Assembly: GCA_963734535.1 (NCBI GenBank) | Contig: CAVTHS010000008.1 | Location: 224,001 to 288,000 of the forward strand | Reading direction: 5' to 3' | DNA: 64,000 bases | Origin: an uncultured Chloroflexia bacterium | Lineage (GTDB): Bacteria; Chloroflexota; Limnocylindria; Limnocylindrales; CSP1-4 | Notes under the pieces: generated by a model | What the model saw: only the letters and a program-made list of their open reading frames with translations | Told to the model about the DNA's origin: nothing | The model's database searches: none | Program-made: the position numbers and the translations under genes | Shown here: piece by piece, positions 1 through 64,000 of the stretch | Numbering within the stretch: the stretch's first letter is position 1 | Layout of the letters: the number at the start of each line of letters is the position of its first letter

Positions 1-501
1 ACGAAGCAGATACGCGAGCAGCTCGAACACCTTCGGCTTGAGCGGCACGCGCTCGCCATCCCGGAGCAGGCGATGCCCGGCGAGATCGACGGTCAGCGCC
101 CCGAGCTCCACCAGGGGCAGTGGGGCTTCGGCGAGCTGCTCCGTCCGGCGCAGGAGCGCCCGGATTCGCGCGCTCAGCTCGCGCAGGCTGAACGGCTTCG
201 TGACGTAGTCGTCCGCCCCGAGCTCGAGGCCGACGACCTTGTCGAGCTCGGAGGTCTTCGCGGTGAGCATGACGATCGGCACGCCCGACTCCGCGCGGAT
301 GATCCGGCAGACCTCGATCCCGGACAGCTCGGGGAGCATGAGGTCCAGCACCACGAGGTCGGGCTGGTGCTCGCGAAAGCGGCTGAGCGCCTCCCGGCCA
401 TCGGCGGCGGTGACCACGCGGAAGCCATCCGCATCGAGCGCTTCGGCGAGGGTCTCCCTCAGGACAGGTTCGTCGTCGACGACAAGGATCGTGCGGGCCA
501 T
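1..501 (-). CDS. OmpR/PhoB-family response regulator (runs off the window edge)
   Basis: Manual translation from ATG at 501: MARTILVVDDEPVLRETLAEAL...PDLVVLDLMLPELSGIEVCR...IVMLTAKTSELDKVVGLELGADDYVTKPFSLREL; classic receiver motifs. Not in the ORF track. Confidence 0.93.
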   Translation of the reverse strand, partial: MARTILVVDDEPVLRETLAEALDADGFRVVTAADGREALSRFREHQPDLVVLDLMLPELSGIEVCRIIRAESGVPIVMLTAKTSELDKVVGLELGADDYVTKPFSLRELSARIRALLRRTEQLAEAPLPLVELGALTVDLAGHRLLRDGERVPLKPKVFELLAYLLR

Positions 502-577
502 GCGCTCTCAAGGATATGCGCGCCGGTGAACGCCGCGTTGGCGGATCGTCAACAGGGGTTCGAGACGCGACGCGCTG

Positions 578-970
578 TCAGCCGCGCTCCCGGTAGAACT
601 CCGTGAACGATCGGCACCGCCCGCTGTCGTCGAACTCCAGGAGGAAGCAGTTGTCGAACGTGGACCCCTCGACGCGGTGCTCCGGGTCCTCCCAGTAGCG
701 CGACCACCCGACCGCCACCGCCCGCGACCCATCGACGGCGAAGGGCTCGTAGCGCGCGGCATATGTGCCAGCTTCGTCACGACCGCTGGCCGGGTCGGTG
801 GGCCCAACCCACGAGGCAAGAATGGCATCGCGGCCGACGACGGGCTCGTCGGCCGGGTGGTAGCGGTATTCAGCACCCTCCGCGAAGAGGTCGGCGATGG
901 CCGCCGGGTCGTAGGTCTCCCAGGCCGCCACGTAGCGCTCGAGCCAGGCCTGGACGTCATCGCGGGTCAT
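578..970 (-). CDS. SnoaL/NTF2-like fold protein
   Basis: MTRDDVQAWLERYVAAWETYDPAAIADLFAEGAEY...FDNCFLLEFDDSGRCRSFTEFY; typical NTF2-like pattern. Confidence 0.8.
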   Translation of the reverse strand: MTRDDVQAWLERYVAAWETYDPAAIADLFAEGAEYRYHPADEPVVGRDAILASWVGPTDPASGRDEAGTYAARYEPFAVDGSRAVAVGWSRYWEDPEHRVEGSTFDNCFLLEFDDSGRCRSFTEFYRERG

Positions 971-1016
971 GTATCGGCCTCTCCCTTCCTCCCCGTCGGG
1001 CGCCCTTCGGCCTGGC

Positions 1017-2510
1017 TCACGCGGGATCGTCCAACGCGTGAGCGGCCCGGTCGAGCCGCTGCAGCGTGCGCGCCCGACCCAGCGCCACCATCGATTCGAA
1101 GAGCGGCGGGGTCGCGGTCCGGCCGCTGATCGCCACGCGGATCGCCATGAACAGGTCTCCGGCCTTCCAGCCGCGATCGTCGGCGAGCTCGCGCAGCGAC
1201 GGCTCGAGGCGTTCCTTCGTGAAACCCGCCTCGCCCGCCTCCGTGATCTCGGCCAGGGCTGCGGAGAGCCCCGCGCGTGCCGTCGCAGCGTCCCAGCGCT
1301 TGGGCACGAGCAGCGCCGCGTCGGGCACCAGGTCCTCGACGAGCAGGAAGCCCACCAGCTCACCGATCGCCCCGAGCACCGGCAGCCGCTCGCGGACCAT
1401 GGGCAGGAGCCCCACGATCTCGGCGGGCGAAGGCGCCCGGTCGATGCGCCCCGCCGCCGCCTCGGCGGCAAGGAACGGCGCCAGCCGCGCGGCGAGGTCG
1501 TCGTCGGCCAGGCGGCGGATCCACTGGCCGTTGAGCCACTCCAGCCGTCCGCGGTCGAAGATCGCGCCGCCCTTCTGGATGGAGGCGGTGTCGAAACGCG
1601 CGACAAGGTCGTCGAGCGGGAGGATCTCCTCCTCGGTCCCCGTCGACCAGCCCAGGAGGGCGAGGTAGTTGACCAGCGCCTCGCGCACGAACCCCTCGGC
1701 GATGTAGTCCTTCACCGCGGTCTGACTCTTGCGCTTGCTCATCTTCGTCCGGTCCGCGTTGAGGATGAGCGGGAGGTGGGCGAAGACCGGCACCGGATAG
1801 CCGAGGGCGCGGAAGAGGAGGATGTGCTTGGGCGTGTTGGAGAGGTGGTCCTCGCCCCGGATCACGTGGGTGATGCCCATGGCGGCATCGTCCACCACGA
1901 CCCCGAAGTGGTAGAGCGGCGTCCCGTCGTCCCGGACGATCACCAGGTCGCCGCCAAGGGCGCTCGCGTCGATCTCCACGTGGCCGCGGACCATGTCGTC
2001 GAACGCGACCACACCGGGCTCGATCCGGAAGCGGATTGCCGGCCTGCGGCCCTGTGCCGCGAAGGCCGCGCGCTCGTCGGGCGTCAGCGCCGCGCAACGG
2101 CCCCTGTAACGCGAGGGAAGCTTCGCCTCCTCGCGCAGCTTCCGGTCCGCGTCCAGCTCCTCGGGCGTGCAGTAGCAGGGGTACGCCCTGTCTTCCGCGA
2201 GCAGCTGCTCCACTGCCGCGCGGTAGAGATCGCGCCGGGCCATCTGACGATACGGTCCGAATTCGCCGCGCTCGGGAAGCCCGCCGGCCGCGGGACCCTC
2301 GTCCCATTCGAGGCCCAGCCAGTGGAGGTGCTCGAGGATGTCCTCCTCGAACTCGGGGGTGGAGCGCGCGACGTCCGTGTCCTCGAGGCGGAGGATGAAC
2401 GTCCCGCCCGCGTGCCGCGCGAAGAGGAAGTTGAAGAGCGCGGTCCGGGCCGTCCCGATGTGGAGCGGCCCGGTCGGGCTCGGGGCGATGCGGACACGGA
2501 CGGTCGTCAT
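1017..2510 (-). CDS. gltX: Glutamate--tRNA ligase
   Basis: RVRIAPSPTGPLHIGTART (HIGH-like), RLEDTD, CYC, RGEDHLSN, KMSKR. Confidence 0.97.
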   Translation of the reverse strand: MTTVRVRIAPSPTGPLHIGTARTALFNFLFARHAGGTFILRLEDTDVARSTPEFEEDILEHLHWLGLEWDEGPAAGGLPERGEFGPYRQMARRDLYRAAVEQLLAEDRAYPCYCTPEELDADRKLREEAKLPSRYRGRCAALTPDERAAFAAQGRRPAIRFRIEPGVVAFDDMVRGHVEIDASALGGDLVIVRDDGTPLYHFGVVVDDAAMGITHVIRGEDHLSNTPKHILLFRALGYPVPVFAHLPLILNADRTKMSKRKSQTAVKDYIAEGFVREALVNYLALLGWSTGTEEEILPLDDLVARFDTASIQKGGAIFDRGRLEWLNGQWIRRLADDDLAARLAPFLAAEAAAGRIDRAPSPAEIVGLLPMVRERLPVLGAIGELVGFLLVEDLVPDAALLVPKRWDAATARAGLSAALAEITEAGEAGFTKERLEPSLRELADDRGWKAGDLFMAIRVAISGRTATPPLFESMVALGRARTLQRLDRAAHALDDPA

Positions 2511-2580
2511 GGCCGCGATTGTACGGGCGCCGTGGGCAGCCACGGTCGCCGGCGCCGCCGGGGGGTGCAGGGCCGCGGGG

Positions 2581-3312
2581 TCAGCCGGTTCGAAGGCGGC
2601 CCGGGACGCGGTGGAAGAGGGACGGGTCCGCCTCGCCCCGCAGCACGTGGACCAGCGAGGCGGGCCGCAGGCCGAGGGTTGCCCGCCCGATCGGCCCGTC
2701 GAGGGTCACGGCGTCGAGCGACGCGGAGCGGGCCAGGATCTCGATGCGCGCTCCGGGCGTGAGCGCGCGAGCCTCCAGGTACGAGAGGAGCGCGGGATCC
2801 TCCTCCGCCGTCTCGGTGATCCGGTAGATCGTTGCGACGTCGCCCGCCTCGAGGCTCGCGAGTGGCACGCCGGCCGGACGCCGGGCAGCGATCGCGACGT
2901 CGATCGGGTTGCCGTGGGGGCACGTCTCGGGATGGCCCAGCAGCTCGTCGAGGCGTGCCTCCACGCGCGGGGAGATCGCCCCCTGGAGGCGCGCAGCCTC
3001 GACGTCCGACTCGGCCCAGCCCAGCCCCACCACGCTGGTCAGGAGCCACTCGAGCAAAGCGTGGCGACGAAAGATGCCGTCGGCCGCCGCGCGCCCCGGC
3101 TGGGTGAGCGTCAGCTCGCGCCCCTCGGCCTGGCAGACCAGGCCCTCCGCCGCGAGGCGTCGGTACATCTCGCTCGCCGCCTGCGTGGAGACGCCCACGT
3201 GCCGGGCAACGGTGGCCGCGGTCACGCGCGCCTCCTCGACTGCGGCGGACCGCAGGGCCAGCAGGTACTCCTGGGCGGCGCCGGACAGGTCGGACGAGGC
3301 GCGACGGTTCAT
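2581..3312 (-). CDS. DtxR/MntR-family regulator with C-terminal FeoA domain (atypical metal ligands)
   Basis: N-terminal wHTH (EYLLAL...VARHVGVS), RRHALLEWLL, LGHPETCPHGNPI, FeoA-like tail. Confidence 0.88.
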   Translation of the reverse strand: MNRRASSDLSGAAQEYLLALRSAAVEEARVTAATVARHVGVSTQAASEMYRRLAAEGLVCQAEGRELTLTQPGRAAADGIFRRHALLEWLLTSVVGLGWAESDVEAARLQGAISPRVEARLDELLGHPETCPHGNPIDVAIAARRPAGVPLASLEAGDVATIYRITETAEEDPALLSYLEARALTPGARIEILARSASLDAVTLDGPIGRATLGLRPASLVHVLRGEADPSLFHRVPGRLRTG

Positions 3313-3334
3313 CGGCCCATCGTAGCGGCCGTGC

Positions 3335-4166
3335 TCACGGCCGCGTTCGCCACAGTCGCGCCGTCAACCGGACCTTCACGGCGGCAAGTCGGTCCAGGAG
3401 CCGCGGCCAGGCAGCAGACGCGACGCGTGTCGTGGTACTGGGCGCTGGCGCCGGCGCGACGCGCGACCGCGCCGCCCAGCCGGGCGATGCTGTGGCGGCG
3501 GCTCCGGGGACGGCACCCCGCGACGATCGCGGCGCCGGCTCCGGCGCGCCGACGCCGGCTCGGCCCGCCCACCGGGCCGTGTACTCGGGGCCGTGCTTGC
3601 GCGGGTCGGCGTACTCCTTCGGGTTGACGGTCCAGTAGGTGCCGGACACCGGGCCGTACCAGTCCGCGCCCTCCCAGGTTGGCTCACCGGCCTCGCTCGC
3701 CTCGTCGTACGTGGTCGAACCGAGGGTCGCCTTGCGCGGACCGCGCCCGCGCCTGGCACGCTCCCCGGTCCCGCCGGGACCTGCCGCCGACCTCCCGGCG
3801 GAACCCGCCGCCGACCTCCCGCCAGGCTCGCGCGGACGTCTCGCCCATTCGGTGCCCGGCGTCGGCGGGCGCGCCCGGGTCCCCGGGACGCTCCCCGCCC
3901 GCCCGGCCCGCACCCGCGGTCCTCGAACCCTGCTGGGCGGGCCGGCGTCCGGGCGATCGCGCCGCGCCCGGGAGGTCACCGTTCGCGGGGTCCCGGCGAA
4001 CCAGCTCCTCGTAGGCAGCCTGGACCTCCAGGAACCGCGCCACGGAACCCTTGCCCGCGTCGGGGTGATGCCGCTTCGCGAGGAGCCGGTAGGCGCGCTT
4101 GACCTCGGCGACCGACGCCCCCTCTGGCACTCCCAATACCCGGTACGGGTCCCCCCCGGCCGTCAC
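3335..4166 (-). CDS. J-domain (DnaJ-like) protein, frameshifted
   Basis: DPYRVLGV...EVKRAYRLLAKRHHPD...RFLEVQAAYEEL in one frame; aromatic C-terminal block KATLGSTTYDEA...WYGPVSGTYWTVNPKEYADPRKHGPEY in another. Confidence 0.75.
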
Positions 4167-4194
4167 GTCGGCTGCCCCACCCCGCCCGACGGCG

Positions 4195-5322
4195 TCAGCC
4201 GACGAGCTCGCCGACCGGCACGAGGTCGAAGCCGGGGATCGTCTCGGCGGCGATCTTCCCGTGCGGGTCCAGCTGGACCGGACGGTGGTAGCGCCCGAGC
4301 GCCCGGAGCGACTGGCCGCCGACGATCCCGACCAGGCGCAGCGCCTCGACGGCGATCGACCATCCGGCCCGAGCGAAGCCGCCGCCATCCTCCACCTTGA
4401 TCGCGAACGCCGATGCCGGCGTGCCCGACGCCCGGTCAGCGAGGATCGCGATGCCGCGCAGCGCCTCCGCGCCGCCCTTCACCACGAGCCGTCCCGGGAG
4501 CGCCTTCATGAGCGAGGTGTCGAGCCGGTCGCGCGTCCCGCCGACCAGCTCCGGGTTGGCCAGCATCGCGTCCCGGATCACGTGCAACGGCGCCGACAGC
4601 GACCGGCGCGAGTCGGCCGCCGGGACGGCGTCGGGATCGGCCAGGAGAGCGAACGCCGCGGCCACGCCGCGGAGCGAGAACCCGTACGTGTCCACGCCGC
4701 ACTGGTCGGTCGCCGTGACGAGCCGTTCCGGCGTTGTCGCGAACACGCGGGCGACCACGGCGCGGGTGGCAACCTGGACCGGGTGGTCAGGGTGCCAGTA
4801 ATCCTCGAGCGACCAGTCCGCGAGCCTGGCCAGCAGGAGCTGGGCCGCGTGCATCCCGGAGCAGTTGTGGCGGACCGGTCCGGGCTTCTCGCCGTCTCGC
4901 GCCAGGCGGATCGCCGTCAACGCGTCCAGCGGGGCGCCCTCCGTGCCGCACGCGAGGAGCGTCTGGCTGACGCCGGCGCGGCGGAAGACGCCCTGGAGCG
5001 TCCGGACGTGGAGGTCTTCGCCCGAATGGGAGCTGGCCATCACGGCGAGCTCCGCCGCCGACAGGTCGTACTCGCGAACGCCGCCCGCCTCGAGGAGCGC
5101 GATGAGCGTGAACGGCTTGATGCACGACCGAAGGCTCACGACGGCCTCGGGGTCGCCCGCCATTCGGATCACCATGCCGCGAGCGTCGACCTGGACCACG
5201 TGCCCGCGGTGGACGCTCTCGACGATCTCGCCGCGGACGTGACGGGCCAGGACCGGCGCAGCCCTGCGCGACCCCGCGGCAGGACCGGAGCGCACGCTGC
5301 GCGGGGCTCGGGTGGGCGGCAT
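4195..5322 (-). CDS. Class 3 (Rhizobium etli-type) asparaginase family protein
   Basis: RGEIVESVHRG, RSCIKPF, SSHSGE, HNCSGMH, DQCG, KGGAEA motifs. Confidence 0.88.
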   Translation of the reverse strand: MPPTRAPRSVRSGPAAGSRRAAPVLARHVRGEIVESVHRGHVVQVDARGMVIRMAGDPEAVVSLRSCIKPFTLIALLEAGGVREYDLSAAELAVMASSHSGEDLHVRTLQGVFRRAGVSQTLLACGTEGAPLDALTAIRLARDGEKPGPVRHNCSGMHAAQLLLARLADWSLEDYWHPDHPVQVATRAVVARVFATTPERLVTATDQCGVDTYGFSLRGVAAAFALLADPDAVPAADSRRSLSAPLHVIRDAMLANPELVGGTRDRLDTSLMKALPGRLVVKGGAEALRGIAILADRASGTPASAFAIKVEDGGGFARAGWSIAVEALRLVGIVGGQSLRALGRYHRPVQLDPHGKIAAETIPGFDLVPVGELVG

Positions 5323-5522
5323 CGATCGAGCATACCGCGCGATCGGGGCAGATGCGGCGCGCCGCCGCCGCGGGCGCAAACGTCCCGCCCTCGAAGACGC
5401 AGGCGCACCGCCGCAGCCCCGTTCACGGGCCGCGCGGATGCTAGGATCGTGCGGGTCGGGATCCGTCGCGCCGCGAGCGTCCCGGCCGGCCAACCGCCCG
5501 CTCCACGCCCGAGGTGCGCGCC

Positions 5523-6185
5523 GTGTCCGACACCACCGCCCCGCCCCGCGCACCGTCCCTGACGGTCTCGCGCCATCCCGCCGTCCTGCACAAGCTCGCG
5601 ATCCTGCGAGACGAGAAGACCGAGCCCAAGAAGTTCCGCGAGGTCGTCCGCGAGCTCTCGTGGCTCCTCGGCTACGAGGCGCTCGCAGACGCGCGACTTC
5701 GACCGCGCCGCGTCCGCACCCCGCTCGAGGAGGTCGAGGCCCACGAGCTCGGCGACCGGATCGGGCTCGTGCCGATCCTGCGGGCCGGTCTCGGCATGGT
5801 GGACGCGATGCTCGAGCTGATGCCCACCGCCGAGGTCTGGCACCTCGGGCTTTTCCGCGACGAGCGGACCCTCCGGCCGGTCGAGTACTACAACAAGCTG
5901 CCCGACTCCGCGACCGTCGACCTCTGCCTGATCCTCGACCCGATGCTCGCCACCGGCGGCTCTGCGACTGCCGCGATCGAGGTGCTCAAGCGCTGGGGCG
6001 CGAGCCGGATCAAGCTGATCAACATCATCGCGGCGCCGGAGGGCGTCGCCGCGGTCAGCGCGGCACACCCGGACGTGACCATCCACTGCGCCGCGCTCGA
6101 CCGCGGCCTCAACGAGAAGGGCTACATCCTGCCCGGGCTCGGCGACGCGGGCGACCGCCAGTTCGGGACGGGCCGCCGGGACTGA
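5523..6185 (+). CDS. upp: Uracil phosphoribosyltransferase
   Basis: [36 protein letters not shown]. Confidence 0.97.
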
Positions 6186-6323
6186 CGTCCTGCTGCCCAG
6201 GAGCGGCCCCAGCGACCGAATCGTATCTCCGACGGCGCCGGCGCCCCGCAAACGACTGGCGAGTGAGGTCGTGCGCGCGAGCCGCCTCTTCCGCCCGGTG
6301 ATCGCCCAGCCGACGGGTGCTCG

Positions 6324-7340
6324 TCAGACGTGGGGCGCAACGCCCTCCGCGAGCTGCTGCATCAGCTCGAGCTGCGCGTCGTGCTCGAGGAGCGGGACAT
6401 GGCTTCGGGCCACGAACTCGATGGGCACGCCAGCCTGCTCCCGGATGCCGAGCAGGACCTCGACGAGCTCGTCGGCCGTCCCGGCGTACGTCGCGCGGCC
6501 CTTCACCAGCTCATCGTCCGTGCGATCGAGCGGCGGCGGTGACGGCGGCGGGAGTGGCCGGGTTGCCGAGGCCCCCATGTCGGAGTACTTCCACTGCATC
6601 GCCCACAGCGCGTCGCGGTAGCGGGCAAGCGCCTCCCGGCGCGAGGCGCCGGGCAGGAGCACCGAGTAGTGGATGAACCGGAAGCTCGCCGGGTCGCGGC
6701 CGATGCGCTCGCACTCGTCGAGGACCCAGCGGACCTGCTCGACGAGCTTCCCGGCCGGGGCGTTCGCGAAGATCCCGTCGGCCAGGCGTGCGGCGCGGCG
6801 GATCGCGGGCTCCGCGCTACCGCCGACGAGCACCGGGATCGGCGTCGACGGCCTGGGCCGGACGGCGAGCGTCGGGAGGTCGAAGACGGCGCCGCTGTGC
6901 GTGAACGGCTCGCCGCTCCATGCCTGGGGGAGGATCCGGAGGATCTCGTCCATTGCCGCACCGCGACGGCGCGCGTCGGCTCCGAGCCCCGCGAACTCGA
7001 CCTCCGACCATCCCAGCCCGAGGCCGAGGACCAGCCGTCCGTGGCTGAGCAGCTGGACCGTTGCCGCATCCTCCGCCAGGCGGAGCGGGTGGTGCAACGG
7101 CGCGAGGACGACGCCCGTGCCGAGCTCGATTCGCGACGTCGCCTGCGCGAGCGCCGCGCTGACGACGAGGAGCGAGGGCATATACCCGTCGTCGACGAAG
7201 TGGTGCTCGGTCGTCCACACCGACGTGAAGCCGAGGTGCTCCGCCTCGACTGCGAGCCGGACCGTCTCGTCGTAGGCGCGGGTCCAGTCGGTCTCACCTG
7301 GCCTGAGCTGCGCGCTGAGAAGGCCGAAGCCAAGTCCCAT
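6324..7340 (-). CDS. LLM-class flavin-dependent oxidoreductase
   Basis: WTTEHHF, TSRIELGTGV, HPLRLAEDAAT, GRLVLGLGLGW. Confidence 0.9.
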   Translation of the reverse strand: MGLGFGLLSAQLRPGETDWTRAYDETVRLAVEAEHLGFTSVWTTEHHFVDDGYMPSLLVVSAALAQATSRIELGTGVVLAPLHHPLRLAEDAATVQLLSHGRLVLGLGLGWSEVEFAGLGADARRRGAAMDEILRILPQAWSGEPFTHSGAVFDLPTLAVRPRPSTPIPVLVGGSAEPAIRRAARLADGIFANAPAGKLVEQVRWVLDECERIGRDPASFRFIHYSVLLPGASRREALARYRDALWAMQWKYSDMGASATRPLPPPSPPPLDRTDDELVKGRATYAGTADELVEVLLGIREQAGVPIEFVARSHVPLLEHDAQLELMQQLAEGVAPHV

Positions 7341-7662
7341 GCCCGCCACGATAGCAGCCAACGCGACAGCGCGGCATGGGTCCGGCCGGCCCGTCGTCGA
7401 CGGGCAACCCGGCTCCCGGACCGATGGCAATCGTGACGCAGACCGGCGTCCGCCTCCACACCGGCCGGACCCGTTGCTGGAAAGTTGATGGTCTCGCGCG
7501 AAGTGTCGGGCGTTTTCCGCGCGTCCAGGTGGCGCTCGCGGAGCATCTGGCGGGTTGCTTGCCGCCGTGGGCGAGCCAGCACAAGATCAGCCCGTACCGG
7601 ACTGAAGCCCGTCCGCCCCAACGACGTTGGGTGATGGCCGACTTCCGCGAGGAGGACATCCC

Positions 7663-8061
7663 TTGGACGAGGGCCCGTTCTTTCATGGCACGAAAGCCGA
7701 CCTGCGGGTGGGCGACCTCCTCACGGCCGGCTTCCGTTCGAACTACCGGCCCGATGTCGTGATGAATCACGTCTACTTCACCGCGCTGCGTGACGGTGCC
7801 GGACTCGCCGCAGAGCTCGCGGCGGGCGAAGGTGCTCCGCGCGTCTACGTCGTTGAGCCAACGGGGACGTTCGAGGACGACCCCAACGTGACCGACAAGA
7901 AGTTCCCCGGCAACCCAACCCGGTCCTACCGCAGCAGAGAGCCGCTCAGGGTCGTCGGCGAGGTGACCGACTGGATGCGACAGACCCCCGCGGCGCTACA
8001 GGCATGGCGCGACCGGCTGGCGGCAATCCGCGCGGATGAACGAGGCGAGATCATCAACTGA
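7663..8061 (+). CDS. arr: NAD(+)--rifampin ADP-ribosyltransferase
   Basis: FFHGTKADL, HVYFT, YVVEPTGTFEDDPNVTDKKFPGNPTRSYRS; GGAGG before TTG start. Confidence 0.95.
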   Translation: MDEGPFFHGTKADLRVGDLLTAGFRSNYRPDVVMNHVYFTALRDGAGLAAELAAGEGAPRVYVVEPTGTFEDDPNVTDKKFPGNPTRSYRSREPLRVVGEVTDWMRQTPAALQAWRDRLAAIRADERGEIIN

Positions 8062-8118
8062 TCGGCGGAGGCTCGTGGACCGGGCCGATCGGCTCCCGTC
8101 TTCGGGCCGTCCGGCGCG

Positions 8119-8146
8119 ATGACAGATCATCTGTCGCTGATACATT
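8119..8146 (+). promoter_or_regulatory. Sigma70-like promoter with overlapping inverted repeat (candidate ArsR operator)
   Basis: ATGACA-16nt-TACATT with TGn extension; perfect IR GACAGAT-C-ATCTGTC at 8121-8135. Confidence 0.6.
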
Positions 8147-8156
8147 CCCCAGTGAG

Positions 8157-8916
8157 ATGCCACTGATCCTGATCCTGACGCCGCTCCTGTTCGGCCTCAG
8201 CTTCCTCTCGGGGATGCTCGGCCTCGGGGTCGCGTTCATCGCGATCCCGGTGCTGGGCCTCTTCGGGTTCGACCTCAAGGACGTCATCCAGCCCTGGGCG
8301 CTGCTGCTCAACGGGCTCACCGCGATCAGCGGCGCGATCGCCTTCTGGCGGGCGGGGATGGTCGACCGAGCGCGGCGCGCTGATCCTCATCGTCATCACG
8401 ACGATCGGCGCGCCCCTCGGCGTCTGGCTGCTGCAGTTCGCCTCCACCACCCTGGTCTGGTGGCTCTACGTGGGCGTGCTGCTCTTCCTGGCCGCCCGGA
8501 TGCTCCTCCCGAAGCCCCGCTCGACGGAGGACGTGGCGGAGATCACCGATGGCGGCCGGGTGCGGGCCGGGGCGGCCGCGGTGCCGATCAGCATCTTCGC
8601 GGGGTTCCTGGGCGTCGGGCCCGGCTTCCTGCTCATGCCGACCCTCACGCTCGTCGGCTACTCCGCCCGGCTCGCCGCGGCGACCAACTCGGTGGCCGTC
8701 ACCGTCCCGTCGTTCTCGGCGTTCGCGAGCCATCTCGGGACCGCGACCTTCGACTGGCCGATGGTGATCGTCACCTCGATCGCGTCCGTCATCGGCGCCT
8801 GGCTGGGCGCCCGCTTCACGGCGGGCCGGGTCAAGAGCGCCACGCTCTCCCGGATCTTCGCGATCGCGCTCGTCCTGCTCGCTGCCCAGCGCGCCTGGAT
8901 CCTGGTGGTCGGATGA
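8157..8916 (+). CDS. TauE/SafE (TSUP) sulfite exporter family protein, frameshifted near 8370
   Basis: SFLSGMLGLGVAFIAIP in the first frame and FAGFLGVGPGFLLMP in the second; the two TSUP Gly-rich repeats. Confidence 0.85.
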
Positions 8917-8996
8917 GCGCCACGGACGGGCAGGTCGTGCTTGCCGGGCGCAGGGTCGTCCCGTCTCGCCCACCCATGCTACGAAGGAGGCGTCCC

Positions 8997-9326
8997 ATGC
9001 CGATTGAGCTGCCCGTCCTGCAGGAGCTGCGGATGGACGTCCGCCCTCCCGATGTCCGGGACGGCGTCGCCATTGCCGCCCTCATCTCGGATCCCACGCG
9101 CGCCGGCATCCTCACCATGCTCCGCGGCGGACCGCATTGCGTGTGCGAGATGTCCGCCGCCTTCGGCGAGCGCCAGAACAACGTGAGCAACCACCTGGCG
9201 AAGCTGCGCGACGCGGGGCTCGTCCAGGTGAGCCGCGGTCCATCCGACGGACGCCGCGTCTACTACGAGCGGGACGAGACGGCCTGCGCCGCCGCCGTCG
9301 CGACCCTCGCGAGGATCCTCGGATGA
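8997..9326 (+). CDS. arsR: ArsR/SmtB-family repressor
   Basis: SDPTRAGIL...HCVCEM...NVSNHLAKLRDAGLV...GRRVYY. Confidence 0.88.
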   Translation: MPIELPVLQELRMDVRPPDVRDGVAIAALISDPTRAGILTMLRGGPHCVCEMSAAFGERQNNVSNHLAKLRDAGLVQVSRGPSDGRRVYYERDETACAAAVATLARILG

Positions 9327-10369
9327 CCGCGCTCCCGCTGCGCCGCGCCCACGTGCCGTTCCGCCTCCTGGCGCCCGTCGTGGTGGTCGGTTGGCTGGCG
9401 GCGTGGTTCGTCAACCTGCCCCTGGCCAACTGGGCGGCCTACGACCTCCTCGGCCTCGAGCGCGGATCGCACGTCGGCGACGCGGTCGCGTTCTTCCTGC
9501 TCGACGTCCCCAAGGTCCTGCTCCTGCTGCTCGGGATCATGACCGTGGTCTCGTTCCTGCGGAGCTACTTCCCGCCCGAGCGGATGCGCGCCGCGCTGGC
9601 CGGCCGCGGCACGCTCCCGGCGACCGTCGGGGCGGCGGCGTTCGGGGTGGTCACGCCCTTCTGCTCGTGCTCGGCCGTGCCGCTCTTCATCGGTTTCGTG
9701 GAGGCCGGGATCCCGCTCGGGGTCACCTTCGCGTTCCTGATCAGCAGCCCGATGGTCAACGAGGTCGCCCTGGTGCTGCTGTGGGGCCTCTTCGGTCCCG
9801 GGATCGCGCTCCTCTACATGGCCGCAGGGCTGACAGTCGCCGTGGTCGGCGGGCTGGTCCTCGGGCGCCTGCCGCTCGAGAAGTGGATCGAGCCGTGGGT
9901 CCTCGCGGTCCGCGCCGGCGGCGGCGCGACCTCGCTCGACCTCCGGCTCTCGGTGGAGCAGCGGATGCGCGACGCCTGGACATCCACGAAGGACCTCGTC
10001 CGCAAGGTCCTGCTCTACGTGATCATCGGGATCGGGATCGGTGCCTTCATCCACGGCTTCGTCCCGACGGAGCTCGTGGCCCAGATCGGTGGGCGCGACA
10101 ACCCGTTCGCCGTCCCGATCGTGGTCGCCATCGCGATCCCGCTCTACTCGAACGCCGCCGGCACGATCCCGATCGTCGAGGCGCTGCTCGGCAAGGGCAT
10201 GCCGCTCGGGACCACGCTCGCGTTCATGATGGCGATCGTGGCCATCAGCCTGCCCGAGTTCGTGATCCTGCGCCGGGTCATGAAGCTTCGCCTGATCGCC
10301 GTCTTCGCAATCGTCGTCGTCACCGGCATTCTCGCCGTCGGCTTCCTGTTCAACGCGCTCGGTCTGTGA
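9323..10369 (+). CDS. arsP: ArsP-type (DUF318) permease
   Basis: TPFCSCSAVPLFIGF, FLISSPMVNE, PLYSNAAG, SLPEFVILRRV. Confidence 0.88.
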   Translation: MTALPLRRAHVPFRLLAPVVVVGWLAAWFVNLPLANWAAYDLLGLERGSHVGDAVAFFLLDVPKVLLLLLGIMTVVSFLRSYFPPERMRAALAGRGTLPATVGAAAFGVVTPFCSCSAVPLFIGFVEAGIPLGVTFAFLISSPMVNEVALVLLWGLFGPGIALLYMAAGLTVAVVGGLVLGRLPLEKWIEPWVLAVRAGGGATSLDLRLSVEQRMRDAWTSTKDLVRKVLLYVIIGIGIGAFIHGFVPTELVAQIGGRDNPFAVPIVVAIAIPLYSNAAGTIPIVEALLGKGMPLGTTLAFMMAIVAISLPEFVILRRVMKLRLIAVFAIVVVTGILAVGFLFNALGL

Positions 10370-10383
10370 AGGAGGCACGTCGG

Positions 10384-10626
10384 ATGAAGGTCGTCGAGGT
10401 CCTCGGGCCCTGGCTGCAACAACTGCCAGCCTCCTCGAGCAGGCCGCCCTCGAAGCGGTCATCAGCTCCGGCGTGGACGCCAAGGTCGTCAAGGTCACCG
10501 ACTACGCCCGGATCGCTGCCTACCGCGTCATGCACACGCCCGGGCTCGTCATCGACGGCAAGGTGGTCAGCGCCGGCCGGATCCCGTCCGCGAGCCGAGA
10601 TCGCGGGCTGGCTCACGTTCGCATGA
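10384..10626 (+). CDS. Small redox-active disulfide protein (MTH895-like thioredoxin), copy 1, frameshifted
   Basis: Reconstructed MKVVEVLGPGCNNC...VVKVTDYARIAAYRVMHTPGLVIDGKVVSAGRIPS; paralog of the next gene. Confidence 0.8.
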   Translation: MKVVEVLGPWLQQLPASSSRPPSKRSSAPAWTPRSSRSPTTPGSLPTASCTRPGSSSTARWSAPAGSRPRAEIAGWLTFA

Positions 10627-10756
10627 ACCGGCGCGCGGTCCCGAATGAATCATCCCGTTCGGAACCGCGCGCCTCCGCCACCTGGTCATTTATCGCTGCG
10701 CGATCGCGCAGCGCGGAGCGCGGCGATTGCCGCCCACGAACGGAGGTTCCATCAGC

Positions 10757-10993
10757 ATGAAGAAGATCGAAGTCCTGGGTCCCGGCTGCGCAAATTGCGT
10801 CCGGCTCGAGAAGGTCGCCCGCGAGGCGGTCGAAATGGCCGGCGTCGAAGCCGAAGTCGTCAAGGTCACCGACTACGGCCAGATCATGAGCTACGGGATC
10901 ATGAGCACCCCTGGGCTCGTCATCGACGGCAAGGTCGTCAGCTACGGTCGCATCCCGTCGGCGGGCGACATCGCCGCCTGGCTCACCGAGTGA
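10757..10993 (+). CDS. Small redox-active disulfide protein (MTH895-like thioredoxin), copy 2
   Basis: MKKIEVLGPGCANC...GIMSTPGLVIDGKVVSYGRIPS; GGAGG RBS. Confidence 0.9.
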   Translation: MKKIEVLGPGCANCVRLEKVAREAVEMAGVEAEVVKVTDYGQIMSYGIMSTPGLVIDGKVVSYGRIPSAGDIAAWLTE

Positions 10994-11012
10994 CCGGCGT
11001 CGTTCCCGTCCC

Positions 11013-12062
11013 GTGACCGGGCTGCGCTCCCTCCAGGAGCACCTCAACCGATGGATGCTGGCCTACGTGAGCATCGCCATCCTCGTGGGCCTCCTGGCCG
11101 GCAACGGGCTCGCCGGGTTCGCGAAGAGCCAGGCGGGCATCCTGGGCGGCCTCACGACGGCCGCGGTCTTCCTGATCATCTACCCGATGATGGTCAACGT
11201 CCGCTTCGAGGCGCTGCTGCGGGCGGGCCGGAACCTGCGTGGCATCGGGGTCGCTCTGCTCTTCAACTTCGTCTGGGCGCCGCTCGTCGGCTGGGTCCTC
11301 GCAACGGTCTTCCTCTCCGACCCGCTCCTGGCGCTCGGCTTCCTGCTCGTGATGGTCGTGCCGTGCTCGAGCATGGCGATCGGGTACACCGGGCTCGCGA
11401 AGGGTGACCTTGAGCTCGCGACGGTCGTTGTCGCGCTCAGCTTCGTGCTCGCGATCGTCGCGGTCCCGCTCTGGATGTCGCTCTTCGCGAGCCGCTACGC
11501 GGTCCCGGTGCCGATCGGCGACCTGATCAGCTCCATCCTCACGGTCCTGCTCGCGCCGATGGTGCTCGGATATGCCACCCGGCGGGGGCTCCTCCGCTGG
11601 CTGGGACCGGTTCGGTTCGGGGCGATCGCACCGCTCTTCCCGGCGCTCTCCCTGCTGGGCATGTACGCGATCGTCTTCCTCATCTTCTTCGGCAAGGCCA
11701 CCCTCATCGTCGAGCGCTGGCAGACGGTGGCGATCCTGCTCGTCCCCAACACGATCTTCATCGGCCTGAGCCTGGTCGTGCTGACCTGGCTCGATCGGCG
11801 CCTGGGCATGGGCTTCGAGGAGCACATGGCCGTGGCGTTCACGAGCACCGGCAAGAACAACGGCACGGCGATCGCGATCGCCACCACCGCCTTCTCACCG
11901 CTCGTGGCCATCCCCGCTGCAACCATGCCGATCTTCCAGATCCTCCTCATGGTCCTCTACCTCCGCTCTGCTCCGCGGCTGCGGGCCCGGTTCGGGCGGC
12001 GCGCGGAGCCTGATCCGCTGATCCCCGTGGCTCAGGCCGACGTGGCCGAGGCGGTCACGTGA
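11013..12062 (+). CDS. acr3: Acr3-family arsenite efflux protein
   Basis: IIYPMMV, NFVWAP, VPCSSMA (conserved Cys), GLAKGD, GKNNG; multi-TM; ars context. Confidence 0.85.
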   Translation: MTGLRSLQEHLNRWMLAYVSIAILVGLLAGNGLAGFAKSQAGILGGLTTAAVFLIIYPMMVNVRFEALLRAGRNLRGIGVALLFNFVWAPLVGWVLATVFLSDPLLALGFLLVMVVPCSSMAIGYTGLAKGDLELATVVVALSFVLAIVAVPLWMSLFASRYAVPVPIGDLISSILTVLLAPMVLGYATRRGLLRWLGPVRFGAIAPLFPALSLLGMYAIVFLIFFGKATLIVERWQTVAILLVPNTIFIGLSLVVLTWLDRRLGMGFEEHMAVAFTSTGKNNGTAIAIATTAFSPLVAIPAATMPIFQILLMVLYLRSAPRLRARFGRRAEPDPLIPVAQADVAEAVT

Positions 12063-13036
12063 ACGCGACCGGTGTCGAAACAGGCGCGCCTGCGACGCGC
12101 CACGCGGAGATCGTCGAGCGCGCGGCCCCCTCGCGACGTCTCGCCGGTGCCCTCGTCCTCTCGTTGGCGGTCCTCGCGCTCGAGGTTGGCGGCGGCCTGG
12201 TCACCGGCAGCCTCGCGCTGCTGAGCGACGCCACGCACGTGGCGGTGGACGTGGTCGCCCTCCTTGTCGGGTTGGGGGCCGCCCGGCTGGCCACCCGATC
12301 CCCCGATGCCTCTCATACGTACGGGTTCCACCGGATGGAGACGCTCGGCGCCCTCGTGAACGCGGTCCTGCTCGTCGCGGCCAGCGCCGTGGTCCTCGTC
12401 GAGAGCGTCAGCCGGCTCGTCGCGCCATCGCCGGTCGAGGCCCTCGCGGTCCTCCCGATCGCCCTGATCGCGCTCGTCACGAACAGCGCGTCCGCGCTCC
12501 TCGTGCACGGCGCCGAGCGCCAGACGGTCGCCTCACGGGTCCTCGTGCTGCACCTGGCCGGTGATGCGGTCGGCGCGGTCGCGGTCATCGTGTCCTCGCT
12601 CGTCATCCTCGCCGGGGGCCCGCCGGCCGCGGACGCGATCGCCAGTCTCGTCATCGGCGTGCTGCTGGGCCTCGCCGGGCTGCGACTGCTCGGGCAGATC
12701 GCCCACCTCCTCGCGGAGGGCGTCCCCGGCGGCGTCTCGCTCGGCGCTGCGGCGGAGGCGCTCAGCGGCACGGCTGGGGTGTGCGGCGTGCACGACCTCC
12801 ATGTCTGGGCCCTCGCTGACGATCTTCCGATCGTCACGGCGCACGTCGAGGTCCTGCCCGACTCGAACGCCGCCGTCGTCCTGCGGGCGGCGACGGCGGC
12901 ACTCAACGCCGAAGGTTTCGCGCACGTCACGCTCCAGCCGGAGGACGCACCGTGCGGGCAGGGCCTCCCCGCCGCGCCGGCCGACCGGGCCGCAATCACC
13001 GCCACAACCGCCCCACAGAAGGAGTCCCTCCCATGA
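12059..13036 (+). CDS. Cation diffusion facilitator (CzcD/ZitB-like)
   Basis: GSLALLSDATHVAVD, HTYGFHRMETLGALVN, LHLAGD, VHDLHVW, HVTLQPE. Confidence 0.92.
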   Translation: MNATGVETGAPATRHAEIVERAAPSRRLAGALVLSLAVLALEVGGGLVTGSLALLSDATHVAVDVVALLVGLGAARLATRSPDASHTYGFHRMETLGALVNAVLLVAASAVVLVESVSRLVAPSPVEALAVLPIALIALVTNSASALLVHGAERQTVASRVLVLHLAGDAVGAVAVIVSSLVILAGGPPAADAIASLVIGVLLGLAGLRLLGQIAHLLAEGVPGGVSLGAAAEALSGTAGVCGVHDLHVWALADDLPIVTAHVEVLPDSNAAVVLRAATAALNAEGFAHVTLQPEDAPCGQGLPAAPADRAAITATTAPQKESLP

Positions 13037-13636
13037 ACGAGACCGCGATCCTGGCCGAGGCCCTCGCCTTCCACGGCCACAAGTGCTGGGCCAGCACCGC
13101 TGGGGTGCGGCTGGGCCTCGCGGCGATGGAGGCGCTCGGCGCCCCCCGGGCCGGAGCGAAACAGCTCCACGCAATCATCGAGACCGGTGACTACCACGGC
13201 GGCATGTGCTTCGGCGACGGCATCCAGTTCACGACCGGCTGCACGTTCGGCAAGGGCAACATCGAGAAGATCCGGCGAGGGCAAGTTCGCCGTCACCCTC
13301 ATCGACAAGGCCTCGAACCGCGCCGTGCGGGTTGCGTATCGGCCGACGCTCCAGCCGCGCATCAAGGCAACGCCGTTCATGACCGAAACGAGCCGGTGGC
13401 GTGTCGCCGACGGAGATCCCCGAGGCCGAGCAGATGGAGGTGGTCAACCTCGTCTGGAACGCGGAAGCGGACGAGATCATGACCATCGGCCCCATCGGCC
13501 GAGCGACTGGAGCGAGCCCGAGGAGGTCGTCCGCTTCCTCGTCTGCCCGTCGTGCGGCGAGCTCGTGGCGGAGCCCTACGCCCGGGTGGCCGAGGGCAGG
13601 ATCGTCTGCGCTGCGTGCTCCGGTTACCCGCGCTGA
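13033..13636 (+). CDS. FmdE-family protein with C-terminal Zn ribbon, multiply frameshifted
   Basis: AFHGHKC...GVRLG, CFGDGIQFTTGCTFGKGN, GKFAVTL, CPSCGE...CAAC. Confidence 0.85.
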
Positions 13637-13659
13637 GCCGAACCTGACAGTACCCGGTC

Positions 13660-14409
13660 ATGCTGCTTTATCTCGTCGGCGGGGCCACGGTGTTCATCGG
13701 CTCCGGCGTCATGGCGATGGCCGGGCTGGGTGCAGCGTTCCTGTTCGTCCCGCTCTTCTTCTACCTCGGGGTGCCGCTGGGCCAGGCAACGTCGGCCGCG
13801 CTTCTCCTGAACGCCGTGAGCCTGTCGGCCGCGACGATCGCATACGCCCGGGCGGGGCTGATCGACTGGCGGGCCGGTGTTCCCGTCCTGATCGCCGCGG
13901 TCATCCTTGCGCCCATCGGGGCCGCGCTCACCGCCCAGGTGGATCGAGACCTGCTCCTCGGCCTCTTCGTCGGCTTCCTCGTCTTCGCGGGCGCGATGAT
14001 GCTGTTCTACCGGCCTCGGGCCGGTGGTCGTGACCGGACGGTCGCTGCGGAGGCCGGAGTGGGAGCCGCGGTGGGCGGCGTGGCTGGCTTCCTTGGCGGC
14101 CTGCTCGGGGTCGGCGGCGGCAACGTCATCCTGCCCGGCCTGACCTGGCTCGGGCTCGACGCCAAGGTGGCCGCGGGGACCACCGCGCTGGCGGTCGTGT
14201 TCTCGTCGCTGTCGGGGTTCCTGGGCCACGCGGCGCTCGGTGGCCTGGACCCAGGGTTCCTGGTGACGATGGCGGCCCTCGCGGCGGCCGGCTCCCTCGC
14301 CGGATCGCACGTCATGCGGACCAGGCTCAGCGGCGCCCAGCTGAAGCGGGTCATCGGCGTCCTGTTGTTCGTGATCGCCGCGAAGATCGCGCTGGACCTC
14401 ATCTCATGA
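13660..14409 (+). CDS. TauE/SafE (TSUP) exporter, copy 2
   Basis: MAGLGAAFLFVP and GFLGGLLGVGGGNVILP repeats; KVAAGTT. Confidence 0.9.
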   Translation: MLLYLVGGATVFIGSGVMAMAGLGAAFLFVPLFFYLGVPLGQATSAALLLNAVSLSAATIAYARAGLIDWRAGVPVLIAAVILAPIGAALTAQVDRDLLLGLFVGFLVFAGAMMLFYRPRAGGRDRTVAAEAGVGAAVGGVAGFLGGLLGVGGGNVILPGLTWLGLDAKVAAGTTALAVVFSSLSGFLGHAALGGLDPGFLVTMAALAAAGSLAGSHVMRTRLSGAQLKRVIGVLLFVIAAKIALDLIS

Positions 14410-14426
14410 AGGAAGGACCCATCCCG

Positions 14427-15599
14427 ATGAGCACCGTCACGCCCGGGAATCCGTCAACGGCCGCGCAGCCGACGCTGCTGCGCGGGTTCCACCCGGGCTG
14501 GTACGGGGCCGTGATGGGCACCGCGATCGTCGGGATCGTGGGCTACCAGAACCCGGGTCAGCTGGCCGACCTGGCACAGGCTGCGAAGGCGTTCGGCGTT
14601 CTCATGGTCGGGCTGTCTGCCCTGCTCGCGGTTGGGCTCGGCATCCCGTACGTGGCGCGCTGGATCCGCCACCCGGACGCGGCGCGCGCCGACCTGGCAA
14701 ACCCTCTCGCGGGTGCCATGTACGCCACGGTCCCCGGCGGGATCCTCGTTCTCGCGGTCGGCATCGCCACCGTCGGTCCGTCCGTGCTGCGTGACGACGT
14801 CACGGTCACGTTGGTCGCCGTTCTCGCGGCCGTCGGGATCGTCCTGGCCCTCGCGGTCGCCGTCGCCTTCGCCTCGCTGCTCTTCCTGAGGCACGGCGTG
14901 GATCCGCAGGCGGCGAACGGCGCCTGGTTCATCCCGCCCGTGGTCACGATCATCGCCCCGATGGTCATTGCACCGTTGATCCCGCACGTCGCCGTGGCGG
15001 ACCTCCCACTGCTCGTCTTCACCGCCTACGCCCTGTGGGGCATGGGCTTCCTGCTCTTTCTCCTCGTCGCCTCGCTCCTGTATGACCGGCTGGTGTTCCA
15101 CCCGCTGCCAGCGGCCCCACTCGCGCCGTCGTTCTGGATCGGTCTCGGCCCGCTCGGCGTCGGCGGCCTGGCCCTGGTGCGCATCGCCCAGGCCGGCACG
15201 CCGCTGTGGGGTGACGCCGCGCCTGCCGTGATCGCCGCCTCGTCGATCGCGGCGACGGTCCTGTGGGGGTTCGGCCTCTGGTGGCTCGCGGCCGCGATCG
15301 TCCTCCTGGTCGCGTACCTGCGGCGCAGCCGGCTGCCCTACGGCCTGGGCTGGTGGGCGTTCACGTTCCCGCTCGGCGCGTTCACGGCGAGCACGCTCGC
15401 CCTGGGCCGGGGCTGGCATGCGGGCGCGATCGAAGCCCTCGCCGCGGTCCTCTTCCTGGCCCTCGTGGCCGCCTGGGCGATCGTGTCCCTCGGCACGCTG
15501 CGGGCCGTTCGCTCCGGCGTCGGCCTGGCGGCGCTGAAGGTCCCGAAACGGACCACTCGGCCCGCCGGAAGGGTCCAGGTGGCACAAACGCACGTTTGA
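14427..15599 (+). CDS. TDT/SLAC1-family anion transporter (tellurite/C4-dicarboxylate/sulfite efflux)
   Basis: FHPGWYGAVMGT, WFIPPV, SFWIGLGP, WWAFTFPLG. Confidence 0.9.
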   Translation: MSTVTPGNPSTAAQPTLLRGFHPGWYGAVMGTAIVGIVGYQNPGQLADLAQAAKAFGVLMVGLSALLAVGLGIPYVARWIRHPDAARADLANPLAGAMYATVPGGILVLAVGIATVGPSVLRDDVTVTLVAVLAAVGIVLALAVAVAFASLLFLRHGVDPQAANGAWFIPPVVTIIAPMVIAPLIPHVAVADLPLLVFTAYALWGMGFLLFLLVASLLYDRLVFHPLPAAPLAPSFWIGLGPLGVGGLALVRIAQAGTPLWGDAAPAVIAASSIAATVLWGFGLWWLAAAIVLLVAYLRRSRLPYGLGWWAFTFPLGAFTASTLALGRGWHAGAIEALAAVLFLALVAAWAIVSLGTLRAVRSGVGLAALKVPKRTTRPAGRVQVAQTHV

Positions 15600-15616
15600 C
15601 TAACGTCGGTTAGCAT
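15596..15616 (+). promoter_or_regulatory. Internal promoter/operator before second arsR
   Basis: TTGACT, IR CTAAC-GTCG-GTTAG (15600-15613), and TAGCAT 7 nt before the in-frame ATG at 15624. Confidence 0.5.
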
Positions 15617-15623
15617 GTGGACC

Positions 15624-16037
15624 ATGGACGCCCACGTGTCGCACCCGATCGGCCCCCCGCTGGCACCCGACGTACTCATTCCTCTCCAGGCCCTGGCGGA
15701 ACCGACACGTGCCAGGATCGTCTCCCTGCTCGGCCACGGCGAGCACTGCGTCTGCGACGTCGGGGAGATGCTCGGCCTGAGCCCCGCCCTCGTCTCGCAC
15801 CACCTGCGGACCCTGCGCGCCAGCGGTCTCCTGCGCGAGCGCAGGAGCGGGCGCTGGGTCTACTACTCGCTCGACCTCGACCGTCTCGCGGCGCTCCGCG
15901 CCGCACTCGCCGACCTGCTCACGCCCGGCGAGGCGGCGGCGACCGCGTGTCTGTGCTCGGACTGTGGGACGAGCCGACCGGCCATGCCGCAGCCCGGGCT
16001 TCGCAGACTGCCGGTCCTCGCGGAGCTCGCGCCGTGA
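15624..16037 (+). CDS. arsR: ArsR/SmtB-family repressor with C-terminal Cys cluster
   Basis: ALAEPTRARI...HCVCDV...SHHLRTLRASGL...GRWVYYSL...CLCSDC. Confidence 0.9.
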   Translation: MDAHVSHPIGPPLAPDVLIPLQALAEPTRARIVSLLGHGEHCVCDVGEMLGLSPALVSHHLRTLRASGLLRERRSGRWVYYSLDLDRLAALRAALADLLTPGEAAATACLCSDCGTSRPAMPQPGLRRLPVLAELAP

Positions 16038-16354
16038 CCTGCTCGGTGCTCATCGTCGGGATGCCATCGCCGGCGGGCTGCGCCTCGACGAAGACCTGGA
16101 AGGCGGCCGCCGCGTTCGTGGAAGCGCGCCTGGTCGCGCGGTTCGGGCCTGCGGTTGCGTTCGAATACGCCGAGCTGTTCAGCCCGGACATGGCCAACCA
16201 CCCGGACGTCGAGGAGGCGATCGCGGCCGGGGAGGCCGTCCCGCCGATCGTCGTCATCGACGGCGTCCGCCGCTTCGCCGGCGGGAAGCTCAACGTGTCT
16301 GCCATCGAGCGCGCCGTCGCCGTACGGCTCGTCCCGGATGTCGTCAATGCCTGA
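16034..16354 (+). CDS. Small thioredoxin-like (YuzD-like) hypothetical protein
   Basis: GTG overlaps arsR stop; AGCAS, RFGPAVAFEY, PPIVVIDG (cis-Pro motif), GGKLN. Confidence 0.6.
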   Translation: MTCSVLIVGMPSPAGCASTKTWKAAAAFVEARLVARFGPAVAFEYAELFSPDMANHPDVEEAIAAGEAVPPIVVIDGVRRFAGGKLNVSAIERAVAVRLVPDVVNA

Positions 16355-16464
16355 CGTAGCCGCCGACCCGGTCGAACTCGCTTCGGACACGGTCCTTGAT
16401 CGGGTCGTGTCCACCGCCCCATCGGCCCCAACCACCACGGCTCACCCCCAAGAGGTTGCGTCCC

Positions 16465-16917
16465 ATGATTGATCCGATAGCCGGCCCCGCGGCCCTCGAC
16501 GTCGAGATCTTCGACCCACCGTTGTGCTGCCCGACCGGCCTGTGTGGCCCGGTCCTCGACACGACCCTGGTCGACCTCGGTGAGGCCATCAACGCCCTTC
16601 AGTCCGACGGGCGCACGGTGGTCCGCCACATGATGACCGCCGATCCGCAGGCGTTCATGCGCAACCGCGAGGTCTACCAGCTCATCCGGGAGCGCCAGCT
16701 CGCCGCGCTGCCGATCACGGTCGTCCGCGGACGGATCGTGAAGACGGATGCCTACGCGAGCCTCGACGAGATGCGCGTCGCCCTCGAGCTCCAGCCGGCC
16801 CGGCACCGGCACCGTGACCATGCTCCCTTCGCCCGGCCTCTGGTTCCGACGGACGCCAGGGAGAGGACGCTCGTGGTCGCTCACACCAAGCTCTCGATAG
16901 GAGCCCGAGCGGAGTGA
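16465..16917 (+). CDS. arsD: Arsenic metallochaperone ArsD
   Basis: EIFDPPLCCPTGLCGP, PQAFMRN, LPITVV; C-terminus possibly extended by an indel. Confidence 0.9.
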   Translation: MIDPIAGPAALDVEIFDPPLCCPTGLCGPVLDTTLVDLGEAINALQSDGRTVVRHMMTADPQAFMRNREVYQLIRERQLAALPITVVRGRIVKTDAYASLDEMRVALELQPARHRHRDHAPFARPLVPTDARERTLVVAHTKLSIGARAE

Positions 16918-16924
16918 CGGCAGC

Positions 16925-18342
16925 ATGAGCGTGGCACCGGCCAGGAGCCACCGCCCGACCGGGCGGGAGGCGATGCGCGACGCGGTCGAGTACTGCGCCG
17001 ACTGCACGAGCTGCATGGACCTCATGGAAGGGGAGTGCCGGTTCTTCGCGGAGCTCTTCCCGCTCGAGTGGATCCGAGGCCAGGAGCCGATATCCGACGC
17101 GACGCGTTCGCAAGCTCGCGGACGCACTGCACCTACTGCGGGCTCTGCCCATGCCCCGAGATCCCAGCCCACCTCACGGAGGGGAAGAGCGAGTACGTCG
17201 CCGAGAACGGGCTGCCTCTGTCCGTGCGGCTGCTCACCGACGTCCCACGCCTGGCCCGCGTGTGCGGCACGCTCCCGCGCGTCTACGAGGCCCTGCAGTC
17301 CAGCAAGCCGGTGCAGCCGCTCCTGCGGAAGATCAGCGGCGTCCATCCCGATCGGACGTTCCCGCGCTTCGCGAAGGAGAGCTTCTTCACGTGGGCCGCG
17401 AGGACCGGGCGCACGAAGCGCGAGGACGGCGGCCGTCACGCGGCGTACTTCGCGGGCTGCACGGTCGGATACCTGTTCCCCGAGGTCGGGCGGGCGGTCG
17501 TCGCCGTCCTCGAACGGAACGGCGTGCCGGTCTACGTCCCGCCGCAGGAGTGCTGCGGGATGCCGTTCCTCGTCGAAGGCGACCAGCGCCGCGCCCTGGC
17601 CAGGACCGAGTCCAACGTCGAGCAGCTGCTCGAGGTGCGCCGGGCGGGCGACGACATCGTCAGCTCCTGCCCGACGTGCGGGTTCTTCCTCAAGGTGCTC
17701 CTGAAGGAGAACGCGTACTACTCGGACGCCTACCAGCGGTCCGTCGATGCACGAGACGACGAGATCCGGATCCCGACCCGCGAGGGCGGTCCCGGAAGCT
17801 TCAAGGTCATGGCCCGACCCACCTACGGGGACGTCCTCACGGACGACGGCTACTTCTCGTCCATTCCGCCGCTCGAGCGCATCGAGGTCGCCGAGAACGT
17901 GCTCGACACCGGGGACTACCTGGCCCATCTGCTCGCCCAGGGGCAGCTGGACACGCGGTTCGCACCGATCGCCGAGCGGATCGCGTACTTCCCACCGTGC
18001 CACCAGCGGACGCAGGAAAAGACTCGCCCCTATGCCGACCTGCTCAGGCTGATCCCGGAGCTGTCGGTCCAGGTCGTCGGCGAGGACGCCTGTTGCGGGA
18101 TGGGTGGCAGCGTCGGGTTCAAGGCGGACGTCCACGAGGCGTCGCTCGAGATCGGGCGCCCCCTGTTCGAGAGCCTCGAGAAGGCTCGCCCCCGACGCGA
18201 TCGTGACCGAGTGCCTGAGCTGCCGGCTGCAGTTCAACCACGCGCTCAAGTACCCCGTCTTCCATCCGATGGAGATCCTCGCGAGGGCCTACGGCGAGCG
18301 TCGAGTCGAGTCCGACGCCCGCGATGGGAAGCACGGTCGTGA
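16925..18342 (+). CDS. GlpC/HdrD-like Fe-S oxidoreductase (ferredoxin-type motifs plus two CCG domains), frameshifted; end approximate
   Basis: CADCTSC, CTYCGLCPC, YFAGC, ECCGMP, SSCPTC, PPCH, ACCGMGGSVG, TECLSCRLQ, HPMEIL. Confidence 0.85.
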
Positions 18343-18413
18343 GGACGCCCGAGATCGCGACAGAACGTGCCGACTGCGCGCACTCAACGGGCCGCCGGCG
18401 AAAGGACGCACCA

Positions 18414-20280
18414 GTGACGCAGTTCCTCTTCTTCTCCGGCAAGGGCGGCGTGGGCAAGACCACCATGGCCTGCACCACGGCGGTGGCCGAGGCCGATGCC
18501 GGCACGCGCGTCCTGATCGTGACGACGGACCCCGCCTCGAACCTGGCCGACGTCTTCGAGCAGCCGATCGGCCACGCGATCACCCCGATCGCCGGCGTCC
18601 CGAACCTGTGGGGGATGGAGATCGACCCCGATCGCGCGACCGCCGAGTACACCGACCGGACGCTGGCGCCGATCCGCGAGATCTTCCCGCACGAGATCGT
18701 GCGGGTCATGGAGGAGCAGCTCGCCGGGCCCTGCACGGCGGAGGTCGCCGCGTTCGACCGATTCGCGGATTTCCTCGATCCGACGGCTCCCGCCATGCCG
18801 CCCGCCGGCGGCGCTGTGTTCGACCTCGTGATCTTCGACACCGCCCCGACCGGCCACACCGTGCGCCTGCTCGAGCTGCCCGAGGCCTGGTCGAAGAGCA
18901 TCGCCGAATCCGCGGCAGGGCTCGGGCCAGACCTGCATCGGCCCGGCGGCGGCGATCGCCGACGCGAAGGTCAAGTACGAGCGCGCACTCGCGGCGCTTC
19001 GCGACCAGTCGCTGACGCGCTTCGCCTTCGTGCTCCATCCGGAGGCGACTGCGATCGCCGAGACGCGCCGCGCGGGGATGAGCTCGCCCGCCTGGGGATC
19101 GTCACGACCGAGCTCATCGTGAACGGCATCCTGCCCGCCGAAGAGGGCTCGACTCCCTTCTTCGCCGCCCGGATCGCGATGCAGGAGCGGTACCTCACCG
19201 AGATCGCGCGGCAGCTGCCGATGCCCACCCGCCGCGTCCCGCTCCTCGACGGCGAGGTCCGCGGGAGTCGCCCGGCTGCGCGCCCTCGTGCCGCTGCTCG
19301 CCGACGAGCAGGCCGCGCGGCCGGCCTTCGGCCACGCGACGTCTCGGTCAGCGCGACCGACGGTGGATTACGACACCGCGGTGAGGGCGGTCCTGCTACC
19401 AGACGGTGGCCCCCGGACCATCTTCTTCGCCGGCAAGGGCGGCGTGGGCAAGACGGTCGCCTCGTGCGCCACTGCCCTCTGGGCGGCACGCGCGGGCAAT
19501 CGAACCCTGCTCGTCACGACCGATCCTGCGGCCCACATCGGGCAGGTCCTTGGCGCAACCGTGGGCACCGAGCCCGCGCCGGTCGACGGCGTCGAGGGGC
19601 TGTGGGCCGCCCGCGTGGATGCCAAGGCAGCCGCGGTCGCCTACACGGACCGGATCATCGCCGACGCCGTGGCCCGCGGACGCAGCCCAGCCTCGGTTGC
19701 CGCGATGCGCGAGGAGCTGGACTCGCCCTGCACCGAGGAGATGGCGGCGTTCGACCAGTTCATCGAGCTCGCCAGTCGCGACTCGTTCGACGTCACCGTC
19801 TTCGACACGGCGCCCACGGGCCACACGATGCGGCTGCTCGAGCTGCCCATCGACTGGAGCCGCCAGATCGACGTCAAGGTCTTCGCCTCGGTCGACACCG
19901 CGGCCGCCGACGACGTCGCGAAGGCCCGTTTCGGCGGGGTGATCGAGATGATGCGCGACCCGGCGCAGAGCACCTTCGCCTTCGTGATGTACCCGGAGTC
20001 GACGCCGATCGTCGAGGCGAGCCGAGCCATCAGCGAGCTCAAGACGCTCGGGATCCCGCTCGGGCTCGTCGTCGCCAACATGGTCCTGCCCGACGAGGCG
20101 TGCCGGACGCCGTACGCCCGCGCGCGCCGCGAGATGCAGCAGGCGTACCTCGCCGACATCGAGGCGCGCTTCGATGCCCCGGTGCTCGAGATCCCGCTCC
20201 TCGACGGCGAGGTCGTCGGTCTCGAACGACTCTCCGAGCTGCTCGAGCGGACCCTCGCTCCCACCTCTCTCGTCGCCTGA
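18414..20280 (+). CDS. arsA: Arsenical pump-driving ATPase ArsA (two NBDs), frameshifted
   Basis: Two GKGGVGKT P-loops, TTDPA twice, GPCT/SPCT Cys, DTAPTGHT twice. Confidence 0.93.
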
Positions 20281-20297
20281 CTGGAGGCACCACGACC

Positions 20298-20723
20298 ATG
20301 CTCGATCTTTCGACCCAGGAGCCGGCCGGCATCGCGGCCGCACCGCCCACCGCGGAGGCCGAGGCGCTCGGGGCGGCCGGGACGTTCGGGGCTGCCCTGC
20401 GGGCGAGCCCCGAGTTCGCCGCGCTCCTCGCGGCCAACGACTCGCTCTCGGCGGATGTTCGGGCGACCGAGGCCATCGACGCCTTCGGGGCTCGTCAGGC
20501 GGAGCTTCGAACCGAGGCGATGATGGGGGTTCTCACCGCGGCCCAGCGCGCGGACCTGGAACGCCTGCAGAAGACGATGCTCGACGTGCCGACGGTGGCA
20601 ACCTATGTCGCCGCGACGGAGGCGTTCGGCGCGGTCTGCCGCGAGACGGCGGCCGTCCTCAGCGCCCAGATCGGGATCGACTTCGCCGCGAACTGCCGCT
20701 CCGGCGGCTGCTGCGGCGGCTGA
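20298..20723 (+). CDS. YlbF/YmcA-like helical protein with C-terminal CxxxxCC tail
   Basis: FGAALRASPEF...IGIDFAANCRSGGCCGG; GGAGG RBS. Confidence 0.78.
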   Translation: MLDLSTQEPAGIAAAPPTAEAEALGAAGTFGAALRASPEFAALLAANDSLSADVRATEAIDAFGARQAELRTEAMMGVLTAAQRADLERLQKTMLDVPTVATYVAATEAFGAVCRETAAVLSAQIGIDFAANCRSGGCCGG

Positions 20724-20735
20724 GAGGAACGTCAG

Positions 20736-21104
20736 ATGCTCAGCACCGAGATCAACGAGGCGGCGGTCGGGTTCGGCCGGGCGCTGCGCGCGGCGCCCGC
20801 GGTCGCCATCTACCGTATCGCCACCGAGGCGCTCGAGGCGGATCCCGTCGCCCAGGGCCTGCTCGCCGAGCTGCGCGAGCAGCAAGGAGGCCTTGCTCGC
20901 ATGCAGCGGGCCGGGCTGACCCCGAGCCAGGAGGAGATCGAGCGGATGCGGCTGTGCCAGGCGTCGGTCCGGGGGAACCAAGCGATCATGGCCCACCTGC
21001 GGGCGACGAACGACGTCAAGGCGTACCTGCCGGTCGTCGCTCGAACGGTCAGTGCGGCGCTGGGCGCCGACTATGCCAGCCTCATCGGACCGACCAGCTG
21101 CTGA
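20736..21104 (+). CDS. YlbF/YmcA-like helical protein ending in Cys
   Basis: FGRALRAAPAV...ALEADPVAQ...LGADYASLIGPTSC; paralogous to the preceding gene. Confidence 0.75.
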   Translation: MLSTEINEAAVGFGRALRAAPAVAIYRIATEALEADPVAQGLLAELREQQGGLARMQRAGLTPSQEEIERMRLCQASVRGNQAIMAHLRATNDVKAYLPVVARTVSAALGADYASLIGPTSC

Positions 21105-21386
21105 CGTCACGGATCGGCGCGGTCATCCGTCGATCATCAGTCCCAATGGCGGCCGCGGGCCGCCGAGTTGCGCGGCCGTCGTGACGGACGGCCCTTGCTG
21201 CCCAGCCTGGACCGGGACGAGCATCCGCGGTGACGGTAGCCTGCGCCCCGGACCGGCATCGGACCGACCGGAACGCACGTCGAGCGGCGCGCCCCCAGCG
21301 CGGTCTTCGAAGATCGTGGCCTCCCCTCCGCCCGGCCCGGCACGCCGCCTGCGGCCGGCCGACCGTCGGCGCACAAGGAGGTCACC

Positions 21387-21578
21387 ATGGCACTCGCCGC
21401 CGGTCCCATGACACAGGCATCACCGCGCCTGATCGCAGGGCTGGGGCTGATCGCGATGATCGCGATCGTCGCGGCCGCGCTCGTCGCGCAGGCGCGACCC
21501 GGCACCGCTTCCGAGACGGGGACGTACCGGCTCTCGGACACGACGATGCTGCTGCAGCAGGTGCGCGCCGCCCCGTAG
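21387..21578 (+). CDS. Small single-TM/secreted hypothetical protein
   Basis: Strong AAGGAGG RBS; one hydrophobic segment LIAGLGLIAMIAIVAAALV. Confidence 0.55.
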   Translation: MALAAGPMTQASPRLIAGLGLIAMIAIVAAALVAQARPGTASETGTYRLSDTTMLLQQVRAAP

Positions 21579-21753
21579 CGCGCCGAACGCCACAGCGGCG
21601 AGGCCGGCCATGGCGGGCCGGCCTCGCTGATTCACGACCCGGGGTCGCGGCTCGCCACGAGCACGGCCTGGCGTGGCAGCGGGTGCCGCCTCGACCAGCC
21701 GCCGGCCAGGGCAGGCAGCCCCGGCGGGACGATGCCGGCCGCGGCCGACGTGG

Positions 21754-23091
21754 TCACGCCGTGACGGCCTCGTCGGCGATCTCGAGCGCCCGGTCGATGA
21801 CCGCGAAGCCCTCGGCCAGCTGCTCCTCGGTGATGCAGAGGGGCGGGTTCGTGTGGATCGAGTTGTTGGGCGTCATCGTGTAGAGGCCGTTCTGGCGCAG
21901 GAACTTCCCGACCGCCTTCATCTCGTCCGACGAGCCGTTGAACCCGGTCAGCGGGACCCACGGGTCGTGGCTCCGGACCAGGTCCAGGATCCCGAACAGC
22001 CCCAGGCTGCGGTAGGCGCCGACGCTCGGGTGCTTCGCGGCGAGCGCCTCGTGGTGGCCGCGCATCACCTCGCCCATCCGGGCGGAGCGCTCGATGAGCC
22101 CGTCCTCCTCGTAGACGCCGATCGTGGCGAGCGCGGCCGCGAGGCTGACCGGGTGGCTGCTGTAGGTCAGGCCGCCGTAGAACATCTTCGTCTCGAAGGC
22201 CTCGGCGATGTGATGGCGCATCGCCACGCCGCCGAGGGGCAGGTAGCTCGAGGTGAGCCCCTTGGCCATCGTCATCAGGTCGGGCACCACGTTCCAGTGG
22301 TCCACCGCGAACCAGCGCCCGGTGCGCCCGAAGCCTGCCATCACCTCGTCGGCGACCATCAGGATCCCGTACCGGTCGCACAGCTCGCGGACGCCCTGGA
22401 GGTAGCCGTCGGGCGGGATGAGGATCCCGTTCGTGCCGACGATCGTCTCGAGGAAGATCGCCGCGATCGTGTGCGGCCCCTCGTACTGGATCACGTCCTC
22501 CAGGCCCTGGAGGCTCTCGGCGACCGGTCGCGGCTCCTTCTCGCCCCAGCGGTGGGTGTCCGGGTAGCGCACGACACCCACGATCCCCGGCTCGTTCGCC
22601 CAGCGCCGCGGGTCGCCGGTCAGCGTCATCGACCCGAGCGTCGCGCCGTGGTAGCTGCGATAGCGGGCCAGCACCTTGTGGCGACCCGAGTAGTGGCGGG
22701 CGAGCCGGATCGCGTTCTCGATCGCCTCCGCGCCGCCGAGCGTGAAGAAGACCTTGTCCATGTCGCCGGGCAGGATCTCGGCGAGCTTCGCTCCCAGGCG
22801 CGCCCGGACCTCCGTGACGAAGGCGGGCTGGACGTACTGGAGCCGCGTTGCCTGGGCCGTGATCGCGTCGATGACCCGCCGGTCGCCGTGGCCGATGTTG
22901 ACCGACATCAGCTGGCTGTTGAAGTCGAGGATCCGCTCGCCCTCGGGCGTATAGAGGTAGACACCCTCCGCGTGGTCGACCGCGATCGGGTCCAGGGATC
23001 CCTGGACCGACCACGAGAAGAAGGTGTGGGCGCGCGAGAGCCGGACGATCTCCTGGCTGGACATCGGATCGGCGGCGGTTCGGACGGTCAT
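21754..23091 (-). CDS. Class III PLP aminotransferase (probably beta-alanine transaminase)
   Basis: DFNSQLMSVNIGHG, SYHGAT, ADEVMAGFGRTG, PDLMTMAKGLTSSYLPLG; next to pyrimidine catabolic genes. Confidence 0.9.
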   Translation of the reverse strand: MTVRTAADPMSSQEIVRLSRAHTFFSWSVQGSLDPIAVDHAEGVYLYTPEGERILDFNSQLMSVNIGHGDRRVIDAITAQATRLQYVQPAFVTEVRARLGAKLAEILPGDMDKVFFTLGGAEAIENAIRLARHYSGRHKVLARYRSYHGATLGSMTLTGDPRRWANEPGIVGVVRYPDTHRWGEKEPRPVAESLQGLEDVIQYEGPHTIAAIFLETIVGTNGILIPPDGYLQGVRELCDRYGILMVADEVMAGFGRTGRWFAVDHWNVVPDLMTMAKGLTSSYLPLGGVAMRHHIAEAFETKMFYGGLTYSSHPVSLAAALATIGVYEEDGLIERSARMGEVMRGHHEALAAKHPSVGAYRSLGLFGILDLVRSHDPWVPLTGFNGSSDEMKAVGKFLRQNGLYTMTPNNSIHTNPPLCITEEQLAEGFAVIDRALEIADEAVTA

Positions 23092-23404
23092 CGGGTCACC
23101 TCGAGGCGGGACGTGCCCCGCACGCGGTCCGCCAACTGCTGGCGCGAAGCCGGGGGGCCGCCACGGCGGCCACGGGAGGTCGGGACGGCGCGGGCCGGCT
23201 CCTGCCCATGCCCTCCGGGGAGCGATGCGCGCCAATTACACCACAGCGGCCCGCGAGTGTATGCGCACGTGCGAACACCGCAACGGGGCGCTCCCCGCAC
23301 CGCGGCGGTGTAGCATTCCGCCTCATTCCGGACGGGCAGCCGGAGGCGTCGGAGGCGCCGACCGCCCGCCCGCCCCGCCGCTGCGACCCGACCGGAGGTG
23401 ACCG

Positions 23405-24253
23405 ATGCCGCGAATCGTGCGAGGCGCGCTCGTCCAGGCGACGTGGACCGGCGACAAGGAGTCGATGATCCAGAAGCACGAGCAGCGCGCCCACGAGGCG
23501 AAGGCGCAGGGTGCCGGGCTGCTCCTGTTCCAGGAGCTCTTCTACGGGCCGTACTTCTGCCAGGTGCAGGATCCCCAGTACTACGCCTACACGGAGCTCA
23601 TCCCGGACGGGCCAACCACGAAGCGGATGCAGGACCTGGCGAAGCAGACGGGCATGGTCCTCGTGGTGCCGATGTACGAGGAGGATTCGCAGGCGTCGGG
23701 CGTCTACTACAACACGGCCGCCGTGATCGACGCGGACGGGCGCTACCTGGGCAAGTACCGCAAGACCCACATCCCGCACGTGAAGGGCTTCTGGGAGAAG
23801 TTCTACTTCCGGCCCGGGAACCTGGGCTACCCGGTCTTCGAGACCGCCGTCGGGAAGGTCGGCGTCTACATCTGCTACGACCGCCACTTCCCGGAGGGCG
23901 CCCGCGCGCTGGGCCTCAACGGGGCGGAGATCGTGCTGATCCCGAGCGCGACGAGTCGCGGGCTCTCGGAGTACCTCTGGCGGATCGAGCAGCCCAGCCA
24001 CGCGGTCGCGAACGGCTACTACGTCGGGACGATCAACCGGGTCGGCATCGAGCCGATCGGCGACGACGACTTCTACGGGCAGAGCTACTTCTGCGACCCG
24101 CGGGGCCAGATCGTGGGCGGCGTCGCCAGCCCGTTCGAGGAGGAGCTGGTGGTCCGCGACCTCGACCTGGACCTGGTCACCGAGGTCCGCCAGACCTGGC
24201 AGTTCTACCGCGACCGCCGGCCGGAGGCCTACGCCGACCTGGTCCGCCCGTAA
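23405..24253 (+). CDS. Nitrilase-superfamily beta-ureidopropionase-like amidohydrolase
   Basis: FQELFYGPYFC, KYRKTHIP, ICYDRHFPE (E-K-C triad). Confidence 0.9.
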   Translation: MPRIVRGALVQATWTGDKESMIQKHEQRAHEAKAQGAGLLLFQELFYGPYFCQVQDPQYYAYTELIPDGPTTKRMQDLAKQTGMVLVVPMYEEDSQASGVYYNTAAVIDADGRYLGKYRKTHIPHVKGFWEKFYFRPGNLGYPVFETAVGKVGVYICYDRHFPEGARALGLNGAEIVLIPSATSRGLSEYLWRIEQPSHAVANGYYVGTINRVGIEPIGDDDFYGQSYFCDPRGQIVGGVASPFEEELVVRDLDLDLVTEVRQTWQFYRDRRPEAYADLVRP

Positions 24254-24278
24254 CGGTCGGCGCCGGAGGAGACGCGGC

Positions 24279-25289
24279 ATGGAGTTCGGGTTCACGATCA
24301 AGCCCGAGCACTCGATCGAGCGGACGCTTGCGCTCACGCGCCAGGCCGAGGCCGCCGGCTTCGCCCATGGATGGCTGTTCGACTCGCACGTGCTGTGGCG
24401 CGAGCCGTACGTCCTCCTGACCCTGATGGCGCAGGCGACGAAGACGCTCCGGCTGGGCACCTGCGTCACGAACCCGGCCACGCGCGAGCCGTCGGTGACC
24501 GCGTCGAGCCTGGCCGTCCTGCAGGAGCTGTCTGGGGGTCGCTTCGACCTCGGGATCGGGCGCGGCGATTCCGCTCGCCGGGTCCTGGGCAAGGCGCCGA
24601 CCAGCATGGCGGCGCTCGAGGAGGCGGTCCACGTGATCCGGGCGCTCGCCGAGGGTGGCTCGATCGAGTACGAGGGCGCCTCGCTGGAGCTGCCGTGGGC
24701 CGGCTCGCACCGGCTGCCCGTCTGGATCGCCGGCTACGGCCCGGTCGCGCTGAAGCTGACCGGCCGGATCGCGGACGGGGCGATGCTCCAGATCGGCGAC
24801 CCCGACCTGGTCCGCTGGTTCGTCGCCCAGGTCCGCGCATCCGCGCAGGAGGCGGGTCGCGAACCCGGGGCGGTCCGGATCATGGCGGCCGCCCCGGCCC
24901 ACGTCGGCGACCTCGCCGACGGCCGCGACCGGATCCGCTGGTTCCCGGCCCTCGTCGGGAACCACGTGGTGGACCTCGTCAACAAGTACCAGGGGAGCGA
25001 CCTCCCGGAGAGCCTGACCCGCTACGTCCGGGGACGGCAGGGCTACGACTACCTCCACCACGCGGAGGTGGGCTCCTCGAACGCGGACTTCGTGACGGAC
25101 GACATCGTCGATCGCTTCGGGATCGTGGGCGACGTGGACGCCCACGTCGCGAAGCTGCGCGTCCTGGCGGAGGCCGGCGTCGACCAGTTCAACCTGTACC
25201 TGATGAACGGCAACGAGGAGGAGCAGCTGGAGATCTACGGACGCGAGATCATCCCGGCGCTCCGCGACGTACGGGCCGCGAAGGCCTGA
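24279..25289 (+). CDS. LLM-class, probably F420-dependent oxidoreductase (TIGR03842-like)
   Basis: WLFDSHVLWREP, GTCVTNPATRE, GIGRGDSA, GNHVVDLV, YDYLHHA. Confidence 0.85.
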   Translation: MEFGFTIKPEHSIERTLALTRQAEAAGFAHGWLFDSHVLWREPYVLLTLMAQATKTLRLGTCVTNPATREPSVTASSLAVLQELSGGRFDLGIGRGDSARRVLGKAPTSMAALEEAVHVIRALAEGGSIEYEGASLELPWAGSHRLPVWIAGYGPVALKLTGRIADGAMLQIGDPDLVRWFVAQVRASAQEAGREPGAVRIMAAAPAHVGDLADGRDRIRWFPALVGNHVVDLVNKYQGSDLPESLTRYVRGRQGYDYLHHAEVGSSNADFVTDDIVDRFGIVGDVDAHVAKLRVLAEAGVDQFNLYLMNGNEEEQLEIYGREIIPALRDVRAAKA

Positions 25290-25300
25290 GGAGAAGCTCG

Positions 25301-26698
25301 ATGCGCACGCTGATCACGAACGGCCTCGTCGTCACCGCCGACGGTTCGCAGCCGGCCGACGTGCTCGTCGACGGCGAGACGATCGCCCTTCTCGGCGCGG
25401 ACCTGGCGGGCCAGGGCGTCACGGCGGACGCGACGATCGACGCGACCGGGAAATACGTCGTTCCCGGGGGCATCGACGTGCACACCCACATGGAGCTGCC
25501 CTTCGGCGGCACGTTCGCCAAGGACACCTTCGAGACGGGCTCGAAGGCGGCGGCGTTCGGGGGAACGACGACGATCGTCGACTTCGCGCCGCAGACCAGG
25601 GGCCGGTCGCTCCGCGAGGGGCTCGACGCCTGGCGCGCGAAGGCCGAGGGGAACACCGCGATCGACTACGGCTTCCACATGATGATGTCCGACGTCAACG
25701 ACGCGACGCTCGCCGAGATGGACCTGCTCGTGGACGAGGGCGTCCCCGAGTTCAAGCTCTTCACCGCCTACCCGGGCGTGCTGTTCAGCCCCGACGACCA
25801 CATCTTCCGGGCCATGCAGCGGACCCGCCTGAACGGCGGCCTGATCATGATGCACGCGGAGAACGGGCCGGTCATCGACGTGATCGCCGCGGGCCTCGTC
25901 GCGGCCGGCACCACCGATCCGATCGGGCACGGCCTGGCCCGCTACCCGATCCTCGAGGGCGAGGCCACGAACCGGGTCATTCGCCTGGCCGAGGCGGCAG
26001 GGGTCGCGGTCTACATCGTCCACCTCTCGGCGCGCGATGCGCTGGAGGCCGTCATGGCCGCCCGCGACCGCGGCGCGATGGCGTTCGCCGAGACGTGCCC
26101 GCAGTACCTCTTTCTCTCGCTCGACGACCTCGGCAACGGGTTCGAGGGCGCCAAGTTCGTCTGCTCACCGCCGCTCCGACCCAGGGACCACCAGGAGGCG
26201 CTCTGGACCGGCCTCCGCACGGACGCGCTCCAGCTCGTCGCGACGGACCACTGCCCGTTCGACTTCCACGGCCAGAAGGAGCTGGGGCGGGGCGACTTCC
26301 GCAAGATCCCGAACGGCCTGCCGGTCGTCGAGGACCGCGTCGACCTGCTCCACGATGGCGGCGTGGTCGGCGGGCGGATCTCGCGGGAACGGTGGGTGGA
26401 GATCGTGGCCACGGCGCCCGCGAAGATGTTCGGGATGTACCCCAAGAAGGGCGCGATCGCGGTCGGCTCGGACGCCGACCTCCTGGTCTACGACCCGAAC
26501 CGGAAGCGCACGATCAGCGCGGCGACGCACCACATGGACGTCGACTACTCGCTCTTCGAGGGACGCGTGGTGCAGGGCGCCTCGGACGTGGTGATGAGCC
26601 GTGGCGCCGTCCTCGTCCGCGACGGCGCGTGGGTCGGGCCGGCCGGCCGCGGGCAGTTCCTGCGGCGACCCGCCACGGACCACACCCGGATGAGCTGA
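25301..26698 (+). CDS. hydA: Dihydropyrimidinase
   Basis: PGGIDVHTH, GGTTTIVDF, FKLFTAY, HAENG, ETCPQYL, ATDHCPF, IPNG. Confidence 0.93.
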   Translation: MRTLITNGLVVTADGSQPADVLVDGETIALLGADLAGQGVTADATIDATGKYVVPGGIDVHTHMELPFGGTFAKDTFETGSKAAAFGGTTTIVDFAPQTRGRSLREGLDAWRAKAEGNTAIDYGFHMMMSDVNDATLAEMDLLVDEGVPEFKLFTAYPGVLFSPDDHIFRAMQRTRLNGGLIMMHAENGPVIDVIAAGLVAAGTTDPIGHGLARYPILEGEATNRVIRLAEAAGVAVYIVHLSARDALEAVMAARDRGAMAFAETCPQYLFLSLDDLGNGFEGAKFVCSPPLRPRDHQEALWTGLRTDALQLVATDHCPFDFHGQKELGRGDFRKIPNGLPVVEDRVDLLHDGGVVGGRISRERWVEIVATAPAKMFGMYPKKGAIAVGSDADLLVYDPNRKRTISAATHHMDVDYSLFEGRVVQGASDVVMSRGAVLVRDGAWVGPAGRGQFLRRPATDHTRMS

Positions 26699-26721
26699 CG
26701 GGAGGGAGCGCCGAGGCTGCG

Positions 26722-27735
26722 TCAGCCCGCGGCGCGCGGCTCCGGATCGGGTTCGGGGCCGACGACCACCTCCCGGTGGCGACCCTGGACCCGCCGCCGA
26801 CGGATCACGAGCGTGGCCGTCAACGCCGCGCCCGCGGCGACGGCCGCCACGACCAGGCAGATCAGCTGCTCGGCGTTGAGCGCCCCGAGCACCGCCGCGT
26901 CGCGCCACGTCGTCGCCACGATGGCGCGGCCGATCGCCCACGCCGCGATCCCGACCGCGAAGAGCCTGCCGTCGGCACGGCGGAGCCCCGACCGCCAGCC
27001 GAGCAGCGTCACGAGGACGAGGACGCCCGCCGTCGTCGCGGCCTCCAGCAGCTGGGCGGGAACCGCCGGCAGCTCGGCACCCGGGCTCCCCCACGGACCG
27101 GACCCGGCATAGGCGGTCGCGAACGTCCCGCCGTCGAGCACCAGGGCACCCTGGCCCCCGCCACCGAGGACCTCGGCCGCCTTCCCGACGGCGAGCACCA
27201 GGAGGAGCGGCCGGATCGCGACGTGCAGCCACCGTCCGACCGGCGCGTCGAGCAGCGCCGCGACGTAGATCCCCGTCAGGGTTCCCCCGACGACGGCCCC
27301 GGTCAGCTCGAGGCTGCCACCCGCGGGGTCGAGCAGCTGCCGCCAATCGCGCGCGTACCAGTCGGCGTGCAGGAGGCCGTACCCGAGCCGGCCCAGGATC
27401 ACCGCGCCCGGGAGCACGCCGAGGATGATGAACAGGAGGTCGTCGCGGCGCATGTGCCACGGGTCGCCCGGCCTGGCGGCGTCCTGCGGCACTCCGGCGT
27501 CCTGCTGATCCGCGGCGTCCTGCCGTTCCGCGGCGTCCGCGTCGTCCGCGTGGTCCCTGGGCTCGCCGATCAGGGTCTCGAACGCCGGCGTCCGCCCCGC
27601 GATGAGCGCGCACCACGCGAGGCCTGCAAGCGCTGCGAGGGCCAGCCCCACGGTCTGCCAGCGAACAACCAGGTCCCCGACGTGGAGCGAGGCGTCGAAG
27701 CCGAACGCGAGGACGGCCGACGACGCACCCGTCAC
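26722..27735 (-). CDS. Divergent prolipoprotein diacylglyceryl transferase-like membrane protein
   Basis: GDLVVRWQ, GAVILGRLGY, VPAQLLEA resemble Lgt; signature residues missing; low-complexity QDAA repeat insert. Confidence 0.7.
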   Translation of the reverse strand: MTGASSAVLAFGFDASLHVGDLVVRWQTVGLALAALAGLAWCALIAGRTPAFETLIGEPRDHADDADAAERQDAADQQDAGVPQDAARPGDPWHMRRDDLLFIILGVLPGAVILGRLGYGLLHADWYARDWRQLLDPAGGSLELTGAVVGGTLTGIYVAALLDAPVGRWLHVAIRPLLLVLAVGKAAEVLGGGGQGALVLDGGTFATAYAGSGPWGSPGAELPAVPAQLLEAATTAGVLVLVTLLGWRSGLRRADGRLFAVGIAAWAIGRAIVATTWRDAAVLGALNAEQLICLVVAAVAAGAALTATLVIRRRRVQGRHREVVVGPEPDPEPRAAG

Positions 27736-29422
27736 GACAGGCCTTCGAGCCGGCCGGCAACCAGACGGCCGCCGGCGATCGTCGCGACCACCGTGATCCC
27801 GTCATCGCCGCGAGCCCAGGCGCGGGTCGGCACGGTCGTGGGGTCGCGGGACAGGATCACGAGGTCGCTGCGCCGCCCCACCTCCAGGCGCCCGGCGTCC
27901 TCTTCACCGAGCGCCGCGGCGCCCGCGGCCGTCCATGCATGGAGCGCCTCCGCGACGGAGAGGCCGCTGTCATGGCGAAGGGCCGCGCGCACGCCGTCGA
28001 GCGGCGCGCCGGGGACCACGGGACGATCGCTGGAGAACGGCATCGGGATGCCGGCGGCGAGAAGCGCCGCGAACGGGAGGAGCCGTGCCGCGCGTTCCTC
28101 CCCGAGGCGGGCCCGGTACGTGGCCCCGGCCCACGCGAGGAACTCCGGCTGGACGACGGCCGTCGCACCCGATCGCGGCCAGGCGCGCGATGAGGTCGCC
28201 GTCGAGGAGCATCGCGTGCTCGACCCGGTGGGGATGCGCGGGTCGGGGCGCGATGGCGGACGCGGACGCCGCCGCGGCGGCATAGGCGTCGAGGATCGCG
28301 ACCACGCGCCGCGTCGCCGATCGCGTGCGTCCCGACGGCCCAGCCGGCCGCGACCGCGCCGCGGACGCGCTCCGCGAGCGCCGACGGGTCGTGGACCGGT
28401 CCGCCGGCGTGCGACGCGTCGTCGTACGGCGCGCGCAGCCACGCCGTATGCGTCGTGAGGGCGCCGTCGGCCTTGAGCTTCACGTGTGTCAGGCGGACGC
28501 GGTCCCGCGCGGCATCCGGTAGTTCGGCCGCGATGTCGGCGGGGGATGGAACGGCGTCGTCCGGCGCCGGCGCGATCCGGACGAGCCCGGGCATGAGCGC
28601 AACGGCGAGCGGCATCGCCCCCGACGTGATCGCCGCGCCCCAGGCCGCGAGCTCGGCCGCAATGCCGGCCGTGGATCCCAGGTCGGCATCGGCAACGCTG
28701 GTCACGCCGTCGGCAGCCAGCCGGGCGGCGGCCCGGGCGAGCGCCGCATGCCCCTCGGCGGCGGTCGGCGCCGGCATCGCGGACGCGACGCGATCCCACG
28801 CGTCGGGTCCGCGGAGGATCCCGGTCGGCTCGCCCGTCCCGTCGCGCTCGATCGCGCTCCGGCCGGGGACGTCGGGCGTGCCCATGCGGATCCCGGCCAG
28901 GGCGAGGGCCAGGCTGTTGGCCGTCACGGCATGCCCGGAGACGTGCGCGAGGAGGACCGGCCGGTCGGGCACGGCGCGGTCCAGGTCGTCGCGCGTCGGA
29001 TCGTCCGGACGGTCCCAGCCGGTCGGGTCATAGCGCGCGACCAGCCAGGCATCGGGCTCCAGGCGCTCAGCGCCTCCCGGCAGGGCCTGGAGGGCGGCCC
29101 GGCGCTCGCGGCCCGCCAGGAGCCGCATCCCGGCGACGAGGCCCTCCCAGTACGGGTGCGCGTGCGGATCCACGAAGCCCGGCAGCACGGCACGGCCCCG
29201 CAGGTCGACGAGATGCGAGTCGGGCCCGGCCAGGGCCAGGACCTCGGCGTCGCCCCCCACCGCCAGGATCCGGTCGTGCGCGTAGCAGATCGCGGTCGCG
29301 CGCCGGCCGGCCGCGTCGGGAACGCCCGGGTCACCGCCGGCGCGCGACGCGGCGTCGGTCGGGCGCGCCCCGTCGAGCGTGAGGATCGTCCCGCCGTGAA
29401 GGACCGTGTAGTGGTGGGTCAT
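27732..29422 (-). CDS. Amidohydrolase_3 (YtcJ-like) metal-dependent hydrolase, frameshifted
   Basis: LPGFVDPHAH, VSGHAVTANS, KLKADGAL, THAIGD, HRVEHA, FSSDRPV. Confidence 0.88.
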
Positions 29423-29521
29423 CGCCCCCGAGTCTAGCGGGACGATGGACGTGCGGGCACCTGGCCGGGCGAGTGTCGCCTGCGAGCCTGACGATGAGAC
29501 CCGGCGACGCGAAGAGCAGGC

Positions 29522-30313
29522 TCAGCCGACCTTGATCGTGATGCTGAATGCGATCCTGAACATCGGACACGCGCCCGACGTGCAGTGCAGGCTCCCCACG
29601 GCGTTGAGGAGCGTCGTGCCGGCCGTCCGCGCCACGAAGACCCCCTGGGCGCCCTGGATCACGAGGGTGCTGGGGACTCGACCCACGACATTCTGGTCGG
29701 CCACCGTGATCGCCCAGCTCATGCTCGCGCCGAGATCAAGGAGGAATTGCTGCCCGACCGCGAGGTGCAGGACGGTTCCGTCGTCCGCCTGCGTCACGGT
29801 GACGGGCGATGCAGCCGCGTTGGCGGGCGAGGGCGTGGGAGTCGGCGCAGTCCGGGCGACAGGGGTCCCTGCCGGAGTCGGGGCTGGGACCCGGGTAGCT
29901 GCCGGAGTCGGGGCTGGGACCCGGGTAGCTGCCGGAGTCGAGGCCGCCGGCGGGGTCCGCGGAGGGATCGCCGAGCCAGCTGGCGAGGGCGCCACAGGTT
30001 CGCTGCTGCACGCCTGCGCCGAGCTGGTCGAGGAGAGACAGGGTTCGGTCCCCGTGAACAGGCCACCCGATGCGCTCGGCGCGGGCGAGGCCGACTCTGG
30101 AAGCGGAGCGACCGCGCCGGGCACGCTGGGGACGACCGTCGCGCTCGACGATGGCAGCGCCCCGTTGGAGGGCCCTGCAGCCACGCACCCACCGAGCACC
30201 AGGGAGACGAGTGCCACCGCGAGGCTGGCCACGACCGGCTGCCTGACATGGCGGTGATTGCGTTGTGTCCAGTTACGCTGGCTGTCGGCCATGACTCCCC
30301 CTGAGGCCTTCAT
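29522..30313 (-). CDS. Lipoprotein with Pro/Ala/Thr linker and chagasin(I42)-like C-terminal domain
   Basis: Lipobox LGGC; repeats TPAATRVPAP; C-terminal VTQADDGTVLHLAVGQQFLLDL...W. Confidence 0.65.
   Translation of the reverse strand: MKASGGVMADSQRNWTQRNHRHVRQPVVASLAVALVSLVLGGCVAAGPSNGALPSSSATVVPSVPGAVAPLPESASPAPSASGGLFTGTEPCLSSTSSAQACSSEPVAPSPAGSAIPPRTPPAASTPAATRVPAPTPAATRVPAPTPAGTPVARTAPTPTPSPANAAASPVTVTQADDGTVLHLAVGQQFLLDLGASMSWAITVADQNVVGRVPSTLVIQGAQGVFVARTAGTTLLNAVGSLHCTSGACPMFRIAFSITIKVG
29871..29940. repeat. 30-bp tandem repeat (coding linker)
   Basis: GCCGGAGTCGGGGCTGGGACCCGGGTAGCT x2 plus a partial copy. Confidence 0.9.
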
Positions 30314-30648
30314 CTCGACCGCTCCCGCGTGGCGGGGGGTCTCGTCCGCAATGACGCGGGGCTCGCGAGGATGGTTCCGCCACCGGGCCGGGCATAGGGT
30401 TCGGCAACCCGGCTCGAGCGGACGGGTCGTGCTTCAGTCTACCGGTCTGCTCGTCGGGCGCTGACGAGCACGTCGACGGGCGATACGCGCACGAAAGGAA
30501 ACCGGACATCTATGCAAAGGCACTGATGTCCGGTCCTTGCCGCGCGAGCTATCTGCGGTTGTCAGCTACATGGTCGCTCCCGTGAGGAAGGCCCTTGGAC
30601 CGAGACGCGCTCGGTCGTTCAGGCCCCCGGCCACGACAGCGCGCAATA

Positions 30649-32175
30649 TCAATGCGGGCCGACCCGGTGATGGCCGGAATGCCCGTTCAGATTCGGATCG
30701 GTGCTCTGGACTGCCTGATTCCCATCATTCCATGATGTGAACCTGGTCAGGAAGTTGACGAGGTTGTCGGCCCTCGGGGAGCCCAGGCCGGTGGTCGCGT
30801 CCCAGCCGGTGCCGGCATTGAAGCCTGTCACCGTCACGAGGTTGTTGTTAACGTCGAACTCCGCGGCCGAGTTGCTACCGCTCGTCACGTCGTGGAAGAG
30901 TGTCGACGAAAGGCTCGGGAACAGGCTGTAGAGGTACAGCGCCGCGTTGATGAAGCCCAACCTCCGCCCGGCCTTCTGATCGGCGATCGCGGCGATGGCT
31001 GCCCACTGCGGAGAGCCGGCGCTCGTTCCGCCGAACCGGTAGAAGCCGACTGGGATGCCGGGGATATCGAGGTACGTCAGCACACCGTGCAGTACGGCGG
31101 CGTTGTACGACACGTCGGGCACGCCCCGCTGCCTCCCTCCCCGGGTGGCGAGCCTCTGGAAGAAGGGTGCCTTGTAGAGGACGCTGAAGCCGCCACCGGT
31201 GGCGAGGGTCGAGTCGAAGAAGTCCTGGAAGTCGCCAAACGGAGGACCTTCGTTCCACGCGATCTCGCCCTGGTAGGTCCCGCCGCTGGGTTCGCGGCCG
31301 GGTCACAGCCGAGCGCGGTCAGGCAGTAGTCGGCTGCCTGCAGCTCGGTGCCGCCGACGGCGGTGACGAGCGGGTCGCTGGCGGGCGAGGAGGCCGCCTT
31401 GACCCAGGAGTTGCCGTCGCAGGTGAATTCGGCCGCGCCTTGATCGCCCGACGAGGCGAAGAGCGTGATGCCTTTCAAAGTCGCCTTTGCGAACAGCTGA
31501 TGCTGCTGCCTTGAGCAGCGTCGAATCGACGCAACTCTCGTTCTCGCCGAAGCTCTGCGAGATGATGTCGCCGAGATTGTGGTCAACGGCGTACTTCGTC
31601 GCGCTCAGGATGTCAGCGTCATCGTTCGACTTGGCGAGGTCCAGCACGATGTTGGCGCCGGGAGCGATGGCATGCGCCCAGAGGACGTCCAGCGAGATCT
31701 CCTCTGCCCACCCGGTCATGTTCGGATCACCCGTGACGAACGGGGTGAGTCCGTCCGGAGCGACCTGGGTGAATGTGCCGAGGCTCGGATCGGAGGCGCC
31801 GCCCAGCCCGTTGAGGGCCGGCAAGCCGTAGAACGTGTTCCAGGTATTCAGCTGCTGGACGATGTTCGGCGACTGGTAGGCGTCGACGATGATGATCGTC
31901 CTGCCCTTGCCGGTGAAGCCCGCGTTGATCAGCGTGTCGATGCCGTAGGCATGCCGCATCTGGTACGGGTCATAGCAGGCACCGACCGACAGGCCCAGCT
32001 GGCAGCTGAAGAGGCCGTAACCCGGGCCGCTGACGGTGGCCGGGATGGCCTGCGGGCCCATCGTCGAGAGTGGAGACGCGGACGACGCCGCGCTCGCGAC
32101 TGTGCCCGCCCCTGGCGCCAGGCTGACAACGAGGGCCAACGCGGCCAGGACGGATCGAACCTCGCAAATCCTCAT
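30649..32175 (-). CDS. Secreted S53 (sedolisin) family peptidase, frameshifted
   Basis: Signal peptide; EEISLDVLWAH, SSGDQG, PDVS, GGTSAGSP, GWDATTGLGSP. Confidence 0.88.
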
Positions 32176-32537
32176 GTTCCCCCCTTGATGATCGACGTGA
32201 TCGTCAACTCCGCTGCACCACTCGCGGGTGGATCGGGCGGTCGATTGGCTGGAGCCAGCTTGACGTCCCTCCTTTCACGATGACCCGCTCGCACCTTCCG
32301 GCCCGCCTCCAGCAGCGAATTGGGAGCAGCCGCTCTCCGACCAGTCGGCCTGCGCATCCTCCGGGGTCCCGTCGGTGACGTCAACCCGCACCGCGCCACG
32401 GTGGTCCATCACGACCGAGCTGTCCCACCCCGTGCACCTCGGCGCCGCGCTCCCGGCCCGATGAGCTGGTCGGCACCATGAACACGACCTGCAGCGCGGA
32501 CGATCCAGCCGACCTCTGGGGCCCCCCTGGCCCCGCG

Positions 32538-33471
<934 letters not shown>

Positions 33472-33677
33472 GGGGTGCTCCTCCCGGCTGCGTTCGTGGC
33501 GCGCGCTCGGCCGTGGCCGGGTCGCTCGGTGCTGGTCGGGATTGTATGGCCTGTGTATGAAACTTCGAGAGCGGTCGGGCTCCCGGTGTAGCGTTCCGGA
33601 CCAGCACAGGCTCGCTGTCTTGACGTCCGGCGGAGCGTCTCGCACGGTGCCCAGGCCAACCTGCGAGGAGAGCACCC

Positions 33678-34076
33678 ATGGAGCAAGCTCGACCGATCGT
33701 GGTCCGGCCAGCTGAGGGGGCCCCGCCACCCGGGCCACCCACGCCTGGCATGGACCGCCGACAGCTCTTCGACCATGAGGATCGCTGGGTCGGCTGGGTG
33801 CGGACCGACGCCGGACTCGCGGGCGGCTGGCACCACCATGGAGCGCGCGACTCCTACATCTACGTGCTCCGCGGCAGGGTGACGATCGAGTACGGTCCCA
33901 CCGGGCGCGAGCACGTGACGGCGGTGGCCGGGGACTTCATCTTCAATCCCGCCCGAATGGTGCATCGCGAGATCACCGCCTCCGACGATCCGGCAGAGCT
34001 CTTCGTCATCCGCGTTGGGACCGGCCCGCAGAACGTCAACGTCGACGGCCCCGACGCCGATCCGGACGGCAGATGA
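33678..34076 (+). CDS. Cupin domain protein
   Basis: GWHHHG...YVLRG...AGDFIFNPARMVHRE. Confidence 0.85.
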   Translation: MEQARPIVVRPAEGAPPPGPPTPGMDRRQLFDHEDRWVGWVRTDAGLAGGWHHHGARDSYIYVLRGRVTIEYGPTGREHVTAVAGDFIFNPARMVHREITASDDPAELFVIRVGTGPQNVNVDGPDADPDGR

Positions 34077-34145
34077 CTGGGACCAAACGGTCCCGGTCGA
34101 GCGTGTGAGCTTTCCTACACGGGCCCTGTAGCCCAGCGCGGGCGG

Positions 34146-34526
34146 TCAGTAGGTGACCAGGCGCACGGGGGTCAACGCGAAGTCGCGCGTGTTCCTCGTG
34201 AGGACGGCGGCGTTGTCGGTGTACGCCGCGGCCGCGATCAGGGCATCCGCCAGCCCGAGGGTCCAGCCGTCCGCACGCGCTGCCGAGCGCCAGCGTCCCG
34301 CGAGCAGGGCCGCGTCCGGGCCGGGCTGGATGAACTCCACCGGCTCGAGGAACGCATCGAAGTCCTGCAGCTCCCAGGGCTTCAGCCCGGTGCTCACTTC
34401 GCAGACGACGATCTCGTTCACGACCGGCTCGTCGCCGTCAGCGAACACCGCCTCCCAGCGCGCTTCCGCCTCCTCCATGCCGCGGAGGTAGTCGATGACG
34501 AACGCGGAGTCAGCGAGGATCCGCAT
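34146..34526 (-). CDS. vapC: VapC PIN-domain toxin
   Basis: ILADSAFVIDYLRG, VCEV, LADALIAAAA, LTRNTRDF. Confidence 0.9.
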   Translation of the reverse strand: MRILADSAFVIDYLRGMEEAEARWEAVFADGDEPVVNEIVVCEVSTGLKPWELQDFDAFLEPVEFIQPGPDAALLAGRWRSAARADGWTLGLADALIAAAAYTDNAAVLTRNTRDFALTPVRLVTY

Positions 34527-34861
34527 GCTCGTCGCCCTCGGGGTCCGGCCGCATGCCGCCCTTCGATCGCGGGTGCCACTCCGGGATCGTCCCAATCGGG
34601 ACCGGATCGGGCCCGGAATTCGTCTCCTCGGCACGGAGTGCCCGGACCCACTCCACGACCATCTCGGACGTCGCCCACTCGGGGTGGTCCTCCGCCTTCA
34701 GGATGCCGAACGAGCGATCCCAGACCTCCTTGAGGTGGTCGCGGCGAAGGCGTGTCCTGACGGCCTCGGCGACGTACCGGCTGCGGTTGCGGGGCCCGGC
34801 GATCCGGTCCACCTCGGCAACGAGCCTCCGGCGGGAGCATCAGATTCGTGCGCACGGCCAT
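34510..34861 (-). CDS. vapB: RHH-type antitoxin, frameshifted
   Basis: MAVRTNLMLPPE / VDRIAGPRNRSRYVAEAVRTRL; overlaps vapC start. Confidence 0.75.
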
Positions 34862-34867
34862 GCACAC

Positions 34868-34896
34868 ATGATTGCGCACGACGGTGCGCACGTCAA
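34868..34896 (-). promoter_or_regulatory. vapBC promoter with palindromic operator boxes
   Basis: TTGACG-17nt-AATCAT, 6 nt before ATG; two TGCGCA palindromes between the -35 and -10. Confidence 0.6.
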
Positions 34897-34949
34897 CACA
34901 CCAATGCAAGCCAGGATCGCCGCGCCGACGACCCCTGACCGCAGGCCCC

Positions 34950-36197
34950 TTACGCCCCGTCGAGCGCGGCCTGGAGATCGGCGATCAGGTCCGCTTCGTC
35001 CTCGATGCCGACGGAGAGCCGGATCAGGGCCTCGGGAACCTCGAGCGGCGAGGTGGCTACCGACGCATGGGTCATCACGGCCGGCAGCTCGACGAGCGAC
35101 TCGACCCCACCCAGGGACTCTGCCAGCGTGAAGAGCCGCGTGGCTTCGCAGATCGCGACAGCGCGGTCCCGGGCGCTCCGGCCACGGCGCCCGCCGGCAG
35201 CCGGGACGAAGCTGACCATCCCGCCACCGGCCGCCATCTGGCTCGCGGCCAATCCCGCCTGCGGGTGCGCAAACGGCCCGTCAACGAGGCCCGGGTACCG
35301 GAGCCACGTCACGTCGTCGCGGCCGGCCAGGAACCGAGCGACGGCGAGCGCGTTGGCCGAATGCCGCTCGGCGCGAAGCGCGAGGGTCCGCAGGCCGCGC
35401 AGGACGAGGAAGCAATCCTGCGGGCCGGGGACGGCGCCCATCGCGTTCTGCAGGAAGCGCAGCTGGTCGGCTAGGTCCTCGCGCGAGGTGACGACCACGC
35501 CGGCAACCGTGTCGCTGTGACCGGCGAGGTACTTCGTGGCGGAGTGGAAGACGACGTCCGCGCCAAGGGCGATGGGTCGCTGGAGCGCAGGAGAGGCGAA
35601 GGTGTTGTCCACCACGACGATCGGCGCCGCGCCGCGTGCCCCGACGTGGGCGTGCGCCGCCCGCACCACCGACGCGATGTCCGTCACCTTCAGGAGCGGG
35701 TTCGAGGGCGTCTCGAACCAGACCAGCCGCGTCCGCTCATCGAGGACCGCTGCCAGCGCATCGGCCGGCGCCGCGCCACCGTCGCCGGCGAGGTCGAGGT
35801 AGGTGGCGAGCACGCCGCGCGGCCGTGCGACCCGCTCGAAGAACCGATACGTGCCGCCGTACACGTCGTCGCCCACGAGGAGCGTCTCGCCCGGTGCCGC
35901 GAGCTCGGCCAGCATGGCGGTCGCGGCCGACCCCGACGCGAACGCGATCCCGAAGGCCGCGCCCTCGAGGTCCGCGACCGCCCGCTCGAGCCGCTCGCGG
36001 GTCGGGTTCTGGGTGCGTGCGTACTCGTATCCGCCCCGCGGCCGGCCGACGCCGTCCTGCGCGTACGTGGACGTCTGGTAGATCGGCGGGCTCACCGCCC
36101 CGGTCAGCTCGTCCGGCTCCGCGCCGGCGTGCACGACCCGGGTGGCAAACGCGTCGAGGCCGCGGCCGGTCGTGTCGCCCGCTCGCCCGTCCGGCAC
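34950..36197 (-). CDS. Cystathionine gamma-lyase/synthase
   Basis: PIYQTSTY, YARTQNPTR, ETPSNP, DNTFASP, HSATKYLAGHSD, ESLGGVESL. Confidence 0.93.
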   Translation of the reverse strand: MPDGRAGDTTGRGLDAFATRVVHAGAEPDELTGAVSPPIYQTSTYAQDGVGRPRGGYEYARTQNPTRERLERAVADLEGAAFGIAFASGSAATAMLAELAAPGETLLVGDDVYGGTYRFFERVARPRGVLATYLDLAGDGGAAPADALAAVLDERTRLVWFETPSNPLLKVTDIASVVRAAHAHVGARGAAPIVVVDNTFASPALQRPIALGADVVFHSATKYLAGHSDTVAGVVVTSREDLADQLRFLQNAMGAVPGPQDCFLVLRGLRTLALRAERHSANALAVARFLAGRDDVTWLRYPGLVDGPFAHPQAGLAASQMAAGGGMVSFVPAAGGRRGRSARDRAVAICEATRLFTLAESLGGVESLVELPAVMTHASVATSPLEVPEALIRLSVGIEDEADLIADLQAALDGA

Positions 36198-36201
36198 GCG
36201 G

Positions 36202-37623
36202 TCAGCCCCCCAGCCGCGGGTGGTGGCTCAGGTACTCCAGCACATCGAGCTTGGTGACCAGTCCCACCGGTCGCTCGAGGCGGACTGCCAGGACCGCGGG
36301 CACTCCCCGGGCCAGGAGCGCGAACGCCTCGTCGAGCGGGGCGGCCTCCTGGACCACCGGGAGCGGAGGGTCCATGACCTCGCCGACTGTTCTTTCGACC
36401 ACCCCCGGATCGCGGTATGCGCGCTCGAGGAGGCCCTTCTCGGAGATCGAGCCGACGATCCCGGCCAGCTCGCTTCCCTCGGCCGCCTCCGAGACCGGCA
36501 TCTGGCTGATGCCGTAGTCCTCGAGCCGGCGGATCGCCGCGCCGACCTTCTCGGTTGTCCGGGCCAGGACGAGGTCCGGGATCTGCTCGCCGTGATGCCG
36601 GTCCTCGAGCACCTGCCGGACGCGCACCACGGAGCCTGCCGACGCGAGCAGCCCGTTCGCGCGCATCCACTCGTCGTTGTAGAGCTTCGAGAGGTAGTTC
36701 CGGCCGCCATCCGGGAGGACCACGACCATCACCGCGCCGGGCCCCTGCCCGGACTCGGTCAGCTCCCGTGCGACCTGCAGCGTGGCAAGCATCGCCGTCC
36801 CGCACGACTCCCCGGCAAGGATCCCCTCCTCGCGCGTGATCCGGCGGGCCATTGCGAACGCATCGCGGTCGGAGACGCGGACCCAGCGGTCGATGAGCTC
36901 CGGGTCGAGCGTGCCGGGCACGAAGTCCTCGCCGACGCCCTCGGTGAGGTAGGGCCGCGCCACGTCGCCCGAGAGGACGCTCCCCTCCGGGTCGGCCCCG
37001 ACCACGACGAGATCGGGCTTCTGCGAGCGCAGGTACCGCGCCGCGCCGGTGATCGTGCCGCCGGTCCCGACGGACGCCACGAGGTGCGTGACCTGGCCCG
37101 CCGTCTGTCGCCAGATCTCGGGTCCGGTCGTCGCCTCGTGGGCCGCGGTGTTCTCCGCGTTCCAGTACTGGTCCGGCTTGTAGGCGCCCGGGATGTCGCG
37201 TGCCAGCCGCGCCGCCACGGAGTAGTAGCTCTCGGGCGACTCCGGCGGGACGTTGGTCGGGCAGAGCACGACCTCGGAGCCGTAGGCACGCAGGATCGCC
37301 TGCTTCTCCGCCGACTGCTTGTCGGCCATCACGAAGACGCAGCGGTAGCCCTTGATCGCGGCGGCGATCGCCAGGCCGTGACCGGTGTTGCCGCTGGTCG
37401 GCTCGATGATCGTGCCGCCCGGCCGCAGAAGCCCGTCGCGCTCGGCCGCCTCGATCATCGGCAGGCCGATGCGATCCTTGACGGAGCCGCCGGGGCTGAG
37501 CATCTCGAGCTTCGCGAGGACCAGGGGCTGGCGCTCGAGCGGCCCGATCCCCCGCGTGACCCGAGAGATCCGGACGAGCGGCGTGTTGCCGATCAGGTCG
37601 AGGATCGAGCGCGCGTACTCCAT
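36202..37623 (-). CDS. Cystathionine beta-synthase with C-terminal CBS domains
   Basis: IGNTPLV, PGGSVKDR, PTSGNTG, GTGGTITG, LPDGGRNYLSK, followed by a CBS pair. Confidence 0.93.
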   Translation of the reverse strand: MEYARSILDLIGNTPLVRISRVTRGIGPLERQPLVLAKLEMLSPGGSVKDRIGLPMIEAAERDGLLRPGGTIIEPTSGNTGHGLAIAAAIKGYRCVFVMADKQSAEKQAILRAYGSEVVLCPTNVPPESPESYYSVAARLARDIPGAYKPDQYWNAENTAAHEATTGPEIWRQTAGQVTHLVASVGTGGTITGAARYLRSQKPDLVVVGADPEGSVLSGDVARPYLTEGVGEDFVPGTLDPELIDRWVRVSDRDAFAMARRITREEGILAGESCGTAMLATLQVARELTESGQGPGAVMVVVLPDGGRNYLSKLYNDEWMRANGLLASAGSVVRVRQVLEDRHHGEQIPDLVLARTTEKVGAAIRRLEDYGISQMPVSEAAEGSELAGIVGSISEKGLLERAYRDPGVVERTVGEVMDPPLPVVQEAAPLDEAFALLARGVPAVLAVRLERPVGLVTKLDVLEYLSHHPRLGG

Positions 37624-38579
37624 CAGGCCGGATCGTCGGCCTGCGCGGGCGCTGGTCCGGCCGGCATGGTCGAGCCCGGCGTGTCGGCAGCCGCGGCCGA
37701 GCCGGCCAGGTCGCCCGGACTCGAAACGGCAGGTCCCTGGGGGTCGTTCGCCGCCCCCCGATCCCCCGCTGCGGCGCCGGGCCGATGCCGCCAGGCGAGC
37801 AGGAGGAGCGCGCCGACCACGGCGGCGGCCGAGATGAGCGAGGCCGTCGGGATCCCGCCCAGCAGCCAGTTGTTCGTGCGGAGCGGCTCGAGCAGGAAGC
37901 GCGTCGTCCCGTACCACACGAAGAAGAGCAGGACGAGATCGCCCGGACGAAGGGAACGGACGCGGCGGGCGAGCAGGATCAGCACGGCCGCGCCGATGAG
38001 CCCCGAGATCGATTCGTAGAGGAAGAGCGGCACGAAGTGCGCGTCGACCGGCGTGGTCCCGCCGTCCACCGGGCAGGCCCAGGCCTGCGTCCGGCTTGCG
38101 CACTGGATGGCGATTCCCCACGGAAGGTTGGTCGGGGGCCCGTAGAGCTCCTGGTTGAAGAAGTTGCCCCAGCGCGCCACGCCCTGCATCACGAGCAGTC
38201 CCGGGGCGGCGGCGTCGGCCCAGCCCAGGAACGGCTGGTGCTTCCAGCGGGCGTAGAGGACGGCGGCCAGGAACCCGGTCGCGATGCCGCCGTAGACGCC
38301 GAGGCCGCTGTATGGCGGGAGGACGATGGCCAGCAGGTCGTTCCGGTACCGCGCGTCCCACTGGTCGATGACGTGGTAGAGCCGGCCGCCCACGAGCGCC
38401 GCGAAGGCGATCAGGATGAACCCGTTGACCAGGAGCCCGACGTCGAGGCCGCGCCGACGGGCCTCGCGCTCCACGACGACGTACGTCGCGGCGAGGCCGA
38501 TCGCGTACATGATCCCGTACCAGTGGACCGCGAGCGGGCCGACCGAGAACGCGATCGGTTGCGGGGTCCAGTCGATCAC
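37623..38579 (-). CDS. lgt: Prolipoprotein diacylglyceryl transferase
   Basis: VHWYGIM, GGRLYHV, GVYGG, RWGNFFNQELYG, LPWG, FLYES. Confidence 0.93.
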   Translation of the reverse strand: MIDWTPQPIAFSVGPLAVHWYGIMYAIGLAATYVVVEREARRRGLDVGLLVNGFILIAFAALVGGRLYHVIDQWDARYRNDLLAIVLPPYSGLGVYGGIATGFLAAVLYARWKHQPFLGWADAAAPGLLVMQGVARWGNFFNQELYGPPTNLPWGIAIQCASRTQAWACPVDGGTTPVDAHFVPLFLYESISGLIGAAVLILLARRVRSLRPGDLVLLFFVWYGTTRFLLEPLRTNNWLLGGIPTASLISAAAVVGALLLLAWRHRPGAAAGDRGAANDPQGPAVSSPGDLAGSAAAADTPGSTMPAGPAPAQADDPA

Positions 38580-38655
38580 CGCGGCAGTGTAGCGGGGGGT
38601 CGCCGTTCCGTCCGGTCCCTATACTCCCGACGATGCTCGCCAGCGCAGCCGCCGC

Positions 38656-38934
38656 ATGAACTCCGGGTACGTCCTCTGGTTCGCCGCCCTCGTCGTCGTG
38701 GCCGGCGCAGCGCTCGTCTGGCTGGCGATCGGCAGCGTGCCCGAGATCCCGGCCGAGCCGGAAGCAGGTGCCGATCCCGGGCTGGCCGGGGAGCCGCGGG
38801 CGATCCTTGCGCCCGGTCCGGCCCCGGAGCCCGACTCGGCCATCACGTCGGAGCCGCTCTCGGAGCCTGGTCGGCCGGAGCCTGGTCCGGGCTCAGAGCC
38901 CGCCGGTGAGGATCGAATCGCCCGTCCCGGTTGA
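38656..38934 (+). CDS. Small membrane-anchored acidic Pro-rich hypothetical protein
   Basis: N-terminal TM, then E/P-rich tail; TATACT upstream. Confidence 0.45.
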   Translation: MNSGYVLWFAALVVVAGAALVWLAIGSVPEIPAEPEAGADPGLAGEPRAILAPGPAPEPDSAITSEPLSEPGRPEPGPGSEPAGEDRIARPG

Positions 38935-39753
38935 GCCCACGGTCACGAGCGAGACGCCGAAGCGCGACCCCGGCCCGAGGCTCGCTGGCAGCTTCGCGGG
39001 GCCGTTCCACCACGCCACGCTCCCGGTGAGCCACATGGTGCCCAGCCGGGTCCGGACCCCGCCGACCTCGACCCAGCACCGGTACTCGCGGCCGGGGCCG
39101 GGGGCCGGGAGGTCGACCGCGACGGCGACCATTCGGCCGACGCTCTTCGCGAGCACGATGCTGCCGCGGGCGCTGCCGGCGGAATCCCAGAGCGTGACCC
39201 GCGCGGCATCGGGAGCACCGAGGAGCGCCGCGCTCTCGTGGCTCACCTCGGTCAGCGCGACCGTGGCGTCAAAGGGGTCGGGCGCAGGCTTGCCACCGGC
39301 CGCGAGGAGGCCTCCGGCAAGCCCGATCACCAGCGCGGCCGCGACCGCGGCCGGCCAGGCCGCGCGACGACCGCGCCGAAGGGTGGCGACCGTGCGGCTT
39401 CGATCGACATCGGCGCGGCGTGGATCCAGCCCGGTGCCGATGCCCGCGGGAACCGGAGGTTCGGCGCTCCGCGTGGGCGCCTCTCCGGGTGATCCCCGCT
39501 CGCGGCCAACGGCGCGGACATAGTCGAGCGTGCGCGCCCGGAGCTCGGGCGCCGGGCTCATGGCGATCGCCGGTCGGATCAGCTCGTCGGTGCGCCGAAG
39601 CCGGGCCAGCTCTTCGGTGCAGCCGGCGCAGCCCGAGAGGTGGCCGGCAAGCGCGACGACGTCGGCCGTCGCTCCAGCAGTGATTCGATCCAGCCCTCCC
39701 GGCTCGACGGCCGCGATCTCCAGCGCCGCGCGGACATCCTCGTGCTCCATCAT
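38893..39753 (-). CDS. Anti-sigma factor (RskA-like, ZAS motif)
   Basis: HLSGCAGC (HxxxCxxC), PAPELRAR, one TM, LPAPGPGREYRCW. Confidence 0.85.
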   Translation of the reverse strand: MMEHEDVRAALEIAAVEPGGLDRITAGATADVVALAGHLSGCAGCTEELARLRRTDELIRPAIAMSPAPELRARTLDYVRAVGRERGSPGEAPTRSAEPPVPAGIGTGLDPRRADVDRSRTVATLRRGRRAAWPAAVAAALVIGLAGGLLAAGGKPAPDPFDATVALTEVSHESAALLGAPDAARVTLWDSAGSARGSIVLAKSVGRMVAVAVDLPAPGPGREYRCWVEVGGVRTRLGTMWLTGSVAWWNGPAKLPASLGPGSRFGVSLVTVGSTGTGDSILTGGL

Positions 39754-40490
39754 CGGCGTGCCTCCCGGCCTGCCGCGTCGAACGGGATGACCGTGGACTC
39801 GCTGGGGCCAGACGCCCGGTTGGGGCCGGCGGCCTGGGGTAGCGGCGCAAACCCGTCGCCATGCACCTCCGCGAGCGCGACACGAAGCCGCAGGAGCGCA
39901 CGACGCGTCCGCGTCTTCACGGTCCCCAGCGGCCAGCCGAGCCTCGCGGCGATCTCGCTCTGGGTCAGGTCGTCGCGGTATGCCAGCAGGATGACCTCGC
40001 GTTCGGGCTCCGCCATCCCGGCGAGCGCGGCAGCGATCGCGGCCTGGGTCTCGACCGTCGCGAGGAGGTCCGCCGGGTCGCCCGCATCGGTGTCGACGAC
40101 ACCCCCGACCGTCCCACGGACGTTGGCCAGGCGCTCGAGGGCGCTCGAATCCGGCTCGTCCTCTCGGCCCATCGGCGACAGCGACACGAGCTGGGGCCGG
40201 CGGCTCGCGGCGCGCAGGCGGTCGACCGCCCGGTTGCGGGCAATCGTTCCCAGCCACGCGGCGAGCGAGCCGACCGTCGAGTCGAACCGTTCGGCGCGGT
40301 TCCAGAGCGTCAGGAAGACCTCCTGCACCACGTCCTCGGCGACGGATCGGTCGCCGGTGAGCCGGAAGGCCGTGGCGAAGATCGAGCTCACGTGGCGATC
40401 GTAGAGTGAGGCAAGGGCAGCCTCGGACCCGGTCGCAACCGCGGCGACGAGCGCAGCCTCGTCAGGTGGCGCGGAGCGGCTGTCACTCAT
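39750..40490 (-). CDS. ECF sigma factor (SigK-like)
   Basis: LYDRH, AEDVVQEVFL, IARNRAVDRLR, LTQSEIA...PLGTVKTR. Confidence 0.92.
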   Translation of the reverse strand: MSDSRSAPPDEAALVAAVATGSEAALASLYDRHVSSIFATAFRLTGDRSVAEDVVQEVFLTLWNRAERFDSTVGSLAAWLGTIARNRAVDRLRAASRRPQLVSLSPMGREDEPDSSALERLANVRGTVGGVVDTDAGDPADLLATVETQAAIAAALAGMAEPEREVILLAYRDDLTQSEIAARLGWPLGTVKTRTRRALLRLRVALAEVHGDGFAPLPQAAGPNRASGPSESTVIPFDAAGREARR

Positions 40491-40492
40491 TG

Positions 40493-40999
40493 CTACGCTT
40501 CGAGAGGCGATTCGGATCTGGACGGCTTATCGGCCACCCGGATCGGCAGCGGACGCCGCTCGAACGGCGTGGAGAAGACCACGTCCGTCTCGGTCCGGTA
40601 GACGTGGCGGGTGCCCTGGACGATCCGCACGATCCGTTCGAGATCGCTCGTGTCGCTCGCCCGGATCTTGAGCAGGTAGTCGCCCTCCCCGGCGATCCGG
40701 TGGCAGGCCTCCACCTCCGCGATCGCGGAGAAGTCGCCGGCGAGATCATCGGCGATCGTGCCGGGTGCCTGGGTGACCCACATGAAGGCAAGGACGCCGA
40801 GGCCCACCGAGACCGGATCGACCGCGGCCATGTACCCCCGGATGATCCCGCGTGCCTCCAGCTTCTTGACGCGCTCGTGCGCCGACGGGCCGCTCATGCC
40901 GACCGCCGCACCGATCTCCGCATAGGAGAGCCTGCCGTCGCGCTGGAGCGCGTCGACGATCCCGGCGTCGATGACGTTCAGCTTGGGCTCGAGGGGCAC
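40493..40999 (-). CDS. Lrp/AsnC-family regulator
   Basis: LQRDGRLSYAEIG...HERVKKLEARGII; CHRIAGEGDYLLKI. Confidence 0.93.
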   Translation of the reverse strand: MPLEPKLNVIDAGIVDALQRDGRLSYAEIGAAVGMSGPSAHERVKKLEARGIIRGYMAAVDPVSVGLGVLAFMWVTQAPGTIADDLAGDFSAIAEVEACHRIAGEGDYLLKIRASDTSDLERIVRIVQGTRHVYRTETDVVFSTPFERRPLPIRVADKPSRSESPLEA

Positions 41000-41028
41000 T
41001 TCGTACCACTCCGTTAGGCGATCTTACC

Positions 41029-41057
41029 TTGACGTTCTCTATTTGTTAGGCTAACAT
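41029..41057 (+). promoter_or_regulatory. Sigma70-like promoter with inverted repeat, divergent from lrp
   Basis: TTGACG-17nt-TAACAT; IR TGTTAG-G-CTAACA at 41044-41056 in an AT-rich patch. Confidence 0.7.
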
Positions 41058-41111
41058 TCACATCAGGTCGACGATCGTCGACTATGTCCGCAACATACGG
41101 AGGTATGCACG

Positions 41112-41246
41112 ATGATCTTCGCGACCGTGCTCGGCCTCCTGGCGCTCTTCTCCTTCATCAGCATCCTGCTGAGCGGTGACGATTCGGAGCCTCAGGTCGA
41201 TCCGCGCGACAATCTCCCCGTCTGGGCACGCTTCGGGATGCGCTGA
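41112..41246 (+). CDS. 44-aa single-TM small protein
   Basis: MIFATVLGLLALFSFISILLSGDDSEPQVDPRDNLPVWARFGMR; GGAGG RBS, own promoter, downstream hairpin. Confidence 0.7.
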   Translation: MIFATVLGLLALFSFISILLSGDDSEPQVDPRDNLPVWARFGMR

Positions 41247-41308
41247 CCCCCCAACCTCGGACGCGTCCGCTGACCGCGGGCGCCGGAATCCAAGCCTACA
41301 CCCTCTCT

Positions 41309-41331
41309 GGGCCCCCGCCCGCCGGGGGCCC
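41309..41331. terminator. GC hairpin between convergent genes
   Basis: GGGCCCCC-7nt-GGGGGCCC. Confidence 0.5.
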
Positions 41332-41346
41332 TGGTTGTTCCGAGTG

Positions 41347-42295
41347 TCAGAAGACCGGCAGGATCTTCGTTTCGCAGGACACGCGCCTGGGCATCACGGA
41401 TCTGTTCAACGTCCAGCGCGCCGAGCGCTACGTCGACCTCCGGCCGGTCGCGTCGAGCGAACAGGATCGCCCGGCTCAGGGTTTCGCAGGTGTCGATCGC
41501 CTCGGATCGCTCCAGGGAGCGCACGGTGATCCTGACCACCTCGAGCGGGATCAGCAGAGACGTCCGATGCCATACGGCAGCGTCGATCTCGCCCAGGGCG
41601 ACCGCCGCTGGTAGGTGCGGATAGTCCATCGCCTGGAACTCGTAGCCGTCCGCCGCCGGAAACTCGGCCAACGTGAGTTGCGTATGGTCGTACGAGTCGC
41701 GATCAATTCCGATCCGATGGACACCGGAAATCGATGCGGCCTGTATCGGGTGCTCCAGCACAACCATCGACCCGTCGCTGTAATAGCTATGGGGACCGAG
41801 GTCGACCTCGGTCCACTCCCGGTCCGGAGGCGTGGATCGGGAATGCTCGGCCGCCCCCCGGGACAGGACCGCGAAGTCCGCTTGCCCCTCCTCTACCACT
41901 CGGACTCGACGAGAGGCTCCGTGCATGTACAGCATCCGGAGTGGGATCCCGAGACCGCCGAACTGGGCACGCAGACCCGCCGCCAATCCGGACCCTTCCG
42001 GCGAGTCGGGCAAGGGAAGGGTGCCCGTAACGTTACCGAGCCCACCAATCGCCCACAAACGGCCCACGTGCCGTTTGACGATATACGTGCCCTGATGGCC
42101 CCGGGCTCGCAGCGTCACGGCGCCCGCGCTTTCGAGCACCCGCAGGCCCTTCTGGACGGTCCCCGATCCGACGCCCAGGAGCTCCTGCCACTGCAGCGAG
42201 GTCGGCAGGCGGTCGCCGACTACGCGCCCAAGGACGTCGAGGGCGAGCATCTGGACCGCTCGCTGGTTGCTCGAGAGGGCGACGTCAAAGGCCAT
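41347..42295 (-). CDS. YhfZ-family protein (GntR-like HTH plus periplasmic-binding-like domain); true stop probably near 41347 after an indel
   Basis: GDRLPT...GTVQKGL...LRARGHQGTY, LPLP...GLAAGL, LYMHGASRR, RIGIDRDSYDH. Confidence 0.8.
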
Positions 42296-42480
42296 GCAAG
42301 GACGAAGTATAGATTTGGGGTCTGCCTCGAGGGACCATGGGTCGTCCGGAGCGGGTGCGCCGGTTTAGGGCGCCCGAGACCGGCACTCGATTGAGGCAGG
42401 AAGTGGCCCGCGCCGGGGGAAATGGCACAGGCCAGTGCAGTTCAGCCATCCGGAGGCCAGTCCGGGCCCGACCGATGCGG

Positions 42481-44121
42481 TCAGGCAGGCTGCGGCGTGA
42501 ACCTGTTCGCGGCGACCAGGTCGCGATACATGGATATCTGCGTTGCCTGCTCGTCCGCGCTCCAGCCGAGCAGTGTGCTCATCTCGGATGCGACCGCATC
42601 GGCCACGCCCAGCCCGCCATCTTCCGCCCAGTAGAAGATCGACGCCCGCCGAGCGAAGAAGTCGGCGACCGTACGGGCCATCTCTTCTTCGACGGCGTAA
42701 CGGACCTCAGCGAGGCTGAGGTGGAGGGCGCCAAGGTCGCGCCCCGCCTCCGGGTCGGTTTGGAGTCGGTCGGCCAGCGCGGACGCGTTGCCCCCATAGG
42801 TGGCCAGCCAGCGCTGTCGGATCGCCGGATCGACGGACGAGAGTTCGCTCGTGCGTCGGCGCGCTGCGAACCGGGCACTCGCGCTTCCGCCGCTCAGAGG
42901 AACGGCGGCGCTTCGCGAGTGCGGGACGCCGTGGAGACCAAAGCTCGTGCCGAGCGCCTTCACGGCTGCGTCGACGACTTGTTCGCCCATCAAACGGCCC
43001 GTCGTCATCTTGCCGCCCGCGATCGTCAGCAACCCCGCCGGGCTCATCATGATCTGGTGGTCGCGTGAGACGGCGCTCGTGGCGAGATCGCCTTCGGGCT
43101 TGACAAGCGGTCGCAGGCCGGCCCAGGTCGCCACAACGTTGCTGAGGCCGAGACGAGCGTCAGGGATCGCGAAGTTGGCTGCCTCCAGCAGGTACTCGAC
43201 GTCCTCGGTCGTCGCCGTGACATGGTCGAGCGGGCCGTCGTAGTCCGTGTCGGTGGTTCCGATGTAGACGAGGTTCTCATCGAGGGCGGGAATCGGCCAG
43301 ACCACCCGGTTGTCGCGCGGGGAGCGCAGGAAGACAGCGTGATTGAGCGGGAAGTCCTGCTTGCGGACGACGATGTGGATGCCCTTCGTCGGACGGAGGA
43401 GACGGTCATGGACCCCGGGCTCGAGAAACCTGACCTGGTCGGTCCACGGCCCCGACGTGTTGATGACCTGGCGGGCGCAGATCGTGCCGTTCTCGCCGGT
43501 CAGGCGGTCGGCGACCTCAATCCCGCCGACCCGGCCCCGCTCCATGACGAGGCCCGTCACTTCCATGTAGTTGGCAGCCAGCGCCCCCGCCTCCGTGGCC
43601 CCCTTGAGGGACTCAATCGTGAAACGGGCATCATCGGTGAGGAAGTCGTAGTACCAGCCTCCGCCCTGGAGGCCGTCGGGGTTGAGGTGTGGCTCCTCGC
43701 GGAGCAGAGCGGCCCCCCGAAGCATCCGGTGGCGGCGCTTCAGGGGGCTGCCCGAGAAGATGTCGTAGACGGTGAGCCCGGCGTTCAGCAGGAACATGTT
43801 CTCCGGGTAGCCGCGGTAGAGCACGTAGATGAACGGCCGGACTGTGGCGAGGTGCGGCGCGAGCTTGAGCATCAGCTCGCGCTCGCGGCACGACTCCCGG
43901 ACCAGCCTGAACTGGTAGCTCTCGAGATAGCGCACGCCGCCGTGAAGCAGCTTGGTCGAGCGGCTGCTCGTGCCAGACGCGAAGTCGCCCTTCTCGACCA
44001 GCACCGTGGAAAGGCCACGCAGCGCAGCGTCGCGGGCCGTCGACGCGCCTGTGATGCCTCCGCCAACGATCGCGATGTCGAAGGTCCGCCCCGCGACATC
44101 GCCCAACCCGAACCTGCGCAT
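42481..44121 (-). CDS. glpD: FAD-dependent glycerol-3-phosphate dehydrogenase/oxidase
   Basis: IVGGGITG, DFASGTSSRSTKLLHGGVRYL, DDAR, GTTDT, AGLRPL, GGKMTT. Confidence 0.9.
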   Translation of the reverse strand: MRRFGLGDVAGRTFDIAIVGGGITGASTARDAALRGLSTVLVEKGDFASGTSSRSTKLLHGGVRYLESYQFRLVRESCRERELMLKLAPHLATVRPFIYVLYRGYPENMFLLNAGLTVYDIFSGSPLKRRHRMLRGAALLREEPHLNPDGLQGGGWYYDFLTDDARFTIESLKGATEAGALAANYMEVTGLVMERGRVGGIEVADRLTGENGTICARQVINTSGPWTDQVRFLEPGVHDRLLRPTKGIHIVVRKQDFPLNHAVFLRSPRDNRVVWPIPALDENLVYIGTTDTDYDGPLDHVTATTEDVEYLLEAANFAIPDARLGLSNVVATWAGLRPLVKPEGDLATSAVSRDHQIMMSPAGLLTIAGGKMTTGRLMGEQVVDAAVKALGTSFGLHGVPHSRSAAVPLSGGSASARFAARRRTSELSSVDPAIRQRWLATYGGNASALADRLQTDPEAGRDLGALHLSLAEVRYAVEEEMARTVADFFARRASIFYWAEDGGLGVADAVASEMSTLLGWSADEQATQISMYRDLVAANRFTPQPA

Positions 44122-44134
44122 GGTGTGTGTCCCT

Positions 44135-45628
44135 CTACTTCTTCGCCCAGCCCATCGACCGGCGGACCGCTTCTGTCCACTCGGCGTAAAGGCGATCGCG
44201 CTGCTCCGACGTCATCTGCGGCGTGAAGACGCGATCGACCTGCTGGCCGGCAAAGCAGTCGGCCGGCGACGCCCAGTAGCCGACCGCGAGTCCGGCCATG
44301 TAGGCGGCCCCGAGGCTCGTCGCCTCCGAGTTGATCGGGCGGACCACCTCGGCATCGAGCATGTCGGCCTGGAACTGCATCAGGAAGTTGTTGCGGGCGG
44401 CTCCGCCATCGACCTTGATCGAGCTGATGCTGACGCCGGATTCCTTGCGCATCGTCTCGAGGAAGTCCTTGGTCGAGAAGACGATCCCCTCGAGGGTGGC
44501 CCGGACGAGGTGCTCGCGGCTCGTCCCCCTGGTGATCCCGATGATCGTGCCGCGGGCGTATGAGTCCCAGTACGGCGCCGAGAGACCGGTGAGGGCCGGC
44601 ACGAAGTAGACGCCGCCGTTGTCGGCGACGGCCATTGCCAGCGCCTCGGTTTCCGCGGAGGACTCGATCAGGTGGGCGCCGTCGCGAAGCCACTGGACCG
44701 CCGCGCCCGTGACGGACGCGTAGCCTTCGAGGCCGTAGGTCGTGGATTCGCCCATCCGCCAGGCGATGATCGTATTGAGCCCGGCGGCACCCACCGCCAG
44801 GGACGGTCCGACGTTCATATCGAGGAACGTCCCGGTCCCATGCGTGCACTTGACCGTGCCGGGCTCGATGCAGCCCTGGGCGAACAGGGCGGCGTGCTGG
44901 TCGGCGATGGCGCCGGTGATCGGAATGGCGGCCCCCAGCACCGCTGGCTCGGTCGTTCCGAAGTCGCCCGAGTCATCGAGGACGGCCGGGAACATCGAGA
45001 GGGGTACGCCCAGGAAGTCAAGCCACTCGCCGTACCACTCACCCTTCGTGAGGTCGTACGACCCGGTGACCGAGGCGTTCGACGCGGCGATGGCATGGAC
45101 CTTCCCGCCTGTCAAGCGGTGGATCAGCCACGAGTCGATCGTCCCGAAGGCGAGCTGGCCTGCATCGGCCTTCGCCCGAGCGCCGGGCACGTTCTCGAGG
45201 ATCCAGCGCAGGCTGAGCGACGAGTAGACCGGCGCGAGGGCCCAGCCCGTGTGGGCATACGCCTTGGCGGCCCACGCATCGCGGATCGTCTCGATGTAGT
45301 CGGCCGTCCGGGTGTCCTGCCAGACAATCGCAGGCGAAATGGGATCCCCGGATGCCCGGTCCCAGACGACCGTCGTGGCTCGCTGGTTCGTGATGCCGAT
45401 CGCCGCGATATCCGAGATCGTGAGGCCGCCGTCAGCCAGCGCCTTCGTGATCATGGCCAACGTTGCCTGCCAGATCTCCTCGGCGTCGTGCTCCACGCGA
45501 TCCGCGGCGGGATGCGATTGGGTGAACTCGGAGTACGCCGAGGCTCGGATCCTGCTGTCCCGGTCGACGATGACGGCGCGGGTGCCCGTGGTGCCCTCGT
45601 CGATGACGAGAATGAACTGAGCGGCCAT
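44135..45628 (-). CDS. glpK: Glycerol kinase-like FGGY kinase
   Basis: IDEGTTGTR, ITNQRAT, WQDTRT, FGTIDSWL, DQHAALF, GLSAPYWD, DGGA. Confidence 0.85.
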   Translation of the reverse strand: MAAQFILVIDEGTTGTRAVIVDRDSRIRASAYSEFTQSHPAADRVEHDAEEIWQATLAMITKALADGGLTISDIAAIGITNQRATTVVWDRASGDPISPAIVWQDTRTADYIETIRDAWAAKAYAHTGWALAPVYSSLSLRWILENVPGARAKADAGQLAFGTIDSWLIHRLTGGKVHAIAASNASVTGSYDLTKGEWYGEWLDFLGVPLSMFPAVLDDSGDFGTTEPAVLGAAIPITGAIADQHAALFAQGCIEPGTVKCTHGTGTFLDMNVGPSLAVGAAGLNTIIAWRMGESTTYGLEGYASVTGAAVQWLRDGAHLIESSAETEALAMAVADNGGVYFVPALTGLSAPYWDSYARGTIIGITRGTSREHLVRATLEGIVFSTKDFLETMRKESGVSISSIKVDGGAARNNFLMQFQADMLDAEVVRPINSEATSLGAAYMAGLAVGYWASPADCFAGQQVDRVFTPQMTSEQRDRLYAEWTEAVRRSMGWAKK

Positions 45629-45667
45629 GTTTCCTTCTCCTCGTGTGACCAATCGGTCGAGCGACGC

Positions 45668-47074
45668 CTACGCGAAGCCGAGCTTGCCCGGGTTCATGAC
45701 GTTCTCCGGGTCGAGCGCTTCCTTCAGCCGACGGAGCGGGACCATCCCCGTGCCGAGGGCCTCCCGGATGTACGGCAGCCGGGCGAGCCCGACGCCGTGG
45801 TGGTGAGAGATCGCCGCCCCCTGGTCGAGGGCGACACGCATCGCGACCTCCCAGATGCGTCCGATGCATGCCTCCGCGGCCGCGTCGTCGTCGGCCTGGC
45901 CGAGGAGGATCAGATAGAGCGAGGTGCCGTGCGGGTACAGATGCGAGAAGTGGCCCAGGACTTCGTCGGCAAGGGGTGCCAGGGCGACCTTCATCGCCCC
46001 GTACAGGTCGAGCGCCTGGTCCCAGAAGTGCGCGACCTCGATGGTCTCGGCGAAGCCGCCCGGAATCGCGAGGCGGTTCTCGATCGTCGAGAAGTCGAAG
46101 CGTCGCCCCAGCCATGACTCAGCGGCGGCGGGCCCGAGCCGCTGCCCGCCGCCGGCCTCGCAGATCCGCATCGCCACCTCGAACTCGGCTGCGGCAATCG
46201 GAGCGACGCCCTCGACCCCGATGAACATGGCACAGCCCTTGAACGCCGCGTCCTGCATTGCGTGAGGCGCCTCGTCCTCGTCATAGAAGCGGACCAGGAA
46301 CGGACGCAGGCCGCCGCGCATGACCAGGCGCATCGCCTCGACGCCGGCTTCGACGCTCTCGAAGCGGAGTGACTCGACGTGGCGCAATTCGGCACGGGGG
46401 AAGATCCGGAGGGCGACCTCCACGACGACGCCGGTCGTGCCCTCGGCACCCAGGAAGAACTGCCGCAGGTCCGGACCGACGGACATCCGGGGGACCATCG
46501 AGGTCTCAACAATCTCTCCAGTCGGGAGCACCGCGGTGAGGGCGACGACGAGCTCCTCGATGCCGCCATACCGCGACGAGAACTGCCCGGTGGCGCGGGT
46601 TGCCACCCAACCGCCCACGGACGACCGGTCGAGCGACTGGGGCGAGTGGCCGAGCGTGAAGCCGCGATCGTTCAGTTCCCGCTCGAGCTCGATCCCCAGC
46701 TTCCCCGCCTGCACCCGGACGAAGAGGTTCGTCTCATCGAGTTGCAGGACCGCCCGCATCGACGACAGGTCGAGCGTGATCCCGCCGTGCATCGGGAGCG
46801 GTGACCCCGTAACCGAAGAGCCGAGGCCCCATGGGGTGACCGGCTCGCCGTGCTCGCTGGCCCAGGTGAGCAGCCGGGACACCTGGTCGATGGTTGTGGG
46901 CCGGACCACGAGATCTGGCCGGAACGGCTGCCGGTGCTGCATCCGCCACTTCGCGGCAATGGGCCACGCGTCGTAACTGTGGGCCGCCAGGTCGTCTTCG
47001 GAGCTCGACACGGCGCCCGACCCAACGACCTCGCGGATCCGACTCTCGATGGTGGCGGGGTGGTCGGTCTCCAT
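45668..47074 (-). CDS. FAD-linked oxidoreductase, alkyl-dihydroxyacetonephosphate synthase-like
   Basis: GHSPQS...SSVGGWVATRATGQFSSRYG, GPDL, HFSHLYPHGTSLY, SHHHGVG, MNPGK. Confidence 0.85.
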   Translation of the reverse strand: METDHPATIESRIREVVGSGAVSSSEDDLAAHSYDAWPIAAKWRMQHRQPFRPDLVVRPTTIDQVSRLLTWASEHGEPVTPWGLGSSVTGSPLPMHGGITLDLSSMRAVLQLDETNLFVRVQAGKLGIELERELNDRGFTLGHSPQSLDRSSVGGWVATRATGQFSSRYGGIEELVVALTAVLPTGEIVETSMVPRMSVGPDLRQFFLGAEGTTGVVVEVALRIFPRAELRHVESLRFESVEAGVEAMRLVMRGGLRPFLVRFYDEDEAPHAMQDAAFKGCAMFIGVEGVAPIAAAEFEVAMRICEAGGGQRLGPAAAESWLGRRFDFSTIENRLAIPGGFAETIEVAHFWDQALDLYGAMKVALAPLADEVLGHFSHLYPHGTSLYLILLGQADDDAAAEACIGRIWEVAMRVALDQGAAISHHHGVGLARLPYIREALGTGMVPLRRLKEALDPENVMNPGKLGFA

Positions 47075-47081
47075 GGTGCTC

Positions 47082-47936
47082 CTATGTGCCCAGACGGGAC
47101 AGATCGTCCACGAATGCCTCGATGAACTCGGCGACTCCGTCGGCGTCGTGAGGCCCGACGACAAGATCGGCCGCCGCCCGCGGTCGCGCCATCGCATCGC
47201 TCGGCACGATGGCGAACCCGGCCATTCGCAGCATCCCGAGGTCATTGTCGGCATCGCCTGCCGCGATGACCTGCTCCGGAGCGACGCCGAGCTGCTCGAG
47301 GACTGCCTCGAGCGCCTGCTCCTTCGAGGCATTCGCTGCCGTCGCCTCGAAACTCACCCGCATCGAGCGCGAGGCCGTCGCACCCGCCAACCCAGCCAGG
47401 ACGTCGGCTTCCGCGCGGTCCACGGTCGCCGGCTCGCCGCCGAGCATCACCTTCAGGACCGGCGCCCGCGGAACAGGATTCGCATGCCGGTCGATCTCCA
47501 GAACATCCATCTCGTTGAGAGCACGCAGCATTTCAGCGATCGGGCCGCGCTTCGTGACCCAGATCGCCGTCTGCGTCCACAGACTGACGACCAATTCCAG
47601 CCGCGTGCCAAGATCGAGCGCCTCGACAACGAGATGTTCGGGGAGTGGCCGGACGTCGACGGCCTCCAGGCCGGGTGGCTGGATCGTGAGCGCTCCACCG
47701 CAGGCAATCAGGGGGGCCGAGAGGCCCGCTGCCTTCCAGACCGCGAGCGGGGTTGGCACGGCTCGCCCCGTGACGATCACGACACGCAACCCCGCTGCTT
47801 CGGCGCGCCCGAGTGCCGTGATCGCCCGCCGGCTGACGCGGCCATCCGCGCCGGCGAGGGTGCCGTCCATGTCGAGCGCGAGTACCCGGAAGCGCCCGCT
47901 CTCGAGAACTGCCACCGGCCTGGCCCCTGCGGTCAT
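47082..47936 (-). CDS. Cof-type HAD phosphatase
   Basis: LDMDGTL, VTGR, SKEQAL, GDADNDLGML. Confidence 0.9.
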   Translation of the reverse strand: MTAGARPVAVLESGRFRVLALDMDGTLAGADGRVSRRAITALGRAEAAGLRVVIVTGRAVPTPLAVWKAAGLSAPLIACGGALTIQPPGLEAVDVRPLPEHLVVEALDLGTRLELVVSLWTQTAIWVTKRGPIAEMLRALNEMDVLEIDRHANPVPRAPVLKVMLGGEPATVDRAEADVLAGLAGATASRSMRVSFEATAANASKEQALEAVLEQLGVAPEQVIAAGDADNDLGMLRMAGFAIVPSDAMARPRAAADLVVGPHDADGVAEFIEAFVDDLSRLGT

Positions 47937-48342
47937 GCGGCCGCCGCGACGGCGCCATCCTCGGACACACAGGGACGTTGTTGGCTGCGCAGAGTCAGGG
48001 TGCCGTACCCGACGATCGCGATCGCGCTCGCGAAGAATTCCTCGGCCGAACGGCGCCACCGGCCAGACGCCACCGAAACCCATCCTCGATCCTCCCGCCG
48101 CGCGCTGGACTTCCTCATCTCAATAGGCAATAAGCAGGATGCTGCCTAATGACGTAACCAGATTACGTTGCGCGCGAACGGAATGCAAAGTGGCTCTGGG
48201 ATACCCGCGACATCGGCGGAATTCGTCGGTCGCGTGGCTACACGGAGGTGTGCGTACCCGACCATCCCCCACTGTGAGGGCGCGCCGGTCTGGGCGAAGC
48301 GTGCTGGCTTCCGCCCAGATCGTGCGGGAGAGACTCCTCTAC

Positions 48343-48675
48343 CTAGTCCTGGCCGAGGTGACCGAGGTCGACCTCATTTCCGGCGCGGTCAGGAGCGTCG
48401 AGCTGGAAATCCCTCGCCACGACGACGTCCGCCTCCTCGTTTGGGCCGAGGTGACCGAGGTCGACCTCATTCCCAGCGCGATCAGGAGCGTCGAGCTGGA
48501 AATCCCTCGCCACGACGACGTCCGCCTCCTCGTTCTGGCCAAGGTGACCGAGGCCTACATCTCGGTCATGTCCTTCGCGGGTTGCGTCAACACGCTCAAC
48601 GTTCCGTGCCAGATCCACCTGACCCGGAGATCGCGCAGACAGGCCAACAATGGGCGGGGGGATGCAACCGATCAT
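48343..48675 (-). CDS. Putative small acidic repeat protein (31-aa units); start uncertain (48675 or 48618)
   Basis: Differences between repeat copies are mostly synonymous in this frame. Confidence 0.5.
   Translation of the reverse strand: MIGCIPPPIVGLSARSPGQVDLARNVERVDATREGHDRDVGLGHLGQNEEADVVVARDFQLDAPDRAGNEVDLGHLGPNEEADVVVARDFQLDAPDRAGNEVDLGHLGQD
48351..48553. repeat. 93-bp tandem repeat, about 2.2 copies
   Basis: Units start at 48351, 48444 and 48537 (GGCC(G/A)AGGTGACCGAGG...). Confidence 0.95.
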
Positions 48676-48810
48676 GCACGCCGGCGGAAGTTCCTCTCCG
48701 CGAGTCAGGCACGTCACGGCGTGGTCGCTGGCCGGTGTACGATCCCGCAGATGGGTGAAGAGCGAGAGGACGCCGAGAGCCGCCGGCCGGGCCGGATCGA
48801 GAGCCGGACG

Positions 48811-49489
48811 ATGGTCGGGCCGCGAGCCCTCGACGTCATCGCGTTCGACTTCGACGGGGTCATTGCCGACACGGTTCTCGACATCGCGACGGCGGCCAAC
48901 GAGGTCCTCAGCGAGTTCAACCTGCCGGCGGTGCCCGTCTCGGTGGTCCGCTCGCAGATTGGTGGTGGGGTCGAGGCCCTCGTGCGTGGGCTCCTCGCCG
49001 GTCACCCGAACCTTCCGCTCGACGTGGCCGCGGCCCGCTTCCGTGACCGGTACGGACGCTGCTTCGACCATCAGACGACGCTGTTTCCGGGCGTCGCCGA
49101 GGTCCTCGACCAGCTCGGCTCGGCGGGAATACGGATGGCCATCGCGACGAACAAGGCGGAAGCCCTCACGCAACATCTTGTCGAGCAGCTCGGGGTCGCC
49201 CGGCACTTCTTCCTGATCGTCGGGCCCGAAATCGATCGCGCGCCGCAAGCCTGATCCGGAGACGCTGACGAGGATCCTCCAGGCAGCGCACGCGTCGCCG
49301 GCTCACGCCATCATGGTGGGCGATACCGCGGCCGACATCAGGTGCGGTCACGCAGCGGGTACGTGGACGTGCGCCGTCACCTACGGTTACGGCGAGGAGA
49401 TCGAGCTCGCCGACGCCCAGCCCGACTTCACGATCGCCCGCCTCGGCGATCTGCTGGGCCACATGGTCACGCCCGCGCGCCTCGCGTAA
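48811..49489 (+). CDS. HAD phosphatase (phosphoglycolate phosphatase-like), frameshifted near 49230
   Basis: FDFDGVIADT, FPGV, ATNK, KPDP, MVGDTAADI, VTYGY. Confidence 0.88.
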
Positions 49490-49686
49490 GTCAGTCCGCG
49501 GCCAGGAGCCCTCCCTCCGCGGCTCGCAGTCGTGGAGCGGCCCGTTCACGCGGGCGCGGGCGACAGGCCCGAGTTCGCGTTTCGCGGCAGTCTCGACGTC
49601 GAAGAAGACGCGACGTTCAGGCCAGCGCTCGCGGACCGAGATCGAGCCGAAGCACCAGGCCTGCCCGGTTACCGACCGGGTGCCGG

Positions 49687-50013
49687 TCAGTCGAGCGAGG
49701 CGTTCGCCCGTCGGCGCGGAGGCCGATCCCAGCCGTGCCGCTTCGCCTCCTGGAGGTCAAGGTTCAGGTCGACGCGACGCATCACGACCAACCGGATCGC
49801 GGACAGGGGCAGGTGAAGGTCACGCTCCAGGAACCCCCGCTTCACGACGAGGAACTCGCCGACAGCCCGTACGTGACCGATCTGGTATCCGTCGACGTCG
49901 TGTACATCCCAGCCCGGCTTCAGGTCCTCGAGCCCGAACGTGCGCTGCGCGTGGCCCGGCGAGGTCTCCGGGAATCGGTAGCGAGCCCAGTAACCGGATG
50001 TGCCATTTGTCAT
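49687..50013 (-). CDS. PRC-barrel/DUF2171-like small protein
   Basis: LKPGWDVHDVDGYQIGHV...LVVKRGFLERDLHLPLSAI...GWDRPP. Confidence 0.65.
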   Translation of the reverse strand: MTNGTSGYWARYRFPETSPGHAQRTFGLEDLKPGWDVHDVDGYQIGHVRAVGEFLVVKRGFLERDLHLPLSAIRLVVMRRVDLNLDLQEAKRHGWDRPPRRRANASLD

Positions 50014-50330
50014 GAATCGGCAGTATATACGGGCTGTTTCTGCGTCGGGCGCGGCGGTCCTGCGGTGTGGATCGCCGGCTCTGCCTGTGGTCCATGCAGG
50101 AGACCCTCATCGTCGGTGTCACGCGAAGGCATGGGAATGACGTCGGCGGCCCTCCGGAGGAGCCGCCGACGTTGGAGTACCCGTGCCCCGGTGAATTGTT
50201 CACGACGGCGTAGGCCGCCCGGCCGACCTCAGGAGCTCGGCACGAACGGTCGAACCGGTCCCGGCCCTGGCGTCTCGCGCTCCTGAGATCGCCCTGTTAC
50301 AGAGGCACCCTGCCGAGCTTCGTCTTGGGG

Positions 50331-51440
50331 TTAGGCGTTCAGGGAGCGCTTGATGCTGATGCCGTACTGGTTTGCCATGAGCATGGCGTTGTACAGCGAC
50401 CTGGCGGTCACCGGGAAGGCGTGGTTGTGGCAGAAGGAACCCTCGGCGGTGTTCTCTTCGCACCACGTGTAGAGTCGCTCCTTGGAGATGTTCTGCATGT
50501 TCAGGTCTTCGAAACAGACCGGCAGACCAATCTTCGCCATGAACGTGACGATCCGCTTGGCTTCCTCGGCATCGATGTCCGGGTCCAGCATCAGCTGCGT
50601 GACGATGCCGAGGGCGACCTTCTCGCCGTGCAGAGCGCCGTGGGTCTCCTCCAGCGAAGGCAGGCCGTTACCCAGCGTGTGCGCGGTGGCCAGGCCACCG
50701 CTCTCCCATCCCAGGCCGGAGAGCAGGACGACCGCCTCGACGAAGCTCTCGAACCGTGGCGTCACGGCTCCGGCTTCCACGGCGATGAGCGCGTCTTCGG
50801 CGTTCGCCATGAGGGTCTCGAGGCACAGCTTGGTGAGCGCCATGACGGTATCAGTCGGCGTTCCGCCGGCGCAGGTGGGCTTCCGCGTCTTATAGCTTGC
50901 CAGCGCCTCGAGGTGGGTCGCCAGGGCGTCCCCGACACCCGCCTTCAGCATGCGTGGCGGAGCGTTCACGAGGACGCCAGTGTCGGCCAGGATGACATTG
51001 GGGCTGACGGGCCACAGGTCGAAGCCCGTCATGACGTGATTGTCGTCATACCAGACGGTACAGGCCGAGGTTGGGGCGTCGTTCGAGGCGACGGTGGGGG
51101 CGATGATCACCTTCATCTCGGTGTAGATCGCAACGGCCTTCGCGGCATCCATCACCTTGCCGCCACCCAGACCGACAACGATGTCGCACCCTTCGTCCCT
51201 ACACGCCTGGGCGATCGCCCGTGCGACTTCCTTCGTGCACTCGCCCGGGAACATGTACTCCACGAATCCCATGCCCGCCGACTCCAGGGCAGGGCCGACC
51301 ACACCCACCACGGCCTTCTTGGAGTTGGTGTCCCAGATGAGCATCGGCTTCTTGGCGCCCAGCGACGTCACGATGCCCGGCAACTCCTCAAGGGCGCGTT
51401 CGCCCTGGAAGTACTTGCCGGGGAAGATCATTGCTTTCAT
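50331..51440 (-). CDS. gldA: Glycerol dehydrogenase (GldA-family polyol dehydrogenase)
   Basis: PGKYFQG, GGGKVMDAAK, PTVASNDAP, GDALAT, SGLGWESGGLATAH, HGEKVA. Confidence 0.9.
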   Translation of the reverse strand: MKAMIFPGKYFQGERALEELPGIVTSLGAKKPMLIWDTNSKKAVVGVVGPALESAGMGFVEYMFPGECTKEVARAIAQACRDEGCDIVVGLGGGKVMDAAKAVAIYTEMKVIIAPTVASNDAPTSACTVWYDDNHVMTGFDLWPVSPNVILADTGVLVNAPPRMLKAGVGDALATHLEALASYKTRKPTCAGGTPTDTVMALTKLCLETLMANAEDALIAVEAGAVTPRFESFVEAVVLLSGLGWESGGLATAHTLGNGLPSLEETHGALHGEKVALGIVTQLMLDPDIDAEEAKRIVTFMAKIGLPVCFEDLNMQNISKERLYTWCEENTAEGSFCHNHAFPVTARSLYNAMLMANQYGISIKRSLNA

Positions 51441-51703
51441 GACGAATCCCTCCGCGTGGTCGCGCTGATCTGCTCACCGCCTGGTCGCGAGTCCGCCTCG
51501 GTTCGACGAGGCGATTGACGCCCTGGTGCCAGTCGCTTCCGCGAAGCTGTCCTATCGCCGCATGTCTCCGCGGCGTCGCGGCGCTCCTCGAGTCAGGCCC
51601 TGTTCCTGCCGCGATCCCGACGGCGGACCGGAGGACAGGGGAACGGTTGAGACTCACGGGGACGGGTGGGTGTCGTGGCGGAGCCCCCAGCACGTCCTGG
51701 CGG

Positions 51704-51735
51704 TGAGCAATTGTTCATCAGCGAGTGGGTGCTCA
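51704..51735. promoter_or_regulatory. Tandem operator pair A (SorC-type)
   Basis: TGAGCAATTGTTCA plus degenerate CGAGTGGGTGCTCA at an 18-bp period. Confidence 0.6.
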
Positions 51736-52141
51736 GTCACCATGATCGGCAGGTGCCGACCAGCGCCATGGGCCAATCGGACCGTTATCCCCAACCGGAT
51801 GGCCCAGCACTCTCCCCGGGTCGTCGACACCATCCGCGCCAGCCACGAAGCGCGTCTCGCCGCAGTTCACTCGCGGCCGCGCCAGCCGATCCCTCCCGAA
51901 CGGCGGCCGTTCCCCTTGCGGTTGGCCGCGGATCCCGCCGCCCACCTCCGGGTTGTGCGCCGAGTCACCTGGCATCGCCGTTGACGCGCTCGCAGGTGGG
52001 AGTTCGCAGCCACTAGCCGCGTGGCCGCGTCTCCAGTCGTTCGAGCGCCAGAACCTGCTTCGACACGGGACGCCGACGGCCACTCGGTTGGAAAAGAGGT
52101 CCGTTCAGCCCATGGCGTTGGTCCCGCCTGCGGACTATGCC

Positions 52142-52173
52142 TGAGTACATGTTCACAACTGAGCAGTTGCTCA
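52142..52173. promoter_or_regulatory. Tandem operator pair B (SorC-type)
   Basis: TGAGTACATGTTCA-CAAC-TGAGCAGTTGCTCA, 18-bp period, directly before the regulator ATG. Confidence 0.7.
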
Positions 52174-52191
52174 CAACTGGGACTTGAGTAC

Positions 52192-53208
52192 ATGCCCGAA
52201 GACCTGAGCCCAGACGCGTTCGAGCTGCTTGCGCGGCTTGCTGACCGCTACTACGTCGATGGGCAGACCCAGGTGGAGATTGCCCGGGAATTTGCCCTGT
52301 CGCGCCCAAAGGTGCAGCGGCTGCTTGAACAGGCGCGATCCACGCACGTTGTTGAGATCCGCATCGAGGCGCCGCCCTGGCTGAACCTCGACCTGGAGGC
52401 GCAGCTCCGCGAGACCTTCCGGCTCTCCGACGCCATCGTCAGCCCGACCCGGATGGATCCGCAGTCGCAGCGGGAAGCGGTGGCCAGGAGCGCGGCGCAG
52501 TTCCTGGAGCGCCACCTGGGTGACTCGGCGATCGTAGCCGTTGGACACGGCCGCGACACCGGCGAGGTGCCGCGATTCTTCCGGCCGCGCCAGCGCCTCA
52601 ACTGCACGTTCGTCAGCGCGATGGGCGGCTCGCCGAGCGTGGACACGCCGACGAACCCGAACGAGATCTGCCAGGCGCTGGCGGAGAATAGCGGTGGGCG
52701 CGCCGAGAGCCTCTATGCGCCCGCGTACGTGGAGAGCGCGGAGATGCGCGATCGCCTCCTGGAGCAGGAGACGATCGCCCACACCCTCAGTGTCGCCGCG
52801 CAGGCAAGCGTCGCCCTCGTCGGCATCGGTGGGACCGACGACGCATGCACCATGGTGCGCAGCGGCTGCCTCTCCGTGGACGAGATCGCCCACCTTCGCA
52901 GCCAGGGGGCGGTCGGCGACGTCCTCGGCAAGTACGTCGACGCGCGGGGCCACCTCATCCTGTCGCCCCACAGCAGCCGGCTGATCACCCTTTCAATCGA
53001 TCAGCTCATGCGGATCGAGACGGTGATCGCCGTCGTCAGCGAGGTCGAGAAGCCGGAGGCGATCTTCGGGATCCTCCAGGCAGGTGTCGTCGACGTCCTG
53101 GTCGTCGACAGACGAACGCCCGCACCGTCCTGGCGCGCGCGTGCGAAGCCGGAATCACAGGCCCCGTACCCCTTCGGCGCTCAGCGTCGCACCAGCCATG
53201 ACCCGTGA
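52192..53208 (+). CDS. SorC/DeoR/LsrR-family sugar-binding regulator (C-terminus probably frameshifted)
   Basis: YYVDGQTQVEIA...SRPKVQRLL, YAPAYV, LVGIG, GAVGDVLG. Confidence 0.92.
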   Translation: MPEDLSPDAFELLARLADRYYVDGQTQVEIAREFALSRPKVQRLLEQARSTHVVEIRIEAPPWLNLDLEAQLRETFRLSDAIVSPTRMDPQSQREAVARSAAQFLERHLGDSAIVAVGHGRDTGEVPRFFRPRQRLNCTFVSAMGGSPSVDTPTNPNEICQALAENSGGRAESLYAPAYVESAEMRDRLLEQETIAHTLSVAAQASVALVGIGGTDDACTMVRSGCLSVDEIAHLRSQGAVGDVLGKYVDARGHLILSPHSSRLITLSIDQLMRIETVIAVVSEVEKPEAIFGILQAGVVDVLVVDRRTPAPSWRARAKPESQAPYPFGAQRRTSHDP

Positions 53209-53415
53209 AACCACGCGGCGACAGCAGGTCCGTCCGAGCCATCGGCGCCCAGGCGCGACACGTTGCAGCCGTGAGGCAGACAGCCGCGTCCCGCCTATGA
53301 GTTGAGGCGTGCCTTTGGCGAATCACATGAACCCGCTTGTGCGGACCGTGGATGACGGGGGATCTAGCTCCGGCCCAGCCCAGCCCAGGGCAGCGGAGAG
53401 GTGTGGAGGCTTGAA

Positions 53416-54429
53416 ATGACGTTCGATACTATGTGGCTTGCCGCCGCGTTCGGAGGAGGGCTGCTCGGTGCTGCCCTCGGTGGCCTGCCCGTCTTCATTC
53501 TGTGCGGTTTCGCTGCGCTGATGGGTGTCGCAATCGCCCTGGCGGCCCCCGCTTCCGCCTTCGACAGTCTGGTCACCTGGGGTCCGATCCTCGGCCCGCA
53601 GATCTCATTCGCCGGCGGTGCGGCCGCGGCCGTGTACGCGCAGCGCATTGGCAAGCTTGGCAGCGGTCGCGACATCGCGGCAGGGCTGATGGGCCTCAAC
53701 CGGCCCGACGTGCTCCTCGTCGGTGGGCTGTTCGGCGCGCTCGGCTACGTGCTCTGGTGGGCATTCGCGCAGCTGCCCCTGATCGGCGGCATGGGTGCGA
53801 CCAACCCGATCGCGCTTTCGATCGTCGTCAACGCGATCATCGCCCGCGTCGCCTTCGGCAAGACCGGGGTGTTCGGCAAGGTCCGGGCCGGCGACAACCG
53901 CTGGCTGGCGAGCGATGTCGCGAGCTGGCTTCCGTGGCAGAACGACCCGAAGCAGCTTGTGCTGCTCGGTCTCGGTGGCGGCCTGGCCGTCTCCTGGCTC
54001 GTGGTCCAGGCTCCGGCCCTCGCGGTCGTCGGATTCGGCATCGCCACGATGGGCCTGGTCTTCCTGCAGTACGGGACCAAGGTCCCGGTCTGGCACCACA
54101 TCGCCCTGGCCTCCGGGCAGGTGATCGTCGTCGCGGGAGGCGACATGTGGTGGGGCGTGACCTTCGCCCTGATGGCCGCCTTCATCGGCGAGTTCTGGGC
54201 GTGCGTGTTCACAGCGCATGGCGACAGCCACATCGATCCGCCGTCGGCCTCCCTGGCGACCACCTTCACGATCATGGCCGTCTTCAACTACTTCGGCGCG
54301 TTCACGTTGACGGGCGCCCCTGTCGTCGTGATCGCTGTCGTAGTCGCCGCGGCGGGCTTCGGCCTGTTCACCTTCCTGCAGCGCCGCCCGAATGCGGCCG
54401 TTGCCGTCGCCTCTTCCGCAGCCGTCTGA
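53416..54429 (+). CDS. Uncharacterised multi-TM membrane protein, candidate sugar/polyol permease
   Basis: About 10 hydrophobic segments; GPQISFAGG, PVWHHIAL, HGDSHIDPP; first gene of the catabolic operon. Confidence 0.75.
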   Translation: MTFDTMWLAAAFGGGLLGAALGGLPVFILCGFAALMGVAIALAAPASAFDSLVTWGPILGPQISFAGGAAAAVYAQRIGKLGSGRDIAAGLMGLNRPDVLLVGGLFGALGYVLWWAFAQLPLIGGMGATNPIALSIVVNAIIARVAFGKTGVFGKVRAGDNRWLASDVASWLPWQNDPKQLVLLGLGGGLAVSWLVVQAPALAVVGFGIATMGLVFLQYGTKVPVWHHIALASGQVIVVAGGDMWWGVTFALMAAFIGEFWACVFTAHGDSHIDPPSASLATTFTIMAVFNYFGAFTLTGAPVVVIAVVVAAAGFGLFTFLQRRPNAAVAVASSAAV

Positions 54430-54542
54430 CCGTCCCGCTGCGAGATCCAACGCGCCGCTCCTCGGACCATGGGTGGCCGAGGAGCGGCAGCAACCAGCGT
54501 GCGCGAAGGCCGGACGAAACGCCGGCCGCAAGGAGTCTCTAG

Positions 54543-55274
54543 ATGGTTGATCTGTCGCGGATGGACAAGCACCAGGTCGCACGGCTCTTCGACTACTCCG
54601 TGCTTCCGAAGAACACCCAGGAAGCCGACATCCGCAAGGGATGCGCGGTTACCCGGGAGTACGAGTTCGCGGCGTTCTACAGCGCGTCCGCCTACTGGAC
54701 ACCCGTCGTCGCGGAGGAGCTCGCCGGGTATCCCGACATCGAGATCGGGACGGGAATCAGCTTCGCCTGGGGTGCGGCGCCGTCGTCGGTCAAGGCGTTT
54801 GAGACGGAGGACGCCGTCCGCCGCGGATGCACCGCGGTCGACCTCGTGACGAATGTCGGCGCGCTCAAAGACCGCAAGTACGACGTCATCCTCGAGGAGT
54901 TCACCTCGTTCGTGGCGGCCGCCGGCAAAGCCGTGACCAAATGCATCCTCGAGGTCTGCTTCCTGACCGACGAGGAGATTGCGACTGGCTGCAAGCTGAT
55001 CGCAGAGGCCGGCATCCAGTATGCGAAGACCTCATCCGGCCAGTTCGAAGGTCCGAGCCTCGAGCAGTTTCTCGTCATGAAGGACGCGCTGAAGGGCACC
55101 GACGTCAAGTTGAAAGTTGCCGGCGTGAAGTTCCCGCGCCCGCAGAACGCCTACGTCTTCCTGATGGCCGGAGCCGACCGGCTCGGCACGCGTGACGCGC
55201 CCGCCATCGTCAACGCTCTCGATCAGATGCGGGAGCTCGGGATCGTCCCGAAGCTCGAGCTCGTCACGGCCTGA
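54543..55274 (+). CDS. DeoC-like class I aldolase (divergent)
   Basis: FDYSVL, ISFAWG, KAFE, VDLVTNVG, KCILE, KTSSG, KVAG, GADRLGT. Confidence 0.85.
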   Translation: MVDLSRMDKHQVARLFDYSVLPKNTQEADIRKGCAVTREYEFAAFYSASAYWTPVVAEELAGYPDIEIGTGISFAWGAAPSSVKAFETEDAVRRGCTAVDLVTNVGALKDRKYDVILEEFTSFVAAAGKAVTKCILEVCFLTDEEIATGCKLIAEAGIQYAKTSSGQFEGPSLEQFLVMKDALKGTDVKLKVAGVKFPRPQNAYVFLMAGADRLGTRDAPAIVNALDQMRELGIVPKLELVTA

Positions 55275-55412
55275 CCCGTTGCCCGGAGACGGGCACGAGC
55301 CCGTGCGACATAAAGGAACGACCGCGCGCAGACGGTCGGAAGAAGCGGCGCCGGGTGGCCCGAACCCACTCCGGGTGGGTCGTCCGGCGCCTCGTGACAT
55401 CACAAGGAGTGC

Positions 55413-56957
55413 ATGGTGACGAAGTACCTGGCCGGTGTTGACGTCGGCACGACCGGCGCGCGCTGCATCATCTTCGACCTCAACGGGAACGCGGTCGGCG
55501 ACGACTACCGCGAGTACGGCGCCACCTATCCCCATCCGGGATGGGTCGAGCAGGACGCCGACGAGCTCGTGGCGCAGACGATGGAGGCTTGCCGCGCGGC
55601 AATCGCCAAGTCGGGCATCGAGCCCAAGGAGATCGCGTCCGTCGGCTTCTCCACCCAGCGGTCCGTCACCATCCCGATCGACAAGAACGGCCGGATGGTC
55701 CGCCCCCTTCTCGGCTGGCAGGACGCCCGCACCGGTGCGGAAGTCGCCGACATGCAGGCCCTGATCGACGGCCAGGACTACTACAACACCAGCGGGATGC
55801 CGATGGGCACGACCTGGCTCATCTCCAAGGTCCTCTGGATGCGCAAGAACGAGCCGGAGCTCTACGCCAAGACCGACCGGTTCATCCAGGTCCAGGACCT
55901 CGTCCTGAAGGCTTTTGGCGCCGACACCTACCACACTGACGCCCCCGACATGGCCTTCTACGGCACGTGGGACATCGGCAAGGTCGAGTGGAGCGAGCGT
56001 CTCTGCGAGCTGTTCGGCGTTCGGCCCGAGATGTTCGGTACGCCGACCCCGGCCGGCACGCAGGTCGCGACGATCAGCCCGGCCCTGGCAGAGAAGACCG
56101 GCTTCGCGGTCGGGACGCCCGTCTGCGTGGGTGCCGGCGACCAGAACTGCGGCGTGGTTGGCATGGGGTCAATCAAGCCCGGCATGGCCACGGTCACGCT
56201 CGGGACCGCGGGCCTGGCGATCGTCTCCCTGGCGAAGCCGATCGAGGGCATCGGCGGCCTGATGATCACGAACCATGCCGTCGAGGGCATGTGGGAGGCC
56301 GAGGGCCTCACGAACGCCGCGGCGAGCTCGTACCGCTGGTTCCGGGACACGGTCGGGACGCTCGAGAAGGAAGCCGCCAGCCATAACGGCCGCTCGGCAT
56401 ACGAGTATCTCAACGACCTGGCCGAGGCGGCCGGACCCGGGAGCAAGGGCCTCCTCTACCTGCCATTCCTCGCCACGGCGGCCACGCCGCGCTGGAACGC
56501 GAACGCCCGCTCAGCGTTCATCGGGATGTCGTTCGCCCATGGTCGCGGCGAGCTCGCTCGCTCCGTGATGGAGGGGGTCGTGCTCGAGATCCGCGACATC
56601 ATGCAGTCGTGGTATCGAGCCGGCGTCGAAGTCGACGTGCTTCGCCTCGGCGGCGGCGCAACGAAGTCGAAGCTCTGGAACCAGATCCAGGCCGACGTCT
56701 ACGGCAAGCCCGTTCAGACCCTCAAGGTCGGGGAGTCGACCGCGCTCGGAGCTGCCCTGCTGGGCGGCGTCGGGGCCGGCGTCTTCACCTCGATCGCCGA
56801 GGGCGTCGATCAGCTCGTGGCGGTCACGGGCCAGATCGAGCCGAATCCCGCCAACCACGCCATCTACGAGGAGATGTACGTGGCGTACGTGAAGGCATAT
56901 GAGGCGCTCGCGGACAGCGGCACGTTCGACGAGCTCGCCGGCATCCAGGCCCACTGA
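55413..56957 (+). CDS. FGGY-family sugar kinase (xylulokinase-like)
   Basis: GVDVGTTG, WQDART, GAGDQ, LYLPFL, RSVMEG, GGGATKS. Confidence 0.92.
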   Translation: MVTKYLAGVDVGTTGARCIIFDLNGNAVGDDYREYGATYPHPGWVEQDADELVAQTMEACRAAIAKSGIEPKEIASVGFSTQRSVTIPIDKNGRMVRPLLGWQDARTGAEVADMQALIDGQDYYNTSGMPMGTTWLISKVLWMRKNEPELYAKTDRFIQVQDLVLKAFGADTYHTDAPDMAFYGTWDIGKVEWSERLCELFGVRPEMFGTPTPAGTQVATISPALAEKTGFAVGTPVCVGAGDQNCGVVGMGSIKPGMATVTLGTAGLAIVSLAKPIEGIGGLMITNHAVEGMWEAEGLTNAAASSYRWFRDTVGTLEKEAASHNGRSAYEYLNDLAEAAGPGSKGLLYLPFLATAATPRWNANARSAFIGMSFAHGRGELARSVMEGVVLEIRDIMQSWYRAGVEVDVLRLGGGATKSKLWNQIQADVYGKPVQTLKVGESTALGAALLGGVGAGVFTSIAEGVDQLVAVTGQIEPNPANHAIYEEMYVAYVKAYEALADSGTFDELAGIQAH

Positions 56958-56968
56958 GCCAGCGAGGC

Positions 56969-57011
56969 CGAGACGGACCCGGACACCGAGGAGGCGTCCG
57001 GGTCCGTCTCG
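56969..57011 (+). other. Perfect 16-bp stem-loop inside the operon
   Basis: CGAGACGGACCCGGAC-11nt-GTCCGGGTCCGTCTCG. Confidence 0.75.
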
Positions 57012-57038
57012 CACCGATGGAGCAGCGAAGGAGTGGCG

Positions 57039-57908
57039 ATGCGCGCTTCCACCCTGGCTCTGGTTAGGGACGCGCAGGTCAAGGGATACGCGATACCTGC
57101 TTTCAACGTCGTTGATGCCCTCAGCCTGCGCGCGGTTGTCGAGGCGGCCGACGTTGCCCGGTCCCCCGTCATCATTCAGGCGTCCCTGAAAACGGCGAAG
57201 TCGGTGGGCGTGGAGCTGCTCACCCAATTGTTCGACGCGGCTGTCGCCTGCGTCACGGTTCCCGTCGCCCTGCACCTCGACCATTGTCCAGACGCATCGA
57301 TGATCGACGAGGTCGTGACCGCTCGATGGTCCTCGGTTCTCTTTGACGCCTCGCACATGGACCTCGACGACGCGGTCCGCGGTACGGCGGCTATCTGCGA
57401 GCTGGCGCACGCCGCGGGAGTCGACGTCGAGACCGAGATCGAAAACATCGTCGGGGTCGAGGACGGCGTCGGTTCCGACGCAATTGGCCATGCATATACC
57501 GCCGAGCAGGTCGCCGAGGCCGCTCGGGCCTCCGACGCGGACCTGATCGCTCCGCAGCTCGGAACGGCGCACGGTGAGTACAAGGGCCGTCCTCATCTCC
57601 TACCCGAGCGTGTCCGCGAGCTCAGAACCATCACCGACAAGCCGATCGTGCTTCACGGTGGCACGGGGCTTACCGAGCGAGAGTTCCGGACTTTCATCGC
57701 GGCCGGGATCTCGAAGATCAACATCTCGACCGCGGTCAAGCAGTCCTATATGCAGTCGTCCTACGAGTTCCTGAAGATCGCGGACGAGCGGAACGAATGG
57801 GATCCGGCGTCGATGTTCCGGTCGGTCCAGGGGGCCATCGGCGCCACGGTGTCCGAGTTCTTCGACATCTTCGGCTCGGCCGGCCGCATACCGACCCGGG
57901 GTACGTGA
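57039..57908 (+). CDS. Class II ketose-bisphosphate aldolase, copy 1
   Basis: PAFN, LHLDH, LFDASH, GTAHGEY, VLHGGTG, KINIST. Confidence 0.92.
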   Translation: MRASTLALVRDAQVKGYAIPAFNVVDALSLRAVVEAADVARSPVIIQASLKTAKSVGVELLTQLFDAAVACVTVPVALHLDHCPDASMIDEVVTARWSSVLFDASHMDLDDAVRGTAAICELAHAAGVDVETEIENIVGVEDGVGSDAIGHAYTAEQVAEAARASDADLIAPQLGTAHGEYKGRPHLLPERVRELRTITDKPIVLHGGTGLTEREFRTFIAAGISKINISTAVKQSYMQSSYEFLKIADERNEWDPASMFRSVQGAIGATVSEFFDIFGSAGRIPTRGT

Positions 57909-58059
57909 GCGGTGGCTGGTGCCCTGATCCTCGAATGCGCCGGCGTCGTCGCAGAAACAGAAACGCGAGGGCCATGGCGGCCGGCGATCGGTCCGGCTGC
58001 TGAACGGGACCGTCCACTGTCCATAGACCTCCGACTCGGAGGTCGCGCTGGAGACGAAG

Positions 58060-59421
58060 ATGTTGACCGTCAACTGCAACTCCACTGGAGAAGGCGCAGC
58101 TGTCATTCGCTACACGCTGGGCCAGCTCGGAGTCGGACCGGCGCGGGGAGACGTGGACGACGTGGCGCGGGTGGCGCACTTGGGCCTGGCGGCCGAAGAC
58201 GCTCGCTTCCTGCAGACGGCGGCGGCCGCCATTGGTGTCACCGCCCGGTTCCGTGACGTCGTCTCGACCTTCAGGACGCCTGCCGGCGAAACGCCCGCGG
58301 GTTTCCGGGTCGAGGCTTCATTGATGGCGGACGGGCTCCTGCTGATTGACCTGGTGCGGGACATCTCGTATGACCGCAACGGGGTGCGGCGGCCGACGGC
58401 CGTGGTGTACTCAGCGGACACGGCAAACCCCTACGAGGTGGCACCCATCGCGCCGCTCCTGGGGAACCTGACGTGCAACCCGGGCATCGTCTACGACCTG
58501 TTCATCAACAACCCATGCGCGAACGTCGGGCACAAGTTCAATACGCTCGAAGAGGTGATGTCCGAGCTGGGCAACATCCTCGGTCCCGGGTGCGATGTCT
58601 CCGTCGAGATCGAGAACCCGTTTGAGCCGGACTTCAACCGGATCCTGGACGCGATCGCGCCGTTCGAGGCGATCCTGTCGCCATACCGGCTCGTGGTGAA
58701 GGTCCCGCACATGGGCCCGGTGAACGCGGAGAATGTCAACGAGCTGCTGACCGGCGAGAAGCGCCTCGAGGCCTGGTACGCCACTCCGTCGACCCAGGAC
58801 GCATTTCGATCCCACAACCTCGCGCTGAAGCTACGCGAGCACGGTTACCGCGTGAACTACACGCTGATGTTCGAGCCGTACCAGACGGCCCTCGCGCTCC
58901 AGGCGAAGCCCTACTTCATCAACAGCTTCATTCGCCACCGACTGATCCAGTCCCAACAAATCGCCGCGCTGCTCGAGTTCTACCGCTCGAGCCGGGACAA
59001 GGCACACCTGGTGGTGCTGCGCGAGTACCTGATGGCTACCGATCATCTGAGCGTCGGCGGACCGATCCACGACCTGGTCGACGTCCTCCACTATGCCGAG
59101 GATCTGCTGGCGTACCGCAAATTCCACGAAGCCGAAGGTCGCGACGGACTCGACGGCGTTCGACACAACCTCCGCGTCCTCAGGCATGCCGGCCTGCCGG
59201 ACACACGCCTGATCGTCTGCAGCATGGAAGGCTCGAACAACTACCCGGACCTCGACAAGCTCGTGGTCGAGCCCGAGTTCGCCGACGTCATCGACCGCCT
59301 GGTCATCACGGCCGAGCCGAACTATCTCGCCAGGTTCACGTCGACCAACCAGGTCGTCAGCTACCAGCGGCGCTTCATGGCCGCGGCAGCGACCGCCCAG
59401 GTTCCCGTCGCGTCCGCCTGA
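58060..59421 (+). CDS. Transaldolase/FSA-family protein with long N-terminal extension; start uncertain
   Basis: SADTAN, LTCNPGI, VSVE, VVKVP (Schiff-base Lys), VNYTLMF. Confidence 0.8.
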   Translation: MLTVNCNSTGEGAAVIRYTLGQLGVGPARGDVDDVARVAHLGLAAEDARFLQTAAAAIGVTARFRDVVSTFRTPAGETPAGFRVEASLMADGLLLIDLVRDISYDRNGVRRPTAVVYSADTANPYEVAPIAPLLGNLTCNPGIVYDLFINNPCANVGHKFNTLEEVMSELGNILGPGCDVSVEIENPFEPDFNRILDAIAPFEAILSPYRLVVKVPHMGPVNAENVNELLTGEKRLEAWYATPSTQDAFRSHNLALKLREHGYRVNYTLMFEPYQTALALQAKPYFINSFIRHRLIQSQQIAALLEFYRSSRDKAHLVVLREYLMATDHLSVGGPIHDLVDVLHYAEDLLAYRKFHEAEGRDGLDGVRHNLRVLRHAGLPDTRLIVCSMEGSNNYPDLDKLVVEPEFADVIDRLVITAEPNYLARFTSTNQVVSYQRRFMAAAATAQVPVASA

Positions 59422-59476
59422 CCCGGCTGTCCTGGACCGGAGTGCAACCCATGTCAGCGCTAGGCGGGAGATCAAG

Positions 59477-59920
59477 ATGATCATCGGCTTTGGGTGTGAC
59501 CCGAACGCGACCGAGCTGAAACTGGTCCTCATGGCATTCGCTCGAGAACTTGGGCATGAGGTGCTCGACTACGGGTCCGATGACCCGATCTACCCGCACA
59601 CCGCGATCAAGGTCGCTCACGAGGTGGTCGCCGGACGGGTCGACCGGGGGGTAGTCCTATGTGGGACGGGAATCGGGGTCTCGATCGCCGCCAACAAAGT
59701 TGCGGGGGCCTACTGCGCACTGCTTGGTGACGTCTACCAGGCCCAACGCGCCCAACTGAGCAACAACGCGAACATGATCGCGATGGGTGCCCAGGTGGTC
59801 GGCGTCGAGGTGGCGAAATGCCTCCTCGCCGAGTACCTGGGTCACAGCTTCGACCCAGCCTCGAGGAGCGCGCCCAAGGTCGCCGCGATTTACGAGTACG
59901 AATTGAGCCAGGCGCGGTGA
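59477..59920 (+). CDS. RpiB/LacAB-family sugar-phosphate isomerase (DerI-like)
   Basis: LCGTGIGVSIAANKVAG, LSNNAN, MGAQVVG. Confidence 0.9.
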   Translation: MIIGFGCDPNATELKLVLMAFARELGHEVLDYGSDDPIYPHTAIKVAHEVVAGRVDRGVVLCGTGIGVSIAANKVAGAYCALLGDVYQAQRAQLSNNANMIAMGAQVVGVEVAKCLLAEYLGHSFDPASRSAPKVAAIYEYELSQAR

Positions 59921-60771
59921 GCCTTACGACTCCAGAGCTCGCCCTTACCGCGGCCAGGGCGCGACGGCTGGTGCTTCGCATGATCGAGGCAGGCCGCTCG
60001 GGTCACGTTGGCGGCGCCATGTCGGCGATCGACATCGTGACCGCGCTCTACTTCGACGAGCTCTCCATCGACCCCGCAAACCCGTTGGCGCCTGGCCGCG
60101 ACCGCTTTGTACTCTCGGCGGGCCACAAGGCCATGGCCCAGTACGCCGTGCTCGCGCTCGCGGGTTTCTTCCCCGTCGAGATCCTGGACACGTACGGTTC
60201 CCTCGAGAAGTCCAGTCCCAGGTCACCCGGACATGCACAAGCTTCCCGGCATCGAGGCGAACACCGGAGCCCTGGGCCACGGGCTTGCGATCGCATGTGG
60301 CATGGCCCTCGGAGCCCGGCTCGACCGGAGCGCACGCTCGCGTGTTCGTCGTGATGGGCGACGGCGAGCTCCCGGAGGGGTCCAACTGGGAGGGCGCCGC
60401 GATTGCCGCCCACCACGGGCTCGACAACATCGTGGTGTTCGTCGACGCGAACGGGCTGCAGATCAGCGGTACGCACGCGCGACGTCATGAACATGGCGCC
60501 GATCGCCCGGAAGTTCCGCGCCTTCGGGTGGGCAGTGGACGAGATCGACGGCAACGACATGTCGCAGATCGTCGAGGTTCTTGCGCGTGTTCCCCTCGCC
60601 GCCGGCAAGCCCACCGCGTTCGTCGCGCATACCGTGAAGGCCAAGGGCATCTCATCCCTCGAGGGCCTGGGGGAATCGCACTACTGGAAGCCGACTCAGG
60701 CGGAGCTGACGGCGGCGATCCTGGAGGCCGACGAGCGGGTCGTGGCGCTGCAGTTGGAGGCTGCGCGATGA
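59917..60771 (+). CDS. Transketolase N-terminal subunit, frameshifted
   Basis: SGHVGG, DRFVLSAGH, GHPD, TGALGHG, GDGELPEGSNWE. Confidence 0.9.
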
Positions 60772-61701
60772 TCGGCGAACCGTACGACCCGCGCAAGACG
60801 TTCGGGGCTGCCGTCACGCGGGAGGCCGAGCTCGACGAGAGGATCCTCGTCCTGTCGGCGGACAGCGGAGGGTCGTCGGGGCTTGGCGAATTCCAGCGGA
60901 AGTTCCCCGACCGGTACCTGGAGTTCGGGATCCAGGAGCAGGGCACCACCGGCGTGGCCGCCGGCCTTGCCATCATGGGCAAGATCCCCATCTTCTGCGC
61001 GATCGCCCCGTTCGTGACCTGCCGCAACTTCGAGCAGTTCCGCAACGACCTGGGCTACATGAACCAGAACGTCAAGATCGTGGGCAGGAACGGTGGGTTC
61101 ACCTACGCCGACCTCGGGATCGACGCACCACTCGCTCGAGGACTACGCACTCATGCGGATGATCCCGGGGGTGACCGTGCTGGCCCCCCAGGACGCCGGG
61201 GAGATCCGCGGTGCGGTCCATGCCATGTTGCAGCTCAAGGGCCCCGTGTACATGCGGATCGGCAACGGCCCTGTCCCGCAGCTCTTCCCCGATGACGACT
61301 TCGTGATCGGGAAGGGCAGGCGCGTGCGCGAGGGCTACGACGTCACGGTGATCTCTACCGGGTACACCACCGTCGCGGTGATCGAGGCCGTCGACGCTTT
61401 GATCGCACGAGGTATGGGAATCGACCTTCTTTGCCTCGGGACCGTCACGCCCCTTGATGAGGAGCTCATCGTGGAGTCGGCCCATCGCACGGGGCAGGTC
61501 ATCACGGTGGAGGAGCACTACCCGCTCGGCGGCCTCGGGGGCGCGGTCGCTGAGCTCCTCAGCGGGAGGTTGCCCGTTGTCATCGACCGGGTGGCTGTGC
61601 CGCACGAGTACGTGACCACGGGACCGTACGCGGAGATCCTCCAGAGCTACGGTCTCGACGCCGCCGGGCTGGAACTCAAGATCCAGGAGCTCGTCGGCTA
61701 G
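60768..61701 (+). CDS. Transketolase C-terminal subunit, frameshifted
   Basis: FGIQEQ, EQFRND, THHSLED, GPVYMR, TVEEH...GGLG. Confidence 0.9.
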
Positions 61702-61975
61702 CGTCCTGGGGCCCCTTCCCGAAGAGGAGACGCGGCCGCGGGTGCTCTCACGGGGTCGGTCTTGCGATTCGTCCCGATCGACGCCCCCTCGATCGAGGGG
61801 AGGCGTCCGCGAGTCCGTTGGTCCCGGGCACGTCCGGACAATTCCTTGACGCTATGTTGACGGTTGGGGAGCCGTACTCCGATCTACACTCGCAGGTAAG
61901 TCGCATCCCGGCCGCAACGTTTTCCGGCGCGCCCGCCAGCACCAACTTGCCGGCGCTCCGACGGAGGGTGCTCAC

Positions 61976-62828
61976 GTGCCAGTTGTGCCGACGAGGCAGA
62001 TACTCGATCGCGCGTTCGCCGGGGGGTACGGTGTGGCGGCCATCAACGTCATCAACGACCTCTCGATGGAAGCGGTTCTGGCCGCCGCCGAGGAGCTCAA
62101 TGCCCCGGTCATCGTCCAGACCTCGCCCAAGCACGTGATGATGACCGGCCTTGACGCGATGTACGCGATGTGGCTCGCATACACGAAGGACGTGCGCGTC
62201 CCGGTCGCGCTCCACCTGGACCACTGCCCCGAGCGGGACATGATCAGCGCCTGCCTGGCGAAGGGCTGGAGCTCGGTCCTCTTCGACGCCAGCAAGCTCT
62301 CCGTCGAGGAGAACCAGCGGCAGTGCATCGAGGTCGTCGCCGAGGCCCGCCGCTACGGTGCCGACGTCGAGGGCGAGATCGAGGGCTTCAAGCGAACCGA
62401 GGAGATGACCGGCGACGAGGCACAGCACGTGCAGAGCCTCGAGACGGTCGTCGAGTTCGTGCGCGCCACCGGCGTCGACGTCTTCGCGCCGGCGATCGGC
62501 AACGCCCACGGCACGTACACAGACGGCGCCCACGCTCGACGCCCAGCGGGTGAGCGACATCGTGGCGGCAACCGGCAAGCCCGTCGCCCTCCACGGCGGG
62601 ACGGGCATGAGCGCCGAGCAGTTCAGCGACCTGATCGGGCGCGGCTGCGCCAAGGTGAACATCTCCACGGCCCTGAAGATCGCGTTCATGAAGTCCGGCT
62701 TCGACTTCATGACGGAGCACCCGGGCGACTACGATCCGCCGAGGCTCTTCGCGGCCCAGCGGACCGCCGTCATGGAGATGGCGAAGTACCACATCCGCCT
62801 CTTCGGGAGCGAGGGCAAGGCGTGGTGA
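61976..62828 (+). CDS. Class II ketose-bisphosphate aldolase, copy 2, frameshifted near 62525
   Basis: [32 protein letters not shown]. Confidence 0.9.
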
Positions 62829-63598
62829 GCGCGCTCGTCTTCGACTGCGACGGCGTGCTCGCCGACACGGAGCGCCACGGCCACCTGCCCGCCTTCAACC
62901 AGACCTTCCGGGAGTTCGGGCTGCCGGTGCAGTGGTCGGTCGAGGAATACGGCCGGCGCCTCAGGATCGGCGGCGGCAAGGAGCGCATGGCCAGCCTGCT
63001 CACGCCGGAGTTCGTGGCCGCGGCCGGCCTGCCCACGGACCCCGACGCGCAGGCCGCCGAGATCGCGAAGTGGCACAAGCGCAAGACGGCCATCTACACG
63101 GAGATGGTGGCGGAGGGCAAGCTTCCGCCGCGGCCCGGGATCCGCCGCGTGATCACGGCCGCCCAGGACGCGGGCTGGAAGCTGGGCGTCGCGTCGACCT
63201 CGGCCGAGGCCGCGGTCCACGCCATCCTCGACTACGCGGTCGGCCCCGAACGGGCTGCCCGCTTCGACGTCTTCCTCGCCGGCGACTGCGTTCCGCGCAA
63301 GAAGCCGGCGCCCGACATCTATCTCCTCGCGCTCGAGAAGCTCGGCGTCGGCCCGGCCGAGGTGCTCGTGGTCGAGGACTCGCGAAATGGCCTCGAGGCA
63401 GCCGCGGCGGCCGGCCTGCGCTGTCTCGTCACGGTCAACGGCTACACGGAGAACGAGGACTTCCGCGAGGCGATCCTCGTCGTGTCGTCGCTCGGCGACC
63501 CCGACGGGGAGACCACCACGCTCCTGGCCAACCGCTCGGCCGCCAATCCCGGCGCATACGTGGCGCTCGCCGACCTGGAGGCCTGCCTGGCCTCGTAG
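62825..63598 (+). CDS. HAD phosphatase (CbbY-like)
   Basis: [41 protein letters not shown]. Confidence 0.9.
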
Positions 63599-63639
63599 CG
63601 CTCCCGGCAGCCCGCACCCAACCCAGAAGGGAGGCTCGC

Positions 63640-64000
63640 ATGGCACAAGCGTCGATCGACGATCTCGACCTCGTCCTCATGACGATGGCGAAGACGATCG
63701 TCGACAACGCGGACTACTTCGCGCACCTGGACTCGATCGTCGGGGACGGCGATTTCGGGTACTCGCTCCGGAACGGCTGGGAGGTCGTCCTCAGCGACTA
63801 CGACGGATTCGACCATTCCAGCGCGGGAGCGCTCCTCAAGAAGGTCGGCCTCACGCTGACCAGCAAGGTCGGCGGCGTCAGCGGACCGATCTGGGGCACC
63901 GCATTCCTTCGCGCCGGCGTTGCCGCGGGCGACAGGACGGAGCTCGCGCCCGAGGACGTGATCGCGATCCTGCGAGCAGCCATCACCGGGATCATGGCCC
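63640..64000 (+). CDS. dhaL: Dihydroxyacetone kinase L subunit (truncated by the window)
   Basis: Manual translation: MAQASIDDL...LDSIVGDGDFGYSL...KVGGVSGPIWGTAF. Confidence 0.9.
   Translation, partial: MAQASIDDLDLVLMTMAKTIVDNADYFAHLDSIVGDGDFGYSLRNGWEVVLSDYDGFDHSSAGALLKKVGLTLTSKVGGVSGPIWGTAFLRAGVAAGDRTELAPEDVIAILRAAITGIMA

Follow-up and report, generated by a model that had tools for sequence, protein, structure and literature searches.

The window, by which we mean the whole 64,000-nucleotide stretch analysed here, carries at positions 8119-21104 a cluster in which arsenic genes stand among permeases of sulfur-named families and an iron-sulfur protein. The question is whether such a cluster is dedicated to sulfur-bound arsenic, as a preliminary description proposed, or is an arsenic-resistance island of another kind. 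The 17 co-oriented genes of that description were borne out by Pfam and NCBIfam, all on the + strand and in the following order: TauE, ArsR, an ArsP-type permease (PF03773), two Thioredoxin_3 proteins, an SBF/Acr3-like carrier and CDF; FmdE with a Zn ribbon, TauE, TDT/SLAC1, ArsR, a thioredoxin-fold-like small ORF and ArsD; and finally a protein with two CCG domains (the CCG protein), ArsA and two Com_YlbF proteins. The matches in the island were confined to these 17 listed families, and none of the eight antisense ORFs inside 8057-21002 had a Pfam match at E ≤ 0.01. The genes often overlap, as had been described, with four junctions overlapping as ATGA or GTGA and intergenic gaps of at most about 100 nt. 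The locus is indeed an arsenic-resistance gene island, acquired by insertion and probably horizontally, and a mosaic of three movable blocks (A, B and C). It is considered reasonably likely that the island is ArsR-controlled and serves the efflux of As(III) and organoarsenicals, supported by a thiol relay.

Relative to the conserved backbone, the inserted segment (7376..21752) measures 14.4 kb and contains, besides the ars island, Arr and one unknown ORF. In the related genome G005, ~150 bp separate the luciferase-like gene (window 6299-7375) from the aminotransferase region (window 21753 onward), and in G007 a different 6-kb insert occupies the same backbone site. Direct repeats flanking the segment were searched for and none were found, and neither an integrase nor a transposase was present among the Pfam matches of the window. 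The rifampin ADP-ribosyltransferase Arr (7606..8058, + strand; PF12120, 168.5 bits; NF033144, 165.7 bits, cut-off 130) stands outside the ars island proper; homology to the island of the sister genome G010 starts only at 8082, past Arr. The three modules occur separately in relatives. Five genomes (G007, G011, G015, G001 and G014) carry TauE, ArsR and Trx and, further along, ArsR, the YuzD-like ORF, ArsD, ArsA and the two YlbF genes, with block B and the CCG gene both missing, and pieces of block B are located elsewhere in G008, G017 and G005. Metagenome loci were found with block C followed by block A (L143, L145, L147 and L149) and with block A followed by block C (L170, L171, L175 and L176).

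Block A begins with a TauE/SafE (TSUP) permease (TauE-1, 8157..8916; PF01925), followed by ArsR-1 (8997..9326; PF01022; NF033788, 70.7 bits, cut-off 55), which has a Cys-Val-Cys pair in the helix preceding the recognition helix. The start of the ArsP-type permease (9323..10369; PF03773, 223.9 bits) overlaps the ArsR-1 stop (ATGA), and a Cys-Ser-Cys motif, of a kind described in PMC4435449, lies within one of its membrane segments. The two thioredoxins, copy 1 (Trx-1, 10381..10626; PF13192) and copy 2 (10757..10993; MTH895/ArsE family; TIGR00412, 99.4 bits, cut-off 62; CxxC present), are tandem paralogs and form a direct repeat (D1, 78% over 162 nt). Published ars operons already combine Trx_3 with ArsP, CcdA and thioredoxin (PMC2963123). 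Block A shares with the known modules of ArsP with 'redox-active disulfide protein 2'/ArsE-family thioredoxin (Castillo and Saier 2010; C. jejuni ArsP) the PF03773 permease with Cys-Ser-Cys, TIGR00412 thioredoxins and ArsR, but here a TauE gene comes first, there are two thioredoxin copies, CcdA is absent, and the NCBIfam matches of the permease are limited to SaoE and SO_0444, both weak. Block A would export trivalent, probably organic, arsenicals, with the ArsE-family thioredoxins serving the Cys-Ser-Cys permease.

Block C would be the ATP-driven part of the island. Its regulator, ArsR-2 (15615..16037; PF01022; NF033788, 90.1 bits), presents a Cys-Val-Cys pair, and its C-terminal tail is rich in Cys. 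The small ORF that follows (16034..16354), previously called yuzD-like, kept its place and its ars linkage and lost its family name: Pfam and NCBIfam gave no match, and the lead comes from language-model atlas neighbours, DUF1462 (18% of the members of one cluster, score 0.92) and ArsD (0.90); a thioredoxin fold is suspected. This ORF is conserved between ArsR-2 and ArsD, or beside ArsA, in G007, G216, G255 and G036 and at 12 of 69 metagenome loci. The metallochaperone ArsD (16465..16917; NF033727, 96.2 bits, cut-off 90) has an N-terminal Cys-Cys...Cys triad and a C-terminal tail possibly extended by a frameshift near 16798, its orthologs being 110-119 aa long. The two-domain ATPase ArsA (18414..20280; PF02374 in pieces in alternating frames), intact at 620-621 aa in G007, G011, G015 and L019, has one Cys invariant in each of three conserved motifs (alignment A2). 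YlbF-like protein 1 (HcsL-like; 20298..20723; PF06133) ends in Cys-x4-Cys-Cys-Gly-Gly, with Cys-Cys invariant in 10/10 sequences, and YlbF-like protein 2 (20736..21104; PF06133, 47.2 bits) has a single C-terminal Cys, as Ser-Cys or Thr-Cys in 9/9 orthologs. ArsA ends at most 400 nt upstream of the YlbF pair, on the same strand, at 26 of the 27 metagenome loci with >1.5 kb upstream and at 35 of the 37 with >0.6 kb upstream, and the pair adjoins ArsA in 5/14 other ArsD-bearing Chloroflexota genomes, from three families.

When compared with classical arsRDABC and arsRD-A-acr3 operons (E. coli R773 type; Acr3 variants), the island shares the Cys-pair ArsR, an equivalog-level ArsD, a two-domain ArsA with conserved Cys motifs and a co-oriented membrane carrier, but has two regulators and nine extra genes, no ArsB, no canonical Acr3 (108.8 vs 282.8 bits) and no ArsC in the unit, and its ArsA scores best on the haloarchaeal 'ArsA_halo' and not on TIGR04291. 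The NCBIfam 'ArsA_halo' and 'halo-CC-star' HcsL/HcsS models (NF041417, NF041416, NF041415) likewise suggest, by their names, an ArsA followed by Cys-Cys-ending proteins of the YlbF/YmcA fold, and are the best NCBIfam match for ArsA and YlbF-1 and the second-best for YlbF-2. The scores here are nevertheless below the curated cut-offs (611 vs 800; 59 vs 140, with the G007 ortholog scored; 23.6 vs 55, respectively), and the hosts are Chloroflexota and not haloarchaea. The pair also resembles RicA/RicF (YmcA/YlbF) of B. subtilis, members of PF06133 that are likewise encoded as a pair and whose complex holds Fe-S clusters; here, in contrast, the genes are always downstream of ArsA, the tails are C-terminal Cys-Cys and Cys, and a YaaT/RicT partner was not seen. 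Binding of As(III) via thiolates, and its transfer to or from ArsA, would fall to ArsD and probably also to the YuzD-like protein and the YlbF pair with its Cys-Cys tail. In a bioRxiv preprint (10.1101/2022.07.06.499078), Cys-Cys tails and Cys-Ser-Cys permeases are proposed as heavy-metal contact sites.

The CCG gene (16925..18400, 3' end approximate; PF02754 twice) encodes a GlpC/HdrD-like Fe-S protein that shares 92% identity with P0003 and P0004, two intact proteins of 468 aa. As in proteins of the GlpC/HdrD/GlcF type, N-terminal Cys motifs for two [4Fe-4S] clusters precede two CCG domains, and the best NCBIfam match is GlpC; the score, however, is below the GlpC cut-offs (241 vs 278), GlpA/GlpB, a flavoprotein or a membrane partner was adjacent in 0/20 annotated loci, and about half of the CCG loci are ars clusters. 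In other phyla, a core ars gene (Acr3, ArsP, LMWP-ArsC, ArsA or ArsD) was found within 500 bp of the CCG gene at 23/78 loci and within 3 kb at 34/78, with 65/70 such matches on the same strand. Among 15 loci annotated with Pfam and NCBIfam, 13 had as direct neighbours true Acr3 (368-458 bits), LMWP ArsC, ArsD/ArsA, ArsP and Trx_3. The query set used found no ars-like gene at 28/78 loci, and five of these, annotated with Pfam, had heterogeneous neighbours, so that the family is not exclusively ars-linked. The CCG gene is also absent from 14/14 other ArsD loci of the phylum sample and is therefore dispensable for the ArsDA unit. We infer that this protein draws electrons from an Fe-S donor to keep either the vicinal thiols of block C or the small thioredoxins in the reduced state.

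Block B would contribute a carrier for arsenite, an exporter of divalent cations and two putative anion exporters. The gene described as acr3 (11013..12062) does encode a carrier of the SBF family (PF01758, 136 bits), but a divergent one that falls far short of the Acr3 threshold (TIGR00832, 108.8 bits, cut-off 282.8). No other Acr3-like match was found in the genome, nor any canonical Acr3, and there is one weak ArsB-family match (77.9 bits, different contig); for these reasons the carrier partner of ArsA is uncertain. The CDF cation-efflux transporter (12059..13036; PF01545, PF16916; TIGR01297, 199.6 bits, cut-off 82) overlaps the stop of the carrier gene by 4 nt (GTGA) and is followed by the FmdE-domain protein with a C-terminal zinc ribbon (13033..13636), intact at 219 aa in G017 and G005. 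TauE-2 (13660..14409; PF01925, 132.8 bits, full length) is overlapped at its stop (ATGA) by the start of the TDT/SLAC1 (TehA-type) anion transporter (14406..15599; PF03595, 214 bits; TIGR00816, 190.4 bits, below the cut-off of 237). Neither TauE has a significant NCBIfam equivalog, and the names TauE and TDT, judged from these matches, are family-level only, 'sulfite exporter' being a family label.

A rather unlikely alternative is that CDF, FmdE, TauE-2 and TDT are unrelated to arsenic and form a divalent-cation and oxyanion module (tellurite, selenite, sulfite or dicarboxylate) that landed in an ars island. CDF is best scored as ZitB-like (166.7 bits, below the cut-off of 408), and CDF accounts for only 2 of ~700 ars-operon transporters in a published survey (PMC4435449). 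In G005, the FmdE-TauE pair and TDT stand apart from any ArsDA, and in both G017 and G005 TDT has polyphosphate kinase and CHAD genes next to it. The same genes nevertheless recur in ars context, as ArsR-ArsP-FmdE-TauE-TDT in G017, as ArsR, Trx, TauE, Acr3-like and CDF with FmdE-TauE-TDT further along in G008, as TauE-FmdE-XdhC-ArsR-ArsD-ArsA in G255, as ArsP-Trx-TDT-ArsR-ArsD-ArsA in G183, and also at L130, L131 and L175. Moreover, block B lacks its own regulator, and 4-nt overlaps join Acr3-like to CDF and TauE-2 to TDT.

The order of the genes agreed with the preliminary description, but as assembled several of them are interrupted by one-base frameshifts. At least 12 such frameshifts break TauE-1 (~8369; PF01925 profile positions 5-64 in one frame and 64-236 in another), Trx-1 (three, ~10375-10431 and ~10594, so that it reads in three frames), FmdE (two to three, at 13271 and ~13382-13496; profile positions 1-65 and the Zn ribbon in different frames), CCG (~17106-17126 and 18183; N- and C-terminal parts in another frame) and ArsA (18917, ~19076 and 19266), and possibly ArsD (~16798). 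At 8369, ~10375-10431, 13271, 18183, 18917 and 19266, the extra base of the window is missing from short-read contigs of four runs (three DNA runs and RNA run X18) and from the sister genome G010. One base fewer is present at 8368-8369 in X2 contigs, RNA run X18 contigs and G010; the base at 13271 is left out in an X2 contig and G010; contigs omit one base at 10375, 10404, 10411 and 10431; contigs of the three DNA runs omit one at 18183, and those of all four runs omit one at 18917 and at 19266. In view of these six sites, the frameshifts are most likely consensus errors, a conclusion held with good confidence, and the genes are therefore probably functional in the organism. TauE-1 is intact (251 aa) in G007.

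It is unlikely that the frameshifts are real and that the island is decaying, with most key genes (ArsA, CCG, TauE-1, Trx-1 and FmdE) being pseudogenes in this strain. The frameshift density (at least 12 in 13 kb, ~0.9 per kb, for the island vs about 5-7 split genes in ~50 kb, ~0.1-0.15 per kb, elsewhere in the window) would suit decay, as would the nature of the island as an accessory insertion, and the contigs without the extra bases derive from relatives whose identity with this strain is not demonstrable. Against this, the lesions are all single-base indels, mostly within runs of 2-3 identical bases; in-frame stops or larger deletions were looked for in the shifted pieces and none were seen; and the codon-position GC signature is fully preserved (0.85-0.98 in the shifted pieces). 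G010 has its own breaks at different places in the same genes, housekeeping genes of the window are split likewise (amidohydrolase, 27735-29521; transketolase, 59851-61698), and a genome of 14 contigs with 89.9% completeness and 7.1% contamination fits an assembly with residual indel errors. Decay would bear on the condition of the genes, whatever their kind, and any functional reading of their intact form could stand alongside it.

The absence of arsC and arsM, previously taken as a sign of special chemistry, holds for the cluster (none inside 8119-21104) but not for the contig. Located 14-16 kb upstream on it, just outside the window, are a candidate ArsC of the LMWP type (G000:C8:215975-216355) and a divergent ArsR/ArsM pair (ArsM, 265.5 bits, cut-off 263). 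In related metagenome loci, LMWP ArsC is in the same cluster in 11/69 cases and ArsM in 5/69. Since both genes occur upstream here, and inside the island in relatives, it is uninformative that the cluster lacks them; As(V) reduction and methylation may be supplied in trans. The anoxic setting formerly suggested is likewise not implied, at least not an obligate one, because the genome encodes a haem-copper oxidase.

The proposed linkage of accessory genes to ars genes was found to be conserved elsewhere: CCG, the YlbF pair, the YuzD-like ORF, Trx_3, TauE and TDT recur in the ars clusters of other genomes, and several uncharacterised cysteine-rich helper genes of the island travel with arsenic genes in many bacteria. 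This would also be expected of a dedicated thio-arsenic system, in which the CCG protein and thioredoxins desulfurate or reduce thioarsenates or As-thiol adducts, As(III) leaves via Acr3/ArsA/ArsP and the sulfur anion via TauE and TDT. Such a system finds further encouragement in YeeE-TusA directly downstream of CCG at one locus (L038) and in contigs that carry close relatives of the island and stem from soil and permafrost runs, habitats from which thiolated arsenic has been reported. A review (PMC6205960) states that a thioarsenate resistance mechanism should exist, as yet unverified. It is nevertheless very improbable here, given the nearby ArsC and ArsM, the oxidase, the lack in the island of any sulfurtransferase, persulfide or sulfide-oxidation gene by Pfam and NCBIfam (rhodanese, persulfide dioxygenase, SQR, DsrE, TusA), the presence of TauE at only 2, TDT at only 2 and CCG at 0 of the 14 other ArsD loci sampled from the phylum, the movement of block B independently of ArsDA, and 'sulfite exporter' being a label.

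For the favoured ArsR-controlled efflux island, transcription is probably as a single long unit. The sole sigma-70-like promoter match in 7400-21800 (8119..8146, + strand) lies 10 nt upstream of TauE-1 and is not significant on its own, since 0.6 sites are expected from shuffles. Contigs from RNA libraries, in which DNA carry-over is possible, cover parts of the island in its relatives, and one of 757 nt spans the CCG/ArsA junction.

The 17 genes that the preliminary description had read in the arsenic island were borne out in that order by Pfam and NCBIfam profiles, on the + strand at 8157-21104. Since the window has a G+C content of ~70%, raw ORF lists were uninformative, and genes were found by third-position G+C first and by the profiles second. 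The first half comprises a TauE, an ArsR, a PF03773 'ArsP' permease, two Thioredoxin_3 proteins that match TIGR00412 ('MTH895/ArsE family'), an SBF-family carrier, a CDF protein and an FmdE with a zinc ribbon; the second half holds another TauE, a TDT/SLAC1 protein, another ArsR, a 106-aa ORF, ArsD, a GlpC/HdrD-like Fe-S protein with CCG domains (CCG protein), ArsA and two Com_YlbF proteins (YlbF-1 and YlbF-2). Intergenic gaps are ~100 nt at most, neighbouring genes share ATGA or GTGA at four junctions, and eight antisense ORFs within the island gave no match to Pfam. The sole sigma-70-like match in 14.4 kb (8119-8146) lies directly before the first gene, a count that is not significant (1 vs 0.6 expected), and the five weak intrinsic-terminator matches within the island (2.6 expected) include none at a gene end. 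Both ArsR proteins contain a Cys-Val-Cys pair, and with the BigR-type persulfide/sulfite sensor model NF040642 they scored 28.4 and 41 bits, below its cut-off of 155. A 112-aa ORF (21240-21575) with good codon-position G+C and no Pfam match comes last among the genes of the inserted segment.

ArsD was identified by NF033727 (96.2 bits, cut-off 90) and PF06953 (92.3 bits), with a visible Cys-Cys...Cys triad. ArsA, which carries three frameshifts in the window copy, was scored on the ortholog from the compared genome G007; it was recognised by the subfamily model TIGR00345 (464.5 bits, cut-off 135) and stayed below TIGR04291 (507 bits vs 650) and NF041417 (611 vs 800), and its Cys-bearing motifs were invariant over nine orthologs. 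The 'Acr3' label did not hold, as the carrier reached 108.8 bits with TIGR00832, whose cut-off is 282.8. No other Acr3-like match was found in the genome, where no ArsB/Acr3 carrier attained its cut-off and a single weak ArsB-family match (PF02040) was located on contig C4. The ArsP-type permease (PF03773, 223.9 bits) is predicted from its family to export organoarsenicals and possesses the membrane Cys-(Ser/Thr)-Cys motif, which is defined in PMC4435449.

The absence of arsC and arsM noted in the preliminary description was confirmed within 8119-21104, but not for the genome, since an ArsC candidate and ArsM are encoded 14-16 kb upstream on the same contig, just beyond the window edge. The ArsC candidate, of the LMWP type (G000:C8:215975-216355, in the source genome), adjoins pstCAB-phoU and presents a Cys in the P-loop as well as a Cys...Cys pair, with 129.9 bits against TIGR02691, below the cut-off of 174.3. 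A divergent ArsR/ArsM pair follows at C8:~216900-218400 (ArsM 265.5 bits, cut-off 263). No glutaredoxin-type ArsC was found in the genome, which is 89.9% complete. The phosphate-regulon neighbourhood that holds these genes (L108, G000:C8:212001-224000 plus window 1-507) has the order pstC-pstA-pstB-phoU-ArsC(LMWP)-SixA-like, ArsR(-)/ArsM(+), PhoR-like kinase, proS, Pit and PhoU-like, PhoB-like response regulator, so that arsenate reduction and methylation are grouped with phosphate uptake and not with the efflux island.

Linkage of the YlbF pair to ars genes is strong, judged by gene neighbourhood. Among 301 sampled Chloroflexota genomes, relatives of YlbF-1 were present in 11 and ArsD in 15; in the 14 other ArsD genomes the pair came after ArsA in five, lay 6 kb off in one and was undetected in six, the contig ending too early for a call in two. 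An alignment of YlbF-1 gathered 69 metagenome loci, mostly close kin and non-independent, and YlbF-2 was next after YlbF-1 in 60 of them. Where more than 1.5 kb of upstream sequence was available, ArsA ended within 400 nt upstream of YlbF-1 on the same strand in 26 of the 27 loci, and four distant YlbF-1 loci (36-44% identity) were still within ars clusters. The C-terminus of YlbF-1 has a Cys-Cys invariant in 10/10 sequences, with a nearly invariant Cys before it, and YlbF-2 ends in Cys. The best NCBIfam matches were 'ArsA_halo' and 'halo-CC-star HcsL', all below cut-off, and these models indicate that curators are aware of the same pairing in haloarchaea. With HcsL, YlbF-1 has in common the C-terminal Cys-Cys and the place beside ArsA, but it scored only 59 bits against a cut-off of 140. 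A prediction of the ArsA-YlbF-1 complex from two alignments, run twice without controls, gave a score of 0.00 and is evidence neither way.

The CCG protein has two CCG domains (PF02754, two stretches, 78.6 bits, cut-off 20.6), as in the HdrB/HdrD class of Fe-S proteins, and belongs to a family of ~465 aa whose N-terminal part carries the Cys motifs for a pair of clusters and whose two CCG motifs were invariant in 23 sequences. Searches placed it at 80 genome loci; 78 do not belong to the lineage of the window, and most are from Desulfuromonadales and Desulfobacterales. These 78 loci, many on short contigs, were searched by tblastn with the island proteins as queries, counting Acr3, ArsP, LMWP-ArsC, ArsA or ArsD as a core ars gene. 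Such a gene was present within 500 bp in 23, within 3 kb in 34 and within 10 kb in 38 loci, and 65 of the 70 hits near the CCG gene were on its strand; no ars-like gene was detected at 28 of the 78. Annotation with Pfam and NCBIfam of 15 loci with full flanks confirmed direct ars-type neighbours in 13, the neighbour types being true Acr3 (368-458 bits), LMWP ArsC, ArsA-ArsD (locus L044), ArsP, Trx_3, AhpD-like and CcdA-type proteins. Five of seven further full-flank loci, annotated later, had heterogeneous neighbours, with no ars gene in four and ArsR only in one, and none of the five had a flavoprotein partner of the CCG protein. Judged from these neighbourhoods, the linkage of the CCG protein to ars genes is strong and not exclusive. 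The protein differs from GlpC, with scores below the cut-offs (241.2 vs 278 bits and 149.4 vs 279.9) and no neighbouring GlpA/B, either in the window or at 20 annotated loci.

The sole metagenome locus with the CCG protein, L145, shows the order ArsR-YuzD-like-ArsD-CCG-Trx_3-ArsA-YlbF-YlbF-ArsR-TauE-ArsR-ArsP-Trx_3. The extra small thioredoxin directly after CCG fits a putative CCG-thioredoxin redox pair. Small AhpD/CMD-like proteins adjoin CCG in Desulfuromonadales ars clusters (L023 11340-11558; L027, from the arsenate-respiring Geobacter sp. OR-1, 7829-8104; L056 8860-9180), and their NCBIfam kin are GSU3128-family (seleno)proteins and ArsM-AhpD fusion selenoproteins.

The accessory genes were also surveyed in the 14 ArsD genomes and the 69 metagenome loci, and the counts contradict an absence of conserved linkage to ars genes, the outcome that the preliminary description had named as fatal to its proposal. 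The small ORF called YuzD-like was present in 4/14 genomes and 12/69 loci and Trx_3 in 7/14 and 13/69, followed by TauE (2/14 and 11/69), TDT (2/14 and 3/69), FmdE (1-2/14 and 2/69) and CCG (0/14 and 1/69); LMWP ArsC occurred in 11/69 and ArsM in 5/69 metagenome loci. By these counts, Trx_3 and the small ORF are strongly linked to ars genes, and the linkage of TauE, TDT and FmdE is patchy. The 'YuzD-like' label itself was not supported, as the ORF had no Pfam or NCBIfam match at E<=0.01. A PDB sequence search with it returned a chance match only (E 0.69), and the only lead came from language-model neighbours (Atlas), with DUF1462 on 18% of one cluster (0.92) and ArsD (0.90). Membership of TauE was given by PF01925 at 132.8 bits for copy 2 and at 98.6+30 bits for the split copy 1; copy 2 had no NCBIfam match at E<=0.001, and the ortholog of copy 1 scored 23 bits vs 383. 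No sulfonate- or sulfite-forming enzyme was found near the TauE genes in the window. TDT was recognised by PF03595 (214 bits) and remained below the TIGR00816 cut-off (190.4 bits vs 237.25).

Comparison with related genomes indicates that the island was inserted and is mosaic in make-up. In G005, ~150 bp separate the luciferase-like gene (window 6299-7375) from the aminotransferase region (window 21753 onward), and G007 has a different 6-kb insert at the same site, with its own ars cluster 0.9 Mb away. Around 7376-21752, only chance-like short GC-rich matches were obtained in place of flanking direct repeats or att-like sites. The core in relatives of the genus is TauE-ArsR-(ArsP)-Trx-Trx-[XdhC]-ArsR-small ORF-ArsD-ArsA-YlbF-YlbF, without the Acr3-like-to-TDT block and without CCG. 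The Acr3-like, CDF, FmdE, TauE and TDT genes occur elsewhere, differently combined, in G008, G017 and G005, and blocks are found in either order among metagenome loci. One short-read contig joins 10994 to 21137 with 88% likeness, which is only a hint that block A (TauE-1 to the two Thioredoxin_3 genes) may stand alone at the same right flank. Homology with the sister island of the same-genus genome G010 begins at 8082, past the gene for a rifampin ADP-ribosyltransferase (Arr, 7606-8058; 165.7 bits vs NCBIfam cut-off 130), which stands directly ahead of the ars island within the same 14.4-kb insertion and is missing from G010. Farther along, a synteny search with window 41001-61000 gave no collinear region in G007.

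At least 12 single-base frameshifts were detected in 13 kb by frame plot, split profile matches and all-frame translations. TauE-1 has one, the first thioredoxin and ArsA have three each, FmdE and CCG 2-3 each and ArsD perhaps one. Consensus errors are the likelier explanation on four grounds. The G010 island, 91-95% identical, is separated from that of the window by 53 isolated one-base gaps and is broken at other sites. Contigs of close relatives (three DNA runs, one RNA library) leave out one base at 8369, 10375-10431, 13271, 18183, 18917 and 19266, precisely where the window has an extra base. Intact orthologs exist in G007, G011, G015 and L019 (ArsA 620-621 aa, TauE 251 aa), and housekeeping genes outside the island are also split (amidohydrolase 27735-29521; transketolase 59851-61698, in three pieces). 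Two points favour a decaying island with real frameshifts: breaks are several times as dense there as in the remaining window, and the contigs lacking the extra bases come from relatives that are not provably the same strain; against the four grounds named, decay was considered unlikely. Reading the breaks as consensus errors, users of this assembly should be warned of indels that break real genes.

Frame-split or fused genes outside the island were noted at 27735-29521, 32278-33756, 48187-49251, 59851-61698 and 61880-63595, including, besides the amidohydrolase in two frames and the transketolase, an aldolase-HAD hydrolase fusion and partial Ldh and HAD matches; indel errors appear to be genome-wide in the assembly. 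Gaps that are not multiples of three, relative to G005 and G007, were rejected as a gauge of how error-prone the assembly is beyond the island, as Pfam-intact genes still gave 13 gap runs/5 kb, indicating alignment artefacts at 75-85% identity. Depth differences between blocks and uncovered stretches in the runs were set aside as not interpretable, and a 769-aa ArsA-YlbF fusion in G001 proved to be a frameshift artefact, its residues 362-628 being out-of-frame filler.

In the proposed mechanism, the repressors would be released by As(III) and by trivalent organoarsenicals, either from the upstream ArsM or taken up. On three thiolates, As(III) would be bound by ArsD, by the small ORF with its suspected thioredoxin fold and by the YlbF pair with its Cys tails, and passed to or from ArsA; ArsA would supply energy to the ArsP permease or to the divergent Acr3-like carrier. 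The CCG clusters of the GlpC/HdrD-like protein may keep those thiols or the small thioredoxins reduced, a role that would be suited to organisms, or to conditions, in which the operon provides no thioredoxin reductase. A divalent cation would be exported by CDF with FmdE, and anions by TauE and TDT. The pairing present in the island, of a Cys-Ser-Cys permease with ArsE-family thioredoxins, was already described in PMC2963123 and PMC4435449, and, in a preprint (bioRxiv 10.1101/2022.07.06.499078), Cys-Cys tails, Cys-overloaded small thioredoxins and Cys-Ser-Cys permeases were argued comparatively to mark contact with heavy-metal atoms.

The point of most interest is the presence of three conserved ars-linked families without characterisation; accessory families with strong cross-phylum ars linkage emerge although arsenic islands are well studied. 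The CCG and YlbF families may account for ArsA function in the absence of ArsB, and for the way in which anaerobes maintain arsenic-binding thiols in the reduced state. No experimental description of the CCG protein or the YlbF pair was found, the YlbF type being known by NCBIfam model names, and a search of the literature outside subscription journals retrieved nothing published on either the CCG protein or TauE as members of ars clusters, so that an earlier description is possible.

The dedicated thio-arsenic system of the preliminary description was judged very improbable. One CCG locus, L038, has YeeE-TusA downstream, the only sulfur-trafficking neighbour among the loci seen; on the other side, ArsC and ArsM are present in the genome, the organism encodes a haem-copper oxidase, TauE and TDT are family names only, and the island contains no sulfurtransferase or persulfide gene. 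There is similarly little chance that the CCG protein, the Cys-Cys YlbF pair and the YuzD-like ORF, as two to three families of genuine arsenic handling in many phyla, form with TSUP and TDT a thiol/Fe-S relay acting on sulfur-bound arsenic. Such a relay would reduce the As-S bond of thioarsenates or As(III)-thiolates at the CCG cluster, As(III) and the sulfur anion leaving separately, and, if true, it would provide the first genetic basis of thioarsenate resistance, a mechanism presented as expected and unverified in a 2018 review (PMC6205960). A sulfur oxidation model of the sHdr/LbpA type was discarded, with no HdrA, HdrC, DsrE or TusA in the window.

Despite the dropping of that model, GcvH-like genes were seen near ars genes in some relatives. 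These lipoyl-carrier genes, of which the window has none, recur beside ars or CCG genes in Chloroflexota, Desulfuromonadales and Desulfobacterales (L011, from G007, 11008-14000; L015, from G008, 49-3116; L124, from G153, 8226-9434; L041 8013-8756; L043 1570-2423; L058 13765-14691), often accompanied by DGC-domain (PF08859) genes, a dihydrolipoamide-dehydrogenase-like flavoprotein and OsmC, also lacking in the window. Use of the lipoyl dithiol as an arsenite buffer or decoy is a possibility. Molybdenum/tungsten-cofactor genes (XdhC-like, NifX-like, MobA/MobB, MoeA, MoaA and aldehyde:ferredoxin oxidoreductase) were likewise observed in or beside ars/CCG clusters of several lineages, at L011 8036-9172 (G007), L116 3330-3983 (G255), L015 7980-8393 (G008) and, in L027 and L041, at ~11400-15400.
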